In this document: positions 1 to 64,000 of the stretch, one piece after another
Position numbering within the stretch: position 1 is the stretch's first letter
How the letters are laid out: each line of letters starts with the position of its first letter
Origin: Vairimorpha necatrix
Lineage: Eukaryota
Length of the DNA: 64,000 bases
Assembly (NCBI GenBank): GCA_036630325.1
Contig: CP142735.1
Coordinates: 868,001 to 932,000 of the forward strand
Direction: 5' to 3'
The notes under the pieces: model-generated
What the model saw: only the letters and a program-made list of their open reading frames with translations
Told to the model about the DNA's origin: nothing
The model's database searches: none
Made by a program: the position numbers and the translations under genes

Positions 1-86
1 ATAGCTACAAGTTCGTTGTTTTTTGAATATGCTTTGTAAATTGTAGCGTATGTTCCTTCTCCTATTTTCTTTTCTTTTGTGTACAT
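1..86 (-). CDS. Cyclin-dependent kinase, CDK7/Kin28-like; N-terminal part only, runs off the window start
   Basis: Reverse strand reads MYTKEKKIGEGTYATIYKAYSKNNELVA: GEGTY glycine loop and YTKEKK typical of Kin28/CDK7. CCC motif (plus GGG 93-95) upstream of ATG. Not in the ORF track. Confidence 0.8.
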   Translation of the reverse strand, partial: MYTKEKKIGEGTYATIYKAYSKNNELVA

Positions 87-376
87 ATTAAAGGGATAAA
101 GAATGTTATGTTTTAAAAAATTTGCAAAAAAAACATCTTAGAAAAAATAAAAATTAAAATTTTAATGAATTTTTTGTAAATTTCTTTAGATGATTATCTC
201 TACGTAATATGTAAACAAATATCTTAATTTTTATTTAACAAATTGTTCTATATGTAAAAAATTAAATATAGAAAATTTGTTAATATTGTATTAAATTTAA
301 TATTTAATAAATTGTTCTATATTTAAAAATAACATAATTTTAAATTTTTTATTTAAAATTTTTCACTTTTTTTTTA

Positions 377-383
377 CCCCATG
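377..383 (+). promoter_or_regulatory. Example of the microsporidian CCC start-proximal motif (recurs before most genes in the window)
   Basis: CCC lies within about 15 nt upstream of ATG at 381, 2070, 3554, 4271, 6868, 17379, 19289, 23595 and 55267, and on the minus strand at 86, 1884, 6600, 10156, 12135, 19026, 22487 and 26751. Confidence 0.8.
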
Positions 384-860
384 GATGAAATTTTAAATTG
401 GATTTCTTTAATCTTAGGTGACGATTTCTCAAATCTTTCTTTCGCTTCCGCTCTAAAAGACGGCACTGTTTTGTGCCGTCTTTTAAACAAGACTTGTGGT
501 TACAATATAATTTATAAGAAATCTCCTCAGTTGTTTGTACAGAGGGAGAATATTTGTGCATTTATTAATGGTCTAAAGAAGTATGGTATTTTAGAATATG
601 AGCTCTTTCAGACTGTAGATTTATTTGAGGAAAAGAATCTTAAACAAGTTTCTATTTCTTTGTATGCTTTAAGTCGTCAGTTACAAGTGAAGAAAGAGTT
701 CCCTGGGCCTTTTATAGGCCCCAAGTTAGCCGAGAAGCAGAAGATTGAGTTTTCTCAGGCTGTATTAGATAAAGGGAAGTATGGGTTTAATTTGCAGATA
801 GGATATGATCCTTTATATGAGAAGATAACAGATGAAGAATTTAAGAAGTCAACTTTATAA
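381..860 (+). CDS. Calponin-homology domain protein (calponin/transgelin/Scp1-like)
   Basis: LKDGTVLCRLLN, ENICAFI, FQTVDLFE and GPK motifs; CCCC directly before ATG. Confidence 0.9.
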   Translation: MDEILNWISLILGDDFSNLSFASALKDGTVLCRLLNKTCGYNIIYKKSPQLFVQRENICAFINGLKKYGILEYELFQTVDLFEEKNLKQVSISLYALSRQLQVKKEFPGPFIGPKLAEKQKIEFSQAVLDKGKYGFNLQIGYDPLYEKITDEEFKKSTL

Positions 861-974
861 ACTAAATAATAAACTATTTTATTATTTAATAAAATAGTTT
901 ATTATTTAATAATGTAGTATATAATTTAATATATAATATGTAATATATAATTTATATTGTAGTTTATATTCAGT

Positions 975-1271
975 TTATATTAGTTTTAAGGTTATGACTT
1001 CTAAGGTATGGAAAATTGTCTCAAATAAATCTGTGACTTTATATTCCGGACAGTAAATTCTTGTCTTCTTTTTATTATGAAATATCTTACAGAATATTAC
1101 TAGTCTTTTATTTGGTATCTCCAGACCAGGCTTCTTATAAATTTCTATATCTCCCGTATAGTCCAAGAATAAGAATGTCTTAAGGGAGTTCTTTACACAA
1201 ATACCCGCCATCTCGACATTTAAAGCCTTTTCATCTTTAAGATCTTTAACAAGAACTTTATATCTTATCAT
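975..1271 (-). CDS. Small single OB-fold protein (RPA2/Stn1/RMI2-like)
   Basis: VEMAGICV...FLDYTGDIEI...FHTLEVI pattern resembles RPA2-class OB folds; CCC upstream (plus GGG near 1284). Confidence 0.55.
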   Translation of the reverse strand: MIRYKVLVKDLKDEKALNVEMAGICVKNSLKTFLFLDYTGDIEIYKKPGLEIPNKRLVIFCKIFHNKKKTRIYCPEYKVTDLFETIFHTLEVITLKLI

Positions 1272-1350
1272 TGAATAAAAGAAGGGTTATATCTTATACT
1301 GAATTATATCTTATACTAACTTATACTAACTTTATGTCTTATATCTTATA

Positions 1351-1884
1351 CTAATTTATACTGATTGTTGTTGAGTTTATTTCTATTGTATATTTATAAT
1401 TTAGTTCTATTGGACATTTCACTATCTCTAATCTAATAACTCCTTCTTCTTTATACATTTTATATCTAGTATTGACTTGATATTCCCACTCTAGTCCCAG
1501 TTTGTAACTATAAGTCATCTTATAACTCAGAGTACTAGTAGTATTTACTACTAGTACTCTGAGTTTATATTTATAAATCATCTTCTTAAGATACAATACA
1601 AGTCTAGATATCTTATTATGACTAGTATCTACGATACTAGACAAGTTATCTATAACTAGTAACTCGACTTTATATTCTTTACAGAGTTTTATAGAAGAGA
1701 AGATGTCTTCTAGAGACTGGACTAATTTAATAAGAAGATTCCCTTCTGGGCATCTTAGAATGGGGAAATTAGTAGTACAGAGATACATAGTGAAATATTT
1801 CTTACTTTCTTCTATACAGAGAGCAGTTTTCCCAGTATTTGATTCACCACACAATTCAGTAAGCCCGAAGTATTTCAAGCACAT
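1351..1884 (-). CDS. Rad51/RecA-family paralogue (Rad55/Rad57/XRCC3-like)
   Basis: LTELCGESNTGKT Walker A, LLVIDNL Walker B, VLVVN, LGLEW. Start moved to ATG 1884, which follows a C-run. Confidence 0.8.
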   Translation of the reverse strand: MCLKYFGLTELCGESNTGKTALCIEESKKYFTMYLCTTNFPILRCPEGNLLIKLVQSLEDIFSSIKLCKEYKVELLVIDNLSSIVDTSHNKISRLVLYLKKMIYKYKLRVLVVNTTSTLSYKMTYSYKLGLEWEYQVNTRYKMYKEEGVIRLEIVKCPIELNYKYTIEINSTTISIN

Positions 1885-2069
1885 CTCAAAGGGGGGCAGA
1901 GCAAAAAGTAATGTATAATATAAAATATGTATTAAGACTACATTTGTATAATGCAAATATGCATAATATATAATGCATAAAGAAATATTACAATATATTA
2001 CATAATATACATAATATATAATGCATAATATAATACAATATATTATTCATATTATGCACCCCCTAAATC

Positions 2070-2534
2070 ATGTTGGGAAATTTAGAAAGTATTCCTTACT
2101 TGATCATCTCTCTGGGTCTCATCTTCCTCATTTCTCTGACTTCTTATGGCTCATGCTATGGAATGACTCTCGCCGCCACTTCCTCCTCCCTTTATGCGCA
2201 TAAAAAGCAAGTCATGACTTACTCCTACATAGCCACAATCATGTCATCCTCAATCTTCTTCCAGGCCTTTATTCTCGTCATGATCATCTTGTCAAGGATG
2301 GAAGGAGACTACACTATGAATATGTCTCTGGCTCATACACTGGCCTGTCTTATACTGGGCGGGACAGGATACGCAGTGGGGATACTCATGGGGAATATAA
2401 GTAAAGAAGGATTTAAGAAATTATATAAGGAAACAAAATTTAATATAAGCTTTGTACTACTGTATGCAACATCAGAAGTGATATTATTATTCTCATTTAT
2501 GGCGTCACTTATACTAATATACACTGGAATATAA
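2070..2534 (+). CDS. V-type ATPase proteolipid (c-type) subunit, divergent
   Basis: Four hydrophobic helices, YGSCYGM, Glu in the last TM helix (ATSEVIL); CCCC upstream. Confidence 0.75.
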   Translation: MLGNLESIPYLIISLGLIFLISLTSYGSCYGMTLAATSSSLYAHKKQVMTYSYIATIMSSSIFFQAFILVMIILSRMEGDYTMNMSLAHTLACLILGGTGYAVGILMGNISKEGFKKLYKETKFNISFVLLYATSEVILLFSFMASLILIYTGI

Positions 2535-2560
2535 AATAAACTAAAATGGGAGATATTTAT

Positions 2561-2793
2561 TTATTATATTATATTATATTATATTATATTATATTATATT
2601 ATATTATATTATATTATATTATATTATATTATATTATATTATATTATATTATATTATATTATATTATATTATATTATATTATATTATATTATATTATATT
2701 ATATTATATTATATTATATTATATTATATTATATTATATTATATTATATTATATTATATTATATTATATTATATTATATTATATTATATTATA
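2561..2793. repeat. (ATATT)n pentanucleotide microsatellite, ~230 bp
   Basis: Perfect tandem ATATT run seen directly. Confidence 0.97.
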
Positions 2794-2894
2794 TTTATGC
2801 TATTTATGCATTGTATATTAATATGCATAAATAATATAAGCATAAATATTATATTATTAGCATAAACTTACATAAATATTTATATAATATTTAC

Positions 2895-3158
2895 TTAACA
2901 AGTTTTATTGTAGAAATCTGAGGACTGCTCTTCTTCATACTCTACTTTCTTTTTACTCCTCTTATTATTTATAAACTTCGCAAGTAGAACAAACTCCTTA
3001 AGAAAAACAGGCTTCCCGACTAATTTACTCAATCTTAGAAAAGTCTCTTTTAAATCTTCAGTCAAGTTTAATTCATCACAGAGTGTGTAATACAACCTGA
3101 GAATATCCAAATCAGAGTCGACTCTTTCTTGAGTGTAGAAATCTGGAGGAATGAGCAT
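2895..3158 (-). CDS. Hypothetical small protein (~87 aa)
   Basis: Coding-like composition from MLIPPDFY; the upstream ORF extension is low-complexity sequence. Confidence 0.55.
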   Translation of the reverse strand: MLIPPDFYTQERVDSDLDILRLYYTLCDELNLTEDLKETFLRLSKLVGKPVFLKEFVLLAKFINNKRSKKKVEYEEEQSSDFYNKTC

Positions 3159-3553
3159 GTGTGTGAGTTTGTTTGTATTTTGTTTTTTTATAAACAAAAA
3201 AACAAACAAAAACAAAATAAAACTAAAACATAAATATTTTAAAAATATTTGCATAATTATAACATATTATTAATATTATGTATATTATTTTAGTAATATT
3301 ATGTATATTATTTTAGTAATATTATAATTGATGTACTATAATTCATTATGCAAATATCTTATAATAAACTTATATTATATATATTATATATATTATTATT
3401 ATATATATTATTATTATATATATTATATTTCATATAGTATAATTCATATATTACATTATGCAATATTTCTTACTTGATTTTTTATACAACCCCGCTTTCC
3501 ATTTTTTTTTCCTTTTTATATTCAATTTTTTATATTTTTTTTACCCCCTAAAA

Positions 3554-3940
3554 ATGAATATCGAAATGTCAAGAATCTACACTGATTTAATAGAAGAAGT
3601 CCTCACAAAACTGGAAATAGAAGGAGAACCAGAAGGAATAGGCAGAAATATAATCTTCGACATCCAAAAAGGATGGAGGAAAAATATAAGAGAATGGTAT
3701 GAAAATCCAAAAAAAGAAGAAAATAAAGAAAAATCTGTAGACACATCTTCTACAGATTTATATTTGTCATCTGATGAAGAATATGAAATGATGGAAGAAA
3801 CTTCAAATTTCTTAATGTGTATGTATGTGAAAGTATCAAGGACCAAATGTAAATATAAATGTAATTTTAAACAAGGATTTGTTAATTTAGGGAATGTGGA
3901 TTTTGCATTTAGTAATGCGCAGGGTGAATTGGAATGGTAA
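3554..3940 (+). CDS. TOA1: Transcription factor IIA large subunit (alpha/beta), compact
   Basis: N-terminal IY..LIEEV...W helix and C-terminal MCMYVKVSRTKCKYKC...AQGELEW; ATG after CCCCC. Confidence 0.88.
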   Translation: MNIEMSRIYTDLIEEVLTKLEIEGEPEGIGRNIIFDIQKGWRKNIREWYENPKKEENKEKSVDTSSTDLYLSSDEEYEMMEETSNFLMCMYVKVSRTKCKYKCNFKQGFVNLGNVDFAFSNAQGELEW

Positions 3941-4270
3941 ATTAAAATTGGACTTTAGCGCATACAAAAAAATATAATATCTTATAATTATATAATGTGT
4001 TATAATATCTTAAAATGTGTGTTAGTATTATATATGTAAATTTTATTTATGTTTTATGCTGATGTAAATTCATGTTTTTATAATAGTATAAATTTATATT
4101 TATAATTTATGCGCATAAATATAAACCAAAATAACTTATAAAAACTATATAATAATGAATACTATATAATATATGAATACTATATAAAACAATATAATAT
4201 ATGAATACTATATAATATATGAATACTATATAATTTTTATTTCATTAGTGCTGTGTTGTATCCCTTAATA

Positions 4271-5317
4271 ATGGGTATAAAACAACTAAGTGCTGTTTTA
4301 AAAGAAAACTGCAAAAAAGGTATAAAAGAAAAACCAGTCGCATCATACACTTTTAAAAAGATAGCCATCGATATCTCAAACTTCATCTACCAATTTCTTA
4401 TCGCCGTCAGATCTAGTGGTAATCCACTAGGCTACGGTGACATACCAACTTCCCATTTAATAGGCATGTTCTACAGAACTCTAAGAATAGTAGAATCAGG
4501 AATAATTCCAATCTTCATTTTTGATGGTAAACCACCCGAATTAAAAATTTACGAATTAAAAAAACGAAAAGAAAAACGAGAAAAAGCTGATGAAGAATTA
4601 AAAATAGCAGAAGAATTAGAAAACAAAATTGAAATTGAAAAACAAACTAAAAGGAAAATCAAAGTCACTGATGAACATGTAAAAGATTGTAAAAAATTAT
4701 TAGATTTATTAAAAATTCCTTATTTAACTGCACCAAGTGAAGCTGAAGCTTTTTGCGCTTATCTTTGTAAACAGAAAATTGTACACGCTGTAGCTACAGA
4801 AGATATGGACACTTTACCATTTGGAGGATTAAAACTTTTAAGAAATTTTTCGGCTGGTGTAACAAAAAATCAAAAAATTATTGAATATAATTTAGAAGAA
4901 TTATTAAAAGATTTAGATATGAATTTAGATGAATTTATAGATTTGTGCATTTTATTGGGATGTGATTATACGGAATCTTGTAAAGGTATTGGACCTAAAA
5001 AAAGTTTGATATTTATAAAAAAATATAAAAATATTGAAAATATTTTTAAAAATGAAAAAATTGAAAAAAATGAATTATTTAATTTTGAGAAAGCTAGAGA
5101 AATATTTAAAGAGTTGAGTAGTATAGAAGTAGATATTGATGAGAGAGAAATGAATATTAAGTGGGATGAAATAGATATGAAAGAGATAAAAAAGTATTTG
5201 GTAGAAGAAAAAGGATTTGAAGAGAAACGAGTTGAGAATGGGGTGAATATGATGATGAAATGTAGAAATAAAGCGAAGCAATCAAGTCTTGATGCATTTA
5301 TTAAAAAGAAACAATAA
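4271..5317 (+). CDS. FEN1: Flap endonuclease 1
   Basis: MGIKQL start, IAIDIS..IYQFL, FDGKPP, APSEAEA, TEDMD, LGCDY, GIGPK and C-terminal PIP-like QSSLDAF. Confidence 0.96.
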   Translation: MGIKQLSAVLKENCKKGIKEKPVASYTFKKIAIDISNFIYQFLIAVRSSGNPLGYGDIPTSHLIGMFYRTLRIVESGIIPIFIFDGKPPELKIYELKKRKEKREKADEELKIAEELENKIEIEKQTKRKIKVTDEHVKDCKKLLDLLKIPYLTAPSEAEAFCAYLCKQKIVHAVATEDMDTLPFGGLKLLRNFSAGVTKNQKIIEYNLEELLKDLDMNLDEFIDLCILLGCDYTESCKGIGPKKSLIFIKKYKNIENIFKNEKIEKNELFNFEKAREIFKELSSIEVDIDEREMNIKWDEIDMKEIKKYLVEEKGFEEKRVENGVNMMMKCRNKAKQSSLDAFIKKKQ

Positions 5318-5535
5318 ACTTATTTTAATAATATTGTAAATATATAATAAACTAAATTTAATAATGTTGTAAAATAGGTTAAGAGATTTTTACTGTAGAG
5401 ATGATGCTGAAGTGTCTTTACATTGTAATGTGTATAAAAGAAGGCATTTTTTTATAAAAAGATCTAGTTTTTATTTTATAACTAGAGCTGACATTAGATT
5501 TTAATTAATAATATTTTTAGATACATCAGTCTTAT

Positions 5536-6600
5536 TTAAATTATCTTTTTATTTAATAAGTTTTTTAAGTAGTTAGGCTTCCCTGTCATATTTATAAATC
5601 TTCTCACACATGTCTCATTTATCAATATATTCCCTTTCTCATTTATCAGATTATATTCTACTAGTTCGCAATATGCTTCAAATATCTCGTCATCTCTCAA
5701 CTTCTTTAGTTCTTTACAAGTTATTATAAATTTCCTAAATTCTCTTACCACATCATTAAAGAGTACTTTTCTAGTACAAGACATAAGTAAAATGGCCAAA
5801 TGAGGAATATTTAGAATATTTAACATGGAATTTAGAGTGAACGGGGAGATGTCATGTTTTAACCTGTAGAAAATATTGACTAAATTGTTAATGTCTCGAT
5901 TTGACTCGTATTCGCGAGATAAAAGATCTAAATATTCTTGAGAGAGCATTTTCCTTACAAATTCATCATTAGAAATTGGCATTTGATCTTGTAATATTGA
6001 ATTAATTATTGTGTGTTTATCATCTTCTAATATTAGATTAAGTGTGTGTTTATCATCTTCTAATATTGAATTAAGTATGTGTTTACTGTCTTTAATTTTC
6101 TTCTTACTTCGTAATTTCGTATTTGTCTGTACGGCGGCACTCCGTTTTGGTCTCCCTGTCGTTTTTCTTGTTATATTAGTTTTATAAATTAAATATTTAT
6201 AATATGATAAATATTCACTCAGACTTAAACTTCTCAACAAACATATTTGATTAGAAAAGCGACTTCTTACTCGCTTCTCCATATTGTCTATCGCCAATAT
6301 ATTCTGAGTATAAAAAATCACTTTACATTTTTTTATATTACTAAGATCCAAATAGTAATAAAGAAGTGGATTATTAGTATCAAGCTTGATAATAATAAGA
6401 GACTTGTCTTTTATATCTTTTTTGGTCTTGATATCTTCAATATTGTAATTTAAAGACTGGAAATGTGCCTTGAAAATTGAGAGTGCATTTTGTAAAATAA
6501 AAATGTCAGTGGAGATTAGTAGAATATTGGAGTTTTGGTGTAAATATTTTATAGAAGAGATAATGTCTTGATTAAAAATATGTGAAATGAAGGAATCCAT
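5536..6600 (-). CDS. ORC4: Origin recognition complex subunit 4-like, divergent
   Basis: MEKRVRSRFS matches the ORC4 LEKRVKSRFS signature; ATG 6600 follows CCC; no clear Walker A. Confidence 0.65.
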   Translation of the reverse strand: MDSFISHIFNQDIISSIKYLHQNSNILLISTDIFILQNALSIFKAHFQSLNYNIEDIKTKKDIKDKSLIIIKLDTNNPLLYYYLDLSNIKKCKVIFYTQNILAIDNMEKRVRSRFSNQICLLRSLSLSEYLSYYKYLIYKTNITRKTTGRPKRSAAVQTNTKLRSKKKIKDSKHILNSILEDDKHTLNLILEDDKHTIINSILQDQMPISNDEFVRKMLSQEYLDLLSREYESNRDINNLVNIFYRLKHDISPFTLNSMLNILNIPHLAILLMSCTRKVLFNDVVREFRKFIITCKELKKLRDDEIFEAYCELVEYNLINEKGNILINETCVRRFINMTGKPNYLKNLLNKKII

Positions 6601-6867
6601 CAAGGGAAAAAAATGAGTACAAGAAAAGATAAACAAGAGATTTCTTGAATGTGCAATGAAACATAAGAATAATTTAGTAAAAATATAACATCATTCAGAA
6701 ATATTAAAAATACATTGTAACTAATTTTTACTACAAAAATGCAAGATCATTTAGAAATTATTACAAATATAATATCATTAAGATATTTTCTTCTTTTTGG
6801 AGTTTGTTTGTTTCTTGAAACAAATTGTTTCAAAAAAATATAAATTTGGAAATTTCTTCACCCTTGC

Positions 6868-9024
6868 ATGAATTCCGAAGATTCAAATCTCTGGTTGAAA
6901 AAACTAATCAACACCAAGAACTTTGATCCCTGGCTTGCCGTATCTTTCCTCTACCGGTACCCCACAGTAGGAATCCACGAGTACATTTGTAAAAAACTAA
7001 AACATTACAATTTACTAATTATAATTCCCCAATTAGTTCATGTTTTCCTTTACCACTCAGATTCAGAAATAAGCAAACCTCTTTACAATTTATTGAAAAA
7101 TTCTTCTTTAAAAAATAGAAAATTTTTCTTAGCTTTATATTTCTATTTAAAAGGATCTATAGAATTAATAGATTCTAAAAAATCTATTTTTTGTTATTTT
7201 TTAATATGTGACATATTTAAAGATGAATTACGATATAATAATAAGAAGATTTTAGAAGCACAAATTTATTATAAAAAAAGATTTAGTAAATTACCAGGAA
7301 TTTTTAAAGATAAAAAAAGTATATCAAATTTTGATGGTATTTTTTTATGTTTTTTAAGATCAGTTTTCTGGGTAGTAGATTTGAAAATGTTTAAAAATAT
7401 AAAAGATTATGAAAAGATTTTTTTACAAAGTAAAAATATATCAAAAATTAATTTTAAATCTGATTTTAGAGGATATGCTTTTAGATCTGATTTAATTAAG
7501 AGTAGTATTATATTTATAGAGTATTTAATAGATATAAGTAAAAGACTTAATAAATTACCAAAAAGTTTAAGACAAAAAGGATTAGAAATGGAGCTTAAAC
7601 TTTTAAATTGTAATTTACCAGGGAGAATTACTTTACCATTTTTTAAGATGAAATATTTATTAAATATTAAAATTGAGAAATGTACAATATTAAATTCGGC
7701 AGAGAATTGTCCATTTGTAATAGTCATGGAAGTGGCGAATGAAAAGAGTAAGAAGAATAAGATGGATATTAAGAATGCGTCATTTATAATGAAACAATTG
7801 AATGCCGTGTCAGGGATGACATATATTTCTGAAAGTAGTGGAATTAAAGAGAATGTTTTAGTATCTCTTGAGCAGATCTTAGACATAGATCAAAAATATG
7901 AAGAGTCAGAAGCAAATTTAGATGATGTAGAAGCAAATTTAAAAGATTATAGTAATATAAGAGATGATACAAAAGACAATATCAAAGATGGTCTAGATAA
8001 TATCAAAGATGGTCTAGATAATATTGATGGTTTAGATATATTAAATATGAATTTACTAAATTTAAATGGTACAAATGACATAGTAGACATGTCTAGTGTA
8101 TTCTTCATGAATAAAAAAGAAGAAAATAAAAACGAAGAAAACAAAGATAAAGAAATTCCTGAAGAACACAAAAATGAAGACAATCCTGAAGAAAATATTA
8201 AGATAGACGATAAATCTAATCCTTATGTTAAATTAAAAGACTATAAGATGGTCAGTATGATCGTCAAGACAGGCTCAAGTCTCAAACAAGAGATAATTGC
8301 TTATCAAATACTCTCAGTCATGCAGGAGATCTGGACAGAAGAGAAGAAAGACATTTGGATTAAAGTCTACCAAATATATTTCGTCAATAATAACGCAGGC
8401 CTAGTTGAGACAGTGACAGACGCCTACTCAATCCACAAGATCAAAGAGATAGGAAAACAAGAAAACAGGAATTTCAGCCTCAAGACATATTTCATAGACA
8501 AATACGGAGACCAAACTGAAGAATATAAAAAGGCCACACACAATTTTCTGATTTCTCTAGTGGGATATTCTTTGGCTTGTTATTTGTTACAAGTCAAAGA
8601 TAGACACAATGGGAATATTTTATTAGATTCCCAAGGCCACTTGATCCATGTGGATTTTGGCTTTATTCTCGGGGATCACCCTGGATTTTATTGTGTAGAA
8701 ATAGCGCCTTTTAAGTTTTCCAGTGAATATGAGGAATTAATTAGAGATTTAAGTGAAGATTTCAAGATTTTATTTTTAGAAGGCTTTTGTGCCTTAAGAC
8801 GACACAGTGAGAGACTGTGTCGAATTTTAGAGATCTTGTCAGAGAATTCTGATATGAAATGTATAAATAAAAAGACACTGAGTAATTTCAAGGATAGATT
8901 GAAATTAGAGATGAGTGATAAAGAGATAGAAGCATATTGTTTATTATTAATTAATAAGAGTTATAATAGTATGGGAACAGGCCTATATGATTCATATCAA
9001 TATTTCTCTAATGGGTATCTTTAG
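6868..9024 (+). CDS. PIK1: Phosphatidylinositol 4-kinase (Pik1/PI4KIII-beta type)
   Basis: IVKTG..LKQE, YLLQVKDRHNGNILLD, HVDFGF, APFK and YD.YQY..NG motifs. Confidence 0.93.
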   Translation: MNSEDSNLWLKKLINTKNFDPWLAVSFLYRYPTVGIHEYICKKLKHYNLLIIIPQLVHVFLYHSDSEISKPLYNLLKNSSLKNRKFFLALYFYLKGSIELIDSKKSIFCYFLICDIFKDELRYNNKKILEAQIYYKKRFSKLPGIFKDKKSISNFDGIFLCFLRSVFWVVDLKMFKNIKDYEKIFLQSKNISKINFKSDFRGYAFRSDLIKSSIIFIEYLIDISKRLNKLPKSLRQKGLEMELKLLNCNLPGRITLPFFKMKYLLNIKIEKCTILNSAENCPFVIVMEVANEKSKKNKMDIKNASFIMKQLNAVSGMTYISESSGIKENVLVSLEQILDIDQKYEESEANLDDVEANLKDYSNIRDDTKDNIKDGLDNIKDGLDNIDGLDILNMNLLNLNGTNDIVDMSSVFFMNKKEENKNEENKDKEIPEEHKNEDNPEENIKIDDKSNPYVKLKDYKMVSMIVKTGSSLKQEIIAYQILSVMQEIWTEEKKDIWIKVYQIYFVNNNAGLVETVTDAYSIHKIKEIGKQENRNFSLKTYFIDKYGDQTEEYKKATHNFLISLVGYSLACYLLQVKDRHNGNILLDSQGHLIHVDFGFILGDHPGFYCVEIAPFKFSSEYEELIRDLSEDFKILFLEGFCALRRHSERLCRILEILSENSDMKCINKKTLSNFKDRLKLEMSDKEIEAYCLLLINKSYNSMGTGLYDSYQYFSNGYL

Positions 9025-9075
9025 AAGCACTATAAATGAAATATGTATAAGACATATAATTATGATTATTGGACT

Positions 9076-9224
9076 GACATATATTTAGTATTAGACATAT
9101 ATATAGTATTAGACATATATTTAGTATTAGACATATATTTAGTATTAGACATATATTTAGTATTAGACATATATTTAGTATTAGACATATATTTAGTATT
9201 AGACATATATTTAATATTAGACAC
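9076..9224. repeat. 18-bp minisatellite (GACATATATTTAGTATTA), about 8 copies
   Basis: Tandem copies between the convergent PIK1 and ENP2 3' ends. Confidence 0.95.
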
Positions 9225-9259
9225 ATAAATAATAAATCACATTTTAGCATATTTATATT

Positions 9260-10156
9260 TTATTCCACTTTGATGGCCCGAAACCAGTCGGGAATAAATC
9301 CAAAATCTGAACAGTAAAATGTCCGCATATTCAAATCATCAAGTCCAAGGAAAATCACCCCTCCTAAAATATCAAATGTATTTATAGGACACTCTACATT
9401 TATTCTATCAATTATTTCATTCTCAGAAAATATGATAACTTCTTCCTTGTCTACACTCACTACTGATTTCCCTACCATCTTAATCTTCCTTATACTCTCT
9501 TTATGCGCATAAATATTTAATTCCTTTTTAGATCTCAAATCAAAAATCTTAACTTGGCCAGGGGCGGAGCCAGTGGCGAAATTTAAGCCATTTTCAGAAA
9601 ATGACAAATTTACTAAATCTTCATCTTCCACTGTACTAATAATTTCTTCAGATCTCTGATCTATAAACTCAATCTTTTTATCTCCACAATATCCTATAAG
9701 CCCGTGTACATTATTAATATCACAAGACATAATCTTCTGTAAATTTGTTTTATAAGATTCTACGAATCTCCCTTCTAAAAGATCAAATCTGTAAATATCT
9801 GGAGATTTACCACATGCTAGTAAATTTGCATTAAAATTATTCATTTTCAAATCATAGCACATTTTGGGCACTCTGATTCTTTCATGCATGCCGTATTTTA
9901 CATGGAATTCTATGTACCTGTCAACTCTCAAGAGAGCGAGTTTCTCACAATTTTTTGTTAGAGATAAAATCTTTAGGGCGTCTGATTCTAAATGTCTGTC
10001 ACTTTTCTGGGCGATATTTACGAGATCGTGGATTTTTACAGAAGGTTTGTAAGTTCCGACTGAAGCGAGGAAATTCCCACTTTCTGATAAGTGCATGTCT
10101 TGACAAGCGACGGGATAATCAAAATTCTTAATTATTTTTGACTCTTTAAATTTCAT
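9260..10156 (-). CDS. ENP2: Enp2/NOL10-like WD40 ribosome biogenesis factor, shortened
   Basis: GTYKPSVKIHDL, DRYIEFH, IRVPK, IYRFDLLEGRF and G.IPDW motifs. Confidence 0.85.
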   Translation of the reverse strand: MKFKESKIIKNFDYPVACQDMHLSESGNFLASVGTYKPSVKIHDLVNIAQKSDRHLESDALKILSLTKNCEKLALLRVDRYIEFHVKYGMHERIRVPKMCYDLKMNNFNANLLACGKSPDIYRFDLLEGRFVESYKTNLQKIMSCDINNVHGLIGYCGDKKIEFIDQRSEEIISTVEDEDLVNLSFSENGLNFATGSAPGQVKIFDLRSKKELNIYAHKESIRKIKMVGKSVVSVDKEEVIIFSENEIIDRINVECPINTFDILGGVIFLGLDDLNMRTFYCSDFGFIPDWFRAIKVE

Positions 10157-10324
10157 AAAAAAAATGTAAAGGGGTAAAATATTCTAAATTTTTTAAGATA
10201 ATATATCTAATGTAATAATAATAATAATAATTTATTATAGTATTATTTTATTTCTAACATATATCTGTAATATCTAATGTAATAATAATTTACTATAGTA
10301 TTATTTTATAAATTATTGTGTTAT

Positions 10325-10804
10325 TTATTTTTTTATATAACTTTGTAAATTCTTATATTTCTCAGGACAAAACTTCTCTTTTTTATTTAATGATTTCTCT
10401 ATCATCTTCTTATTCTTCTTCATTTCACCAATATACTTCATTTTACACATCTTTCTATCTTTATTCTCAAATATTCCACTAATAAGTGAAAACTCAAGTC
10501 CACATAAACTTAGAGCTTCAAAAAAACACTCTGTCTCTTTTTTAGTCCATCTGGCATTTTTCCTCTTCTTAGTGGCGTATGTATTTGATGTAACCAACTC
10601 ATCATCTTCTATAACTTCCATGTCTTCAGATTTATTGAGATTTACGAACATTTCATTGTCGTCAAGACAAATCTCGCCGTTGACTAGTTTTAATAAATCA
10701 GAAGAAGTGGTAGTGGATTTTCTGATTTGTGGAGGCTTCTTTTTTGGCTTGTAAGAATTTTTAAAATTGGAGTTATTAAGATAGAAAATTAATTTTTTAT
10801 CCAT
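10325..10804 (-). CDS. BDP1: TFIIIB subunit B'' (Bdp1), SANT/Myb domain
   Basis: RWTKKETECFFEALSLCGLEFSLI...DRKMCKMKY; ATG 10804 follows CCCC. Confidence 0.85.
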   Translation of the reverse strand: MDKKLIFYLNNSNFKNSYKPKKKPPQIRKSTTTSSDLLKLVNGEICLDDNEMFVNLNKSEDMEVIEDDELVTSNTYATKKRKNARWTKKETECFFEALSLCGLEFSLISGIFENKDRKMCKMKYIGEMKKNKKMIEKSLNKKEKFCPEKYKNLQSYIKK

Positions 10805-10888
10805 TTGGAAATAGGGGAAGAGAAATGAAAGATTTAAAAGGAGTAGAGAAAGAGTGAATGTGATCATGAATATGACATCTATTTACAC

Positions 10889-10966
10889 AAAATGCCATAC
10901 ATCTATATAAAATGCCATATGTCTATATAAAATGCCATACATCTATATAAAATGCCATACATCTAT
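10889..10966. repeat. 20-bp tandem repeat (AAATGCCATACATCTATATA), about 4 copies, upstream of BDP1
   Basis: Seen directly. Confidence 0.9.
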
Positions 10967-11142
10967 TTGAGACTCATTTTAAAAACTATTTTATAGACCA
11001 ATGCATTTTTATACACTAAAAACATATTCTTAAGATTTCCTAACAAGTTTTTTCAATATCATGAAAAAATCTTAGATTTAAAAAAAAAATTATATTTTTT
11101 TTCTACTTTTAATAGTACAAATGAGCTAAAAAAATTTTTATT

Positions 11143-12135
11143 TTATTTAAATTTTCGCTGTTTTAAAATATTGTAATCTTCATCATCTTGAAAAATCTTA
11201 TCAATCTCCTCTACATCTTCTAAAATTATAATCTTCTCACTATAATCTTTAAACTTAATTATTCCTAAAGTACTAAACTTCTTTAAAAAATTAAAAAAAT
11301 CATAAAAATCCAAAACACTAAGATTATTCGACTTACAAGTAAACTCAAAATTCTTAAAAATTGTACTAATACTAAAATCTTCACTATGTAGCACAATATT
11401 CAACAAAATCTTCTGATACTTACTAAGATTAGGTAAAATCATGTAACCGACTGGTAAAAAAGATTTATTAATCAACTTCGTCATCTCTTTAGATTCCTTA
11501 ATATTTTCAACAAGACTAAAAGCTTTTCTAACATCTCCAAAAATCGAAGCAACTCTTCTTGATATTAATTCTACATCATAAATATTTACATCTTTATAAT
11601 TACTACTAAGTATCTTTTTAAGCTTAACATGTGTGTATGGCTTAAAATCAACCCTATTTTTACCAAATCTACTACACACTTTTGATTCTAAAAATTTTTC
11701 GGGTAAATTCATAGTATTAGAAATACATATTAATAAAATTTTAGTGTTTTCTAAATATGCGAAATCTGTTAAATTGTAAAGAAAACTTTGTGATTTGTTG
11801 GTTAATAAATCAATTTCGTCTATAATTAAAATATGTTGAGTTTTACAAGTCATAAAATGGTTTCTTAAAGAAAATAAATTGTCGGTTTTTTTTGATTTTT
11901 GACATTTTAATTTATTGAAAATTTCTTTGTATATTAGGGATTTAAGCTTTAAATGACCTGCGTTTAAATAAATATAATCTTGGTTTAAATCTTTTAATAC
12001 TTGTTTAATTGTGTGAGTTTTTCCTGAGCCGGGGACTCCGCTTATAAAAATGTTGGAATTTGATTCGTCAGTTAAAAATTTACGGATTTTTAGTTGTAAA
12101 GTTTTAAATTCTTGTTCACGGCCAATGACAGTCAT
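11143..12135 (-). CDS. Cdc6/Orc1-family AAA+ replication initiator
   Basis: GREQE, FISGVPGSGKT Walker A, LIIDEIDLL Walker B, ISNTMNLPE, SRFG, GDVRKA. Confidence 0.92.
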   Translation of the reverse strand: MTVIGREQEFKTLQLKIRKFLTDESNSNIFISGVPGSGKTHTIKQVLKDLNQDYIYLNAGHLKLKSLIYKEIFNKLKCQKSKKTDNLFSLRNHFMTCKTQHILIIDEIDLLTNKSQSFLYNLTDFAYLENTKILLICISNTMNLPEKFLESKVCSRFGKNRVDFKPYTHVKLKKILSSNYKDVNIYDVELISRRVASIFGDVRKAFSLVENIKESKEMTKLINKSFLPVGYMILPNLSKYQKILLNIVLHSEDFSISTIFKNFEFTCKSNNLSVLDFYDFFNFLKKFSTLGIIKFKDYSEKIIILEDVEEIDKIFQDDEDYNILKQRKFK

Positions 12136-12398
12136 TATGAAGGGCGGGGAAATATGATCAAGTTTGAAAATATTTTAAATATTAAAAATAAAGTTATGCA
12201 TTGAATGTAAAAATTAATGAAATATCTTATTTTTGTAATAAGAAGTAGATCTTATTCTAAAATAAGAGAGGGTAAAAGCCATTGGGAGGTTGTGAATACG
12301 AACGCTGGTAATGACTGCTTGAAGTTAAAGACAGGAATAAAATTTCAAAAAAACTTATAAATTGTTTTATGGACAGGGACAAAAGTAAAAATTCATGT

Positions 12399-14458
12399 TG
12401 TCATGTATCCGGGGTACATGGCCATTTTTATAATATCTCTCTAAATAGTTTTTAATGTAAATATGTTTATTGATGGTTTTAGTCTCTCTCTTGGATTCTA
12501 TATATTCCATATATACCATACCCTTCACAGACAGACTTTCTTTTATAGTTTATTTTTAATTTATTATTTCTTGTCAACACTAAACACAAACATTGGCGTA
12601 CTTACGAATGTAGTAACGACCATCCAACTTTCGTTTGTTTGTTTGTGTGACTCATCATTACATGCCGTTTAAGATGTTTGACAGCTGGTTGTTTTGACAG
12701 TTGTCTATGTGATGTAGTCATGTACATCACATTCTGCCCTCTCCTAAAGCTTTAAATTTTTTAAAGATACCACTTCATTCTTATATATTCCTGACCACTC
12801 TTCATGTTTCAATATTATATTCGGCGGGTCTACTATTGCTTTATCTATAACACTACTTAACATTTTTTGCTTATTCTTCGTGTTTATACTTTCTAATATT
12901 TCATTTTTTTTCTTTCTTATTTTATATGTCTTCTTTTGTTTATATTTATCACGGTATTTTATTTTTATTAATTCATTACCTCGATTTCTTTTATTATCAT
13001 CTTTTTTATTTTCTTTTTCTATATTTTTCATCGGATTGTTAAGCTTCTTGTCAATATCTGTATTTCTTTTGACAATTAAATCCTTCTCTTTTAATATATT
13101 TGTTCCAACTACATTCTGTAGTTTCTCATGGCTAAGCGTTTTCGCTATTATTTCATCATTTTTCGATGTTTCATGTTTTGTTTTCAATTCTTTTGAATTT
13201 TCTTTATTAGTTACTTCTTGATTTTTTATTTTAATGTTCTCGACTTTATTTTCTCTATTAAATACTACCTCTTCTGGTATGTTATTTTTCTTTATTTCTC
13301 TAATTGTAAATAATTTTTCTGGAACAATATTCGGCATTTTTATGTTTTCTAAATTTTTCTTAAGCTGCTCTGAGGTATTGTTTAGTCTAAAGCAATCCTC
13401 AGTATTGTGCGTACTGTTTTTATGGAGGCAGCACCATTTATTGTTCTTGTAACCGTCCTTTTCGGTCTCAAACTTGAATCTATCATTATGAACTGATTCA
13501 TATGTCATTTCACGCCTTTTTCCTTCAAAAATCAAACACTCTTCCACTGTTTCTAAATACGTCATGGTTTCTTCGACGTTATTTTTTCCAAGCTCTAATA
13601 TCTTAAGACGAGTGGAAAAACCTAATCCCAAGAAAAAACTCTCTCTTAACTTTCTTTCGTATTCTTTTCTCGTTAAGTTTTCTAGTCTAGCATACTGATC
13701 TACTAGATTCTTTATTTCAAACAAATATTCTTTAATGTATCTGAAATTAATTTGTTTACATGCCTGTAGCTTTAAATGTAGCATCTCAGGACTTGATCTT
13801 TGACTTACATTTTTTTCAATATATCTTCTTATTTTTTCTAAATCTGGTAATCCAAATATTTGTTGCAATGTGGGATCTCGCACTAATTCTCCTAAGGCGA
13901 TTTTTTCTTTTTTAAAATCCCATTTTTTATTTCTGCTGATTCGGTTGAAATCCTCAAACCATGTATCTAGCTCCATTTCATTAAATTCTTTTATGTTTTT
14001 TATTATACTTAAGTTTTTTTTTACTTCTAAATCGATCTCTTCGATCGTATACTTAAATTCTAACGCTTCTTTAATTACTGCGTTGTTGTCCCCTTTTGAT
14101 ACTTTGTGGGAATTGAATTCAATTATGTCATGTATCCGGGGTACATGGCCATTTTTATAATATCTCTCTAAATAGTTTTTAATGTAAATATGTTTATTGA
14201 TGGTTTTAGTCTCTCTCTTGGATTCTATATATTCCATATATACCATACCCTTCACAGACAGACTTTCTTTTATAGTTTATTTTTAATTTATTATTTCTTG
14301 TCAACACTAAACACAAACATTGGCGTACTTACGAATGTAGTAACGACCATCCAACTTTCGTTTGTTTGTTTGTGTGACTCATCATTACATGCCGTTTAAG
14401 ATGTTTGACAGCTGGTTGTTTTGACAGTTGTCTATGTGATGTAGTCATGTACATCACA
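12399..14458 (-). mobile_element. Non-autonomous gag-only LTR retrotransposon (2060 bp)
   Basis: Identical 333-bp TG...CA direct repeats (12399-12731, 14126-14458); 5-bp TSD CATGT (12394-12398, 14459-14463); minus-strand PPT AGGAGAGGGCAGAA (12732-12745); no RT, RNase H or IN core. Confidence 0.93.
12744..14246 (-). CDS. Gag-like protein of the LTR element
   Basis: WFEDF.R....KW, KQ.NFRYIKEY, FFLGL and WCCLHKNSTHNTEDC (CxxHx4Hx4C knuckle). ORF opens inside the 5' LTR and stops at the PPT. Confidence 0.8.
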   Translation of the reverse strand: MVYMEYIESKRETKTINKHIYIKNYLERYYKNGHVPRIHDIIEFNSHKVSKGDNNAVIKEALEFKYTIEEIDLEVKKNLSIIKNIKEFNEMELDTWFEDFNRISRNKKWDFKKEKIALGELVRDPTLQQIFGLPDLEKIRRYIEKNVSQRSSPEMLHLKLQACKQINFRYIKEYLFEIKNLVDQYARLENLTRKEYERKLRESFFLGLGFSTRLKILELGKNNVEETMTYLETVEECLIFEGKRREMTYESVHNDRFKFETEKDGYKNNKWCCLHKNSTHNTEDCFRLNNTSEQLKKNLENIKMPNIVPEKLFTIREIKKNNIPEEVVFNRENKVENIKIKNQEVTNKENSKELKTKHETSKNDEIIAKTLSHEKLQNVVGTNILKEKDLIVKRNTDIDKKLNNPMKNIEKENKKDDNKRNRGNELIKIKYRDKYKQKKTYKIRKKKNEILESINTKNKQKMLSSVIDKAIVDPPNIILKHEEWSGIYKNEVVSLKNLKL

Positions 14459-14876
14459 CATGTATAAATAAAATATTTTATTGTAAAAAGACAGAATCAG
14501 CAAAACGAAGAAAAGCCACCAAAAACTTTACCAATAAAGAAAACCATCAATAATTGCGTTTACACGACAGCATACCTCGACGGCCCTGCTTGTAGGAGAA
14601 AGTTTTGTTCCCTTAGGTAACAGATCCTTAGTCATTTCTGACAACATATTTCGCAGACCTGACGAAAACACAACGCCTGGTTCAATACACCATTTATGAA
14701 CACAACTCAGTTCAGCAGAAAAATACAACTTCAGTATCATGCCCAACCTCTTCCAGGTTAAAAATATGAAGAATTACTCGAAAGTATACGGTTGTAATCT
14801 CACCAGCAATGAATCTCCCACCACTAGAGTATAGCTGGCCCTACTTACTAGACAGCAGCCGAAGTTGATAAGACTT

Positions 14877-14945
14877 AGAGATTTGCACCTAGTTAAAATT
14901 CATCGGTCCCGCCCTTCGTGACGCGGACGCTTTCTTGTGGAGGGC
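14877..14945 (-). ncRNA. Candidate degenerate HDV-like self-cleaving ribozyme
   Basis: Minus strand: P1 GCCCTCC/GAAGGGC, P2 AGAAA/TCTCT, P3 GCG/CAC, L3 TCCGCGT, GG for P1.1, P4 ACC..GGT, J4/2 GCAAA. One C-A mismatch in each of P1, P2 and P3. Confidence 0.4.
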
Positions 14946-15321
14946 CAAGAATTCGTGTATAAAGAGCGCACAAATATTATTTTGCAGTGTAAAAAAATTA
15001 ATTAAAAACATATTTTTTTCTGTTAGACTCTTTGGTCGTACAACTTCTCATCATGTAACATATAAGATAAACAGTAATATTGTTGGTTCATTGATATAAT
15101 TTCATTTGTGTTTGCAGGTCTATGTCACTGTACATATAAATTAGAAAATTTATAGATGTGAAACATTCAACACACAAAGTCGTCTTTAAATTAATATTTT
15201 TGCTGCATATAAATAAACAAGTATTTTTATTGTAAGTTATAATTTATTACATATTTTGTTCCAATAATATTAATGGACATGTTTTATCTTAAAACTGTTT
15301 TAAATTTTTTATATTAAAAAT

Positions 15322-17145
15322 ATGATCGTAAAAGGTCATATGCTATTACAATCTTTCTTGGAACTCATAAGACAACAAAACCTGGATGCATACATAAATC
15401 CAATACGAGACGAACATTTTAATGAAGTAATAGGAGACAACGATCAAAGAGTAAAATCCCTTACAGGGTATACTGGTACTTATGGCAGTGCTATAACAGG
15501 AGTAAGTAATGCTTTCTTTACAACGATGCAATTTTTAGAAAAAGCAAGAACAGAAATTAAGAATTTTGAAGTAGTCGAAGAACTTCCTGGTTCTATGATA
15601 AATTGGATTACGTCTAAAGGAATAAAACGTATAGGTGTTTGTTCGAAATTAATAACTTCAAGAGAATATAAGCGTTTACACGAAGATCTTCAAAAAGTTG
15701 GTGTAACTCTTGTGCCTTATAAAGACGACTTGTTCGATCAAGTGTGGTCAGATAAACCGAAGAAAAAATTTAATCCAATATTTAGTTTACAAGATATAAA
15801 ACTTTCGGAATTCATAGATAAAAAATATATAGCACAATTCAAAGAACTAATAATAAATGAGGAAAAGCCTTATAATCTGGATACAATTATACCAGGAGAG
15901 ACTTATATTGAAAAATTACAAAGACTTCGAAAAAATCTGAAAAAAGGTGAAGGATTTATCTTATCGAATATGAGTACAATTTCATGGATACTAAATCTAA
16001 GAGGCAACGATTTGAAACATTCTACATCATTTTATTCATTCGCTTATTTTACAGATAATTCATTTACATTGTTTACAGAAGATTATATCAAAATGGATGG
16101 TATTACTTTCAAACCATATAATTCATTTTATGACTTTGTAAAAGATATCAAAGAAAAAAAAGTTTATATTTCTGATGATGTAAATTTTTATACTTACAGT
16201 TTATTAAAAAATCCCGAATATTCGGAAATAATCGAAAATGAAGACGCTTATAATAACCCGGTAGAAGTATTTGGTTTCAAAATGGCTGGTATTCATGACG
16301 CTGTGTCTATAATCAAGTTATTGTCTATGTTTGAAAATTCTGAACAAGATTTTACAGAATTAGAAATCAAAAAAAAACTACTAAGATTGAAAAAAAAGAA
16401 TCCTGGTTATTACTCCGAAAGTTTTGAGCCTATCATCGCTTCTGGTATAAATTCTGCTAAAATATTTCATGAAGTTTCAAAAAAAATACACACTAAAGAC
16501 GAACTCTTATTAATAGATGTTGGTAGTCATTATTATTATGGCACTACTGACATAACAAGAACTGTTTGTTTCGGTAATTTAACACCAGACATGATAAGAT
16601 TTTACACAGTGACGGCTAAAGCTTTAACAAAGGCGAAAAGTATAAGAAAAAGTAATATCAAAGGTAAAGAATTAGATGAAGCAGTGAGATATTATTTTAA
16701 ACAGATGAGTAAGGATTTTATTACAGCTACTGGACATGGTGTAAGACATTTCTCAAATGTACATGAAAATATACCGAAGTTGGGCTATGAAGATGACATA
16801 TTGTCACAAAAAAATGTATTCACTTTAGAGCCTTTTTATCAGGATTCTTCTTTAGGTATAAGATTAGAGGATGAAGTGCTAATTAATGAAGATTCTGGTT
16901 TTGTATTTCAGACTAATTTAAGTTATGTCCCGCTTCAGCTTAATTTAATTGATAACGCAATGCTAACTGCAAAAGAAAGAAAAATGATAAATTTGTACAG
17001 TAGGAAAATGAGAGAATTTCTTACACCTAAATTAAAAAGTGATGCTTTAGCGTACAAATATTTGTTAAAAAATACAGAACAATTGCCTGATGTCGAACAG
17101 ACTAAAGACGTGAACGGAGACTTGTATGGTATGGAAACGAAATAA
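15322..17145 (+). CDS. Xaa-Pro aminopeptidase (aminopeptidase P, M24B)
   Basis: DEHFNE, WILNLRGND, LLIDVGSHY..GTTDITRT, TGHGV, TLEP, GIRLED: the D, D, H, E, E metal ligands are present. Confidence 0.93.
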   Translation: MIVKGHMLLQSFLELIRQQNLDAYINPIRDEHFNEVIGDNDQRVKSLTGYTGTYGSAITGVSNAFFTTMQFLEKARTEIKNFEVVEELPGSMINWITSKGIKRIGVCSKLITSREYKRLHEDLQKVGVTLVPYKDDLFDQVWSDKPKKKFNPIFSLQDIKLSEFIDKKYIAQFKELIINEEKPYNLDTIIPGETYIEKLQRLRKNLKKGEGFILSNMSTISWILNLRGNDLKHSTSFYSFAYFTDNSFTLFTEDYIKMDGITFKPYNSFYDFVKDIKEKKVYISDDVNFYTYSLLKNPEYSEIIENEDAYNNPVEVFGFKMAGIHDAVSIIKLLSMFENSEQDFTELEIKKKLLRLKKKNPGYYSESFEPIIASGINSAKIFHEVSKKIHTKDELLLIDVGSHYYYGTTDITRTVCFGNLTPDMIRFYTVTAKALTKAKSIRKSNIKGKELDEAVRYYFKQMSKDFITATGHGVRHFSNVHENIPKLGYEDDILSQKNVFTLEPFYQDSSLGIRLEDEVLINEDSGFVFQTNLSYVPLQLNLIDNAMLTAKERKMINLYSRKMREFLTPKLKSDALAYKYLLKNTEQLPDVEQTKDVNGDLYGMETK

Positions 17146-17378
17146 TAAATTAATTAATTTAATAACAAGAGGTTATTTATACCACAGAATTAAAAGTATA
17201 TGCATAATTAAACATAAGTCAAATGCACATAAATATAGCTTCTAGTCTTTTTACATATTAGATTTAAGCTTTTATTAATAACTGTATTAAAAATATACAG
17301 TTTACGGAGCATAAGATAATAAACAAAATAAATCATATTTTTTTAATTTCCGTTATAAAATTAATCCCCTCATATTAA

Positions 17379-18215
17379 ATGTTACAACCCGTCAAATTTT
17401 CCAATAAATTGTTAAGTTTAGATTACGATAAAGATTCTATTTTTATTGGTGACACTAAAGGATACATTTACAAATATAAATTAACATGTTCAAAAATTGA
17501 AAAACTTTTTTATTGTGACAGTCCTATTTCTAGTGTTGTGAAATATAACACAGACATTTATTATACGAACTGGGATGGTTACATATTCAAAAATGATAAA
17601 TCTACTTTTTTACAACAAGATATTATAAAATCTATGATAATTCGGCGAGATTTAATCTATGTCGCTGTAGATTTTTATATTTACATATTATCTTTAGATC
17701 TGGAAATAAAAGAAAAGATAAAAGTTCCAATTAAAGTTTTAAGTTTTTGTAATATGAATGAATACATCGTTTGCGGTCTTACTCTGCCATTTTTGGGATT
17801 TTTAGACAAAAAAAATAATCTAACAATAAAAAAAACCAACCACGATACGGGAATATTATGTGTAAAATTTTTACAAAATAAGATTTATACTGGATGTGTA
17901 GATGGATCTATACAAGTTTATGATATTTCCGAATTTATAGATGATAATAAAGAAATTGATATAAATCAATGTCAAATAATTAATGAGAAATCTAAAAAGT
18001 GGATTCGCGATATTTTTTCTGAAAATCTATTTTCGCGTGGAAATGAAATTGTTTATAATGCTAAGAAGGTTTATGAACATGACGATGAAGTCACGAGAGT
18101 CATTAAAATTGATGATAAAATTTTTTCTATTGGTATTGATTGCACAATGAAAACTTTTACAGAAGAAAAGATACTTGACGCAGAAATGGATGAAATTCAA
18201 GAGTTGAATAAATAA
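17379..18215 (+). CDS. WD40-repeat protein
   Basis: WDG, HDTGILC..IYTGCVDGSIQVYD and HDDEV..SIGIDCTMKTF repeats; CCC upstream. Confidence 0.8.
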   Translation: MLQPVKFSNKLLSLDYDKDSIFIGDTKGYIYKYKLTCSKIEKLFYCDSPISSVVKYNTDIYYTNWDGYIFKNDKSTFLQQDIIKSMIIRRDLIYVAVDFYIYILSLDLEIKEKIKVPIKVLSFCNMNEYIVCGLTLPFLGFLDKKNNLTIKKTNHDTGILCVKFLQNKIYTGCVDGSIQVYDISEFIDDNKEIDINQCQIINEKSKKWIRDIFSENLFSRGNEIVYNAKKVYEHDDEVTRVIKIDDKIFSIGIDCTMKTFTEEKILDAEMDEIQELNK

Positions 18216-18381
18216 TATTGAAGGTATCAAAGACACAACAAAATTAATGAATTGCGTATTTTTTGTATTAAATTATATTTAAAAATTTTATAATTGTTTT
18301 TACAGGGCTAAGCTAATATATATAGCTATCAATATGATGTAATTTAATTTTTTACCAGTTATCCCATTTTCTATAAAATTT

Positions 18382-19026
18382 TTATTTTGAAAGTGTATAC
18401 ATTGATAACTCATAAATTCCCATAGCTAGAAGGGCACTAAATCCAAATAGTGTTAGTCTGTAAAATGTACTAATTTTCCCTAATATTGGATATACCCACT
18501 CTTGGTTTAAATTTTTATAATAAAAACAGAGAAGGTAATAACTGAAAGTAAATACGATGTAAAATGTAAGATGAATATTAGATCTTTTAAGGATAAGTTT
18601 TTTAGACTCCAGAAATAAGCTTATAAATGGAAAGAGATGGACACAGATATCAGTAAACAGGCTTATTTTTATTCCCTGCTCAAAGAAGCTTTTGTCTCGT
18701 ATGAGTGTAGGGTCAATTAGGTACAATACCCAGAATAAAATTGTGACAAGAGCGTTGAGCGGTAGAAGAACACTGACATTATGCTTATAGAATTTCGTCA
18801 ATTCTTTGTATTTATAATTTCGCACTATAATTCCTGTTAAAAGACAAATTACTGTTAAATATAAACATATATTTGTCAGAAATATATATTTTGAACCATA
18901 AAGCGACTGATAATGCCTTGTAATTTCTGGCGGAATGCAGAAATCTGTTGTACCGTACAAACATGAAACCAATAAAAATATCTTTAAGGCTTTCATGTGT
19001 GAAGAATCTTCATAATTAATTTTCAT
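18382..19026 (-). CDS. FAR-17a/AIG1/ADTRP-like membrane protein
   Basis: FLT motif, LFW.LY..D..L, conserved H in VHLFP, WVYP; six hydrophobic segments. Confidence 0.8.
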   Translation of the reverse strand: MKINYEDSSHMKALKIFLLVSCLYGTTDFCIPPEITRHYQSLYGSKYIFLTNICLYLTVICLLTGIIVRNYKYKELTKFYKHNVSVLLPLNALVTILFWVLYLIDPTLIRDKSFFEQGIKISLFTDICVHLFPFISLFLESKKLILKRSNIHLTFYIVFTFSYYLLCFYYKNLNQEWVYPILGKISTFYRLTLFGFSALLAMGIYELSMYTLSK

Positions 19027-19288
19027 AAAAAATGGGGGCTAAAAGTTAAATTAGTTTTTTAACCAATGACAAAAAACAAAGGAGAATGTAAACAAATAAG
19101 ATTTCTTTGTACGTTTAAACACATAAAAAATATTTTATTAATTAATTATTTTAATTAACTACTAGATAATAGAATAAGATTATTTTTATTTGATAATTAT
19201 AAGCCTAATATTGTTTAAAATTAATAATTTACTTGTTTTTGATAATTTGATTTTTTTTACAGTTTGAGAAAGTGAAATTTTTAACCCT

Positions 19289-20062
19289 ATGAACGCAGAG
19301 GAAAGAATGAAAAATTACCACTGGTCAGAAAGCGACATCTCAACATGGGCCAAAGAAAAAATCATAAACGAACTAAATAAAAGAAATTACGAAATTATAA
19401 AAACTGACATTTTTGTAAAAATATGTTCAAGAATGAACAATCTAGGTCTTATTTATATTATAGAACTTGATGCTTTAAAAGATAATAAATCATGTATTTT
19501 GACTAATTTCACCACGACCCACGAGGAGAACGAAGGCTTAAAAGATTTCCCATGGTTTTTAGACTTTTTTAAAGAACTTGAAGGCGAGGCCTTATTAAAA
19601 TTTTCGAAAAATGTTTTGGAAATTAAAAACACAGTCAGACCTAGTGTCGATGTGCCAAATATAAAAGCCGATGTAAAAACATCTGGTAAGTTTATTTACA
19701 GTAGTACTGTAAATTGTCCACCTGAAGAATTTCAGAATTTTCTTGTAAAAGATGAATTTATACGATGTTGGGCTAGAGATTTGAAAATCGAAAAAGATGA
19801 AATTTTTATAGGGAAAATTCAATTAAAAATTATTGAGGTCAAAGAAGGAAATGTAAAAATGGAATTTAAACTTGATGAATGGGCTGAGATAACCAAAGTA
19901 GAAATAAAGATCAGTGAACTTAGAGGAAACACTAAAATTGATTTAAAACAAGAAGATGTACCTTTGAAGTATATTGACACTATGACTGGTATGTGGAGAG
20001 AAAACATTTTTATGCCCATTTGTATGGCTTTTGGATTCCACGAGACGCCACTTAAAAATTAA
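19289..20062 (+). CDS. AHA1: Aha1, activator of Hsp90 ATPase
   Basis: NYHWSE.D...WAK N-terminal motif plus START-like C domain (QEDVP...W..NIF.PI...FGF). Confidence 0.8.
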   Translation: MNAEERMKNYHWSESDISTWAKEKIINELNKRNYEIIKTDIFVKICSRMNNLGLIYIIELDALKDNKSCILTNFTTTHEENEGLKDFPWFLDFFKELEGEALLKFSKNVLEIKNTVRPSVDVPNIKADVKTSGKFIYSSTVNCPPEEFQNFLVKDEFIRCWARDLKIEKDEIFIGKIQLKIIEVKEGNVKMEFKLDEWAEITKVEIKISELRGNTKIDLKQEDVPLKYIDTMTGMWRENIFMPICMAFGFHETPLKN

Positions 20063-21446
20063 TAAAAAATTTTACATTTAGAAAATTATTATGTAGCATA
20101 AAACAATTTAATATTGTAGATTACAAGGTTATAGGAAACCGTTCTTTTTAATTTTAAAACATAGACTTATTGGAGCATAATGTGAAAAAGTAACTTTATA
20201 CTTTCTTGAAATTACCTTTTTTCCGAGAAAAATTAATTTCTCTTGTAGGAAGACTTTCAGAAAGAAAGGTAACCAAAAATTTAAAATCAGTTTTTCTAAA
20301 AACAAAGGATAACTTCAGCAGCAATTCCCCGGCATTTTGTTAAATTTAGAACTTGCACATCTTTTCGTATATAATTCTTACGTAAAATCTGACATGATAT
20401 TTTTTTGATTCATTTTAGATATAATAAAATTGATATGCTTTCAAGCGCCTTCTATTAAAAATGTATTCTATATGATTCTTTATAATCCTTTAGTACACTT
20501 TGCATTGTTTTCCTTGATAATTCGTCTGATTTAGATAGGTTATACCTTTAGTTATACAAGTGTTTCGTTTGCTTAATAACAGTCATGGTAAGAATTGTGA
20601 AATTGGTTATTATTTCAATGCTCAAATCCATACGACGCCTGTAACACATTAATAAAACACAATTAATATTGTATCGTATCTTTCGCATGAGAATTAGATG
20701 AATTTCTTCTACAATATAAGTTTCGTCGGTCTGTGTTACATCCAACAAATCATTTTAACTTTTAGACTTACTATTTTCCTTTTTTATGTTCCATTTTATT
20801 TTTTTAGACCAAAATGCGGAGATAGGTGACTTTACAGAAATTTAAAGACGCTTTATGTGGACATATCTTAAGTGAAAATATGCAAATTTTTATGTAGGTA
20901 TTCTGGAACACAAAAGAGATTGGTTGTTTAAATCTCATCTACTCGCGCACATTAATCTGTTTGATTTATGTAAAATCAGCCCGGTGGAGTGTGCCATCAT
21001 TTTCTTAGAATTCATCTTTTCTTTGTGTTGTGAACTATGACCTTAATAAAAATCTTACTGCCTCATTGTGTCTTGAAATATTTTTGATCTCTTGTCATGG
21101 CGATATATGTAAATCATATGTGAAGATTTTTGCAGAAACCCATCTAAAAATATTAAAAAAATATTTTGTTTAATTTATAAATTCATATAACTCTTAATTA
21201 AAATATGAAATTTTAAACGAATTAAAAAATTTTAACTTCTTTCTATTATTCTAAAAAAAACAGAGTGCCATTTTACAGGGTAAGCTCAAGTCTATATGTT
21301 AAAAATAAAAAAATTTAGGGTTATATACGTGCTACTTATTTGTATTAATGTAAAAAATGATTTAAATTATATTTCGTAATAATATTAATATGTGTATTTA
21401 CTTTTATTAAATGTTGTATCATTTTTTAACACAACTCTATATTTTT

Positions 21447-22487
21447 TTATCCTAATTTCATTGTTATGTCTTTATAAGAATGTATACAAAACTCAGAATC
21501 TTTATAATGCCTACATTTTACTAAAAATGGGACTAAAGTAAAATGTTTTTTACTTTTCAAATTATTCCTCAATATATCAAACAATTCTGATTCTTCTTTT
21601 GATATTTTCTTGTGTAAACTTTTATATAATTTTTTGAATAATTCAAATTTACCAAAATATATAAAAGTTTTAAGCCATTCTACCAATAAAACATATTTTT
21701 TCTTATATTTAATAAGTTTCAATATATCTAAATATTTTTTGAAATTTCTCTCTAATAATTTCTTATAAATCATTGTAGATTTATTCAAATGTATATAAAA
21801 TATTTTTTTATCTACTTTTAAATCTATAAGATTCATGTGATCTATTAATGTGTCTCTAACTATTTTGTCTATTAAATAATGAAAAAGATTTCTGTTATTA
21901 ATTTCTAAATTTATAACAGATTTATCTTCTATTATGTCATATAAATCTACTAAAACAGGAGTACTAAGGTGAGGTATTAAACAATTCATAAGTGGATTGT
22001 CTTCTGATTCTTTGAGAATTCTCTGTTTAGTATTATAATTTAAAACAAATGTATTAGTTTTATCATTGTACAAAGTAAGATCATTCTTAAAGATTCTTAT
22101 TGATGAAATGTATTTTGCTACCAAATTATTCAATTTTTTATTGGTTTCGTAAATTTTATATTTCTTAATTAAAAAATAAAACTGTAAAATCATCTGGTAT
22201 TTTATATCTTCAGAATCTATGAAAAGAAAATGGAATCTAGGGAAATATTCTTGTAGATAAATTCTTGTGTGGATATTTTCAATTTTGATTTTTTTCATAA
22301 AAAATAGGGAGACCAAGGTCTTTTCAATATCATTAGAAGATTCATCATTTTTTATCCCTTCAAGAACTATTTCAATACGGGGATCTTTTAATTTGTACTT
22401 ATAAAGATATTTGTATAATTTATATGAATCTTCTTCAAGAAGATTTTTTATTTGACCGTTTTTAATTTGAAGTAATAGATCTTCCAT
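21447..22487 (-). CDS. Hypothetical protein
   Basis: 346-codon ORF from an ATG preceded by CCC; no recognisable motif. Confidence 0.7.
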   Translation of the reverse strand: MEDLLLQIKNGQIKNLLEEDSYKLYKYLYKYKLKDPRIEIVLEGIKNDESSNDIEKTLVSLFFMKKIKIENIHTRIYLQEYFPRFHFLFIDSEDIKYQMILQFYFLIKKYKIYETNKKLNNLVAKYISSIRIFKNDLTLYNDKTNTFVLNYNTKQRILKESEDNPLMNCLIPHLSTPVLVDLYDIIEDKSVINLEINNRNLFHYLIDKIVRDTLIDHMNLIDLKVDKKIFYIHLNKSTMIYKKLLERNFKKYLDILKLIKYKKKYVLLVEWLKTFIYFGKFELFKKLYKSLHKKISKEESELFDILRNNLKSKKHFTLVPFLVKCRHYKDSEFCIHSYKDITMKLG

Positions 22488-23594
22488 AAGGGTATAAAAA
22501 AACAGTGAATGTTTGCAGGTCAATATTTTGATAACAAATAACATAGATAAGAAAAATGTGAAGATAAAATTTAATTAAATAACGGTAAAATCTTAAAATA
22601 TTGACAGGAATAAATATATAAAATTTACGCAATAGTCAGCAATTATGACAGAAATATAACAATAAACATTGTTTAGTTTTTAATTTTAAATTTTCTACAG
22701 TTCTTATAATTTTATTAGAGAAGCAATTCTACAAATTTCTACGTCGATCTTCCAAAAGGGTGAAAATATCAACAAACGCAATAAAATGGGCAAAAACATA
22801 GAATATATTTCATAGCGAGTAGATTAATATGAGAATATCTACATCTTAAATATTATTAAATCTATGCTATCTTCTTACTTAGAAACCAGTTTCGGAGACG
22901 AGGATAACAAGATCAAACATACCAATTACTGACTATGTTTATAAAATTATTTACGTAAATTTCTATGGTATGTCTAATAAGCTTACAGAATAGTGTGTAG
23001 ATATATTAAACAAACAAATTATAGTTTGGCGCAAAGGTATTGCAAATTAGTTTTTTATGAGGATATTATTGATACTCACATCTTTATAATATAAATATAC
23101 TAAAAACAAGTCATCATATACAACATATCTTGTGTGTCAAAGGAAGCAATGTTTACTGCAATTGCATGTAAGCTAAATCTCGTTTGTAGACGTTGAAGTT
23201 TTAAATATTTTCAACGGAAAATGATTTTGTAAACAAATGAGGTCTCTTGAGAGAGTTGATGCCTTCTTATATTGAGATCGAGATAAGAGAGTTGCTAAAG
23301 ATAAATAAAAAGTACAAAACACCTGAAAATATTTTTTTTCTAGTGTAAGAATTTTGCGATGCCGATTTTACAGTAGAGCATTAGTGTATTTGTTTTTTAA
23401 TAAAACTTTTTTTTATATTCTAAATTATTTTTGGCTACTAAAAATGTCAAAAAATATAAACAACTAAAAATCATAAACAAGCTTGTTTGAATTAGACGAT
23501 GTTTTTATTTTGAACATTATAAGGTAAATCAAAAAGTTAAATGTTTGTTTTGATTATTTTTTGATTAATCAAAACGACATTGTTCCCTATACCC

Positions 23595-25154
23595 ATGGAA
23601 ACTAAAACTCATACGAAGAATGAAGAAATTCTTAATGTAGATATTTTGATCTATTCCGATACTAATTTTGCAATACCTACAAACCAAAAAATTTTTAGAT
23701 CAATCTTTGTTTCAATATGTTTACTGATCTTGTGTTTTGTAGTACATTATAAATTGCTTATTCCATTAACAAGTGACAGTGTCTTCAATGAATTTACAAT
23801 CTTTAAGTATAAAATACTCTTATCAATCTTGATATATTTTAGTATCTTCGAATTTATAGATTTTATTCTAAAGATATACACGAAAATCGTATTTACTTCG
23901 GACTATATAAGTAATTTGTTCTCTCTTGTGTTGTATAAAAGAAGTACAATGATAAAAGCATGTCTTTCTCTTTTTATATACTGTCTCCTATTGAGTAGCT
24001 ACGAATCCACTTTTTTACCCAGAGAAAAAAGTAGAATAAGCGACGATGAAATTTCCTTGCAGAAACGGATAATAGAATATTTTTTAACTAACTTTTTAAG
24101 AATTATTCTAGCAGTTTCGGGATTTTTTAGCATTTTTTTGATAAAATCAATAGGTATGTGTGTAATAGAATTGAAAATGTTTTTTTCTCATTACAAAAAT
24201 AGATTAGCATTAAATCAAGAAAATACACAAGTCATAGAATTATTAAATCGTCGTACAGGAATACAAATGTTCTCTAATTTGCAAACTTGGGGACATTATG
24301 TCTTTAAAACAGTTTCACCTGATACAGATCAATTAACATTTAAAGAATGTGAAGAAAAATTTGGTACTATTGCAACTAAACGTATTTATAAATTATTTGA
24401 TGCAAACAAGGATTTAACAATAACAGCTGCAGAATTCGTTACAGTTTATCACGGAGTAATACGTGAAAAATATTTTTTATACAAAGCATTATTACAAAAA
24501 AACAAATTGTTTAGCAAACTTAATACTGTAGTAACTGTAATTTGTTTACCTATAGCATTCTTTATAGCAATTTCAATCTTAAATTTATTTTTTTATTTTT
24601 CAAATGTCTTTTCTATAATTTCTGGTATAATACTTTCAATGAGTTTTATATTTTCTTCGGTAGTAGGTGAACTCTTTAGATCACTAATTTTCATCTTTTT
24701 TATAAGACCATTTGAAGCTGGAGATTATATTAAAGTAAAAGATAAAATATAAATGGTAGAGGAGCTGGGACTTCTTTATAGTTCATACTTGGTTGATAAT
24801 TTACTAACTTTTATACAAAATTCACAAATAATGACAGAAAATATTGTAAATTATAGGTTTTGTGAAGTAGAAAGCAAAACTTTTTTTTTCAAATTTAATA
24901 TTGAATCATTTAAAAAAAATTACGATATACTTAATAAAAGGATAAAAAAAATAGTTAGATCAAGTAATCAAGTATACACGGGGAAATATGATATTTTAAA
25001 CTTCGAGATGTTAACTGATGAAATAATAACAGTGGAAATAACTGTATATTTTAAAATTAACTTTCAATATATAAAAGGCCTTGTAAAAAACGAGGATGCA
25101 TTTTTAATAGAATTATACGATTTATTTAGAGATCTAGAAATAAAGCTTTATTAA
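23595..25154 (+). pseudogene. MscS-like mechanosensitive channel gene split by an in-frame TAA at 24750-24752
   Basis: TM segments, EF-hand-like DANKDLTITAAEF, FIFFIRPFEAGD. The two ORF-track pieces are in one frame, and the stop aligns with Tyr of the neighbouring paralogue. Confidence 0.8.
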
Positions 25155-25164
25155 TGTATTTTTT

Positions 25165-26751
25165 TTAAATTTCTTTAACTATTTCTTGAGGATTTATATT
25201 CAAATTAGTATTTTGATTGGATTCATTGATTATATTAGTTAGCTCCAATGTAAATTCGTCAATTTCTTCTTTATAATTAATACTATTTGGGTTTACATAG
25301 ATTACTATAACAAAATTCAGAATTTTTTCGTCAATTAATTTGATAATTTGAATTTTGACATGTTTTCCGAATGTATAAGGTTTCTTAATTATGATATTTC
25401 GTATTTCTTCCCGTATTCTTTGTCTTTTTTTCTTAAATAATTCTATATTATACTTAAAAGTATACGTTTTTTCAATATAATTTGACAATCTAAAGTTTAT
25501 AATGTTAGAACCAGATATTTTTACGTTTGGTATTGTTATGTTTAAAGATTTATACTTGAAAGTTGAATACATTAGTCCTATTTCACGTACTTGATACTTT
25601 TTACCATCAAATTTTATAAGATCGCCGACATCAAATGGACGAGTTATAAAAACGAAAACTAAAGATTTAAAAAGATCACCAGGCACATTTCCAAATATAT
25701 AATGCATAGGGAGCAGAAAACCCAAACATGTAAAGATAAATGAAAAGTAATTTTCCGTATAAAAGAAAATAAAACTAGATATTACTGTAAAGATTATTAC
25801 AAAAAACAATGTAAGCTTGCTAAGCTTAGATTTTACATCTGCCTTATTGTAAATCAACATGTCCATATCCTCTTTTGTTGTTATAACATTTAACCATACA
25901 GCTCTAAATTGACTTTCGGATATCTGATTGTTAAGATTTAAATCAAATAATTCCATTATAGATTTGCTATCTTCGGGACTAAAAAAATATTTCAATGTTT
26001 CTAGTGTTAAAGGGTTTCCCTCTGGAGATAACATTCTAAAAACAGTTCTTATCCATTTTTCTGATTTATAAATCACCGATTTCCCTGTAACGGAATTAAC
26101 TAAAAAAATTTTGTCCATGTCTTTATTGTTTTGAGCTAATCTTTTCCGGTCTTTTTTTTTATTTATTGCATATCTAATATACTCTAAGAAAACCAGTCTT
26201 ATAGTCATTGTGCCTGCAAATATTGCTGATATTATCCAAAAATTATTTAATAATGTAACGATTGATTTCCAAGATGCAACATGAGAATTGTTAGTTAGAG
26301 ATTCTAATTTTGAAAATACCTCATTCAATATATTACCTTCCATGTTTTGTATAAATTGTAATACAATACCACAAACTACAATTATTTTGATTAAGGTTTG
26401 TTGTTTTAACAATATAAAACCGAAATATGCATCTTTTCTTAATATATAATTTTCTAAATACATCATGATTATACTTAAAAATGTCCATACTGAGATTATA
26501 ATACACAGATATAATAACAGTATGTACAAAAATATATTTTCATTCAATGTATTTTTTGATAGTTCTGGTGTTATTACCCCTAAATATATATATCCCATCA
26601 AGCTTACAAAGACAATAAAAGCTAATATATGAATATAAAAAGATTTCTTAAATGTAGTAAGATAACTTTCTTCCTCAGATCTTCCTATAAATGATGCTTG
26701 AGTAAGATCTGTTTGTGAATAATTTTGCTGAACATTATACCCGTTATTCAT
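25165..26751 (-). CDS. MscS-like mechanosensitive ion channel with EF-hand-like motif
   Basis: FVFITRPFDVGD...V.EIGLMYSTF...IPN...IINFRLS; FDLNLNNQISESQF; CCC directly before ATG. Confidence 0.9.
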   Translation of the reverse strand: MNNGYNVQQNYSQTDLTQASFIGRSEEESYLTTFKKSFYIHILAFIVFVSLMGYIYLGVITPELSKNTLNENIFLYILLLYLCIIISVWTFLSIIMMYLENYILRKDAYFGFILLKQQTLIKIIVVCGIVLQFIQNMEGNILNEVFSKLESLTNNSHVASWKSIVTLLNNFWIISAIFAGTMTIRLVFLEYIRYAINKKKDRKRLAQNNKDMDKIFLVNSVTGKSVIYKSEKWIRTVFRMLSPEGNPLTLETLKYFFSPEDSKSIMELFDLNLNNQISESQFRAVWLNVITTKEDMDMLIYNKADVKSKLSKLTLFFVIIFTVISSFIFFYTENYFSFIFTCLGFLLPMHYIFGNVPGDLFKSLVFVFITRPFDVGDLIKFDGKKYQVREIGLMYSTFKYKSLNITIPNVKISGSNIINFRLSNYIEKTYTFKYNIELFKKKRQRIREEIRNIIIKKPYTFGKHVKIQIIKLIDEKILNFVIVIYVNPNSINYKEEIDEFTLELTNIINESNQNTNLNINPQEIVKEI

Positions 26752-27479
26752 GGGTTATACTAAACTAAATTCTTATAAATAAAGGAGTAACTCCTTTTTT
26801 ATTATGACAGGTGATTTTAAATAGAAATATGATTAAAATTTTTATCAACTTCGCCTTTACTTTACATTTCTTAATTATTTTTATGCCAATGATCATATAT
26901 TATATATTATAGTGTGCTTCAAAGAATAAATATAACTGAAATGATATCATATCTCAGTTTTGAATAAGATATACTATTAATTTTTTAATAAAGTTATCCA
27001 GTAAGGTACAAAATTATAATTTTTTTTTTAAATTTTAATTACAATTCAAAATATCAATCTAGCAATATACATTAGATATATAACTTAGAAGGGGTATACA
27101 AAATATTGCACAATTTGTTTGATTTTTTTATTTTTTGTTTTTACTTAAACTTAAAAACACTTCAAAACAATTAACTTTGTATGGATATAAGTCAATTATA
27201 TAAATTGAAAAATTATTGGTACATTAACCAATCTGTCAAATGCATAAGAAAATTTTGATCATATTTCAATCTTATAGTTTGTATAATACTATGGTTATTA
27301 AAATAACATAAAATCTTATTATTTATGTAATATTAATAATTATGTGGTGCTAAAAAATTATTAAAACTTTGGCGATATATTAAAAAACATCAAGATTTTA
27401 TTTTTGCTGATTTATACAATAAAACACACAATTTATATATAGTATTGAAATAAATTTGACTTTCCTGTAAAAATTCCTG

Positions 27480-28166
27480 TATTTCTTTTTGAAGTTTGTA
27501 TCATACTGATAAATAAAACTTTTAAACTTTTATCTGTGCAGAAAAACTCTACAATATCATTTTCAATTCTTCGTAAATTGAGTTATTGGCATTTCATTTA
27601 GTATATCAAATGCTTTTCTAAACAAATAATTATTGTGGTGAATAGCATATTAATTACAGCCTACTTCATTGATGGGACTTTTTGTAAATCACAATAATGC
27701 AGTAAAGAAGTCAAATATGAATAGCAATTTACCATAAATGAAGGACAAATCATATCCATTTAATCCCAAATTATAAATATTTAAAGTCAGAATTATTGAT
27801 GCATCGAAAAAAACGTGAGATAATTTTTAATTCCATTTTTTATCTCATCACAAAGATCATCTACAGGAAGTTGATGAATTTAATTGTTTGATTTGCACAA
27901 TTTCTTGTTGAAGATAAATGTAAATTTCTTCATTCGTAAATTGCATTATACTAGAGAGTTTATCTTTTAAAGAAGATACATTGTCCACATTACTATTATA
28001 GTGATATTCTTGTTGCGGTTTATTAAATAAATCTTGTGGTAAAGCTTATTATATATCGAAATCATATCTGACGTATCTATACTAAAATTGTTGTCTTGTT
28101 CTTATGTTTCACAATAAAATTTATTATTTGGTTTGAACTTAATACGTATAAGAACTATATAAACAT
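27480..28166 (-). pseudogene. Disrupted paralogue of the 39692-40534 gene family
   Basis: CCCC..ATG at 28166. Fragments LPQDLFNKP...DNVSSLKDKLSSIMQFTN and DDLCDEIK..W align with PLDYFNKA...DIVEYLKDKLFTIMENTN and GDLGDIVRKWN. Multiple stops and frameshifts; 3' end approximate. Confidence 0.65.
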
Positions 28167-30738
28167 GAAAGGGGCGTTAGTTTTTTTTACAGCTCAACAA
28201 AAATTTAGTGAGGTAATAAATAACATCTTAATTTTTTTTTCTGTTATTTACAATATTTATTATATATAAATTAATGACAAATCTAATCAAAGAAGAGAAA
28301 TTAGGTCATTTAACAGATAATTTATATTTTTTTGTTTTCTGACTTATTTACTCACTTTAAGATGAGATTGAGATGAATTATCGACGCATAAAGGGTTTAA
28401 AGGTCTCAATTTTGCCTTTCAATTACTATAAACAAACATTTGTTCTTTTTCTTTGTATAGTTTAATATTATTTTTATAGATTTTAAATCGTCAGAATTTT
28501 GTGTTTCCTTTTTATGTTTTGGATTAAAAATAAGTTTGAATTTGGTTTACATCATGAAATCATTTTAATAATGATATTAATAATACGTTGTCACTAAATG
28601 CTACAAATGTATTATTTAATTTGTACTTTATAATAGATGTTATGTAATTTTCTTGGGAATTATACATGCATACCTAGATCATTCTTTTTTATTATAAGAT
28701 TTTTAAGTTTTCCTAGCATAAAAAAATTTCAAATTTAAATATTTTTCTTATCTGTGTTAGCAAATATATCGTCAGAAAAGATGTTTTTAGTTTTTATTTC
28801 GATTGTAATTTTTTTTTTCGTTTTAATACCACAAAGCTTCGATAAATAAAAAAAATGTAATGTAAACTGTCAAATGCTTTATGATTACGAATATCATGCG
28901 GGTGAAAATATATAATATTTATAGGGGGATACGACATAAACAATATGCTCTAAAATTTAAATTTTAAGCTTATTATACACCTATTAAGTTAATTTCTAAA
29001 ATAAAAGAAAAAATATCAATTCAATATTTTTTAAAATATAATTATGCCTTACACTTTTTTATGAGTAATATATAGAAAGAACTAATATCTATTATAAATT
29101 GCAAAATACATATTCTTATTCATGTATAATATTGACATTAGACCTGTAATAAAAAATGTCAATATATAGATATACGCGGACATAAAAAAAAACATATTAT
29201 TGGTATATATTAGCTTGTCAATAGATAGGTCAAAAATTATATGTTTCCATGTTAGAATTAGCAATTCATGTAACATAATTATTAAAAATTGGGAATTATT
29301 AAAAATATAATGAAATTAAAGATGTTCGAATATAGCAATTAGGGATTTTTTTTAGATTATGTGTTTATTATTTCTAAATAATCAAACAACAAGTTCGTTT
29401 CCATTGTACCTTCAGGTTATATTCTAGTTTCTTGTGATAATTTATGTATTAGCTTTTGGACGTCATTTTTATTGTCTTGTATCTTTTTATTTTTTACAAA
29501 AAAATACAGAGACAGTGATAAATAATGTTTTATATACATAGTAGGATATTATTAAATACTTTATCACCCATTTTATTGTTATGTTGTATATAATATGAAT
29601 TACAAACTGCTTAAAAGAGGGGAAAGTATTATCTTAACAATGCCGTTAATACTTCCGTAAATAATTGGGAAACCATTTCGTATACCAATAAATCATATTC
29701 TCTACGTTCCAAATCTAACACGCTTTTTATGATATTCTGGAGTAGTTTATAACTACGTTGAACAATTTTTCAACCATTTTCTTATTTTCACTAACAGCTA
29801 ATATTATCATTTGATGATTAAAATTATTTTTTTGACATGTTTCTTTGTTTATTAATATATGAGCATATTGCCTTTTATACTCATCTGTGAAATGAGGTCA
29901 CTTTGCAAATATAAACTTGATTTTTATGTAAAGTATAGCTATAAATTGGCTGGGGAAATCTGAAAGAATCCAATTGAGATCGATTTTATTGATCCTATAG
30001 TGATGACGGCTGTATATTAAATACATACATGATATGTTTTGTACTAAAACTGTTATCTTTTTCGTTTGTTGCAAAATAAATTTTTTTAAATTGGTTTGAA
30101 CTAAATACGTATAGGTAATTGATAATCATAAAATTGAGTATTGTTTTTTATAAATCTTAAAATACTTATTGCGGAAAGAAAAGTCCGGTATTATCAATTG
30201 GTAAGCTGTTTTGTTTATCTAATGTTCAATTTACTTATTATAAACACGACGATTATTTAAATAATTATAATTTAATTAAAAATACCCTAGTTTAGATTTT
30301 GTACTAGACCAGAGCATTCATAAGCAAAATTTAATTAAACTAATTTTAATAACATTAATATATGATAAATAATGCCATTATATCAATTTTGTGTTCCAAA
30401 TCAAAAAATTTACTTGCGATATAAAAAAATAACCTTTGTCTTTATCGGCTAATTTCATTAAAGTTCTCCTATTTATATAATTAAAAATATATTTTTTCGT
30501 TTTAAAATCGAAGATTAAGAGAAGTTTTGCAAACAATAAATTTTAAAAAACAACAAAATCTTATTGCGAATATTTTTTGACCATGAAATATTACATAACT
30601 ATTTCTTTTTAATTGTGTAAAGTTATTGTAAAATAATTTATAAACTTAAATATGTATTATAATTGTTTATTTTAAGATATCTTAGGGGTAATAAAAATAC
30701 AAATTTATAAATATTCAACATCCCTCCTCTTTTATAAG

Positions 30739-31682
30739 CTAATATACAAGTACTTTGAGTTGAGACGCATGTCTTTTAAGCCTTCTTCCTTTTGATAATA
30801 CTATATACGAATTATTTTCTAATCGTTCTATAATCTGTCCTCTATCTTTAAACTTGGGTTGTCCTTTAGCTACAGCAAATTCGTTCTTTATTATCACCTG
30901 ATCGTTTTCATTGAACACTTCTTCGACTTCTTTATTCTCGTTTGCTTTGTTAAAGATAATAATTTCTTCGTATTGTTTTTCTTTTATTTTTGTCTCGTTT
31001 TCTTTTTTACAAGCTTCGTTTGGTGACATTCCTAGTTTCGAGTGGCAGATATTATTGTAAGCCTCTAACATTTTTAATAGTTTTGATTTTAGATTTAGAT
31101 TTCCCTCTTGTTTGTAAATCCCTTCCTGCACAGTTCTATTAAATCTTTCTACACGCCCATTTGATTGATGGTGAAAGGGCGTTGTGTAATGTACTTTTAC
31201 TTTATTCTCTATAGCCCAGTTCTTTACTTTGCTACTTTGGTTTTCTTTTGATGAATCCATTATCAACTCTTTAATTAATATTTGTTTGTTAATTTCGTTT
31301 ATAAAATCTACAATTTTCTGACTATCTCTAGTGGTAATAACTTTTCCAAACCCCTTTCTACTAAAGTAATCAATTCCTGTTATTATATATTGTTTATTTA
31401 TTGGTCCTATAATGTCTATAGCTACCTTTTCTCCTGTATAAAACGATTTAACGAACAAAAAGGCTTTTCCTCTTTTTGGATTATACATTTTACATCTTAT
31501 ACACTTTTTCAACTCTTCTTCAACTAATTTCTCCATATTATCCCAAGTATATTCCCTTTTAAGCTCTTTGGCTACTATTTTTGCTCCACGATGAACAAAT
31601 TTTTCGTATTTATCTTTAATAAGTTTCCTTTTTGTGTCATCATTTAAATCTTGAATTTCATTAACAACTTGGGCATCTTTTG
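30739..31682 (-). CDS. Integrase part of pol (different frame, joined by a shift near 31680)
   Basis: Frame reads KDAQVVNEIQ...VHRG...YTW..M...CIRC, IDIIGP, DYFSR, MDSSKE, SNGRVERFNRT; open to the stop before the PPT. Confidence 0.88.
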
Positions 31683-33950
31683 GTATAAGCGAGATATATA
31701 GTCTACATGTGCCATTTCTGCTCCCTTTCTGTATTTTACTGTGAAATTATACTGACTAAGTCTATCTAGCCATCTCTGTATTCGTTGAGAGCCTATTTCT
31801 CCTTTATTCAGAACTTCTAAGGCTTTATGGTCTGTTATTACTTCAAATTTATTCCCGTACAAGAAATATTTAAAATTCTCCATTGCCCATAATACTGCTA
31901 AGCATTCCTTTTCACTAATACTATAGTTTATCTCAGCAGGTAAAAGTCTTCTTGAAGCATATGAAATTGGATAAATCGTTTCACCTTGTCTCTGTGAGAG
32001 AATTGCGCCAACACCTGAATTACACGCATCTGTTTCTAGTATAAATGGTTTTGCATAGTCTGGTTGATATAATGCTATATTTGATTTTATAATAGTTTTA
32101 AGCTCATTGAAAGCTTTATCTTCCAGTTCTCCCCAACAAAAATTTTTATCTTTTTTGAGTAAATCATACAAGCATCCTGCAACACTTGAGCACATGGGAA
32201 TAAATTCTCTATAAAAATTTATAAAGCCAAGAAATTCTTGTAAAGATTTTATATTTTGGGGCGGTTTAATTTCATCAATACCTTGGCTAGCTTCTAATTT
32301 TGGTTTTATTTTGTTATATTCTATTATGTGTCCTAAAAATTCTACTGATGTCTTTTTGTAGATAGTTTTATCTTCATTTAATCGCAAATCATTATTTTTT
32401 AATCGTTCTGTTATAATCCGAAAATTTTTATCATGAATTTCTTCAGTTGTTCCAAAGACCAAAATATCATCAACATAAATGAAACATCTTTTACCAATAT
32501 CCTCTTGTAAAACATCATCCATAAACCGTTGAAATATAGCCGGCGAATTTTTAAAGCCCATTGGCATTACATTCCATTCGTACAAATGATGTTTATGTCT
32601 AAAAGCTGTCTTGTGCCTGTCTTCTTCTGCTAATTCTATTTGAAAAAATCCATCTTTTAAATCTAACTTTGAAAAATATTTTTGATCTTTTAAATTATGT
32701 AAAATTCTTTCTATACTTGGAAGCGAATATTTATCCAAATCTACTAACTTATTAAGTGCAATCAAATTTGTTGTTACTCGAACCGATCCATCTGGTTTCA
32801 TAACTGGTCTAAGATTGTTTAACCACGTAGATCTTGATTTTTGAATATATTTTTTCATTAACAACTTTTCTATCTCGGCGTCTATGGCTACTTCTAATTT
32901 CTGTGGCAATCCATACACTCTTTCTACGACCTTTTCTCCAGGTTTTGTTTTAATTTGACACACTCTGTTTTTTGGCTTTGCAAAAATTTTGATTAACTCC
33001 TGTTTTCCTAATAAAATTTTAAATTTATCAACCTTTGGTAAAATAAAGAGTTCGGTTTTATATATTTTGTCCATATAATTAAATTCAAGCTCTACTATAT
33101 CTCGTACTTTAAATTCTTCATCTAAACACGTAAAAAAGCTCAATTGCTTTATCCTCCTCGACACCTGTAATTTCAATTCTCTAACTGCACAATAAGAAAT
33201 AAAATTGAAACTAGAACCAGAATCAAAAACCACAGGTACTTTCTTAAAATTAACGTAGACGTAATTGTTTTTATTTTCATAAAATGAAGTGCTTTCTTCT
33301 AATCTCTCTTCATTATCAGATACTACCTCATGTACTTGCTTACTTGAACCAGTATCTCTATTTCTATTCCGAAAATAGCAACTTGTAGAAACGTGTCCTG
33401 GCTTTTTACAAATGAAGCAGGTTAAAGTTTTTCTCGGAGTTTCTTTTATGCTTAAATTTTTGAAGGAGAATGATAAATCGGCCTCCTTCTCCATTTCTTC
33501 AATGGTTTCATAAAATTCATCGTCAGTGTCATATTTACTGGATAAAAATATTTTTATAAGTTTATATCTGGGTTTAATACCGTTTTTTAGAATTTTCCTT
33601 CTATCCTTTTCTTCAATTTTTAAATCTTCGCATAATTTTATCGTTTCCTTTATAAATACAGAAACTGATTCATTATCCCTTTGTTTCTTAGAGCAAAGGT
33701 CTACAATAGAAATTTTTGTACTAAATTTCTCTATTGCTTTGTTTTTCCAATCTTCATAATTATAACTTGCTTTTCTTTTATTAGCAAATTCTTCTAAATG
33801 CCAGTTTAAGATATTTTCATCAAATCTACTTATAAATTCTTCCATTTTATCTTCGTCCTTTTTTATATTCCATTTACTAAGAGCCTCTGCTCTTTTTATT
33901 TCATGTATTATGTTGTTTTTAGTTATTTTTTCGTTCATATTCTCCACCAT
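31644..33950 (-). CDS. Gag-protease-RT-RNase H polyprotein (frameshifted before integrase)
   Basis: CFICKKPGHVSTSC knuckle, VFDSGSS protease, LDLKDGFFQ, MPMGFKNSP, YVDD, ETDAC, EKE, TDH. Confidence 0.93.
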   Translation of the reverse strand: MVENMNEKITKNNIIHEIKRAEALSKWNIKKDEDKMEEFISRFDENILNWHLEEFANKRKASYNYEDWKNKAIEKFSTKISIVDLCSKKQRDNESVSVFIKETIKLCEDLKIEEKDRRKILKNGIKPRYKLIKIFLSSKYDTDDEFYETIEEMEKEADLSFSFKNLSIKETPRKTLTCFICKKPGHVSTSCYFRNRNRDTGSSKQVHEVVSDNEERLEESTSFYENKNNYVYVNFKKVPVVFDSGSSFNFISYCAVRELKLQVSRRIKQLSFFTCLDEEFKVRDIVELEFNYMDKIYKTELFILPKVDKFKILLGKQELIKIFAKPKNRVCQIKTKPGEKVVERVYGLPQKLEVAIDAEIEKLLMKKYIQKSRSTWLNNLRPVMKPDGSVRVTTNLIALNKLVDLDKYSLPSIERILHNLKDQKYFSKLDLKDGFFQIELAEEDRHKTAFRHKHHLYEWNVMPMGFKNSPAIFQRFMDDVLQEDIGKRCFIYVDDILVFGTTEEIHDKNFRIITERLKNNDLRLNEDKTIYKKTSVEFLGHIIEYNKIKPKLEASQGIDEIKPPQNIKSLQEFLGFINFYREFIPMCSSVAGCLYDLLKKDKNFCWGELEDKAFNELKTIIKSNIALYQPDYAKPFILETDACNSGVGAILSQRQGETIYPISYASRRLLPAEINYSISEKECLAVLWAMENFKYFLYGNKFEVITDHKALEVLNKGEIGSQRIQRWLDRLSQYNFTVKYRKGAEMAHVDYISRLYQKMPKLLMKFKI

Positions 33951-35246
33951 GTTTATTTTAAGATATCTTAGGGGTAATAAAAATACAAATTTATAAATAT
34001 TCAACAATAATAAACAATTTTGAAGCTTTTACGACAATTTTATGATAAAAAGACGCAGAAGCAAACATTAATCAACTCAAATGGTTAAAAAATGTACGAT
34101 TTTTGATCAACGAAATTTGAATTTATTTCGTAAATGAAAATTTGGTATAAATCGATATATTTTATGTCATAAAATAAAGAGTTGCCTCTTAGTAGAACTT
34201 GCTGGTTCTATGATTAATAAAACAAAAAATACTAAAAAATCAAAATACTATTAGATTTATGTTTATATTGTTTAATTTTGATAATAGAAAGTTAGTATAA
34301 ACGAATACGAGTTCCAAAACAATATAGAATTAGCATAAAAAAATCATGCGGCCTTGAAAAAGCGTATGACAGTACAATCGAGATAATTAAGTGTGAAAAC
34401 AACAGGAGCTTTTATGGGACGTACCATTTTAGGCGATAATATCGGCTTTACCGGGTCAAGAGATCCACCTCAAAATTCGAATTTTATGACTTTTACAAAC
34501 AAATTTTTATACTAGTAGACGAGATTTACTCCTCAGACAGAAGGTAAAATTTAAAATAAAAACAAAATTAAACATTTTATAATACACTTTATTTTTTAGT
34601 AATCTGCTGCTCGAGAGCAGTCATACTTTACTTACGTTGCCATTGTTTTTACGCAATTTTCGTTAAGCTTATTAAGGTATCCACCACTGAGGAAAGTATG
34701 TAAAATGTTTTTAATGTAATTTTTACTTTTGCTTTCCATTACTCCGTCCCCAATTCGGGTAAAATAATTAAATAAATGTTGGAGGGGAAACAGGACGAAT
34801 TTGGAGGGAAAGATTTTAGAAATATTTTTTATGATATTTAGTATATCATACTTATTATTTCTCTTAGAGTGTAATATTTTTTTTCATAGAGAAAATTTTC
34901 AAATATTTTATATCAGTAGAAGAGATTCAACCATAGAAGAGATCCATGGCCTTTTCTATGGGGTGGATCTCTTAGCCCGGAAAACCAAGGAGCATTTTTT
35001 CGATATATTGCCTTTGAAAACAAAAAGTACTTTCTTATGTTGTATTTATTTATATTATTGGATTTTACTTTTTTCTTGTTCGAAATTTTGCACAAATTTT
35101 TTATTAATATATATATTCACATAACGAGGTTAAAGTATATTGTTTTTTTAAACGTATAATTAAAATCTTTTTTAAAATAAGATACAACCTTTTATCTGAA
35201 AATTTATTTGTTTTAATTGCAATTTCTACTAAAATACAAAAAAATA

Positions 35247-36241
35247 GGCTGGCTAAGTCCATTCTAGCACGCAAAATTCGATATAGGGGGTTTTGTGTTT
35301 TTTTGTCCCTTTTTTTAAAAAATGGAGGAGGGAAAATGTGGATGAAGGAACAAAAATTATCACAATAAATTTAATAATGCATCAAAAACAGAATTAGAAT
35401 TATTTATCTAGAGCAAATACCTAAATAAATAAAGTCTTGCACTATAACTGATCTATTTCTATTAGGTATGGAATTTTAAAGGGAACGCAAATTACCTTCT
35501 ATGGTGTTGGTATGAACTCCCTTATTTAGATCCCTGAAATACAATGAATGATTAGCCATATGAGTTTGGTTAAATATAGTACCCAAATAATTGTAGGCTC
35601 TCCACATATCGCTATATATAATGCTATATCCAATTACATATTTCACCAGAAGATCAGTAAGTGTTTCTTTATCCCTTTTTAATATGTAGCATTATGATTT
35701 TACGTTCTATGGTTCGTTAGACCATGCCAAAACACCAGAAGCCTTTCACTAATTTACCTCTATTGTATTTATTTTTTCCAATTTTTGATTCGTCGATTTC
35801 TACTATTATCCCTTGTCCACCCAGCATGTCAGAGAGATAAATATTTTTCGTAAATGCATATTTCCTTTAGTTTTTTCAATAATGAAGATATTGATTTTTT
35901 CGTACAACTTAAAATTTGACAAATATGCTTCCGAGAATAACCGATAACCCACATGTTAAGTATCTGTAAAAATGTTATATGTTTGAGTTTACAATTATCA
36001 AAGAACGTATCATGCCAAATGTTAATTGAATTTTTACAATCTTTCCAAGTACACTTTAAGATACTACTGTCTTTTCTATCTTTCTTTCCCCATTCCACCA
36101 TGATTTATATCACAAAATTTCTTTTGAAAAATCTTTATCTAATCATTATATATGATTTCTAATCTTCTCTCGTTAAAATTCTCTCCTCCATTTTTTAAAA
36201 AAACCTATAACGAATTTTGCGTGCTAAAGTGGACTTTAGCC
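35247..36241 (-). mobile_element. Merlin (IS1016/ISXO2-like) DNA transposon, degenerate
   Basis: Imperfect TIRs GGCTAA(A)GTCCA.T.TAGCACGCAAAATTCG.TATAGG at both ends. Minus-strand fragments GGQGIIVEIDESK, KYNRG, SDMWRAY, NHS, GVHTNTIEG with stops. Approximate 8-bp TSD (AAAAAATA/ATAAAATA). Confidence 0.88.
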
Positions 36242-36539
36242 ATAAAATAATATCTCGACACGGTTAATATTATAAAAAATTGAATCCCTAATGTGTATAC
36301 ACATGTTGTTTTTTCATAATTCTATGACACTTAAAATTAATTATGTTAATTTAAATTGTAATTTTAACCAATGTGTATATTACAATATTTTTCGTACGAT
36401 AATATATTTATTAAAATATTATAAAAACATTTTTATATATAAAAAATTGTGCAGATTTTTGATTAGATAATACTATTACTATGACGCATTATGTATAATT
36501 CAATAATCATTTATCAAAAAGCAAGTAAAATACATTAAA

Positions 36540-39500
36540 TGTTATAATCAGTAATAATATTAAACCCCAATTATGTTAAGCACTTATATGGGGGTGATAC
36601 CTAAAGAAGAGTTCACAAGAGAGGACTGTGGCCAAGTGGCCAGAAAGATGTTACAGGAGTTAGAGCGTATATTGTATGAATTGGATTTGAGAGATGTGGA
36701 TAGAGAGAAATGGAAGAGTGAGCTGTTCAAATTGGCTTCGATGGATTTAAAAGATTTTATTGTGAGAAATATCAAAAAGGAAGAAAATATTGAAGGAATA
36801 AGGAAGAAGCTATTGTTAAGGATTAAGGAAGTAGAGGAGGAAGAAAAGATATATGAGGAAATGAGAAAAATTATTTCTAGGACTATAAATGAAGAAATTA
36901 GTAGAGAACAACCAAGACAAAAATCGAGAGTACCGAGATGCTTCTATTGTGATAGACAAGGGCATAGGGTGTTTGAATGCAGACTGAAGATTAATAGAGA
37001 TAATTATTATAAAAAGAATAACAAGGATAACAGTTGCAAAATGGAAGTAGGTAGTGAATCAGAGTCAAGTCAGGAGCGAGATTTTAGAAGATCAAAAAGA
37101 GGACTTAGAGTCAAATTTGAGAAAAATCAAAAAGAATATGCCGTTAAAGAGGAGAGTAAGAGAATCAGATTAAATTTAGATAAGAATGCTAAGAGTTTTG
37201 GAGAGGTTTTTAAGTTAGGAAAAGAGGAGATAAAATATTGTAAACTGGAAAAATGTAAAATTAATACTGAAGCGGGTATGAAGGTATTTAAAAAGGGACA
37301 AATGGTTCCGCAGGCGTTGATAAAAGATACAGAGCTACATCTAGAAGATTTATTAAAAAGGAAAGTGATAAGAGAGTCAAATTCAAGTTGGAGGAATCCT
37401 ATAAGGTCAATCAGAAAGCCAAATGGTGAGATAAGACTGGTTAGTAATTTGATGGCATTGAACGATATTGTAGAAAAGGACGAGTATAGATTGTCTAACA
37501 TAAGAGATGTTGTAAGAGCTACACAAGGTGCAAAATATATGACGGGTTTCGACTTAAAAGAGGCCTTCTATAGTATTGAGATAGAGGAGGAGGATAAACA
37601 TAAGACGGCGTTTGATTTTAATGGCAAGGTTTATGAATGGAACTCTATGGTTATGGGATATAAGAATAGCCCGCAGATATTGCAGAGAATTATGGATAGG
37701 ATTTTTAGAGATATGAAAGGCAAAGGAGTAGAGGTGTATATGGACGATATTGTGTTGTACAGCCGAACGATAGGAGAACACGAGCAATTAGTGAAAAGGG
37801 TATTAAATAGACTGAAGGAAAACAATATGAAGCTGAATGCAAATAAAGTTCAGTTTTGTCAACGGGAAGTTAAATTATTGGGAGTCACTTTAAATGGAGA
37901 AGATATAATACCGTCAAGATAAAGAAAAATGAAGCCCTAGAGTTTCCGATACCAACATGCGTGTCAGATGTAAGAAGATTTTTAGGAATGACGGGTTGGT
38001 TCAGAGATTTTATTAAGAATTACGCTGGATTGACAGTTAGGTTGACAGATAGTTTAAAAGGGAAGAATGATAATTGGAAGTGGACGGATGATATGAAAAA
38101 CGAGTTTAATAATTTAAAAGAAGTATTGAAAGGCCTAGGAAAGCTGCAAATAGCAGACTATGATAAAGAATTTTTGTTGAGGACTGACGCTAGTAATGTA
38201 GGCATGGGCGCAGTACTGTTACAGAAAAATAATCAAGGAGAATGGGTGCCAGTACAGTGGGCGTCTAAGAAGTTTACCGTTACGGAAGTTAATTATGGTA
38301 TATCAGAAAAAGAAATGTACGCAGTTTTTTGGGGCGTTAAAAAGTTTGAATATGAATTAAGAGGTAGGAAATTTAGAATAGAAACTGATCATAAAGCGTT
38401 GGGCGAAATAAGAAACAAGCCCGACTTTAAGAATGCTAGAATTAATAGATGAGTCGAGAAGATTCAGGAATTTGATTTCGTGATAGAATATAGAACTCCA
38501 GAAAATATGGTCGTAGCCGATGCGCTAAGTAGGGTATATACAGAAGAAAAAGATGCAAAGAAAAAGAGAAATGAAATACGCCGTGATAGACAAAAAGAAG
38601 GGAAAAGAAATAAGCATGTAAAAATTGTAGAAGGTAAAGAATACTGGGTATTTGATAGTGGTAGAGAAGGCGAGATGCCTTTGGAACAAGACAGAGAGAG
38701 ATTAATAATGGATTGTCATGTCAATTTGAGCCACAGAAGCAGAACAACGGTATATTATGAGTTGAGGAAACAGTATTATTGGCCAGGAATTAAGGATCAG
38801 ATCGAAAAGGTCCTTAAGAATTGCGAGACTTGTCAGATTTTTAATAGAAAAACGAGTGGCGGTACTGATTTAGTGAACACGACAAGATATTTAGAGAAGG
38901 TTGGCTTAGATTTAATAGAATTTAGGGATGAGAAAGCGTTTATTGTTTTGGCAGTTGATTACTTTACAAGGAGATTATGGGGCAGAGTATTGAAGAGCAA
39001 GCACGCATCTGGAATTGCCGAATTTATCAAGGATTTGTGTAAACAGGGTAGAAAACCAGAGGAAATCATTACGGATAATGGTAAAGAGTTTTGCAACGAA
39101 AAAGTTACCGAGCTATGTAGAAATTTGGATATTAGTCATAGAAAGGTCAGCGTTGAGTCGCACAGAAGTAATGGAAGAGTAGAAAGAGTTATTAGAACTG
39201 TAAGAGATAGTATTTTAAAGAGCCAAAAAGAGGAATTCGAGAACAAGGTTTATGAAGCTATTGAGAAATATAATTTAAGTTTTCATGCTGGTATTAGGTG
39301 CACGCCAGTAGAAGCTTTAACCGATAATACAGGAAATGTTAGTATGGAGAATAGTCCAGAGGGAAAGTATGCGCAACAGTTCAAAAGTTGGTTTAGAGAA
39401 AAGTTCAAAAGGAACCAGATAGTTAGGGTTGCCAAGAATGAGAATTTAAAGGGATGTAGTAAGTATAGTAAGGGTCGATTTTTAGACATGGGAAGAGTGA

Positions 39501-39680
39501 TTGAGCTATGTCCAGGGGATTCATATATAGTGAGATTAGAGAATGGAAGGTTGGTGAAAAAAAGGCATTATGATCTTAAGGGTGTAGGGGATTTAAAGTA
39601 TGTTGAAGGAGACTAACCGTCTGGAGGGGGATGTTATAATCAGTAATAATATTAAACCCCAATTATGTTAAGCACTTATA
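36540..39680 (+). mobile_element. Ty3/gypsy LTR retrotransposon with 49-bp LTRs (TG...TA)
   Basis: Identical 49-bp repeats (36540-36588, 39632-39680); TSD TTAAA on both sides; PBS TGGGGGTGATACC from 36589; PPT GGAGGGGGA (39623-39631). Confidence 0.94.
36573..39616 (+). pseudogene. Gag-RT-RNase H-integrase polyprotein with one frameshift (~37917) and one nonsense codon (TGA 38450-38452); no visible protease
   Basis: CFYCDRQGHRVFEC, FDLKEAFY, YMDD, RTDAS, ETDH, H..SH...C..C, DLIE, TDNGKEF, SNGRVER. PSR* continues as IKKNEALEFP in the next frame, and RINR*VEK is at the conserved RW. Confidence 0.9.
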
Positions 39681-39691
39681 TTAAATTAATT

Positions 39692-40534
39692 TTATAAATT
39701 ATTTATTAAATTTTTTATATCCTCTAAATTTCTTAGATCCTCCATTTTTTCAAACATTATATTCATTTCATTTATACTTTCAAAATATATTTTGGTTTCC
39801 TCCGATAGTTGTTTTATTTGCTGTTGCATTTCAGTTATTATATTTTGAACAATAATAATTTTATTTTTATCAAAACATGAACACATGAGAATGTCATTTT
39901 TAATGTTCTGTAAAACTATATTCATTGGTATATCCTTCAAAATTTCGAAAATTTTTTCCGCCATTTTGTTATTGCTGTAAATATAGAATGTCATCCAATC
40001 TGCTTTAGTGATAGGTCGTGGATCAAATTTAATAAATGTAGTTAATACGTCAAATACAATTTCTAAATCTTCTTTATAATTGTTTAATTCATATTCAGTT
40101 AATTTCAAGTTTAACATATTTGTTTGTAATTTCTGATATGTATTTGTAAGTATGAAAATTATTTTTTCGTTCCATTTTCTTACTATATCACCAAGATCGC
40201 CATTTTGATATGTATGACACAAACTTTTTTCTAGACATAATTCATTGGTTGGGTAAAAAAATCCCCATCCCGCATTTGTATTTTCCATTATTGTAAAAAG
40301 CTTATCCTTCAAGTATTCAACAATATCCCCTTCAAAAGTGCAGTAATAGTCTTCAAATGCTTTATTAAAATAATCCAAGGGCAATGTGGTGCATTGTATT
40401 AATAGTGATTCATTTGGATATTTGGAATTTAAATATGGTAGAGGCATGGTTGAGTTGATAGCTTGTTCATTGGACTCTGCACAGACATTTTAATCTTCTT
40501 TTTGATTTAGTACAAACAAAAAATAAAAAAACAT
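39692..40534 (-). pseudogene. Lineage-specific gene with hydrophobic N-terminus and a premature TAA at codon 15
   Basis: CCCC-preceded ATG at 40534 gives MFFYFLFVLNQKED*, then continues in frame into the 251-aa ORF. Paralogue remnant at ~28 kb. Confidence 0.65.
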
Positions 40535-40788
40535 TAAAGGGGTAAATTTTTTTTATAGCAAATTCATAAATTTAATGTACAAATAAAAATTTAGAAAAGA
40601 TTAATCGACAATTTATATTTGCATTGTAAATGAATTATGTGATGGTTATTAATTAGCATTAAGTAAATATTGCAGTTGCTCGTGTTTCTTATGTTATTTG
40701 TAGGATTTACTTAAGTATCGAAGGATTACATAAACGAATAAGAGATTAAAGAGAGAATATTAAATGATTTGTGCTAGTACTTGGTTTG

Positions 40789-40827
<39 letters not shown>

Positions 40828-43479
40828 ATTTTTAATTCAATAGATATACCTTGACTTTTGTCAAACAAGAATTTTTCAACATCTCGAATTTAATTGATCT
40901 AACATAATAGGATTTTGTTGAAATAACATATACTGTGAGTCACGTACGTGTCACATAAAAAAATTTGACACATTTAAATATATGTTTATTTAGATATATT
41001 AACATTTCATAATTTTATTGTTACATGCTTGCAGTAAAGTTCGATTGTCATTAAAAAAATACAACGATAATCAATAAAAAACTTCATTAGTACTATCTAA
41101 AAAAATAAATGAATCCATAAAAAACTCTTTTACATTATGCAATGGTTCCAAATAACATTCCTAATAAATTTACAATGATTTTTTTTTTCAACAAAAATTG
41201 CATTTTTTTTTACGATTTAACAATCTTATATATAAGCTGACCTCTATGATTGAAAAAAGTACTTTTTTCAAGAAAATATTAGTTTAATAATACATAAAGT
41301 ATAGCCTTATCCTAAAGCGTATATTTAATCTCTTAATTTACTTTCAAAATTCTTTTTGGGTAGATAAATCTTCTCGTTAAAAAATGGAATTCATCTACTG
41401 TGTCAAATTAATACAAGGCTTTTTAATATTTGGCAGAGGCGATTCCATAAAATAGTAAATACAATCTTTATAAAATATCTTAAAATCGAACAAATAGTTT
41501 AATAAAGTAAAATGGCGATATGTAGTTTCAAAAATATGAAAAGCCGTTTTTTTGAGAATAAAAATTTGCTGGAAAATCCTTTAATCCATGTACCAAAACT
41601 ATGATATCCCTTTGAATAAACATCATTGAAATATTTTTTAAAATATTTTGGCTCTTATACTTTTTTCAAATTTCCATTTTAAATAAGAATTTCTGATGAA
41701 GAAGTTTGAAAATAAAAAACAATCTAATACTCTACGGGTAAAAATAAATGGTCTAAATAAACTTATCATTTGCATACTGTATTAAAAAAATAAACCGTGT
41801 TTTATACATATTAATGTGTTTTTTAATTATAAAAATGAGTTAAAGACTTTGTTTGTTCTTCTTGTTATTTTTTTTTGCAATTGGATCTTTAAAGCTCTAT
41901 ATTTTTATTAAATATTTTAATATGTTTAAAAAACATTTATGGGTTGTAAATTTCTACATGCTATTTTGCAGTTCTTTTACAAAAATAATATCAACTAGAC
42001 TTTCTTAACTTACAGGTTTTACAACCAAATAAGAACCTGTATATTTTATTTCTTAATTGTCTACCCTAAAATTTTTTTTTATCATAAATAATGTATTTTA
42101 TGTAAACTAAATGATAGTTTATGACCATTTATATGTTCATTTCTTGTACTAACAAATTATCTAAATCTTTTATTTGTTGGTCTTAATAAAAAACTTATAT
42201 AGTTCCAAAGGGAAGTTGTAAAGATGAAAATAAATGACTATAAATTATGTAGTTTGGAAGATGAAGTAAAAAAGGAGAACGCAAATGCAGTAAATTAACA
42301 AACAATATTAATAAATTTTTAATAAATGTAAAGAAGTTAAAAAAAGCAAACTGATGCAAGCTAACTACTAAAATAGAAATAAATCCAATAATGCCTAGAT
42401 TTTATCGTTTTCCGAGATTTTTATTTAATATGAACAAAAAATCTTTAAATCTACTCATATAATCAAATTTAACATAAATGCATTACTAGAATTTTTAAAC
42501 AAAAATGGGGGTTAAATCACTAATATAGCAAATAACTTTCATAACAATCACATAATATTTTTAAAAATTGAAATTTAAAACTGCTAATCAGATGCCAAAC
42601 CATCCTTAAATAATATAAAACGTTGTTATATCTATAGATGACCAATCAAAGTAAATTGTTAGTTGGTTGCTAATAATAAATTTTTATTATGAATAAAAAT
42701 AAAAAAATCATCATAAACTTTGAATTTATATATATTTTATGATCAATTAATCGATAGATAAAAATCTCAATCCCATCTTATACTGCGAATTTCTTAATGA
42801 TTCATAAATTTTTTTTTATTATGAATAATTTGTATTTAGTAAGATTAAATCGGCTATTTTTTTCAAATTTTATATACTTCTGCTTATTTTTATATTAAAA
42901 CGATTCAATTCTTCAATTTAATCATATTAATTATTTATTTAATAACATGTTTACATTGTATAAAATCTAATTTGATCAAAATAATAGGTTTTTGAATTAA
43001 TCATTATCAAATAGTGTCTAAATATTAATTTGTAATCAATATAAAATCATCATTAATGGTTAAAAAGAGTTGATTGTTTACAGAGAGACATTTGTGTAGC
43101 ATGCAATATGACTAGAATTTATTGGTAAAAAGACGCACTTATCCCAAAGATGCGGTCTGTTCACGTTGTCAAACTAAATGCTTTATTGTACTTACACAAG
43201 ATGTAGATTCATTAGTTTAATAAAGATTTATCTCACATATTTATAGATATAATTTAAGCTAGTGCAATTGTAGGAGAGTTAAGAATATTATATGGATAAA
43301 GTATACTATAGTCTACCATTGAGACTTGGTTTAAATAAAATCTCTTTTAGATTGTTTGGCATTTTATTTTTTTAGTATTTACTAATTACAAATGACATTC
43401 TCTTCCATCGATATCATCTACAAAGTACTGTGAGCTGACTCTCGTCGAAATTTCATCATTTCCGATCTGCATCATGCCA

Positions 43480-44030
43480 ATGTCAGTTGACACGCGAGTC
43501 TTTTAAAGTCGTTTCAATGACTGCTTTTTATATACTCTTCTATACAAGTTTAATATGCCTTTTACTATGTACGCGAATAAACTAGCTAAAATAAGTTTCA
43601 AGTCAACAGATAAAAATAGGTTTTGGCTTGTATTTATGAGTAGGTCATAGGATTATTTCTCGCTTTTACGTCTTTAGTGCATGCAAATTGTTGAATTTGT
43701 GATTTCTAACTCTAGAATATTGTATTTTCTTCGCACAATTTGCATGTTCGACCTATATTACTTTGTTTATATCCTTGATTGTGGCCACATTTTAAGTCGT
43801 GTTATAGCAGTTAATTTGCTATACATTTCTGGATAAATTATTTTCGAAGTCTTTATGAACAGTTAAACCAGAAGCGTATGCCGGTTCTAAATAAATGCAG
43901 CACAGCGCGACTTACATGACCCCGTGTAAGCATACAATCACATTGGCAGCCATACAATCGATTGTATTCGCGTGGAATAAAAGTGTAGTTATTTTTTGCC
44001 GGGGTTATTAGAAAAATATTCATTTCGTGG
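43480..44030 (-). mobile_element. Highly degenerate RLE-type non-LTR retrotransposon fragment (zinc-knuckle/endonuclease region)
   Basis: Fragments NTIDCMAA.CDCML (cf. TVDHLATxCxxML) and ILELEIT..NNLHALKT*K..YDLL resemble the copy at 59.8 kb. Confidence 0.5.
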
Positions 44031-45356
44031 AGTGCGCGTAGATTACTTTTCTTTTTATACATATGTTTGTTTTAAAGCTAGCTGTATAACAGTAAATATT
44101 TTGTCTATGGTATATATAGCTTTAAATGGTTAATTAACTATTACATGACTTTATGGCTGGATCGAGTAGCCGCCTATTGTTATCATAAGCGTGAATTTGT
44201 CTCAAAGTATTTAATTTCTCTCTTACATATGCTTTTATTATTGATAGATTGATGCAATTTAAAAGACAATTTCTTTGCGTTTTGAAACAATCACAAAGTA
44301 TTTATAAATCTGACATATAAAATAGCATTCCTTCACTTTTATGTTTTACACATAATAGCATATCTCGTATTCATCTGCGTAGCTAAAAATTTTAGTTAGT
44401 TGTTGGTTGTATTTATGTAAAATAACAAATGTTTTACTAACCAGAGTCAATGATGTACTTTATTATTTCTATTTCAAATCTTCTTATCTTTAGCTAATAT
44501 AATATTAGTAATAATTAGAGCTTAAACACATACAAGTATGTCGAATATAATAAAATTTAGTAAATGTGCTAAAAATAAAATTTTTTTTTTATAAAAACAC
44601 AGGAATAATAATTTTTTAAATTTTTACTGATCAAATTTTTAATAAATTAATTTTAATATGAAAATATTTCATTAACAAAAATATAAGATTTTTCTTTAAG
44701 AAATTTATATTATGATACAATCAAAAGAATTCCATAGATAAAAACAAAAGACTCAAAACTCCACAAATTAGATTCTGTAGGCCAAGTAGAAGATACCATA
44801 TAAAAATGAGAAACTGTCTTTACTAAGATTATTAGAATGTAGGTGCCCAAATTGAGCATTATTTTTTATATAAAAATGTTCTATAAAATAAATTTTGTTT
44901 TTTTAAATACATTTTATTAAGGGTTCTAAAATTACGAAAACCTACTTTCAAATTTATTATTTGTAAATTTCATAAATGCTATTTAAATTATAAATTTCTA
45001 ATTTTAAGAAAGTTTGTAGTTTCAAATAAGTCAAATGAATTATTTATTTATTAAATTGTTGAGTGTCTTGCGTTTTTTACTATAAAAACGTATTCGAAAT
45101 ATTTGACATGTTTTTTGATATTTTAAAAAGTTCCTTTTCTGAATTTATGCTAATTTGTATTATGACGTGTCACGTGTCTTTGTTCGTTATTTTACCAGAA
45201 TAAAGTATTATTATTTAATATTCTATAATAATTATAAATGTTCTATTTTAATAATGTTATAATTATAATATATTATTATGATAAGTCATTTTGCTGTTTT
45301 TATCTTTTTTTTTTTCGTTTTTTTTTCTTATAAAAATGTAGCCCAAGAAGGGGCTA

Positions 45357-46151
45357 ATGGAAAATGATGAATACACAGACACTCTCTTTAGAGCATATCT
45401 CAGTGATATTGCTGAAAGATATGAAGACATGGCTTCTGAAATGAAGTTGGCTGTTAAATTGGCACATGAGAAGAATATTATTCTTACACCTTCAGCCCGG
45501 AATTCGTTCAGCGTTGCCTTTAAGAATCTTGTCTCTACGAGAAGAAGCAGCTGGCGCATTTTGTGCTCTGAAAAGCAGAAGCAGTCCACGAAAGGAATGC
45601 AGAATCTTGAGCATGTAGAAGAAAAGGTCAAGATAGTAGAAGGGGAGTTATTAAGATATTGTGATGAAGTGCTTGATATGATAGATAATCATATTCTTAT
45701 ACAAGATATTAATAATAATCCAAGTTATAATGTGGAATATTCCATTTTCTTCCTTAAGATGAAAGGGGATTATTTCAGATATAAAGCCGAGGTATTAAAA
45801 GGAGAAGAAAGTAAATTAGTGGCCAAACTTGCCCATGATGCGTACAGTGAAGCCAGTGAACAGGCTTCTCCTTTGCCTACTACTAATCCTATTAAGTTAG
45901 GCTTAGCTCTTAATTATTCTGTGTTTTATTATGAAATATTAAATGACCCAAAAGAGGCCTGCGCGATAGCGAGAAGTGCTTTCAATAATGCGATTGAGAA
46001 TCTTGAAGGCTTAAGTGAAAATCACTACAGGGACTCGACTTTGATTATGCAACTTTTAAGGGACAATTTGACACTCTGGAATAGTCGAGAAGACAATCCG
46101 AATATTAATGATGAAGACAGGGAAATGAATCCTGAAGAAGAAGAGAATTAA
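45357..46151 (+). CDS. 14-3-3 protein
   Basis: AERYEDM, RNSFSVAFKN, RRSSWR, KMKGDYFRY, PIKLGLALNYSVFYYEI, DSTLIMQLLRDNLTLW. Confidence 0.97.
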   Translation: MENDEYTDTLFRAYLSDIAERYEDMASEMKLAVKLAHEKNIILTPSARNSFSVAFKNLVSTRRSSWRILCSEKQKQSTKGMQNLEHVEEKVKIVEGELLRYCDEVLDMIDNHILIQDINNNPSYNVEYSIFFLKMKGDYFRYKAEVLKGEESKLVAKLAHDAYSEASEQASPLPTTNPIKLGLALNYSVFYYEILNDPKEACAIARSAFNNAIENLEGLSENHYRDSTLIMQLLRDNLTLWNSREDNPNINDEDREMNPEEEEN

Positions 46152-46217
46152 TAAAGATTTATATTTAATAATATTTTAGAATATTGTGTTTACTTAATTT
46201 TATGCTTTTATTTTATA

Positions 46218-47900
46218 TTATTCGTCAATATATTCCGGGTCTCCTATGTCAATATCTTCTCCGTCTTCTTTATTCTTAAGATCTTTTATAAAATCCCTTA
46301 AGGTCCCCGAATCATTCTCTTTATTCTTTAGAGATGATATAAGTGACTTGATCTTATTGTTCATGTTCTGGTCATCTATGCTTACTGTCCTGGGAATGTC
46401 TTCCTTGCTTGTAGCGGGGCTTGAAGGGGGAGGACTTGGAGCTGCAGACTGATAATTATAGACAGTCTTTAGGACGGTAGTAGTGACAGTAGACTTAGAA
46501 GTCTGAGTCTCTGTACAACTGCCCTTATCCTTACAGGGATCTTCTTCTTTGTTCTTATCTTTATTTGAGTCTTTTTCTTTACTCTCTTTGTCTTTATTTT
46601 CCTTTTCTTTACTCTCTTTATCCTTGCTCTCTTTTTCTTTACTCTCTTTTTCTTTGCTAGGATCCTTTTCTTTGCTCTCTTTTTCTTTGCTAGGATCCTT
46701 TTCTTTACTAGGATCTTTGTCCTTGCTAGGATCTTTGTCTTTATTGGTATCTTTGTCTTTATTGGAATCTTTGTCTTTATTGGAATCTTTGTCTTTGCTG
46801 GGATCTTTGTCTTTACTCTCTTTAGTTGAGTCTTTGTCCTTGCTACTTTTATCTTTACCCTTGTCTCCGTCTTTACTGGGATCTTTGTCTTTCTCTTTGC
46901 TCTCCTTGTCTTTATCTTTGTCTCTCTCAAGTGCTTCAAGTTTTCTCAATATCTTCTGTAAAATGTTCTCATTTTCTTGGTTTTTACTTGGGCTGTATTT
47001 AGCTAGTAAAATATTATTAATATTGGAACATTCTGGTGGACAGCAAACATTTCCTTGGTTTTTACTTGGGTCTTGGCACGAACCTTGATTTGGGTCTTGA
47101 AACTTGTCTCTGTTCGGGTCTTGAAACATGTCTTTACTCGGATCTTGAAACTTGTCTTTACTCGGATCTTGACACTTGTCCTTAGTTGGATCTCGACATT
47201 TATCTTTGGTTGGATCTTGACACTTGTCTTGTTCTCCTTTGTCTACTGCTATATATTTCTTATACGACCCTGTAAACTTCAATGAATAATTATTCGGTAT
47301 CTTCTTCTTTATCTTACTAGCATCTTCTGTATCTCTCAATAAAAATATTAATTTATCATCATTCTCTTTACTATACTGAGGATCCTCTTCATCATCATAT
47401 TTATTTTCACATTCATCTTTTCTCTCTCCATAACACTGTTTATTATACGGACTACCTTTCCATTTACCATATCCATTTGCAAATACCTGTACCCAATACC
47501 TATTCTTATCTTTCCCTAAACATGACGACACACCCGTAAAATTATAATTCCCAAGTATATTCTTTTTATGTAACGGAGACTTAATCCAAACCTTAAAAAC
47601 TTCTTTAAAATCATCATTCTGTTGTTTCGCAATAATCTCGCCTATTTTAGAATACTTAAAATTAAAAAAATCCATTCTTTTTTTTAATGTTCGTTTTCTT
47701 GGATCAGGATTCTTATGTGTTAACTTATTTGATTTACACATCGTATTTGCTTGTAATTCACTAGCAAGTTTTAATGGCTCAATTACTTTTAACTCTTTTA
47801 AGCCGTGCATCTTCCTATACAAATTTGTCAATTTTATCATGTTGGTATTGCTTGATGAATAAAAAAATGGAAGAAGATGGAAAATGATCATATTATTCAT
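46218..47900 (-). CDS. Secreted CAP/SCP-domain protein with KCQDPSKD and KDKDPS/KEKES repeats
   Basis: N.YR..HGL..L, GEIIA, W.KSP.HKKNIL, YWVQVFA; signal-like MIIFHLLPFFYSS. Start uncertain (47900, 47891 or 48014). Confidence 0.85.
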   Translation of the reverse strand: MNNMIIFHLLPFFYSSSNTNMIKLTNLYRKMHGLKELKVIEPLKLASELQANTMCKSNKLTHKNPDPRKRTLKKRMDFFNFKYSKIGEIIAKQQNDDFKEVFKVWIKSPLHKKNILGNYNFTGVSSCLGKDKNRYWVQVFANGYGKWKGSPYNKQCYGERKDECENKYDDEEDPQYSKENDDKLIFLLRDTEDASKIKKKIPNNYSLKFTGSYKKYIAVDKGEQDKCQDPTKDKCRDPTKDKCQDPSKDKFQDPSKDMFQDPNRDKFQDPNQGSCQDPSKNQGNVCCPPECSNINNILLAKYSPSKNQENENILQKILRKLEALERDKDKDKESKEKDKDPSKDGDKGKDKSSKDKDSTKESKDKDPSKDKDSNKDKDSNKDKDTNKDKDPSKDKDPSKEKDPSKEKESKEKDPSKEKESKEKESKDKESKEKENKDKESKEKDSNKDKNKEEDPCKDKGSCTETQTSKSTVTTTVLKTVYNYQSAAPSPPPSSPATSKEDIPRTVSIDDQNMNNKIKSLISSLKNKENDSGTLRDFIKDLKNKEDGEDIDIGDPEYIDE

Positions 47901-49403
47901 ATTATTGTTTTGATTAGAAGTAAAAAATAATAATAAAAATGTTTGGAATTGTTTTAGAATGAAACATGGTTTTTTAAACAAAAAAAAAATTATGAGAAAA
48001 TGTAACCAGGGCATGAAACTCTAGATTATGAAAAATAGAGAGAGAAACTGGTAAATTAGGGGGTATAAAAAACGAAAATATTTATATAAAAAAAATTGAA
48101 AAAAAAATACTTTATTTTTCAATATTTTAAATATTTATGTGCTTTTTATTTTTTCGATAAATTCTTATTTGTTTACTTTTACTTCCTTATTGTTTTATTT
48201 CTCTTTTCAAATTTTGAAACAAAAAAAAAGTTTAGAGATCTCTAGTTTAAAATTTTTTAAATATGTAAAATAGTTCTAATATGTGCATTTGACACAAAAA
48301 AAAGAAATATTTTATATTAAACATTTTTGATTTAATAAGAGATTTTAGTTTAATAAATCATTCACATTCAACTTCACAATATATGTTATCACAAAAATAT
48401 AAAGCTTTAAGAATTGTTCTTTTTATATAAGGACTTAGTAGATCTATGAACTTGTAAAGAGCTTGTAGTGTTTATAATTCATATTATGATCATTTTTACA
48501 ATATGTTTATTGTGATATTAATTAAAAAGATATTGAAACTGGTATAAAATCATAATTATATAGTACAACCATCATAAAAAACCAAACGTATTCAAGAGCG
48601 CCAACATATAAAATCAGGACTTTTTAAGGAATTATTATTCTATTTAACATCGGGGCCATATTTGTGGCTTATAGTGTTGTATGTATCACAACATATGTCA
48701 CTTTATATTACCTTATTAAGCAGCATGATAAGGATCAAATTTTATACTCTCGTATTGATATAAATAATCAGGTATATATTACATCTGCATATCATACTAT
48801 ATAATCTATTATATACTGTTACGAGCATCAAAATAAATACAACTAATTAAAATACGTGTTAATTCTCCATATTATAATTAGTATCGACTTATATTATGTT
48901 AAATATGCTGAATAAACAAAAATAACAAACCACCAAAAAAATTTTACTTAAAGTATTAATTTGTCGACTAAATATTCTACAAGGAAAATATAAGTTTCAT
49001 AAAATATAAAATCAACTATCTTGCTTACTAAAATTGAGTCGGTTTTCTGATATCTAGTAACAAGGTTTATGTTTTTAAAAAAACAAATTCGCTAAAAATA
49101 TTATTAATTGATAACTATATTAAAAAGTCAATCCATGTTTTTAAATATGACCCGAGTTCATTTTGATAAATATGTGTATAATGAATGAGATGCACTTGCA
49201 TTTATTTTACTGTTATAATGTGTATACTTACTAGAAAATACTTTCAAGTTGTATGATTTTGCGACTTTGAAGGAAATCTTATTTTTTCTTCAAATACACT
49301 ATTATTAGTTTGTTTTTATACGTTTCTTATAACGTGAATTAATTTGCGGCCTTTAGCTGATGATATAAAAGTTTTTTTTAATCTGTGACGAAAACCAAAG
49401 CAA

Positions 49404-49643
49404 TTATGTTAATGCCATCGGCCTTTCAACTAGTACAAAAGCTTACATCCAAATGAGAGTTATAAAGAAGACACTAGAGAGCATCTCCTTTGAACACCAG
49501 CAGGGGCTCTCCGAGGGAATATCTGGAACCAAGAACATAGCAGAGGAAGCTAGAAGGTGGTGTGGCCAGATAGAGTGCGCGGCAGTGGAGGTAAATTGAA
49601 GAAGAAAACAAGCATATTAATAGCTTCAATAAATAAATTATAT
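49404..49643 (+). mobile_element. 3'-terminal fragment of an RLE-type non-LTR retrotransposon
   Basis: YVNAIGLSTSTKAYIQMRVIKKTLESISF followed by a 3' tail ending AATAGCTTCAATAAATAAATTATA; homologous to 53475-53740. Confidence 0.7.
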
Positions 49644-52600
49644 TTTTTTACAATATTACATTTGACTATTAGTTTATTGTTGCAGGAATTACATTAAGTC
49701 TCTATTTAATAGTTGCCAAATCTTATTTAGCTGTGATAGTAATGATCTATGGGCATCAACAAAAGTATTACCGTAGCAGTTTCATATAAAGTTATTAACG
49801 GCCGACGAAACATAAACTACAAATAAAAATACACATGTTTCATATTATGATTTAAATAATTAAACTAAGAATTGGTTTATGATATTGCTCTTTTATAAGC
49901 TATAATAAAGATTAAATGGAATATATAAGGCGCTTATTCTATCTCAAATAATATTTTGATTTGATCAATCATTATATTAAGAGTGAAGTTACTATAAATT
50001 CTAAATGGTTTTTTTAGTCAAATAAATTTTTTTGTCTTGTGTTATATTCTTATGGCGTGATTTTATAAACATCTTGGCCGTTTGTTTAGTGAGCTGTTCA
50101 TCTTCTTTAACCATGTATTGATTTTAATTTTTTTTAAATGTTTATTTGATTTTTTTTTGACATACGAATATGAATTTAACAAGAGTATTTTTCTATAAAA
50201 AGGAGTTCATATATATGTGCATTATTATGTTAAGTAGCCTTCCTTTCTAAAAATATTTTTTGATGTTCTCTAGAGTTTCCAATGAGAAATTTGTCGAATT
50301 AAACCTTTTTGTTGTACAAAATGAAATTTTTATGTAATTTTAACGGCTCCTATCAAATTAATAACTATAAATTAATCGTTGTTAAATATTTATTTATTGA
50401 ATTAATCTATATAAAAGATAGAACATACAGAATCGAAAATTTTTAAATATGAAAAAATGCACAATGCCCTGTATAAAATATGTATAAGACAGTCAGAAAG
50501 CTTTAATTCTATCTTGGGGAGAAAATTCTTTTGAGACCGAATTATTCTGTAAATATAATCATAGTTTTCTAGCGCAATGAATTATAATAATCTTTAACAT
50601 TAACTTCTATTTTATGTTTTGTATGAACCTTGAGACTCATAAAGGACTCTGCTTGCTTAATTATTCATTGTTTTTATGAGAACGAGATATCGCTATAAAC
50701 GATATTCGATACAAACTACATTAACATTATGTATTTTTATAACTACGCACAAACTATCTCATATTAAGGCGTTGCTACGTTCAGGCCATGGACTATTTCA
50801 ACAGGATGTTTTTATAAAAAAGATTATGTTAGAAGGTAAAATTAACATCCTGCTCAAGCTTCTCTGCATTGCCTTAAAATTGTCGGGATTAAGTCTAGAA
50901 AACGCAAATCCAGATTATCTACTTTTCTATATTAATTTTATTAAAACGTTGTTTTACATAAAAAATTTTGGGATCTCTTATATGCCGATTCAGTATATTG
51001 TATATAATAGGTGCTCATGTAGTAAATAAAAGTTAAAAATAGCGTAAAATCATTTAAACAATTTATAACACATTCAAAACTTATATGCTGATCAACCATT
51101 TTTAGATTATAGTGTAAGAAAAACTAATTAATTGAAAAAAAACATCGTTATTTGTTACGGATATATCTATAAGTAATAGGTGCGAAGAATTTTTAGTTTA
51201 AATGTTCTAAGTACAACTTGTCGCCATCCTTCATGATTTTGCTCTTTGTAATTATTAAATTTTTAATATTATTTGTGCATTTATCAATAAATTGTTATAT
51301 CGTCAACTTAAAGTCTTACCAAGTCTTTTTAAGTTAGCTTTCTAGCTAGCCACATATTTTTCTACGCTCTTATTTCATGAACATCATCAAATTTAGTCCA
51401 GGTCGTCGATCAAGGATTAGGTTTTAGGATTTCCTTGTTACTTTAGACTAAATGTAAGCTTTAAACAATTGTTTAGTTTATGGCAGACGGTTAACTTTTA
51501 TTATATAGGCCGCCGCCACATTCAACGTCATCCAAAATATCTACAGTTGTGATGAATTATTTATGATTTAATGTTCGAATGTAATCATAAATACTTATTT
51601 AGTTCTTAACTATTGACTATAGACAGTATATCCTAATTGTTTTCATCCTAGTCGTAATTTTTTTTATTCTTCATATCAAAAATAAGATTATATGCCTTAT
51701 CATCGGATACTCTTTATCTATAGATGTTATTGTTACAAAAAAAATTAATTTAAAATATTCAATACATATTATGTGCCTAAAAAATTCTATTAGTTGTAAA
51801 AAAATGTACTGTAAATGTTTGAACGTAAAGCACCTTAAAAAACATTCACGGCTTATATAAAAACAGGTAAAAATGACTAGTATTCAGTATAAAATAACAA
51901 TAAAATAGTTAGTTTATTAAAAAATGAATTATCCTTCAATTTAACACGTATGGTTGGTGTTGATAATATTTGAATCAATATATAAAACTCTCATATAATA
52001 TTTTTCTCGTTGTAGTATAGAATTTTAGGTCAGTACAAGAACATTTCTATCGAAATAATGCATCGTCTGAACTGTAAGTAGTGACATTTTCTTTTAATTT
52101 CTTGTAATTTGAACAATATGATAATGTTGATTTTTAATTGTTTTGAAATATATTTTGTATTGTTCAAAAATGCCATGAATTTTTTTATCTTTTTTAGATT
52201 TTATAACATGTTTTCGTCTTTACTTAAATGTTAATGAAAGAACCATCCTTTAACAATTTTTTAAAAATTAAGATACCATTGATAAAACTTTCCTCGGACT
52301 CATTTGAGTTTTCAATGTCTTGTATTATTGTTATGAGTTTTTTTATAAATGATTTCTTTGAATGTTTTTTTCAAATTCGAGTTTTATAATATAGATATAC
52401 GCATAATTACCCAACAAAATGAAGAATTTTTACATAAAGGCGCAATATTACTTTCTTGACTATTAATATTATCTATAGTATCAGGAATACTATTAATTAC
52501 GTTAATAGAACAAATAAAAAACACCTTCATTATATTAGCATAAACAATACAACAGTTCAATAAATAAAAAAACAAAAAATTTAGTATTTCTCATTGAAAG

Positions 52601-53474
52601 TAAAAATACTTGTTTTTATATTGTTAAAATTTAGGTACAGTGTTTCTTATTTACATATAATAGTCTAACCATATTATTTTAAAGTAGATTAATTATCTAA
52701 ATAATTTATTTACATAATCTGTCCCTGTAAATTTCACTCCTTATTATACATTCGAGTTATACAATAGCATGGTCAACAAAATTCGTTAATATAATTTATC
52801 TTTAATTCAATATTATATTGTATCGATAACAATGCTGTAAAATTTTATGCTCGAATTAAACACTTTTTGTGAAGTCATAAATAAAAATATCCGCAATTTT
52901 GTAAATTTCTACTAATCTCTAAATAGGTTCATCGAATTGTTCATCTTAAAAAATCAATCAAGCGACATACTAATCTTCAAGTATTAATATAATAAGAAAA
53001 AATTTATAGTTTTTTTATTCATAATAAATAATTAAGAATTTTATAATTAAAAATTATAAAGTAAGAAAACTCTGGAAAAAAAATTATATACGACAATTTT
53101 GTATCAAAAAAGAGATCACTTATAGATTTCTGTTTTTTATTTGTAGTTGGACTTGCAGTTTATCAATTTTTATATACCGCCATTCTGCCGATACTAATAT
53201 TGTTGTTTTTGATCACATATACATCTCTGATGTCTTTGATTAGTTCAAACACGAATTTCTTTAAGATTCAACTGTATTTTTTATCTGAAAAAATTAAATT
53301 TGCTATCTATTTTCACATTTAATACGCATATTTTGCTTCTTCTTACTTATAGATCTTTATAAAACAAAAATACTTATTCATTGAACTATTCACACAAAAA
53401 GTAGTATTTGTGCGAGTATCATGTACAATATCGCATAATTTTTAAATATTTCTTTGAATTATATTAGAATATAT

Positions 53475-53740
53475 ATAATTTATTTATTGAAGCTATTCGG
53501 GTTTATTTTCTTTTATTTTTCTCCACTACCTCGCAATCTATCTGATCACAACACCTAATAGTACTTCTTTATTTTCTTGGTTTCAGATCCTCTCTCTGCG
53601 AGTCCCTGCCGGGGTTAAAGGAGGTGCTCTCTAGTGTCTTCTTTATAAACCTCATTTGGATAAAAGCTTTGGTACTTGTCGATACACCGATGGCATTAAC
53701 ATATTTGCTGCGGCATTTTGTCACATTTCGTCCCATGTAA
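53475..53740 (-). mobile_element. Second 3'-terminal fragment of the same non-LTR family
   Basis: KYVNAIGVSTSTKAFIQMRFIKKTLESTSF and the same terminal AATAGCTTCAATAAATAAATTATA. Confidence 0.7.
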
Positions 53741-54569
53741 TGATGTAAGGAATTAATTGAATCTTGCATTTGTACATTAGGTCTAATTCGCTTGTTAAGA
53801 TACAGTACTTTTTGAGTTTTTCCTGTTCCACTTTCTGTAAATTATCCTGGAAGTTATTCCTATTCGATTAGCGTATTTTTTATTTTATTTGTCCATTCCA
53901 AATACATTAGGCTTATTATATTGCATCTTTATATCAGTGTTATTCCATCGCGTCTGCCCGAATTAATAATATGAGATAATCTTATCTATAGATAAATACA
54001 CCTTAAAAAGTAATTTTTTTATGTCATCTCTCAACTATCATTTTTTTCTAAAGGTTTAGCGGTAAAATGTGTTGTTGATGTTTAAAAGGAACGGATTCAT
54101 ATTTCAAGTTTCAACTATTTTTTTTAGATCTAATTTCGGGTAAATATTGAATTAAAATTAAAAATGATCATTCCACAATGTATTAGACATTGACTAAAGA
54201 GATATTGAACACCTCTTGAGTTTTAAGTAGGATTAATTATAATCAGTATCTAAAAATTTATAAAACATTTTCATATCTTTAAAAGATATTCTGTTATGAA
54301 ATAATATTTCGAATTTGTGATATGAAGAAGAGAGTAGGTTGACAAGGTTCTACTACATCGATTACAACCCACGTGTTTCTATTCTTTCACGCGAGACACA
54401 AGTCTTTTAATAGTCATAATCATAACAAAATTTAACTATATTATAATCAATTTAATCCAAATGAGATCTCTTTGTATGAAAAATTTGAACATGAAAATTT
54501 TTATATTGAGAGAATGTAATTTTGAAGACGAAGAAGAAAAAAGATTATAGTAATGTATAATGTTAAAAA

Positions 54570-54608
<39 letters not shown>

Positions 54609-55266
54609 TATGTATTTTGTATGTGCAATGGAAATTATGTAACAATATGATTTAATAAGAAAGGCAATTATATAAAAACCAAATAACAAGCATCAAATTA
54701 ATATTATTGGCAAAATGGTTCGTTCTTGTTAAAAAAACACCTATATTATAAAATCAAACAAAAATTAAAACATCACAAATGATTTGAGTAAAACGAGTAT
54801 CGTATTAGGTAATTATACGTCATATAAAGTTGTCTTTAAATTTATAGGAGTTGGTTTTTAGTTTATGACGAAAATCATCTCAAAAATTAAATAATTTGAT
54901 GAAAATGAGTTATATCTGAAAAATAAATATTAAAAAATGATGTATGTGTTATGTGAAGGTCCTCAATATTAATAAAAGAATTTAAATTCAACAGAATTTG
55001 CCAAAAAAGTAATAAATCAATAAAGTCAAAGAACATTAAGAACTTATTGGAACACTTGGCAAAATACTAATAATACCCAAGATATAATCCAAAATCGGGC
55101 CTGTTTCATTAACTGTTACAACTTAATAAATACTAAAATATATCGTTAAGAGATTTTAATTTGGATTGGTAGGGCTATCACGGTTAAACATACAAATTAC
55201 TTCATGTATTGTAATTATTAAAAAATTCCATTTTTTTATAAATTTAAAGTTTTCTTTAGCCCATAG

Positions 55267-55971
55267 ATGTTTGTACCTTTATCTCTAATTATAGACTTAA
55301 ATCGAATCGTTACTAATAATCAAGAGAATAACATTAAGGATTTTATGGCTTGTTCTGAAATACTTTTTGGAGAAACTGCAAATTTAAAATATAATAATTA
55401 TATACAAGGGAGGGCAATATCAAATCTAATATTTAATTCTATTTTTGATGAAATAAAGTTTCCAATAAAAAGTCAACCCAATTGGCCAAAAGATAATGAA
55501 AAAAAAGACTATGAAATTTCTAGGAAAGATTTTAATGACATTTTGATATGGAATGCACAAAAAGGTGCCTTTAATTTAAGAAAACGTCATGGTAAGAAAA
55601 GTGTTATTTTTGAATTTTTATATTCACTTGGTGCCCTAACTCGCTCTTTGTATAATATGCTAGTTTTTTATGAAATCAAATTCAAAAGTATGAACGCCAA
55701 TAAACTTAAAATGTTAATTTCTAAGCATTTAAATATTATCATGGATGCAAACAAAAGCTATAAATTTAAACAAGTTTTTAATACTGAGGATTACATAAAT
55801 ATCATCGAGGATATAAAATATATTCTAGAAGTACCAATAAACTCAGAAAATATTGCAAATTTACGAAGAATTAATCATAATACAAGATATAACGTGTTGG
55901 ATGATTCTAATTCGGGCTTTGAGGTTAAGCAAAATTTAACTGCTTCTTTAGATATTTTAAGTCTAGAATAA
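55267..55971 (+). CDS. Hypothetical protein
   Basis: 234-codon ORF, CCC upstream of ATG, AATAAA overlapping the stop; no known motif. Confidence 0.75.
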   Translation: MFVPLSLIIDLNRIVTNNQENNIKDFMACSEILFGETANLKYNNYIQGRAISNLIFNSIFDEIKFPIKSQPNWPKDNEKKDYEISRKDFNDILIWNAQKGAFNLRKRHGKKSVIFEFLYSLGALTRSLYNMLVFYEIKFKSMNANKLKMLISKHLNIIMDANKSYKFKQVFNTEDYINIIEDIKYILEVPINSENIANLRRINHNTRYNVLDDSNSGFEVKQNLTASLDILSLE

Positions 55972-57088
55972 AGAATTGACGTTTTATTTTATTTTTTATC
56001 TTTAAATGTCTAAATAAACTTATCGTTGTATAATAAAAAAAATTTTTATACACTAAATAATGTTTATAATGAAATCTAAACCACAAACAAAAATTTACTT
56101 AAAATTAACATCGCTTAGAGATATTTAAAATGAAAACTTTGCATTTTGTTTTTTGCATGTGTAACAATTTAAAGTTATTCTTTTAAAGGTTCTATTGACG
56201 TTGTAGAAACAATTTTCTACAAAGATGAAATTATTATTTTTTAATCATAATATATAAAATTTTTGTATGCTTAATTATTAGTTGTTTTTCTTCGGCTTTA
56301 GTTCTTATATGCAAATAAACGTAGTTATTCTGTACTTCATACGCTGGTCAAACAACATTGCACTCTTTTGGTTTAATAACAAAATGAACTCAATTTTTTA
56401 CAAAAATAAATAGATATTCGATTATGCCTTATTTCGTGCAACACTCTATGTTTTATGTGATATTTAGTTAGCTGTCTTAACAATGTTTTTATGGATTTCT
56501 TAATCCTTCATACATGAGTAACAAAGCTTGAGTATAAATAACTGATAATAAAATTTGTTTTGCAAGAAAAAAAAACTAATCACATACTTCATAATAAACA
56601 ATATAATATAAACCCCATATTTGCGAAATATAATACCGCAATTAAAGTTTTTTATTATATAACAGACTACTCCACTTTTAAACTCTATATAAATATGATT
56701 AAAAAATCTTGGTTTTTAAAAAAGTAAAAAACAGTAGCCATACAATTATTCATGAAGTAGTTTTTGTGAAGGTATAAGTTAACACTACTATAGAAATTCA
56801 TTATTTTTTTTCTATCTAATTATGTTAAAATCGATCAAATTCAATTCTTTGTATTATAATTTTTTTTTCAAAAATTTCATGAACTAAATAAAAATAATAG
56901 AAGTTTTTTAATTCATAATACTATAAAATAAAAATATACACTATTTTTTGATTTAATTGAAACAATTTGATATCTATTCATTGATAAACTCCGTGTATAT
57001 ATTGCGAATTATTGCAAAAGTTCATTATGTTCACTGTTGCAAGGGTACAAATTTTGATCCAAACCAGTAGATGCAAATAACAATTGCG

Positions 57089-57890
57089 AGGTGCCCTTGG
57101 CCGAGTGGTCGAAGGCATGTTCTCATTGACCAATGGGCTGGGTTCGAGTCCCAGGGGCACCAAATTGTTTCTACTTTCTATGATGCAGTTGGAACAACTC
57201 AGATGATGAAAATGTCCACGGTAATCATTAAGTTGATTCAATGAAACTTGTGTGTGTCCAGCCACAAGGGGATTAGCATCTAGTGTAGAAACGCACCTCA
57301 AGGCCAAAAAGCAGTATCGCCCTCTGGTGACTTAATGATACATAAAAGTATCTAATGGGTACGGCCTAGTTGGAGCCCATGGCTGGTGCACTCTAGAGTG
57401 GGATCCTAGAGCTAACTAAGAGACTAGACGAAGTAGGGCAATAGAAGGTCTCGTGGACCCTATCCTACATGATTCTGTAACACGGTGGCCGAAACTAGTG
57501 GGAGACTGGTGGTCAACGCAGTCCAATAAAAATGCCGGGCTGGGGATGTGGTCGTGTAAGGAGCCGTGTGTGCGATACAGATGATTGTAGGGACCTTTGA
57601 GTCAGTACGATGATGTCTCTCCTCGGGTTATAGATAACCATGCCCGTTAAGTATATCCGCTGTGAGGTCACTCTGGACGCGATTTGAGGTATAAATGGAA
57701 AGTGTTCTCCTGGAGCCAAAGTCCAATGGATACGGCGGAGCTTGCTGCACCGGCAAGTTATACGGAGGGAGTTTTAGTGAGTAAGAATCTCACAGTACCA
57801 GTTGGAAAAGGATCACACCCAAATCCCTCTGGTCCCTATGTAAGGTTTCTCCCTACCTCTTACTTGCAAAGAAAAAAAAAAAAAAAAAAA
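57089..57890 (+). mobile_element. tRNA-derived SINE-like retroposon (~800 bp)
   Basis: Head with A box TGGCCGAGTGG and B box GGTTCGAGTCC; acceptor GGTGCCC/GGGCACC; T-stem CTGGG/CCCAG; poly(A) tail; 14-bp TSD AAATAACAATTGCG (57075-57088, 57891-57904); GC-rich body. Confidence 0.92.
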
Positions 57891-59649
57891 AAATAACAAT
57901 TGCGTAGCCATTTTAGTTAGAAACTTTAAGGTCATTGAAAATTGTAGAATTAATATTTAATCTGGAAAAACTGCAATTTTTTTGTTTTGTTTAATCACTA
58001 AATTAATTCAATTGGTTATTTTTTTTATAATTATAATATAAAGATTATAAATACGTTACACAGAATTTTGTTTTTTATTTACAATTATTTTGTTTTAAAC
58101 ATTACATCTGAGTCTAATTTGTTAACATTTATAAAAAAATCTGTATAATAAATACAACTAATAAAAAATTGTTTTAATTTTTTCATGTTCTAACAACTTA
58201 AATTATATTAATTTATTTTGCCAAATGAATATATGGTTTTAACTTTATTTATATTTTTTATATTTAAAAAATAAAAACGAACAAGGCTTATAACAGAGAT
58301 GAATCTCCACCTGGATGCATATCCGACTATATCTTAAAGATTAGAAATGGCGATATGAATACTGCTATATTCAAAAATAGCAAGGATGGTCAGACTTACA
58401 AACAGAAACGACATAGAAAAAAAAATGAGGTAAATATTAAGAATCGGTCTCAGGAAAATGATCAAAAGTTGTATATATTTAATGTTTGAAGTATATTGCA
58501 CGCTTACAATCGTCCTATTCTAGATATATATGATTTCATAGGATATTAATATGCAGATAGCATTGGCGTTTTTTGTGGTCTTTATAATGATATTAAATGT
58601 TATAATTGATTAAGATGAATGCCATTGAATGAAATGTGGGGATAAGAAAATTTATAAGACAGACTTACAATTTTAGATTTTACCTTTTATTTAATTAATA
58701 TGCACAAAAAATGTAGACGTTAAAGACGAGGCGATACATAAACTTACAAATCTCCTTTAAATAAAAAATTCAATGAGAAATTTCCATAAATAAACTAATA
58801 TGTAATAGTTGTATGCGTCATATTATATGCATTTGTTTCGTTTGTATTCAATTTTAAATTAATTTAAGAGGAGGAGTTGAGGGAAAATATGTGTTAGTTA
58901 TGCATTCTTATGCACATATGTTTTTTCTTTAACGTATTTAATTACGATATTATAAAAAAAATTCTTTAGAAACAAAAATATTATCATCTTGTGCTTTGTA
59001 AGTTTGAAATGAATCTTATAAATACAAGAGAAAGCTCCCATTAAATTTTCAAAATACTTATCTTATTCAATAATTAATTTCTTTTATGTTATTTTTTAAA
59101 AAATTTTACTTATACCTAAAACATAAAACGTCTTAAATCTGGATTAAATTTTTGCGAAAACCAAGATAATTTTGTGCTTTACATAACCCTTCAATAATTA
59201 TATTATTTTTACAACAATTAAAACTCATTTATATGTAATTTAAACTAGATAAATCATAGGCATCTTTCGAGAGATGGAATTTTCTTATCATTACATCCAG
59301 GTTTAACACATATTTTTAAACGATCGCAAGACCTTCTTTTGAAAATTTTCATATAAAAACAAATAGACATACTATATATATATATATTAAATCTGCTATA
59401 TAACAGGCAAAAAAATTATTTTTTACTTTTTGAATTATAAGGTTTTTTGAATTTTCATAAAAATATGTCCATACTTAATATACATCAAAGGAAATATTTA
59501 AGAACAGAGACCAAAGAAAATTTTTTGCACTTACTGAATTTAATAAACTGTATTGGAATTTATTGTCCCATTTTGAATAAACCCATTTTACAAGTTATAA
59601 TAATTCTCAAAAGAAGATATTTTTGAGTTTCTAAACGAGCTATGCCACT

Positions 59650-60080
59650 TAAATGTTACACTTTAGAATTAAAAAAGAAAATAAAAGTTCTTAAAAAAAT
59701 TTATGCAAAAATACAAAAAATCAATATTGGAGTAATTACAAGCCCATATACTAATTGTAGACAATTTGAAGATAGAAGTGATCGTTGTTGAAGTTGGAAT
59801 CACAAGCTGTAACAACCTTCATGCGGTAGAAACAGAAAAAACATAAATACGACTTGCTTCCAAATTATGTAGCTTCTCTCTATAAAAAAAGAGCCGAAAA
59901 TTATTTCTTATTTAATGATTTGAGATGAAATAGTAACTAATTTTCAACGCGCGCAACCAAGAGCTTCGATTAAACCAGAAAACCGAAGCATTATACAACC
60001 AAGACTTCTTAAAATATCTTTAGAAAGCCTAACTATGTCAATCAGACAGGGGCTTGATACTGATTAAGAAGGGGTATTTG
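59650..60080 (+). mobile_element. Degenerate RLE-type non-LTR retrotransposon endonuclease region
   Basis: Fragments NYKP.ILIVD..IVVEVGITS.NNLHAVETEK..KYDLL and ..LLKISLESL, a PD-(D/E)xK-like endonuclease broken by frameshifts; may extend upstream to ~59300. Confidence 0.7.
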
Positions 60081-60541
60081 AGAGTCCAATGCTTGATTTT
60101 CAACAGGAACTGTCAGAAGAGACTGTAAGCGTATCTTGAAAAGTAATTAGTAAGTAAGATATTATATTATACCCAAAAAAGTATTTTATCTTGATGTAAG
60201 TATCCAACTAAAACCATCATTTATACAGCTATAAGCCCTCATATCAACATGATCAATATTTAAATTTCAAAAGGTCTTTTAGCGACAATGTGCTTAAACT
60301 TTTTTTTTTGCATTTAAAGTTGAGCTTGCATGCATATATTACATCTAATACAAACCTCCCTTACAATACACCTAGGCATACTAAAGTATTGTTCTTTACA
60401 CATATCGTAGAGGCGGTTCGCGCTAAAATGATGATGCCGATGAAGTACTTAGACCAGTATTTTTATAGCTTAGACCATTGTACTCACAAATACTCGTTTG
60501 TACCGTTCCCTCACATCCTCCAAAAAAAGAATGTTATGTAC

Positions 60542-61239
60542 GGTACATGACCGTTTGGAACCCGCTTTGGGAAAATGAACCCGCATTGGGAAAATGAACC
60601 CGCATTGAAATTTTAAAGGACCCCCCTTTAAAAAATGGCAAAATTGGCAAAAACAATGTTTGTTGAAGCAGATGAGGTTTTTAGTGATAAAATATATTCA
60701 TACATGGAATATAAAATAAAGTTTATTTTGGAAACATTTGATGCTGAAGCGGCGTCGCCTTGCTCGTTTCTGTAACTGGTAGAAATACTGCTTTTTCCTT
60801 GAGGTAATACAAGAAAATGTATAACCTGTTTCTATTATGATCTCTAATCAATGGGTAGCATATGATGTCACATTAGCTAAGCAAAGGGATGGTCACAGTA
60901 CTAAGAAACACTCCATAAATGCTGTACCCTCTAGCGATTCTGAGTCACAACACCATATAATTTAGTTGGTTTTGGCTCATTTCTATAAGAGATATTCGAT
61001 CTTAACATAAACAAAGAAGAACACTATGAGTACCTTTTACAGTTTCACTAGGCTTTTCAAATTCCCAAAAATCACCGGATAAATTGTCTTCTGTCATTAT
61101 TTAAAATAAATCATCAAGTCCTTTTTTTTATAACTTTTTTTATTTTTCCCTTTTTTGAATTTTTTTTATTTTTCCCTTTTTTTGAATTTTTTCAATGCGG
61201 GTTCATTTTCCCAAAGCGGGTTCCAAACGGTCATGTACC
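60542..61239 (+). mobile_element. Merlin DNA transposon, internally deleted non-autonomous copy
   Basis: Perfect TIRs GGTACATGACCGTTTGGAACCCGCTTTGGGAAAATGAACCCGCATTG; perfect 8-bp TSD TTATGTAC (60534-60541, 61240-61247); transposase remnant IQENV.PVSIMISNQWVAY. Confidence 0.92.
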
Positions 61240-64000
61240 TTATGTACAAGAACAAAATTTTGGGATTTCTTTTTAGCCTGTATTTCAAATGTTTGTCACA
61301 ACAGGCCATACTCATCCCCTTTATGTATTTAGACAAGGCGATCATACTAAACTTTGCCTTCTACCTCTTTCATTGGGGGCAAAAAAGTAATTCTTTTTTT
61401 AAATGATAAATATATACTATAAATAATGCAAAATATTTATGCCATCAGCTTGGCAATGTGGTTTTTATGGGCATCCATTACTTCGGAGTACTTGAGTTAG
61501 AATCTCAGCGTCATCCAATTTATTAAGAGATCAAAAAATTAAAAAAAATTGAATAAAATCATAAACAGTTAATATACATATATGTGGTTTGTTTAATTAC
61601 AAATCACCAAATTTAATAATGTTAAAAATTGATGTAAGGTTTGACAAATTAGTAAAAATAAGGTCACGCATTGGGCGCAATCGATTTTGGGCCCGCGAAA
61701 ATATATAATAACATATTAAGTTAAATACAAATTGGGTTTGTGAAATATTGAGAAATTTTAAAATTAAATAATGTGAATCCTTATTTGGTAAAATATAAAT
61801 TTGTCGATTGTGTCAAGTTTTGGGAGTAATATCAAACAACCCCTAATATACCGTCAGTAATTAAAAAAAGAATTCTTTTATTACTTATACTGGCATTTAT
61901 ATATGATCTTGGAAGATTTCTAAAACTAGATTTATTAGGTTTAATAAGATATATGCAGAAATGAGGCTAACTTATCTGAAGGTCCCAAAAAATGAATGAA
62001 TTCGCGCTATTAAAAAAGAGTAAGAAAGAATTTACTATCTATGATATAAACGAACATTTGGATTAATTTGAGATTCCTTATCATAGTAAGATTTTATTGT
62101 ACTTATAAATAAAGCCGTAAGCTTTGTAACTAGAATTTTGCAAAGAATAATCAAAGTTCATTTCACCAATATTAAACTTTGGAAATTTTTTCTGATGAAA
62201 TTAGATAAGATAACCATTGAGTTAAGTGTACGCAGCTTTTTGTGAAAAAAAATCTTTAATATGATCTTAAGATAGAAACATAGAATTAAGAAAAACATTA
62301 AGCGGTGGTGATTTCAAAATAAAGGCTTTATTCAAGAACGCATCTATATATTTACGGGTTAGAAATATTAGATTTTTTATGAAATTGAAATAGCTCTCCA
62401 TACATGTTGTTGGTAACTGATGCTTTGCGCAAAATCTATATCAAGAATTTATTAAGAACGAAGAGCAACTAATCAAGAAAAACTAAAAAAATGAAAGATC
62501 GCCAATGAAAATAATTTTTTGGTTTTTGATGTTAGTACAAACGAAGACATTTATTCGTAAAATTAAAAATTTACGAATTATTATAAAAATACAAATCATA
62601 GAGCCAAAAATAGAGTATACAATTTTAAATACGATTCTACCTAGGTACAGACATCTAGGGACATGAAAACTAACGTGGACATTAAATAATACTACTCTGT
62701 GAGTATTCTTCTCCTTACCATGTATAATTTTTAAGGAAAAATGGTTTATTTCTCCGACTAAAATTATAAATGAAAATCAAACCCTTGGGGCTATAAGTGA
62801 TATAAAAAGTTAAGTTTGAAACATTCTTTCCGGCCGATGAGAAATTATCAGTCCTCAAAGTCTATCGAATGGAATAAGTAAAAATTGATAGGGGTTGTAC
62901 CTTTGTAAAAGTGTCCAAAATACAACGGAAAAGAAACTAGGAAACTTATTCTGTTAATACAACGAGATATATTAAGATATTTTGTTTATAACTCGCCGAG
63001 TACATATGAAAGGGGTTTCTATGAGAAAATTGCAGTTAAGTTACAAATACAATGGTCATTGCCTTTGCGTTAATGTCGTTAAATGGAAATTTTCCAAAGA
63101 TTTATATGCAAAAAACCTAAAGAAAGACAAATACTGATAACTATTTATCATAAACATAAAGGGTATAAAACACATCGTTCAACGCTAAATACTGCTCATA
63201 ATAAGCTAGAATTCAAAGCTACAGAAATAATAGTATATTTTTGCCGATAATAGGAACATTGTATGATACTTTCATAATGGGGCTAGAAGTTGAGTTAAAG
63301 GTAAAATTTATAATACTATAGAAATAAATTTAAGCTTTCACGTTAAACCTTAACGCATGATGATGTTTTAAAGATTTAAAATTTCATAGTACTTCCTGTT
63401 AAAGTCTTCAAAGTAATTATACCAGCAAGATAAAAACTGTTTTTGAAAAAACACTTAAAAAATTAAAGTATAGAGGCCTGAAATAAAATATAAGTAATAA
63501 AATAAAATTTTTGGGTAGTCTTAAAACTTTATAACCTTAACAAAATTTTTGTAGATTCTATGGGTACGATTATTATTATATTCTATTGAAAATAACGTTA
63601 TAACATAAAGTATCATATATTAACGAATGTTTAAAATTTATGCTTATGCTTGAGGGATACCTTACATAATTTTACAAACTTAGTCTATATGAAAAGAATT
63701 TTTTGAGTTGACACAGCAATTTTAGATGTTTTAAGTGTGGCAGGGCCACATTGTATTTCTATATATTGTCCAACGGAATTGGAAATTTGACTTGAGTTAT
63801 AAATAGGAATAAAAACTATAAATCAGCATGGCAAATTAATGCAGTGAAAAATGTAAGAAATGTGCATTTAAAAGCTTGCACAGGGAAGGTATATCCATCG
63901 ATGATATAACAACAGTTTGTATATGTAGTCTTTTTATTACCACTTTACACAAATCTAGATCAAGGTCCTAACAAAACTTTTCTCGGGTCGTAATACCGAT

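Follow-up and report, generated by a model that had tools for sequence, protein, structure and literature searches.

We have identified in Vairimorpha necatrix, an insect-infecting microsporidian, a Ty3/gypsy element of 3,343 bp that is bounded by identical terminal repeats of 57 bp and encodes, on the minus strand, all of the domains expected of a gag-pol polyprotein. It lies in a 64,000-nt stretch of the genome, referred to here as the window. The best overall explanation of our data, to which we assign a probability of roughly 0.6, is that this element (element 1) is an autonomous, extremely compact microsporidian LTR retrotransposon in which the U3-R-U5 unit has been reduced to a host-like miniature. 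The coordinates of its features, and of those of a second, unrelated compact gypsy element in the same window (element 2), are collected in Table 1.

Structure and coding capacity of element 1

An earlier, sequence-only reading of this DNA had described identical 57-bp TG..CA LTRs, an ATAAT target-site duplication and a polypurine tract. Each of these was recovered: the LTRs are two exact copies, the duplication is present on both sides of the element, and AAAAGAGGAGGGA lies flush with the 3' LTR. The 57-mer has only these two matches in the window at up to three mismatches, and two or more matches were obtained in none of 100 shuffles. On the coding strand the LTR termini read TGTT..AACA, giving TG..CA ends with short inverted termini, and the LTR carries TGTT at positions 1-4, TATAAA at 12-17, AAATTT at 15-20, CCCC at 33-36, AATAAA at 50-55 and AACA at 54-57. 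In the 5' LTR the TATAAA (33990-33995) and AAATTT (33987-33992) motifs overlap, and the coordinates previously given for CCCC (33971-33974) and AATAAA (33952-33957) are exact. The putative primer sites of the two window elements begin TGGTGGAG and TGGGGGTG. The sole tRNA in the window, a tRNA-Met (57090-57162), was compared by eye as a candidate primer of element 1 and rejected, the fit extending over 6 nt only. Rfam returned 0 matches across 30000-40500.

Table 1. Positions of the features of elements 1 and 2 in the window
Feature	Position	Strand	Basis or remark
Element 1
Target-site duplication ATAAT, left copy	30659-30663		same 5 nt at 34007-34011
Target-site duplication ATAAT, right copy	34007-34011		matches 30659-30663
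Element 1, whole	30664-34006	-	3,343 bp
3' LTR, 57 bp	30664-30720	-	exact repeat of 33950-34006
5' LTR, 57 bp	33950-34006	-	exact repeat of 30664-30720
Polypurine tract AAAAGAGGAGGGA	30721-30733	-	abuts 3' LTR
Primer-binding-site-like TGGTGGAGAATA	33938-33949	-	directly follows 5' LTR; starts TGG
gag-PR-RT-RH reading frame	31644-33950	-	ORF list, Pfam, motifs
CCHC knuckle CX2CX4HX4C of Gag	33378-33419	-	motif
Protease DSG	33216-33224	-	RVP_2 about 32994-33260
RT	32322-32801	-	RVT_1; YVDD at 32466-32477
RNase H	31749-32135	-	RT_RNaseH
Integrase part of polyprotein	30739-31536	-	-1 frame in window copy; stop codon 30739-30741
One-letter difference separating RT-RH from IN	31676-31677	-	X1 and X2 contigs: one more letter behind 31676
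Element 2
Element 2, whole	36540-39680	+	3,141 bp; LTRs, target-site duplication, primer site, polypurine tract
LTRs, 49 bp	36540-36588 and 39632-39680	+	repeat
Target-site duplication TTAAA	36535-36539 and 39681-39685		repeat
Putative primer site TGGGGGTGATAC	36589-36600	+	next to 5' LTR
Polypurine tract GGAGGGGGA	39623-39631	+	next to 3' LTR
ATTAAA-CCCC	36559-36568	+	motif
ATGs	36573, and LTR/primer-site junction 36588-36590	+	sequence

Between the LTRs of element 1 there is essentially one gag-PR-RT-RH-IN frame and nothing else. Pfam places RVP_2 at residues 250-338, RVT_1 at 403-562 and RT_RNaseH at 625-753, with rve/rve_3 in the downstream ORF; this is the gypsy order of PR-RT-RNase H-IN, in which the integrase follows RT, unlike in copia elements. 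The integrase comprises a CX2C zinc-finger motif and an rve core at about 31024-31413. No Pfam gag or zf-CCHC match was found in element 1 at E <= 0.01, though a CX2CX4HX4C motif is present. The earlier description of a full gag-pol therefore stands with respect to the domains and their order, but it holds for the window copy only after read-through of one frame break, because the integrase is there in the -1 frame.

Contigs from two sequencing runs, X1 and X2, carry an extra letter at this position that restores a single frame of 1,070 codons (counted in the window copy by placing X at the break). The restored frame aligns end to end with a relative, P0005, residues 1-1069 matching 10-1101 at 47% identity. 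The contigs with the extra letter may come from other copies, since they differ from the window copy at 16-21 other places, and the one-letter break before the integrase is peculiar to the window copy or to the assembly. Such a break is what would be expected if the family had died out in this genome, leaving the window copy as a dead relic, its LTRs identical merely because they are short; 57 identical bases do indeed say little about age. We nevertheless hold a dead relic to be improbable, given that the in-frame form occurs in contigs of both runs, that a related genome lacks the insertion (see below), and that word depth in X1 is about 12 over element 1 against about 2.3 in the flank, although this depth is not a copy number.

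The coding frame extends almost from LTR to LTR. It ends 18 nt short of the 3' LTR, and the polypurine tract accounts for 13 of those 18. At the other end the Gag start codon (33950-33948) straddles the junction between the 5' LTR, whose final A it uses, and the putative primer site, which contributes TG. The primer site is thereby translated as MVE, with TGGTGGAGAATA doubling as codons for Gag residues 1-5 (MVEN..). MVE is kept in 10 of 13 relatives, and one of the metagenome loci, L081, has identical primer-site DNA, TGGTGGAGAAC.

An empty site and a short-LTR size class

An empty site at 30658/34007, in a strain or species related to this one, fixes the ends of element 1. In one X1 contig 30658 is followed directly by 34007, without element 1, so that 3,348 nt are skipped, corresponding to the 3,343 nt of the element plus 5; the joint has a 5-letter overlap, these letters fitting on either side. 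This is a single contig with a depth of 2.1, and the flank in this run differs from the window at 8 of 298 letters. In run X2 depth is very uneven, ranging from 5 to 9,299, and is not readable as expression. Terminal repeats around a 676-nt joint in X2 were sought in 34012-36539, between the two elements, and nothing convincing was found. One X2 contig has a 20-letter T run before 39632, which could be the poly(A) tail of an antisense neighbor gene or the flank of another copy.

Coding LTR elements usually have LTRs of at least 100 bp, and LTRharvest expects 100-1000 bp, which might suggest an internally deleted or truncated copy whose 57-bp repeats are what is left of longer LTRs. We regard this as very improbable. 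The target-site duplication, polypurine tract and primer site are all flush with the 57-mer, and the empty site removes exactly the element and 5 nt. The same size class is shared by both window families and by several relatives, with LTRs of 49 bp in element 2 and of 53-78 bp in relatives from other assemblies, and in most cases the contigs of full-length relatives leave less than 200 nt non-coding. The existence of element 2 argues that tiny LTRs are no accident but a trait. The LTR collapse is not forced by the host, since an element with LTRs of ordinary length (333 bp) shares the window. A gag-only element is also present at 12399-14458; comparison with the Gag proteins of elements 1 and 2 gave no similarity.

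Relatives with short LTRs include L081, with 58-bp LTRs in 3,364 bp, and L082, with 67-bp LTRs in 3,530 bp; the LTRs of L007, L004 and L068 measure 66, 77 and 53 bp. Target-site duplications match only in element 1, element 2 and L068 (GATGT). They are mismatched in L081, L082, L007 and L004, which could reflect chimeric metagenome contigs. Among the best 17 protein matches, 10 are proteins of 1,064-1,112 aa on contigs of 3,263-3,727 bp, and for the element 2 family 8 relatives measure 996-1,019 aa, their contigs 3,036-3,159 bp. The nearest named proteins are from V. necatrix, Dictyocoela, Pancytospora, Enteropsectra and Nosema granulosis. A metagenome scan yielded 80 loci, of which most are distantly related gypsy elements (26-44% identity) and 20 contain a direct repeat of at least 25 nt at a spacing of at least 2 kb. 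Several of these 20 are contig-end overlaps or coding duplications (L006, L023, L024, L028, L033, L035, L041, L042, L060 and L079) and were left out of the short-LTR set, and the repeats of L045, L051 and L056 were assigned to neither class. Some relatives have repeats of 234-645 nt at both contig ends, which could be longer LTRs or assembly overlap. In a viral contig collection 33 pattern matches were obtained, none of them a relative.

It had been proposed from the sequence that LTR finders with a minimum of about 100 bp miss this class of element, and this proves correct for LTRharvest. Its default LTR range is 100-1000 bp (PMC2253517, Table 1), so default runs would miss LTRs of 49-78 bp, and with structure-based annotation at a 100-bp minimum elements of this size go unreported. 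Gene callers take such elements for host proteins, in this case inventing an intron, and the elements also end up in bacterial MAG bins.

Promoter likeness of the LTR and a proposed transcription unit

Microsporidian genes have a characteristic signature in which an AAATTT-like signal is followed by a CCC-like motif (excerpt of PMC2803860), with CCC found at -10 to -3 (excerpt of PMC2685015). Among host ORFs in the window, CCC is present within -25..-1 in 15 of 22, compared with a background of 6.8% (p = 3e-13), and in those 15 genes its spacing to the ATG is 0-14 nt. The proposal that the LTR follows host promoter and poly(A) grammar is upheld in one respect, in that AAATTT and then CCCC occur in the host order. 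It fits less well in two others, namely the position of AATAAA and the 20-nt spacing between CCCC and ATG, which lies beyond the host range. On motif grounds, a resemblance of the element 1 LTR to a host core promoter is thus partly supported.

The distance from the last CCC to the end of the LTR is closely similar in five elements (21 nt in element 1, 20 in element 2, 19 in L081, and 21 in both L082 and L007) that represent three lineages sharing no more than about 38% protein identity. Six of the 11 tabulated short-LTR elements depart from this 19-21-nt rule, with distances of 29 nt in L004, 14 in L008 and 6 in L036, and with CCC lacking from L068, L043 and L010. A(A/T)TAAA is found directly 5' of CCC in four of the five elements that share the spacing (element 2, L081, L082 and L007), and only element 1 has AATAAA immediately ahead of the terminal CA. 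Element 2, L082 and L007 each carry an ATG that shares the reading frame of the junction ATG; it follows the CCC by 4-5 nt and lies 15 nt short of the LTR end.

Motifs as short as these might be incidental in AT-rich DNA, with a different type of promoter in the LTR or with expression of the family driven from another place, so that the host likeness would be meaningless. The chance of a CCC per strand in a 50-nt AT-rich stretch is about 13% (extrapolated from 6.8% per 25 nt), and the three elements without CCC would be accommodated. Such an origin is difficult to reconcile with the conservation of CCC position across three lineages so diverged in protein sequence, and, given how reverse transcription is known to proceed, productive genomic RNA must begin within the 5' LTR for strand transfer to occur; we consider it rather improbable.

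In the preferred reading of element 1 as an autonomous element, the 57 bp would constitute the whole of U3-R-U5 in miniature. U3 would correspond to LTR positions 1-36, comprising the TGTT integrase end, TATAAA/AAATTT, a T-rich run and CCCC, and would copy host core-promoter grammar. RNA polymerase II would initiate a few nucleotides past CCCC, and R, with any U5, would occupy the last 15-20 nt of the LTR. Because AATAAA sits within those 15-20 nt, transcript cleavage would be predicted at the LTR end or just beyond. Minus-strand strong-stop DNA would then be about 20 nt long and would transfer to the corresponding 20 nt in the 3' LTR.

The start site could instead be only a few nucleotides before the ATG, in which case R would be about 0-7 nt, CCCC would be an upstream promoter element and not the mark of the start, and first-strand transfer would proceed by microhomology or from read-through RNA. 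Such a start would be in line with the 5' UTRs of <7 nt in E. cuniculi (Encephalitozoon; excerpt of PMC2803860) and with the window's host genes, in which CCC is never 20 nt from the ATG. In element 2, L082 and L007, however, the start must lie near CCC because the in-frame ATG follows so closely, and the constant 19-21-nt distance to the LTR end in three lineages is more easily understood as a required length of R. A start close to the junction ATG therefore seems unlikely.

A broader interpretation can be put forward tentatively, at somewhat less than even odds: that microsporidia and related uncultured hosts harbor whole clades of autonomous 3.1-3.5-kb LTR retrotransposons with minimal U3-R-U5 units of 49-67 bp. 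As part of the same tentative picture, each LTR would combine the two integrase ends with a core promoter that is taken over from the host and terminates in CCC, with a poly(A) hexamer and with an R(+U5) of constant length, about 20 nt, Gag would start on the LTR/primer-site junction, and the element 2 clade would be without a protease. If this is true, these would be among the smallest self-sufficient retroelements, systematically missed by standard LTR finders, and they would set a lower bound on necessary LTR content. A 57-bp LTR can accommodate no more than the two integrase ends, about 20 nt of terminal redundancy, and signals for core promoter function, transcription start and polyadenylation, and the minimal needs of retroelement transcription and strand transfer thereby become directly testable. 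A mobile element that has adopted its host's unusually small promoter grammar would also be a natural reporter of that grammar in organisms without genetics.

Comparison with known elements

Element 1 has its nearest setting among the Nbr elements of Nosema bombycis and the microsporidia-specific groups of Parisot et al. 2014, which likewise have microsporidian hosts, and it shares with microsporidian Ty3/gypsy elements a single gag-pol polyprotein in place of two ORFs (excerpt of PMC4202319). The literature searched, in its accessible portions, gives no LTR length, junction start codon or promoter-like LTR for microsporidian gypsy elements; these features may already be on record in Xu et al. 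2006 or in the supplementary consensus files of Parisot et al. 2014.

Ty3 of Saccharomyces cerevisiae, the type member of the Ty3/gypsy group, has the same order LTR-PBS-gag-PR-RT-RH-IN-PPT-LTR as element 1 (in which the PBS is putative) and likewise a 5-bp target-site duplication. At about 5.4 kb, with LTRs of about 340 bp and two ORFs joined by a +1 frameshift, it differs from element 1, which measures 3.3 kb and has 57-bp LTRs and, with the break restored, a single frame. Yeast Ty1 has its Gag start within the 5' LTR, and its coding frame runs through LTR and primer-binding-site sequence, a feature shared with element 1 and its putative primer site; Ty1 belongs to the copia group and has LTRs of about 330 bp. 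The LTRs of the mag element are about 77 bp.

The TGTT..AACA ends, TATA box and AATAAA of element 1 are conserved LTR modules (excerpt of PMC3601003). The same source provides precedent for strand transfer on 10-21 nt, the R regions of Sire, MMTV and RSV being 10, 11 and 21 nt long. Their long U3 and U5 nevertheless bring the LTRs of these three to hundreds of bp, in contrast to the 57 bp of the entire LTR in element 1. In their very short LTRs and small size, the TRIM and other miniature LTR retrotransposons of plants and ants resemble element 1 (excerpt of PMC3532108), but they are non-autonomous and encode nothing, whereas the restored frame of element 1 encodes the full machinery.

Anatomy and exact ends of element 1

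The window has ~26% G+C; the V. necatrix assembly is given as 15.0 Mb with 28.3% G+C in excerpts of PMC12449221. The best protein match to the RT-RH frame of element 1 is a Vairimorpha necatrix protein, 100% identical over the shared part. Read along its coding strand, it consists of the 5' LTR, an adjoining TGGTGGAGAATA, the gag-pol frames, AAAAGAGGAGGGA and the 3' LTR. Pfam and motif searches place a CCHC knuckle, a DSG protease (RVP_2), RVT_1 with YVDD and RT_RNaseH in the long frame, and Pfam places rve and rve_3 in a separate integrase frame. The 57-mer has no further copy in the window at ≤3 mismatches, and two matches arose in none of 100 shuffles.

We compared Logan contigs of two sequencing runs, X1 and X2, with window 30000-40500. 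One X1 contig joins 30658 to 34007, with 5 letters fitting either side, and skips 3,348 nt, the combined length of the element (3,343 nt) and a single 5-nt target duplication. The joint looks like an unoccupied target site, as read from a single contig of depth 2.1 in which other letters between the two sides are possible. X1 flank and window disagree at 8 of 298 letters, which makes X1 a different strain or a closely related species; the empty site is therefore a lineage difference, not necessarily a polymorphism. The ends of element 1 are genuine.

LTR elements and other repeats of the window, with related elements at DNA loci in other assemblies (L-numbers)
Feature	Position (strand)	Length (bp)	LTR (bp)	TSD	Last CCC to LTR end (nt)	Remarks
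Element 1	30664-34006 (-)	3,343	57	ATAAT, both sides	21	LTRs 30664-30720 and 33950-34006, identical direct repeats
Element 1, gag-PR-RT-RH	31644-33950 (-)
Element 1, integrase	30739-31536 (-)					-1 frame relative to gag-PR-RT-RH; overlap around 31644-31740
Element 2	36540-39680 (+)	3,141	49	TTAAA	20	LTRs identical; polypurine tract GGAGGGGGA; primer site TGGGGGTGATAC
Third LTR element	12399-14458 (-)	2,060	333	CATGT		LTRs 12399-12731 and 14126-14458, identical, TG..CA
High-depth segments	34563-34913, 35265-35615					Between elements 1 and 2
Tandem arrays	2479-2835, 9040-9273, 10869-10968, 46540-47235					Periods 10, 18, 20, 18/24 nt
L081		3,364	58	mismatched	19
L082		3,530	67	mismatched	21
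L007		3,949	66	mismatched	21
L004		3,580	77	mismatched	29
L008			72		14
L036			65		6
L068		4,679	53	GATGT, matching	no CCC
L043			78		no CCC
L010			122		no CCC

Reading frames and compaction

The two frames of element 1 belong to a family organised as a single frame. Contigs of both X1 and X2 carry one extra letter behind 31676, and with an X placed at the break the frame runs for 1,070 codons from the ATG at the LTR junction, aligning end to end with the related protein P0005 (residues 1-1069 against 10-1101, 47% identity). The same contigs depart from the window at 16-21 further positions, so that the break may be a true defect of the window copy or a letter lost in assembly. In the public annotation, protein P0003 (window 31644-31760) joins RT-RH to integrase and omits some of the RNase H end, leaping from '..WLDRLSQ' to 'NGTCRLYISL..'; the join appears to be an invented intron bridging the one-letter frame break.

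The coding sequence fills almost all the space between the LTRs. The start codon is formed by the last A of the LTR (33950) and the TG of the putative primer site, and the stop codon falls 18 nt short of the 3' LTR, 13 of these 18 nt being the polypurine tract; there is no further non-coding sequence between the LTRs. The primer site is thus translated, and the resulting N-terminal MVE (ATG GTG GAG) is found among residues 1-20 in 10 of 13 relatives examined. In the case of an eleventh, P0008, TGGTGGAGAAC likewise stands at the LTR junction of the DNA locus, L081, ahead of the start that had been called. Some relatives (P0005, P0010) end in '..EGC', which, read from the proteins alone, is taken to be the polypurine tract plus the LTR start, because in element 1 DNA these bases, read in the integrase frame past its stop codon, give ..EEGC and then a stop. 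Frames ending within the 3' LTR are seen in DNA at L081 (18 nt, stop included) and L004.

Element 2 is 38-39% identical to element 1 in the RT-RH region and encodes Gag with a CCHC knuckle, RT, RNase H and integrase, with no protease that could be recognised. No D[ST]G was found between knuckle and RT, nor any Pfam protease match, and a protease family is listed for none of its 23 closest relatives (P0124-P0146) but for many relatives of element 1. Its window copy has a frame break that is absent from X1 and X2, which have one more letter behind 37916, and an in-frame TGA (38450-38452, within '..ARINR*VEK..') where six relatives, compared by eye and unaligned, read ..RINRW.. or ..RVNRW... One X2 contig carries a stretch of 20 T's abutting window 39632, where the 3' LTR begins. 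These T's could stem from the poly(A) tail of the antisense neighbour gene (39692-40447, minus), whose transcript would then end 60 nt past the stop codon, or could flank a solo LTR or another copy.

Short LTRs as a size class

The 57-bp LTRs, noted from the sequence alone, are a size class and not a truncation, as is evident from element 2, from full-length relatives on short contigs and from short LTRs in the DNA of relatives. Ten of the best 17 matches to element 1 are each one protein of 1,064-1,112 aa, and the contigs that carry them measure only 3,263-3,727 bp (one of 3,304 bp encodes 1,085 aa). In the family of element 2, eight relatives are 996-1,019 aa long and their contigs 3,036-3,159 bp. 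Short LTRs are, however, no universal rule: those of L083 are ~176 bp, and some relatives have repeats of 234-645 nt at both contig ends, which may represent longer LTRs or an overlap left by assembly. L081-L085 and L088 are eukaryotic retrotransposon contigs of this family filed in bacterial MAGs (titled Clostridium, Erysipelotrichales or Carnobacterium), probably through mis-binning of DNA from microsporidia or other eukaryotes in gut or environmental samples.

The third LTR element shows that this genome tolerates ordinary LTR lengths too. A purine-rich tract adjoins its 3' LTR. Its one ORF, of 500 aa, begins inside the 5' LTR, matches no Pfam family and bears no relation to the Gag of either element 1 or element 2; the whole has the look of a non-autonomous element that carries gag alone. 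The two high-depth segments have a word depth many times that of neighbouring single-copy sequence in both runs and so have further copies elsewhere; they showed neither terminal repeats nor a protein family. The last tandem array lies within a CAP-domain ORF (46218-48014), where it encodes a repetitive low-complexity region.

Likeness to host promoters and to known elements

Among the host ORFs of at least 150 aa in the window, 15 of 22 have a CCC ≤25 nt upstream of the first ATG, at a spacing of 0-14 nt, against a background of 6.8% of random 25-mers (binomial p = 3e-13). Excerpts of PMC2803860 give E. cuniculi 5' UTRs as <7 nt long and describe a CCC-like motif immediately before the start codon, a more distant upstream AAATTT-like signal where expression is high (in Nosema ceranae among others) and a loose use of AAUAAA; those of PMC2685015 report CCC enrichment at -10 to -3. 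The LTR of element 1 has AAATTT at 15-20, overlapped by TATAAA, then a T-rich run, CCCC at 33-36 and the poly(A) hexamer AATAAA at 50-55, the last two exactly where the sequence-only reading had put them. Element 2 has AATATT and ATTAAA, then CCCC, with an ATG 4 nt further on.

The most telling regularity is how far the last CCC stands from the LTR end, namely 19-21 nt in three lineages (element 1 with L081; element 2; L082 with L007). The six other tabulated elements do not conform. In element 2, L082 and L007 an ATG stands 4-5 nt past the CCC, exactly 15 nt before the junction ATG and in frame with it, and the same M-x4-M start is found in proteins P0016, P0018, P0019, P0126 and P0128.

By the established mechanism of reverse transcription, genomic RNA begun outside the 5' LTR would leave strong-stop DNA ending in the flank, unable to pair with the 3' LTR; a productive transcript must therefore begin within the 5' LTR. 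From the constant CCC spacing and the in-frame ATG 4-5 nt past the CCC, we infer that transcription would start directly after CCC and that a terminal segment of ~20 nt would be required; the U3/R/U5 division, the length of strong-stop DNA, the cleavage site and the priming tRNA are likewise putative. R regions of 10-21 nt have precedent, according to excerpts of PMC3601003. The hexamer lies directly 5' of the CCC in element 2, L081, L082 and L007, which would put it in U3, so that only the 3' LTR copy would be transcribed. Given this different position, the earlier proposal of cleavage at or past the LTR end may hold for element 1 only.

The suspicion that LTR finders with a minimum of ~100 bp would miss such elements is borne out for LTRharvest, whose default minimum is 100 bp and whose authors expect 100-1000 bp (PMC2253517, Table 1 and text), above the 49-57 bp found here. 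The literature searched, in excerpts, yielded no statement on LTR length in microsporidian elements, although this size class may well be present already in the supplementary consensus file of Parisot et al. Element 1 is of the kind of the microsporidian single-polyprotein Ty3/gypsy elements described in excerpts of PMC4202319. What stands out in elements 1 and 2 is their scale, 3.1-3.3 kb in total with LTRs of 49-57 bp, together with a start codon on the junction of LTR and primer site and LTRs that resemble host promoters.

Follow-up and report, generated by a model that had tools for sequence, protein, structure and literature searches.

An in-frame ATG formed at the junction of the long terminal repeat and the primer-binding site in two compact Ty3/gypsy elements of Vairimorpha necatrix

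The 64,000-nt stretch of Vairimorpha necatrix DNA analysed here (contig CP142735.1, positions 868,001 to 932,000 of the forward strand; hereafter, the window, to which all positions refer) contains two retrotransposons, elements A and B, with long terminal repeats (LTRs) of only 57 and 49 bp. In both, the last base of the LTR and the first two bases of the primer-binding site (PBS) form an ATG, which raises the question of whether translation of gag begins at this junction and whether the PBS is thereby protein-coding. From comparison of their sequences, it is rather probable that A and B are members of a microsporidian Ty3/gypsy clade whose genomic RNA is near-leaderless and whose PBS codes for gag.

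Anatomy of elements A and B

Element A (30664-34006, minus strand) is identified by its sequence and Pfam matches as a compact Ty3/gypsy retrotransposon. Its 57-bp 5′ LTR (33950..34006, minus strand; TGTT...AACA) is identical to the 3′ LTR (30664..30720, minus strand), and the TG..CA repeats are flanked by a target-site duplication, ATTAT (34007-34011 and 30659-30663). An empty-site contig joins 30658 to 34007, skipping 3348 bases with 5 shared letters. The LTR carries a CCCC motif (33971..33974, minus strand), a putative host-type start-proximal promoter motif, the last C of which is located 21 nt before the LTR end. The junction ATG (33948..33950, minus strand; context AACATGG) consists of the last LTR base and PBS bases 1-2, and the minus strand from 33950 to 33939 reads ATG GTG GAG AAT (MVEN). 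The PBS, TGGTGGAGAAT (33939..33949, minus strand), is complementary to a tRNA-Ala-type 3′ end, ...ATTCTCCACCA, and is read as codons 1 (its TG) to 4, M-V-E-N. The gag (CCHC knuckle)-protease-RT-RNase H frame (31644..33950, minus strand) is in phase with the junction ATG and comprises 768 codons from it. A second in-frame ATG, a rival start, follows at codon 5 (33938-33936, minus strand; MNEK); it had been overlooked in the first-pass annotation of this DNA. The integrase frame (30739..31746, minus strand) is offset from the RT frame; because contigs of two sequencing runs contain one extra base behind 31676, the window copy of A is considered frame-broken. A polypurine tract (30721..30733, minus strand) directly precedes the 3′ LTR. 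The Pfam matches occur in the order RVP_2, RVT_1, RT_RNaseH, Integrase_H2C2 and rve, and the CCHC knuckle was read in the translation.

Element B (36540-39680), likewise assigned to the compact Ty3/gypsy retrotransposons by sequence and Pfam, has a 49-bp 5′ LTR (36540..36588, plus strand; TGTT...TATA) identical to the 3′ LTR at 39632-39680, and a target-site duplication, TTAAA (36535-36539 and 39681-39685), flanks these TG..TA repeats. Because each LTR is followed by a T, its end can be placed only to within one base; an LTR of 49 bp gives a 5-bp duplication and a TGG-initiated PBS. A CCCC motif (36565..36568, plus strand) lies 4 nt before an in-frame ATG within the LTR (36573..36575, plus strand), which is itself 15 nt upstream of the junction ATG (36588..36590, plus strand) and would give a product beginning MLSTY-MGVI. 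The junction ATG, composed of the last LTR A and the TG of the PBS, is followed by GGG GTG ATA (MGVI) and is in frame with gag-RT. The PBS, TGGGGGTGATACC (36589..36601, plus strand), implies a tRNA with discriminator C. The gag-RT-RNase H-integrase region (36573..39616, plus strand) shows no protease match in Pfam and is followed by a polypurine tract (39623-39631, plus strand) and the 3′ LTR. A frame change near 37916 and a stop at 38450-38452 interrupt the window copy; at both sites, contigs of other copies have a different sequence. The empty site of A, together with further copies in two sequencing runs, identifies A and B as young, mobile, multicopy elements.

No leader separates the LTR from the ORF in either element, and the PBS encodes gag residues because the polyprotein frame runs through it in the frame of the junction ATG. 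The first-pass annotation had described an in-frame junction ATG in A and in B (A36588+TG), a missing leader and a protein-coding PBS; both junction triplets were recovered as described, and all of these features are borne out in A, in B and across the clade.

The junction in related elements and its putative primer

The set of elements that could be read as DNA consisted of A, B and three elements from mis-binned MAG contigs (L024, L025 and L026; n = 5). L024 has a 58-bp LTR that lacks an ATG, ends in AACA directly before TGGTGGAGAAC and is followed by a 1095-codon open frame; in this element, the 10 nt after the LTR are the same as in the PBS of A. L025 has a 67-bp LTR (AACA, then TGGCACCCGACG) with an upstream ATG at -15, and L026 a 176-bp LTR (AACA, then TGGCGACAGCG). 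In 5/5 elements, the last A of the LTR directly abuts a TGG-initiated PBS with zero spacer, and the ORF shares the frame of the junction ATG; four different PBS sequences occur among them. The junction ATG itself is automatic, because an LTR ending in A adjoins TGG; the informative point is its frame with gag-pol and not its presence. A frame match is expected by chance in one of three cases per element, and the five elements are not fully independent trials, since the lineages are related and the conservation of frame is partly inheritance. The five LTRs hold 4 upstream ATGs, every one of them in frame, with zero in the other frames (shuffles: 3.2 expected, P = 0.036). In each of the four short LTRs (A, B, L024 and L025), the last C of the CCC motif precedes the LTR end by 19-21 nt.

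At the protein level, M-[V/G/A] occupies the homologous column in 27 of the 29 related proteins with an alignable N-terminus; proteins with long, unalignable N-termini (P0021-P0027 and P0032-P0038) were left out of the counts. The conservation across families that the first-pass annotation had proposed to check is found both in DNA and in protein. The source names of the relatives include Vairimorpha necatrix, Nosema granulosis, Dictyocoela muelleri, Enteropsectra breve and Pseudoloma neurophilia. Among the A-like relatives, M-V-[E/G] stands at one column in 11/12 (10 in the protein, P0008 through its DNA, L024), and the translation of the A-type PBS, MVE, recurs across families. Its Met is the first Met in 4 of these (P0007, P0010, P0012 and L024 for P0008); 7 have a further Met in frame, 5, 9 or 18 codons upstream. 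The B-like relatives show M-[G/A/V] at the homologous column in 16/17 proteins with alignable N-termini, the Met being absent in P0129; it is the first Met in 5/17 (P0123, P0126, P0128, P0139 and P0142). In proteins predicted from contigs of ~3 kb, "first Met" may be a contig-end artefact. Relatives of B read MGA at the PBS, corresponding to ATG GGN GCN. A Met exactly 5 codons upstream and in frame occurs in B, L025, P0009, P0014/16/17/18, P0029, P0040, P0045, P0125 and P0127. The A-like sequences diverge right after residue 4, which suggests that the constraint acts on ~10 nt of RNA and not on the protein.

A search with the gag portion of A (residues 1-230) gave zero protein matches at E<=0.001, and viral contig scans likewise returned zero matches. 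A metagenome scan with the A protein gave 23 loci of 27-44% identity, with LTRs detectable in 0/23, which were not used further. In a profile search of 1.84 billion representatives, the best 150 matches were mostly long multi-copy fusion proteins and provided no new N-termini.

The PBS sequences permit a tentative assignment of the primers. The PBS of A, TGGTGGAG, is the complement of CTCCACCA, in which the alanine acceptor signature (C69 U70 C71 C72 A73 followed by CCA) is present; to our knowledge, the G3:U70/A73 rule of alanine identity is universal. In a control genome (G001, a bacterial MAG and not a microsporidian one), a T-loop combined with ...TCTCCA was found at 5 places, 5/5 of which are alanine acceptors (4 tRNA-Ala and 1 tmRNA), in agreement with the earlier description of this PBS as "Ala-like". 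A tRNA-Ala-type primer with the expected 3′ end ...ATTCTCCA therefore fits element A. The gammaretroviral tRNA-Pro primer site begins TGGGGGC, and the PBS of B begins TGGGGGT, a likeness for which only 6-7 nt are comparable. By this analogy, the PBS of B and the M-G-A of its relatives are compatible with a tRNA-Pro-type 3′ end with discriminator C. A scan of the window for tRNAs with ARAGORN detected only a "tRNA-Met" (57090-57162), for which Rfam made no tRNA call and the 3′ end of which fits neither PBS. The tRNAs found in the MAGs holding L024 and L025 were mostly in tandem clusters on long contigs and were taken as bacterial, and none was identified as a tRNA of the true host of the elements.

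The TGG-initiated sequence could alternatively be something other than a tRNA primer site, with self-priming or another primer serving in its place and the conserved MVE being a feature of the protein. We regard this as highly improbable: TGG directly follows the LTR at all five junctions, TGGTGGAG is the exact complement of an alanine-acceptor 3′ end, conservation ends after about 10 nt or 4 residues, and only V, G or A occurs at residue 2, in keeping with the G-initial codon that TGG demands. With regard to self-priming by pairing of the RNA 5′ end to the PBS, inspection by eye found no convincing LTR-PBS complementarity that would allow it, and this mode was rejected.

The probable start codons and the host promoter rule

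Encephalitozoon cuniculi is described as having 5′ UTRs of <7 nt and a motif resembling CCC just upstream of the start codon (PMC2803860). Among the host ORFs in the window, CCC occurs 0-14 nt before the ATG in 9/13, vs 7% of random 25-nt windows. The mini-LTRs are predicted to carry a host-type core promoter, made up of an AT-rich stretch and CCC about 20 nt before the LTR end, and transcription would then start within the last ~20 nt of the LTR. Because microsporidian mRNAs have very short leaders, the start codon would have to sit near the RNA 5′ end.

In element A, an ATG scan found no other ATG in the LTR, in any frame, and the junction AUG would therefore be the 5′-most AUG of any RNA started within the LTR. 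Most likely, the junction AUG is the start of gag-pol in A, and M-V-E-N is then the translated tRNA-Ala-type PBS. The distance from CCC to this ATG (20 nt) exceeds that in all 9 host genes (0-14 nt). Translation could instead start at the codon-5 ATG (33938-33936), with the junction AUG, a mere by-product of the LTR end and TGG, being passed over on account of its closeness to the cap, its occupation by the tRNA or its poorer context. This alternative, which appears unlikely to us, draws on the base at +4, which is A at the codon-5 ATG, as in 7/13 host genes, and G at the junction ATG, as in 1/13; ATGAAC also fits the preference for A at +4/+5 of the window host genes and of E. cuniculi as given in PMC2803860. 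It draws further on P0004, the closest relative of A (54% identity; named Vairimorpha necatrix), which lacks MVE and the annotated start of which aligns without gaps to codon 5 of A. Against it, a Met at this position is absent in L024, P0007, P0010 and P0012, in which MVE is conserved; the codon-5 ATG lies 32 nt after CCC and so exceeds the host range by more than the junction ATG does; and a scanning ribosome should use the first AUG, which has A at -3 and G at +4. With either start, some of the PBS region is coding, as no more than 18 nt separate the codon-5 ATG from the LTR end. The annotated starts in the record of P0004 are unreliable, P0003 having an odd start and hopping a frame break.

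In element B, the ATG within the LTR (36573) is the likelier start, and the junction Met would be internal or a back-up. MGVI, which the first-pass annotation gave as the N-terminus of B, is probably not its N-terminus: that annotation missed this in-frame ATG, which is positioned 15 nt upstream and 4 nt after CCCC, with the spacing of host genes. Judging from the sequences of the relatives, the same applies to most families, in which an extra in-frame LTR ATG, usually positioned 15 nt upstream, with 4-5 nt between it and CCC, is the likelier start. Conversely, B and all other families might start at the junction ATG (36588 in B), if transcription began downstream of 36573 and the upstream LTR ATGs were never in the RNA. 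The junction ATG is indeed the sole ATG common to all families, and its Met is the first Met in the five B-like proteins listed above, but the upstream ATG of B has typical host spacing from CCCC, unrelated LTRs repeatedly carry a Met in frame exactly 5 codons upstream, and every upstream LTR ATG is in frame. The recurrence of this Met and the shared frame would be hard to explain if the upstream ATGs were untranscribed, and a junction start in all families accordingly has a low probability in our assessment.

R, U5 and the PBS would likewise have to lie at the RNA 5′ end, in the same region as the start codon. In the RNA, the A of the junction AUG would be the last LTR base, and its UG would pair with the CA of the CCA end of the primer tRNA, such that a tRNA bound to the PBS would cover the start codon or lie next to it, and a ribosome translating the RNA would remove the tRNA. 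Consequently, one RNA molecule probably cannot be translated and reverse-transcribed at once, since the same few bases would be contested. A more far-reaching proposal, which is distinctly doubtful, is that these events act as a clade-wide toggle, in which tRNA annealing occludes the only usable AUG and thereby directs the RNA to packaging, the ribosome evicts the primer, and the tRNA rewrites M-V-E-N. The A of the split AUG would be the first base copied by reverse transcriptase, with the UG paired to the tRNA CCA end; the annealed tRNA-Ala (or tRNA-Pro, or others) would commit the RNA to packaging and reverse transcription; and plus-strand strong-stop synthesis would copy the tRNA, so that the first four gag codons would be rewritten in every cycle. 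If true, this toggle would explain the conserved "MVE" N-terminus. When the 182 nt that follow CCC were folded as RNA, structure was not above that of shuffles (z = -1.2 for A and +0.7 for B).

Comparison with known systems

These elements indicate the extent to which an LTR retroelement can condense its 5′ control region, with promoter, R/U5, start codon and PBS in about 35 nt, and this leaderless compression was apparently shaped by the near-leaderless mRNA rule of the host. They may provide a clean natural system for the question of how one RNA is split between translation and reverse transcription, which is open for Ty1 and retroviruses. For annotation, an M-[V/G/A] start of microsporidian gypsy polyproteins, as a translated PBS, could serve as a marker and help to find starts, LTR ends and primer tRNAs; LTRs of 49-58 bp escape standard LTR finders.

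Nbr elements of Nosema bombycis, a member of the same host phylum, are reportedly microsporidian Ty3/gypsy elements. The microsporidian Ty3/gypsy groups of Parisot et al. (2014; PMC4202319) share host phylum and superfamily with A and B; the main text of that article contains 0 occurrences each of "PBS", "primer binding" and "tRNA", and the junction architecture is undescribed there. In the literature searched (subscription papers excluded), no description of a start codon at the LTR/PBS junction or of the PBS in microsporidian elements was found. Retroviruses differ in their long leader and in the spacer that is common between U5 and PBS.

Ty3 of Saccharomyces cerevisiae (Metaviridae) belongs to the same superfamily and has the same domain order (gag with CCHC, PR, RT, RNase H and IN); it is also tRNA-primed, with a PBS that adjoins the 5′ LTR, as described in PMC4974528. 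In contrast to A and B, Ty3 has a 5′ UTR, a bipartite PBS at both RNA ends and two overlapping ORFs, whereas the elements described here lack a leader, translate the PBS and, in intact relatives, have one polyprotein frame. Ty1 of S. cerevisiae provides a known precedent for a PBS inside gag: its PBS lies inside the GAG ORF, and packaging signals are located in coding sequence (PMC4974528). The gag ORF of A and B similarly runs through the PBS from a putative start upstream of or at it. Ty1, however, is a Ty1/copia element (Pseudoviridae), whereas A and B are gypsy elements, and its primer is initiator tRNA-Met, whereas that of A is predicted to be of the tRNA-Ala type, with other primers in the sister families. 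Finally, the start codon of Ty1 lies well inside an LTR of the 334-bp class and is preceded by a real 5′ UTR, whereas here the LTR measures 49-58 bp and the predicted start coincides with the LTR/PBS junction or precedes it by 15 nt.

Structure of the two elements and their LTR/PBS junctions

The window is AT-rich (G+C ~24–34%) and eukaryotic, and it contains two compact Ty3/gypsy retrotransposons. Element A (30664–34006, minus strand, 3343 bp) is bounded by two mutually identical 57-bp LTRs (TGTT...AACA) and a 5-bp target-site duplication (ATTAT), with a polypurine tract immediately 5′ of the 3′ LTR; its gag, which includes a CCHC knuckle, shares one frame with the protease, RT and RNase H, and the integrase lies in another. 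Element B (36540–39680, plus strand, 3141 bp) has two identical 49-bp LTRs (TGTT...TATA), a TTAAA target-site duplication, a polypurine tract and coding sequence for gag, RT, RNase H and integrase; a domain search of its product gave no match to a protease. The protein P0003 (source name Vairimorpha necatrix) is 100% identical to part of the element A product; its annotated sequence has an odd, internal start and runs across the element A frame break.

The first-pass annotation proposed that the last LTR base (A) and the TG of the primer binding site (PBS) together form the gag start codon, and this arrangement was recovered in both elements, neither of which has a leader. In element A, minus-strand 33950..33939 reads ATG GTG GAG AAT, where 33950 is the final LTR base and is followed by TGGTGGAGAAT, and translation places this ATG in frame with the polyprotein. 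In element B, 36588 is the final LTR base, and the junction reads ATG GGG GTG ATA in the polyprotein frame. Two other in-frame ATGs had been overlooked, namely codon 5 of element A and 36573–36575 within the element B LTR.

Comparison with contigs of two public sequencing runs (X1 and X2) identified one X1 contig that links 30658 to 34007, with 5 letters shared and 3348 bases skipped, which corresponds to element A plus one copy of the duplication; this contig is an empty-site allele, and the element A insertion is therefore polymorphic and recent. Both families are multicopy in these contigs. Other copies of element A contain one extra base behind 31676, and other copies of element B contain one extra base behind 37916 and, through a substitution at 38452, a sense codon in place of the window copy's stop codon (38450–38452). 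These differences indicate that the window copies of both elements are broken downstream, despite their identical LTRs. A high-depth X2 contig runs from 33945, inside the element A PBS, back 510 bases to 33436 in mid-gag, with one letter inserted; either a copy that has been rearranged or partially duplicated in tandem, or an artefact of the assembly graph, could account for it.

The interval between the two elements contains remains of a DDE transposase of IS1595/Merlin type (PF12762, E=2e-5) at 35476–36104 on the minus strand, where the contig depth is many-fold above that of adjacent unique sequence, indicating a repeat family. Elsewhere, a sequence of tRNA shape that encodes its own CCA (57090–57162) was assigned by ARAGORN to tRNA-Met CAT, is not called a tRNA by Rfam and shows a weak mascRNA-like match (E=0.0017); ~600 nt downstream, 57755–57860 weakly matches an R2 retrotransposon 3′ element (E=0.054).

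Conservation of the junction and identity of the primer

Three more complete elements were read as DNA from short contigs mis-binned into bacterial MAGs, each contig probably being an assembly of several copies. L024 has a 58-bp LTR without an ATG, the junction ..AACA/TGGTGGAGAAC and the N-terminus MVEN; L025 has a 67-bp LTR with an in-frame ATG 15 nt before the junction A (−15), the junction ..AACA/TGGCACCCGACG and the N-terminus MAPD; and L026 has a 176-bp LTR with in-frame ATGs at −48 and −162, the junction ..AACA/TGGCGACAGCG and the N-terminus MATA. The single L024 frame (1095 codons, L024:265–3549) is open from within the 5′ LTR and ends within the 3′ LTR (3535–3592), so that its stop codon is LTR sequence; no obvious purine-rich tract precedes this LTR, and no target-site duplications were seen around L024–L026. 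Microsporidian-type retrotransposon contigs of 1.8–4.6 kb occur within bacterial MAGs titled Clostridium, Erysipelotrichales, Carnobacterium, Aeromonas and Corynebacterium (loci L024–L028 and L030; proteins P0008, P0023, P0032 and P0099), and are eukaryotic contamination of the bins.

An ATG at the junction is uninformative in itself, because an LTR ending in A that adjoins TGG, the complement of the tRNA CCA, always yields ATG; the informative parts of the layout are the reading frame and the lack of a spacer. All five elements (A, B and L024–L026), which carry four different PBS sequences, are spacer-free and in frame. Furthermore, the five LTRs contain four ATGs upstream of the junction, every one in frame; the out-of-frame count is zero, against 3.2 expected from shuffling (P=0.036). 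Judged from these sequences, the spacer-free in-frame junction is real and clade-wide. In the five elements the two LTR termini are short inverted repeats of each other (TGTT...AACA; L026 has TGTC and B ends in TATA), which results in a recurrent Asn codon directly before the junction Met in relatives.

The N-termini of related proteins were surveyed as well. Among 37 proteins taken from 120 matches listed, 12 are A-like with an N-terminus alignable to that of element A, and M-V-[E/G] occupies one column in 11 of these (10 by protein, and P0008 via its DNA, L024), P0004 being the exception. The junction Met is the first Met in four (P0007, P0010, P0012 and L024), and an in-frame Met lies five codons upstream in another five (P0009, P0014, P0016, P0017 and P0018); this distance is nine codons in P0005 and 18 in P0006. 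A-like similarity stops directly after residue 4, a limit that fits a constraint on ~10 nt of RNA (TGGTGGAGRR), not on protein. For element B, 26 N-termini were inspected, nine truncated or unalignable ones were dropped (P0124, P0130, P0134, P0135, P0136, P0141, P0143, P0030 and P0028), and M-[G/A/V] was found at the homologous column in 16 of the 17 kept (exception, P0129); the junction Met is the first in five (P0123, P0126, P0128, P0139 and P0142), and a Met lies 3, 5, 6 or 29 codons upstream in 11. The residue directly after the junction Met is always V, G or A, as the TGG of the PBS requires a codon starting with G. These counts leave out P0021–P0027 and P0032–P0038, which have long, unalignable N-termini.

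The element A PBS, TGGTGGAG, is the complement of ...CUCCACCA, which comprises C69, U70, C71, C72, the discriminator A73 and CCA. G3:U70 is widely described as the universal mark of alanine acceptors, and the complement carries this signature, in agreement with the Ala-like primer initially suggested. As a control, the bacterial MAG that holds L024 was searched for a T-loop followed by ...TCTCCA; the five matches (four tRNA-Ala and one tmRNA) are all alanine acceptors, which, given the bacterial source, is support for the alanine signature alone, rather than for pairing with a tRNA of the host itself. The element B PBS implies discriminator C, and its relatives read M-G-A (ATG GGN GCN), presumably resembling the tRNA-Pro primer site of gammaretroviruses. 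The third codon is GTG in element B versus GCN in its relatives, which a C-to-T difference at position 7 of the PBS could explain, and such a difference would still permit G-U pairing; tRNA-Pro as the primer is a guess. In sister families the PBS begins with TGGC (discriminator G), indicating that the clade switched primers several times and kept the frame.

Choice of start codon and a possible mechanism

Full-length retrotransposon RNA must begin within the 5′ LTR and include the PBS. A scan of all frames found no ATG in the element A LTR; hence, the junction AUG (context AACATGG) is the 5′-most wherever the RNA starts. All four short LTRs (A, B, L024 and L025) contain a CCC run that finishes with its last C 19–21 nt short of the LTR end, and CCC occurs 0–14 nt before the ATG in 9 of 13 host ORFs in the window versus 7% of random 25-nt windows. 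For E. cuniculi, PMC2803860 describes 5′ UTRs of <7 nt and a CCC-like motif directly before the start codon. The −15 ATG of B and L025 comes 4–5 nt after CCC, which is the usual host arrangement and makes it the likelier start in these two. A and L024 lack this ATG, and the junction ATG comes next, 18–20 nt after CCC, a distance somewhat longer than in every host example in the window. On this sequence context, translation of element A probably starts at the junction ATG; a start at codon 5, with which the annotated start of P0004 aligns, appears unlikely. For element B, the ATG inside the LTR is the probable start, and the junction ATG is a doubtful candidate. Thus, the proposed gag start is favoured for A and likely to be displaced by the LTR ATG in B, and the claim that the PBS is protein-coding holds whichever ATG is used.

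The zero spacer, the in-frame junction ATG, the translated PBS and the fixed distance of CCC from the LTR end are directly visible. If the RNA starts ~20 nt before the LTR end, R and U5 would together span at most ~20 nt, and minus-strand strong-stop DNA would have the same length. Reverse transcription would first copy the A of the junction AUG, the U and G of which would be paired to tRNA A76 and C75. In primed RNA, the start codon of A, or codons 6–10 of B, would be occluded, and ribosomes would displace the tRNA primer. Plus-strand strong-stop synthesis would copy the tRNA 3′ end, through which the host tRNA would help maintain the PBS codons. In folding predictions, the first 182 nt of RNA are no more structured than shuffled sequences, and the PBS is left open. 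The proposed regulatory switch between translation and packaging is a plausible hypothesis.

Comparison with known systems

Full-text literature searches did not turn up any account of a start codon placed at the LTR/PBS junction, and the main text of a survey of microsporidian transposable elements mentions neither PBS nor tRNA (PMC4202319). According to PMC4974528, the 5′ PBS segment of Ty3 adjoins the 5′ UTR, and in Ty1 the GAG ORF contains the PBS, so that coding sequence also houses the signals for packaging and initiation. The principle of a PBS in gag is therefore already known from Ty1, an element of a different superfamily whose LTR and leader are of normal size. What is new here is the cross-family frame test, the recognition of MVE as a translated alanine-type PBS, the recurrent −15 ATG and the correction for element B.

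Follow-up and report, generated by a model that had tools for sequence, protein, structure and literature searches.

The stretch at 36540-39680 of the window (the whole 64,000 nucleotides of Vairimorpha necatrix DNA analysed here, positions 868,001 to 932,000 of contig CP142735.1) is an LTR retrotransposon of the Ty3/gypsy type, 3,141 bp long and on the + strand, with a coding share of 97%. Very probably it is a single integrated copy of a 3.1-kb Ty3/gypsy-type element of a Nosema/Vairimorpha-like microsporidian, from a lineage that lacks a protease and encodes its proteins in one frame of about 1,000 codons. The copy is dead, as it carries one frameshift (near 37916) and one nonsense codon (TGA, 38450). 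Its design is real but already published, undiscussed, as Aalg retro L (hereafter retro L), a Ty3/gypsy consensus of Anncaliia algerae (LTR 50 bp, total 3,127 bp, ORF from base 32) in the supplement of Parisot et al. 2014, and therefore the window copy adds detail to that design and not a new kind of element. The main text of that paper discusses neither LTR length nor protease, the word "protease" occurring 0 times.

The features are collected in Table 1. Profile searches together with the sequence give the domain order Gag(CCHC)-RT-RNase H-integrase, and within Pol the families RVT_1, RT_RNaseH, Integrase_H2C2 and rve follow one another along 37410-39142, which is the Ty3/gypsy (Metaviridae) order; also as in Ty3/gypsy elements, the polypurine tract (PPT) abuts the 3' LTR, and the direct terminal repeats are flanked by a short target-site duplication of 3-5 bp, according to where the LTR ends are placed. 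A second gypsy-type family with an ultra-short LTR ending in TG...TA had been proposed by a sequence-only reading of this DNA, and this is borne out by the identical 49-bp repeats, the TTAAA duplication, the PPT and the RT-RNase H-integrase series; all of its coordinates proved correct when re-read from the sequence. Ty3 and Tf1 of yeasts likewise have RT-RNase H-integrase, a 5-bp duplication, and a PPT and a primer-binding site (PBS) abutting the LTRs, but their LTRs measure a few hundred bp and have TG...CA ends, they encode a protease, and their PBS stands in an untranslated leader.

Table 1. Features of the element, in window coordinates.
Feature	Position	Strand	Basis or remark
TSD TTAAA, 5' copy	36535..36539	+	identical five bases at 39681-39685
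5' LTR, 49 bp, TGTT...TATA	36540..36588	+	identical to 39632-39680
ATTAAA hexamer adjoining CCCC	36559..36564	+	candidate poly(A)-type signal, A/T-rich promoter element, or both
CCCC, host-type CCC start motif	36565..36568	+	4 nt before ATG, 20 nt before LTR end
First in-frame ATG, within LTR	36573..36575	+	sequence; reading frame
Second in-frame ATG (last LTR base + TG of following TGG)	36588..36590	+	sequence
Primer-binding-site position TGGGGGTGATACC, translated within Gag	36589..36601	+	directly 3' of LTR
Gag-like helical region, four helices, residues 18-112 of frame from 36573	36624..36908	+	AlphaFold2 model
CCHC zinc knuckle	36936..36983	+	zf-CCHC E=0.014, under Pfam cut-off
Reverse transcriptase	37410..37892	+	RVT_1 E=2.6e-36
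Frameshift site, one base fewer than other copies	37916..37917	+	frame change
RNase H	38081..38449	+	RT_RNaseH E=2.9e-29
In-frame TGA at W position of relatives	38450..38452	+	translation; relatives read RINRW
Integrase zinc-binding domain	38687..38848	+	Integrase_H2C2 E=1e-14
Integrase catalytic core	38906..39142	+	rve E=1.7e-10
14-mer GAGACTAACCGTCT just before PPT; holds stop TAA (39614-39616)	39609..39622	+	conserved in relatives
Polypurine tract GGAGGGGGA	39623..39631	+	abuts 3' LTR
3' LTR, 49 bp	39632..39680	+	identical to 5' LTR
TSD TTAAA, 3' copy	39681..39685	+	pairs with 36535-36539

Other copies of the family were read, with their depths, from contigs of two other public runs, X1 and X2. 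The extra base behind 37916 is present at 37/37 depth in X1 contigs and at 781.7/796.2 in X2, and a G at 38452 at 34.5/34.5 and 641.7/641.7, respectively. An alternative code with TGA = W (the TGA at 38450 stands at a W of the relatives) is rejected, since other copies have TGG there and TGG encodes W elsewhere in the element. The element is covered at a depth of about 35-37 in X1, compared with 0-2.3 in its flanks, and at 94-5,983 in X2; between the two long X1 contigs and the window element there are 11 substitutions and 2 indels in about 3.1 kb, a C at 36595 (in the PBS position) is found in other copies at 108.9/108.9 depth in X1 and 906/1,305 in X2, and part of the copies in X1/X2 contigs have one additional G in the PPT. 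Two of the three X1 contigs that span the LTR-PBS junction are letter-identical to the window at TATA/TGG (the slash marks the LTR end), while the third differs somewhere. Because X1 and X2 contain contigs free of the lesions, and at least two of three X1 junction contigs keep TATA/TGG, the family is multi-copy and the TA end, which had been noted from this one copy, is not private to it. Elsewhere, a metagenome scan returned 47 loci, only one of them close (L001, 58%, 1,254 bp, without termini), a search of viral contigs found no family copy, and a prokaryote genome collection contained two contaminant contigs (L048 and L049) within one MAG, where a search with the element DNA and the L049 LTR found no additional copy.

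The 49-nt string TGTT...TATA occurs in the window at the two LTR positions only, each with 0 mismatches, and no further window match appears at ≤3 mismatches. It is extremely improbable that this repeat arose by chance or through misassembly around a fossil pol gene: nothing was found in favour of such an origin, the number of matches expected by chance is 0 (100 shuffles), one repeat fills exactly the space from the duplication to TGG and the other that from the PPT to the duplication, and the same LTR-PBS junction is present in the independent runs. As the LTRs are only 49 bp long, their identity gives no dating power.

The exact direct repeat measures 51 nt (36539-36589 / 39631-39681), longer than 49 because the flanking bases agree, the A of the PPT with the flanking A and the T of TGG with the T of the duplication. 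This chance agreement therefore permits four parses: 49 bp with TTAAA, two of 50 bp with a 4-bp duplication, and 51 bp with TAA. We regard it as unlikely that the LTR has 50 or 51 bp (A+TGTT...TATA with TTAA, TGTT...TATAT with TAAA, or 51 bp with TAA). Such a length would agree with the 51-nt repeat and with the table of Parisot et al., which gives 50 bp for retro L, the consensus beginning with A+TGTT; in addition, the two 60-nt X1 contigs both have the A before TGTT as their first base (36539), a hint that an A often precedes the LTR, as the 50-bp parse would have it. However, the extra A is explained as the last PPT base and the extra T as the first base of TGG, a run of T stands directly before TGTT in one X2 contig, and the repeat of the sister element in the window (30664-34006, minus strand) is exactly 57 bp from TGTT, is preceded by T and not A, and has a clean 5-bp duplication, ATTAT. 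The exact figures of 49 bp and 5 bp are thus suggested by one copy, by analogy with the sister element and by that one X2 contig. In both LTRs the final two bases are TA, in place of the CA that is usual, though not universal, in Ty3/gypsy elements. According to the LTR_retriever preprint (doi 10.1101/137141), TGTA is one of seven non-canonical LTR end types in plants, and its authors link non-canonical ends with shorter LTRs, which resembles the situation here, although the plant TG...TA elements are mostly Copia (89%) and their LTRs average 272 bp.

On the protein tree the element lies in a 25-row clade (SH-aLRT 100), which includes L049 and proteins named from Enteropsectra breve, Nosema granulosis and Vairimorpha necatrix, and its nearest relative there is P0044 (71% identity over 997 columns). 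With this grouping and its single frame of about 1,000 codons without protease, the element belongs to a protease-less lineage of about 3.1 kb, of the retro L type. An LTR of the corresponding type (about 40-50 bp, TGTT start, CCC, an ATG inside or at the end, and GAGACTAMCCGTCT before the PPT) is shared by the element, L049 (3' LTR) and retro L. The view that ultra-short LTRs are not a one-off was right, as L049, a contig of another organism, has an LTR of 38 bp (3' LTR only) within the same clade, and retro L has a 49/50-bp LTR with the same layout.

The likeness to retro L, judged by reading, extends along the element, its total length being 3,127 bp against 3,141 bp here. Its LTR, listed as 50 bp (A + 49), has a TGTTAT start, ATTAAA/AATAAA directly before CCC, then ATG, and an A/TGG end, all as in the window element, with the ORF start at base 32 inside the LTR; the RT stretches of the two are closely similar by eye, and reading by eye shows no D[ST]G protease motif between CCHC and RT of retro L. 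The two differ in their ends, retro L having the canonical CA and the window family TA, in the PBS position (TGGCGTC... in retro L, TGGGGG[T/C]G... in the window family), and in the host genus.

The sister element is also a microsporidian Ty3/gypsy element with an ultra-short LTR, and it shares with the window element the CCCC, an ATG at the A/TGG junction, a GGA-ending PPT and a 5-bp duplication. It differs in having a protease (RVP_2), a canonical CA end and 30-40% protein identity (38-40% over RT and RNase H, 30% over integrase). To call the two families unrelated and their LTRs unlike, as the sequence-only reading did, was overstated, since the proteins show this degree of identity and an alignment of the two LTRs finds TGTT at the start, ATTA-CCCC in the core and A/TGG at the end of both. 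The TGTT start is common to all four LTRs compared (the element, L049, the 57-bp LTR and retro L), the CCC(C) run stops 20, 20, 21 and 19 nt short of the LTR end, in the same order, and A/TGG, with its junction ATG, is found in all three with a readable 5' LTR junction (the element, the 57-bp element and retro L). Short LTRs had been thought either lineage-wide or convergent; on the tree the 57-bp element has a long branch of its own and is not part of the 25-row clade, and short LTRs therefore occur in at least two lineages.

The aspartic protease that stands between Gag and RT in Ty3/gypsy elements is absent from this one. At E≤1, a profile search of the first 276 residues, of the intact relative P0044 and of L049 found no protease family, whereas RVP_2 (22.8 bits) was found in the 57-bp element, which served as positive control; likewise, 23/23 of the closest long homologues have no protease family on record. 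The zinc-knuckle residues C123, C126, H131 and C136 are invariant across 18 aligned sequences, although zf-CCHC itself scores under the Pfam cut-off. For the Gag-like region, AlphaFold2 gives block-mean pLDDT >90 for residues 21-110, and fold searches with the helical region returned no clear match (Foldseek best E 1.1; VIA-align best Z 6.0, to generic helical bundles), the Arc C-lobe (TMt 0.50) and the MOAP1 CA-like domain (Z 5.3) appearing only among tied weak rows. One could argue that the family is non-autonomous and relies on protease-bearing elements, e.g., the 57-bp family of the same genome, given that the protease missing here is present in that neighbouring family. We consider this rather doubtful, because several named genera contribute to the protease-less clade, whose 25 rows have open frames of about 1,000 codons, and this argues for long-term success of the design.

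The start context of the LTR is host-like, and this is well supported. In the window, CCC stands no more than 15 nt upstream of the first ATG in 15 of 28 long ORFs, compared with 111/2,276 (4.9%) of all ATGs. PMC2803860 describes a CCC-like motif that immediately precedes the start codon in microsporidia; it gives 5' UTRs of <7 nt for E. cuniculi and shows N. ceranae cases with, e.g., ...ACCCCACAA before the ATG. By analogy with these start signals, the transcription start just after CCCC that had been put forward earlier would be a fitting one. The ATG at 36573 is in frame with a 452-codon open frame (36564-37922), and among eight full-length relatives fetched, four begin with M-x(4-6)-M-[GA] and three with MG/MA.

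The ATTAAA hexamer allows two readings. It was taken at first for a poly(A) signal that is read only in the 3' LTR, yet as evidence for this it is weak, because A[AT]TAAA turns up in 20% of the 49-nt windows taken across this DNA; the composite hexamer-CCC-ATG is found in the window in the two LTRs only. It is quite conceivable, if somewhat short of probable, that ATTAAA is instead an A/T-rich promoter element before CCC and that the RNA ends in the downstream flank. Besides the commonness of the hexamer, this would agree with the A/T-rich stretch directly before CCC in host genes, both here and in PMC2803860, which also describes that poly(A) signals are used loosely and that transcription overruns. 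Moreover, in the 57-bp LTR and in L049 an AATAAA follows CCCC, 2-10 nt from the LTR end, and cleavage some 20 nt further on would therefore fall outside the LTR. However, the spacing here fits poly(A), with 24 nt between the hexamer and the LTR end, the same source gives AUUAAA as the signal for 25% of the E. cuniculi genes examined, and retro L likewise has its hexamer directly before CCC.

With regard to priming, TGG directly follows the LTR, and the sole tRNA gene of the window, a tRNA-Met, agrees with the PBS position at 8/12 when read by eye; among window tRNA genes, no match to that position was found. Tf1-like self-priming, with the CCCCA of the LTR pairing with the following TGGGG, was rejected, as the fold was no better than shuffles (z -0.20 and -0.70); the same test gave z +0.83 on the sister 57-bp element. 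The 14-mer GAGACTAACCGTCT occurs once in the window, and it is matched before the PPT at 14/14 letters in the A. algerae retro L consensus and at 13/14 in L049.

To hypothesize, each LTR would be a full miniature control region, in which the first 25 or so bases would form an A/T-rich U3 and the host-type CCCC motif would set the transcription start a few bases downstream. Translation would begin either at the ATG that follows CCCC after 4 nt or at the one to which the last LTR base and TGG contribute, so that the primer-binding position would be translated. R and U5 together would take up at most about 20 nt, and minus-strand strong-stop DNA would therefore measure about 20-25 nt. The RNA may end inside the 3' LTR by means of ATTAAA, or farther in the flank, strand transfer being possible either way; the integrase would accept a TA-3' end, and the polyprotein may work unprocessed or be cut by a protease supplied from elsewhere. 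We tentatively propose, as a view with perhaps slightly less than an even chance of being right, that these are the smallest working LTR retrotransposons known, with U3-R-U5 in 38-49 bp through a host CCC promoter, R and U5 of at most about 20 nt, a Gag ATG across the LTR-PBS junction with a translated primer site, no protease, in the window family an integrase that no longer needs CA-3', and the 14-mer (kept from Anncaliia to a Nosema-like host, coding or not) as a second cis element for priming or strand transfer.

A literature search on the shortest LTRs found no general statement of a lower limit to LTR length. The element illustrates to what extent an LTR retrotransposon can be reduced, each LTR being shorter than a typical core promoter. 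Elements with such short LTRs escape the usual finders, LTRharvest being run with a 100-bp minimum LTR in at least 180 papers, and therefore the repeat contents of microsporidia are probably under-counted. Mapping of the RNA ends would turn the family into a natural test of the minimum R length for strand transfer and of the need of integrase for CA.

The element at 36540–39680 is real. This copy is dead, but the family to which it belongs, protease-less and of the retro L type, looks alive; retro L is a Ty3/gypsy consensus from Anncaliia algerae. All coordinates given to it in the sequence-only reading proved correct on re-check. The G+C content of the window is 23–34%; an exact 51-nt direct repeat (36539–36589 and 39631–39681) contains a 49-nt core, TGTT...TATA, which, allowing up to 3 mismatches, matches nowhere else in the window; 0 chance matches were expected (100 shuffles of the window). 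With slashes marking LTR boundaries, the left flank reads ...CATTAAA/TGTT and the right flank ...TATA/TTAAATT; TGGGGGTGATACC directly follows the 5' repeat, and GGAGGGGGA directly precedes the 3' repeat. Between the repeats lie three open pieces, all on one strand; the breaks between them are a change of frame near 37916 and an in-frame TGA at 38450. The reading frame closes with TAA at 39614–39616, 15 nt upstream of the 3' repeat, and the span from ATG 36573 to this stop takes up 3,044 of the 3,141 bp. A minus-strand open frame ends 11 nt from the 3' LTR, so the insertion site lies just beyond the stop of a convergent ORF. The sole tRNA gene of the window appears elongator-like, judged by its GGTTCGA loop.

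Coordinates of the features discussed (window positions unless another sequence is named)
Feature	Coordinates	Element	Content
5' LTR core	36540–36588	focal	49 nt
3' LTR core	39632–39680	focal	49 nt
Open piece 1	36564–37922	focal	CCHC knuckle and RVT_1, E = 2.6e-36
Open piece 2	37874–38452	focal	RNase H, E = 2.9e-29
Open piece 3	38453–39616	focal	Integrase_H2C2, E = 1e-14; rve, E = 1.7e-10
14-mer GAGACTAACCGTCT	39609–39622	focal	contains the stop codon
14-mer, 13 of 14 letters	2699–2712 of L049	L049	coding
14-mer GAGACTAACCGTCT		retro L consensus (PMC4202319 File S1)	after the stop
Sister element	30664–34006, minus strand		3,343 bp
Open frame	39692–40489, minus strand		265 codons, without Pfam match
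tRNA-Met gene	57090–57162		

Logan contigs of four public sequencing runs (X1–X4) were compared over 36240–39980. In X1 the depth is about 35–37 over the element versus 0–2.3 in the flanks, and in X2 it is 94–5,983, far above the flanks. An extra base behind 37916 accounts for 37 of 37 depth in X1 and 781.7 of 796.2 in X2, and 38452 is G, not A, at 34.5 of 34.5 and 641.7 of 641.7, respectively; therefore, copies without either lesion were assembled in both runs. An alternative genetic code for the TGA at 38450 is thereby ruled out, as this codon is a mutated TGG. Against the window, the two long X1 contigs (1,801 and 1,322 nt) show 11 substitutions and 2 indels, the polypurine tract (PPT) is one G longer in part of the copies, and position 36595 is C in the run contigs, giving Met-Gly-Ala, which matches the relatives. 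X3 and X4 hold only a few short pieces. The X2 depth is uneven along 36490–39740 (about 3,000–6,000 over the gag part and LTRs, 94 in part of RT, about 520 over the integrase), and some X2 contigs terminate in T or C runs, which may reflect truncated derivatives or artefacts of the library.

Of the three X1 contigs that read through the junction at the inner end of the 5' LTR, two, accounted for letter by letter, keep TATA/TGG; the third has one difference whose position within the contig was not located. Thus the unusual TG...TA end reported for this copy is shared beyond it, by at least two of the three junction contigs; such ends are rare, yet recorded in plants (LTR_retriever preprint, doi 10.1101/137141). 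Among the run contigs, only one from X2 showed the outer end of another insertion, with a T run, not A, immediately before TGTT. Both 60-nt X1 contigs start at A 36539, a slight hint that A frequently precedes the LTR. The repeat could also be parsed as a 50-bp LTR with a 4-bp duplication, TAAA; a 49-bp LTR with TTAAA is quite probably the right parse, since the sister element has LTRs of exactly 57 bp (TG...CA), and its duplication, ATTAT, is a clean 5 bp. From the G+C content, a chance 5-bp match is expected at about 0.3%. The sister element, with PPT AGAGGAGGGA, is itself broken: the frame that opens at ATG 33950 closes at 31647, with the integrase carried on in another frame.

In Supplementary Table S1 of Parisot et al. 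(2014; PMC4202319), A. algerae LTR retrotransposon families mostly have LTRs of 105–272 bp, with shorter ones in retro S (45 bp), CK (73 bp), BU (90 bp) and retro L (50 bp; ORF 32–3049, total 3,127 bp). The retro L consensus (File S1) begins A+TGTTAT...ATTAAATAAATACCCATG...TTAACA/TGGCG and ends ...GAGACTAACCGTCT-TAGGAGNNGGA/TGTTAT...; its layout is that of the focal element and the 14-mer before the PPT is identical, whereas its LTR ends in CA rather than TA. The design is therefore already in print in that supplement, without discussion there; nothing on LTR length or protease appears in the accessible main text, and a 2026 genome paper (PMC13174016), in its accessible part, cites Parisot et al. 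for the single-polyprotein form only. The 14-mer, with arms AGAC/GTCT around a 5-nt loop, directly adjoins the start of the PPT in three elements whose hosts differ, and its retention while its coding state differs in each suggests a cis-acting element. The TA end and this 14-mer are the only focal points for which no description was found in the literature.

The third of these elements, L049, is a 3,024-bp contaminant contig with a 911-codon open frame, 47% identical to the focal element over the integrase; after the frame come GGAGGAGGGGA and a 38-bp LTR, TGTTGGG...CCCC...ACTAACA. Its source, a MAG labelled Clostridium sp. (G001), holds two contigs with microsporidian-type retrotransposons (C138 and C340, i.e., L048 and L049) and about 18 more integrase-query matches, some in long retroelement frames, so it is contaminated with eukaryotic DNA. 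The named closest integrase relatives are from Nosema granulosis, Nosema pernyi, Vairimorpha necatrix and Trachipleistophora hominis (top match 74% identity). In the protein search, numerous contigs of 3.0–3.3 kb also proved to encode polyproteins of around 1,000 aa, e.g., 1,014 aa on 3,145 bp, leaving fewer than 100 non-coding bases; this is compatible with tiny LTRs without being proof of them. Eight of these polyproteins start with M-x(4-6)-M-[GA] (4/8), MG or MA (3/8) or otherwise (1/8), which fits a start codon spanning A/TGG, whether or not the LTR holds a second ATG. The focal and sister elements (each read with X at breaks), L049, all 23 closest long homologues (P0044–P0066) and 10 of 32 other hits went into a quick maximum-likelihood tree (36 rows). 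The focal element falls in a 25-row clade (SH-aLRT 100), adjoining P0044 (71% identity), and the sister element falls outside it, on a long branch of unsure placement; at least two lineages therefore have short LTRs, bearing out the suggestion that they are not a one-off.

No protease family was found at E ≤ 1 in the first 276 residues of the focal element, in the intact relative P0044 (1,014 aa) or in the L049 frame, with the sister element as positive control (RVP_2, 22.8 bits). For the 23 closest long homologues no protease family is recorded; more distant proteins from Nematocida do carry one. The Gag part is short; its predicted structure (18 aligned sequences) has four helices at residues 18–112, then the knuckle, with block-mean pLDDT above 90 for residues 21–110, and structure comparison gave no clear match. 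Polyprotein processing, RNA ends and primer of this element are matters that we infer throughout. Folding CCCCA back onto TGGGG in the manner of Tf1 did no better than chance.

CCC lies within 15 nt before the first ATG in 15 of 28 window ORFs (at least 150 codons) versus 111 of all 2,276 ATG triplets, and in 14 of 23 ORFs without the five retroelement-derived ones; this is the CCC-like motif of microsporidia described by Peyretaillade et al. (PMC2803860), who also report that E. cuniculi has 5' UTRs shorter than 7 nt and that AUUAAA often serves as a variant poly(A) signal. The focal LTR order, ATTAAA-CCCC-AATT-ATG, reads as a textbook host start, and the composite hexamer-CCC-ATG occurs within the window only in the two focal LTRs. 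The hexamer alone is weak evidence, because A[AT]TAAA is present in 20% of the 49-nt stretches of this DNA. In both the 57-bp LTR and L049 the hexamer follows CCCC, so near the LTR end that cleavage would land in the flank. Hence a transcription start just after CCCC, as proposed earlier, is plausible, and the accompanying argument, that the poly(A) signal would be read in the 3' LTR only, is possible for the focal family, being neither needed nor general. Window-wide, host ORFs commonly begin 0–10 nt downstream of a T-rich stretch followed by ACCC(C), e.g., at 377, 3544, 6861, 19285, 22492(-) and 26754(-), a pattern useful for start-codon choice in the V. necatrix genome.

Follow-up and report, generated by a model that had tools for sequence, protein, structure and literature searches.

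A putative SINE-like retroposon of about 0.8 kb with a tRNA-derived head and a perfect target-site duplication in the microsporidian Vairimorpha necatrix

What kind of sequence is an insertion of about 800 bp that begins with a tRNA-like unit, ends in a run of A and interrupts the AT-rich DNA of the microsporidian Vairimorpha necatrix, and how did it get there? The window, that is, the whole 64-kb stretch of contig CP142735.1 that was analysed, has a GC content of 27%, contains no N and is packed with long intronless open reading frames (ORFs). Between the genes lies a perfect tandem repeat, a simple satellite with a 15-nt unit (2545–2865, plus strand), one frame of which reads YIILY repeatedly, and a 600-aa ORF (46218–48020, minus strand) has a globular N-terminal part followed by a long tract of low complexity that is enriched in K, D, S and P, with KDKD/SKDKD-type repeats. 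The part from 48000 to 64000 is gene-poor amid this gene-dense window, with few ORFs longer than 100 aa, and the insertion (57089–57890) sits there in a 4-kb non-coding gap. It consists of a tRNA-derived head of 73 nt, a non-coding body of 709 nt and a pure A run, is flanked by a target-site duplication (TSD), measures 783 nt without the tail and is single-copy within the 64 kb. With the exception of the isotype label of the head, every feature that a preliminary description had listed for this tRNA-headed insertion was found in place. In our reading, the insertion is probably a tRNA-derived, SINE-like retroposon copy of young age. On anatomical grounds, "SINE" describes it best, with membership in a repeated, pol III-transcribed and LINE-dependent family being putative.

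The head (57090–57162, plus strand) was detected with ARAGORN and with the Rfam tRNA model. ARAGORN reported a perfect 7-bp acceptor stem, a D stem of 3 bp, a T arm of 5 bp whose loop reads TTCGAGT, and an anticodon stem that pairs at three of five positions, with a nominal call of Met(CAT). This is the only tRNA-like gene that the program finds in the 64 kb, and none of 300 dinucleotide shuffles of the element gave a tRNA-like call. The Rfam tRNA model aligned to the head from end to end, skipping the anticodon arm, with a score of 28.3 bits against a threshold of 29 bits; at gathering thresholds, the Rfam scan listed nothing in the whole window. A functional tRNA gene was rejected on the basis of this subthreshold score, the skipped arm and the three paired positions of five. 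The "Leu/Ser-like" label of the preliminary description could not be upheld: the CAT call of ARAGORN sits on a badly paired stem, so that no isotype can be assigned to the head.

In line with the claim that the head has intact A and B boxes and intact acceptor and T stems with no proper anticodon arm, both pol III promoter boxes were found on the plus strand. A box A-like element, TGGCCGAGTGG, lies at 57098–57108 and a box B-like element, GGTTCGAGTCC, at 57141–57151, the latter being the only full match in the window. Both match the consensus (TRGCNNAGTGG for box A and GGTTCGANTCC for box B) perfectly. Relative to the first inserted base, an A at 57089 that precedes the acceptor stem by one nucleotide and is the presumed 5' end of the RNA, their positions are +10 and +53. 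A pattern that combines an A-box part with a complete B box at pol III spacing had a single match in the window and none in 100 shuffles. Judged from this arrangement, box A at +10 would place the first base of the insert where pol III should initiate on the head. Downstream of the acceptor stem and discriminator A, the sequence continues with AATTG instead of CCA. Since there is no CCA and the anticodon arm is degenerate, the template would have been the primary transcript of a tRNA-like unit rather than a mature tRNA; a chimeric retrocopy built on a mature tRNA was rejected given the missing CCA at the junction with the body.

Both ends of the insert are clean. The sequence AAATAACAATTGCG is present at 57075–57088, where it ends one base before the tRNA-like head, and again at 57891–57904 (both on the plus strand), the two copies being identical at 14 of 14 positions. 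The tail (57872–57890, plus strand) is a pure poly(A) of 19 A, or 22 counting the first three A of the duplication, and this run (57872–57893) is the only run of A or T of at least 12 nt in the window. The pair of 14-mers alone proves nothing, since exact 14-mer pairs 300–1500 nt apart are equally frequent in the window (six) and in block shuffles (mean 5.8). The duplication is significant because its copies abut the insert ends, with the head on one side and the A run on the other; from the base frequencies of the window, the chance of a 14-mer repeat abutting both ends is estimated at about 0.3^14. The perfect 14-bp TSD and the pure tail of the preliminary description were thus confirmed, and its proposal of a recent insertion by target-primed reverse transcription agrees with the exact duplication, with the tail and with an insert that starts one base ahead of the head. 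LTR elements make target duplications of about 4–6 bp, and retroposition by an LTR element is therefore unlikely given a duplication of 14 bp.

The body (57163–57871, plus strand) is non-coding. Its three sense frames contain 11, 17 and 14 stops, and the longest ORF wholly within the element, on the opposite strand, has 86 aa. A Pfam search with eight ORFs of the element gave no real family match, including none to a reverse transcriptase, and Rfam found nothing in the element besides the head. A 5'-truncated LINE copy was rejected, given the absence of a reverse transcriptase among these eight ORFs and protein searches that returned no relative (see below). The fold energy of the whole element (−252 kcal/mol) is close to that of 20 shuffles (−243 ± 9.5 kcal/mol, z = −0.94), three of which fold at least as well. 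AATAAA has a single occurrence in the element, at 57525, some 350 nt away from the tail; the 3' end thus shows no obvious sign of ordinary pol II polyadenylation. The reported absence of sense-strand runs of five or more T was also seen by us and speaks for the SINE reading. A single T4 run (57772–57775) is present on this strand and may act as a weak pol III terminator. This run could end a pol III transcript early, which counts against that reading.

The element differs from its surroundings in composition. Its GC content is 48.1% (46.8% for the body alone, 57163–57871) versus 22–25% in the flanking intergenic DNA, in agreement with the earlier statement that it lies far above the flanks. 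The composition shifts abruptly at both ends of the element, and the flanks continue alike on either side. Among the other stretches measured for comparison, six ORFs have 26–37% GC, the richest being a 14-3-3-like ORF named from its translation, and two Ty3/gypsy-type elements have 30% and 36%. These two retrotransposons (30739–34028, minus strand, and 36564–39616, plus strand, the latter split over three ORFs) were recognized by eye, their translations showing reverse-transcriptase and integrase motifs. The CpG observed/expected ratio is 0.58 in the element and 0.83 in the window; individual genes of the window have values between 0.48 and 0.99, so that the value of the element is not an outlier. 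The GC excess of a non-coding and apparently unstructured element points to a short exposure to the AT-biased drift of the genome, suggesting that the sequence has not been under this drift for long. The window also contains a non-coding island of about 500 nt with 41% GC between two genes (14480–14980), for which Rfam gave no match even with E-values of up to 1 admitted and which does not resemble the element; candidates for its identity are a decayed repeat and an undescribed RNA gene. The element shows no similarity to six GC-richer islands elsewhere in the window.

A mechanism can be proposed from these features. An RNA of about 0.8 kb would start at the tRNA-like head with its internal boxes A and B, end in the A tail and serve as a template for the enzymes (endonuclease and reverse transcriptase) that a resident non-LTR (LINE) element of the microsporidian encodes. 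The first nick would fall in the bottom strand at a T-rich site, which on the reverse complement of the target reads 5'-TTATTT^GC; the T run would pair with the A tail and prime cDNA synthesis, and a second nick 14 nt away would give rise to the duplication. LINE families have been recorded in all four Nosema species surveyed, with 4 to 15 in each (PMC4202319, Table 1). In the window, no LINE or reverse-transcriptase remnants were found besides the Ty3/gypsy-type elements, which counts against the SINE reading, and a Pfam search with 65 ORFs of at least 50 aa from the gene-poor parts (48 of them from 48000–64000) revealed no relevant family.

Relatives of the element were sought in public sequence data. 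A k-mer index of public runs reports parts nearly identical to the element, expressed as shares of the sampled words, for 20 runs from 18 studies. Five of these runs hold 0.32–0.69 of the sampled words and carry two different organism labels or derive from bat gut, freshwater and bovine metagenomes; the other 15, with shares of 0.04–0.17, were not used as evidence for a habitat or host. The matches may come from this locus, from other copies or from a relative in another organism. Exact searches gave no matches for a 26-mer of the body in viral, metagenome and prokaryote-genome contig collections, for a 24-mer of the 3' end in metagenome and viral contig collections, or for a 24-mer of the head in prokaryote-genome and viral contig collections, and blastn in distant mode found no match of the element among phages, plasmids and E. 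coli genomes. Three ORF translations (86, 81 and 68 aa), included in case gene callers had translated other copies, had no match in a collection of 5.8 billion protein clusters. One sense frame, read through with X at stops, gave three matches among 1.84 billion representatives (E-values 2e-5 to 5e-4). They were judged spurious, as the proteins are long and repeat-rich (with Pfam Reelin, PKD, CHU_C and other families) and the matches are sums over repeats. The collections searched in these ways were not built to hold microsporidian or animal genomes, and their empty results therefore say little. A plant-organelle or bacterial origin, which could explain the spread over metagenomes, was rejected: no match was obtained in the collections searched, and the head encodes no CCA.

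The features described above have to be weighed against readings in which the element is not a native SINE copy. The same mechanism could have acted on a foreign element: a SINE of an animal host or of another GC-richer eukaryote would have entered the intracellular microsporidian recently, as DNA or RNA, and would have been integrated by the LINE machinery of the parasite, with very few other copies besides this locus, if any. We regard such a crossing as rather unlikely; acquisition from a host would fit both the outlying composition and the precedent of host-derived transposons in Nosema. A non-coding body with 46.8% GC in a window with 27% and among intergenic DNA with 22–25%, the lack of a fold stability that would hold this GC content up (z = −0.94) and the very young appearance of the copy are all compatible with a foreign source, as are the publications on piggyBac (PMC3614468) and Lep1 Helitron (PMC4038834) elements that describe them as host-derived in Nosema bombycis. 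Two further observations are ambiguous: the CpG ratio of 0.58 versus 0.83 for the window is matched by single genes (0.48–0.99), and the k-mer shares of 0.32–0.69 under different organism names and in bat gut, freshwater and cattle metagenomes may stem from the microsporidian itself in infected animals.

An origin as a one-off retrocopy outside any transposon family appears improbable. In this case, one transcript of pol III or pol II that happened to start with a tRNA-like unit would have been copied a single time, or a LINE enzyme would have switched template from another RNA to a tRNA-like RNA and so produced a chimera. The element is single-copy in the window, no sequence collection searched contained a relative and the body fits no known family, as expected for such a copy, but the missing CCA at the head–body junction and the degenerate anticodon arm indicate that the head is not a template-switched mature tRNA, the insert starts at the position expected of a pol III transcript from the head, a poly(A) signal is absent near the tail, and a private copy would leave the matches that the k-mer index reports for 18 studies unexplained. 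The abrupt jump in composition at both ends would also be seen if contaminating DNA had been joined into the microsporidian contig or if the assembly were chimeric. An exact 14-bp duplication of an AT-rich target abuts both ends, however, the flanks are alike in composition, the contig that carries the insertion comprises 1,069,813 bases, and a misjoin would not yield a duplication plus an A tail, all of which makes an artefact of this kind very improbable.

No described SINE family of microsporidia was found in full-text searches of the main articles of the literature. The repeat table of Pan et al. for N. bombycis contains the entry "SINE 28,669 bp, 0.18%", given there without comment (PMC3614468). 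Parisot et al. never use the word SINE, the genome paper on Microsporidia sp. MB reports no SINE, and surveys of microsporidian transposons count LINEs, LTR elements and DNA transposons. If the element is indeed a young tRNA-headed retroposon with clean ends, it would demonstrate present-day activity of a LINE enzyme in a Nosema/Vairimorpha-type genome, and mobilisation of non-coding RNA in trans by this enzyme. If the element is foreign, the transposon traffic from hosts to microsporidia would extend beyond DNA transposons and Helitrons to pol III retroposons, and a true host transfer would mean that a pol III retroposon that moved from host to parasite had been caught as a very young insertion. 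The insertion could moreover serve as a presence/absence marker for strains.

Among known systems, the element is most readily compared with tRNA-derived SINEs (SINE2/tRNA), with which it shares a tRNA-related head with A and B boxes, a non-coding body, an A tail and a LINE-type duplication. The Rfam model for mascRNA-menRNA also aligns to the head, covering the acceptor stem, the T arm and a hairpin that replaces the anticodon arm, with 28.7 bits, which is well below the threshold of that family (42.5 bits) and about equal to the score of the tRNA model (28.3 bits). The mascRNA and menRNA units lie at the 3' end of long vertebrate pol II transcripts. The usual length of SINEs is about 100–700 bp. 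The preliminary description, whose target-primed insertion fits the data, overstated its case in calling the element unusually long: 783 nt exceeds the usual range but lies within the 0.7–0.9 kb of long fungal SINEs as given in PMC5063351, namely mgsr1 of Magnaporthe (800 bp) and Egr1 (700 bp) and EGH24 (900 bp) of Erysiphe/Blumeria; Mg-SINE (472 bp) and Foxy are further fungal SINEs listed in that source. Unlike these, the element resides in a microsporidian, and the likeness described here is one of anatomy and length. With respect to a possible recent arrival in a parasite, suggested by composition and youth, the element resembles the Lep1 Helitrons (PMC4038834) and SlNPVSE1, a SINE that moved between Spodoptera and a baculovirus (PMC8010984), all three being non-autonomous. 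As presented in these two sources, the cases of Lep1, which is a DNA element and not a retroposon like the present one, and of SlNPVSE1 rest on high identity to host copies, whereas that of the V. necatrix element rests on its composition and youth. Contact between host and parasite would be the route of entry, as for Lep1 and SlNPVSE1 in those accounts.
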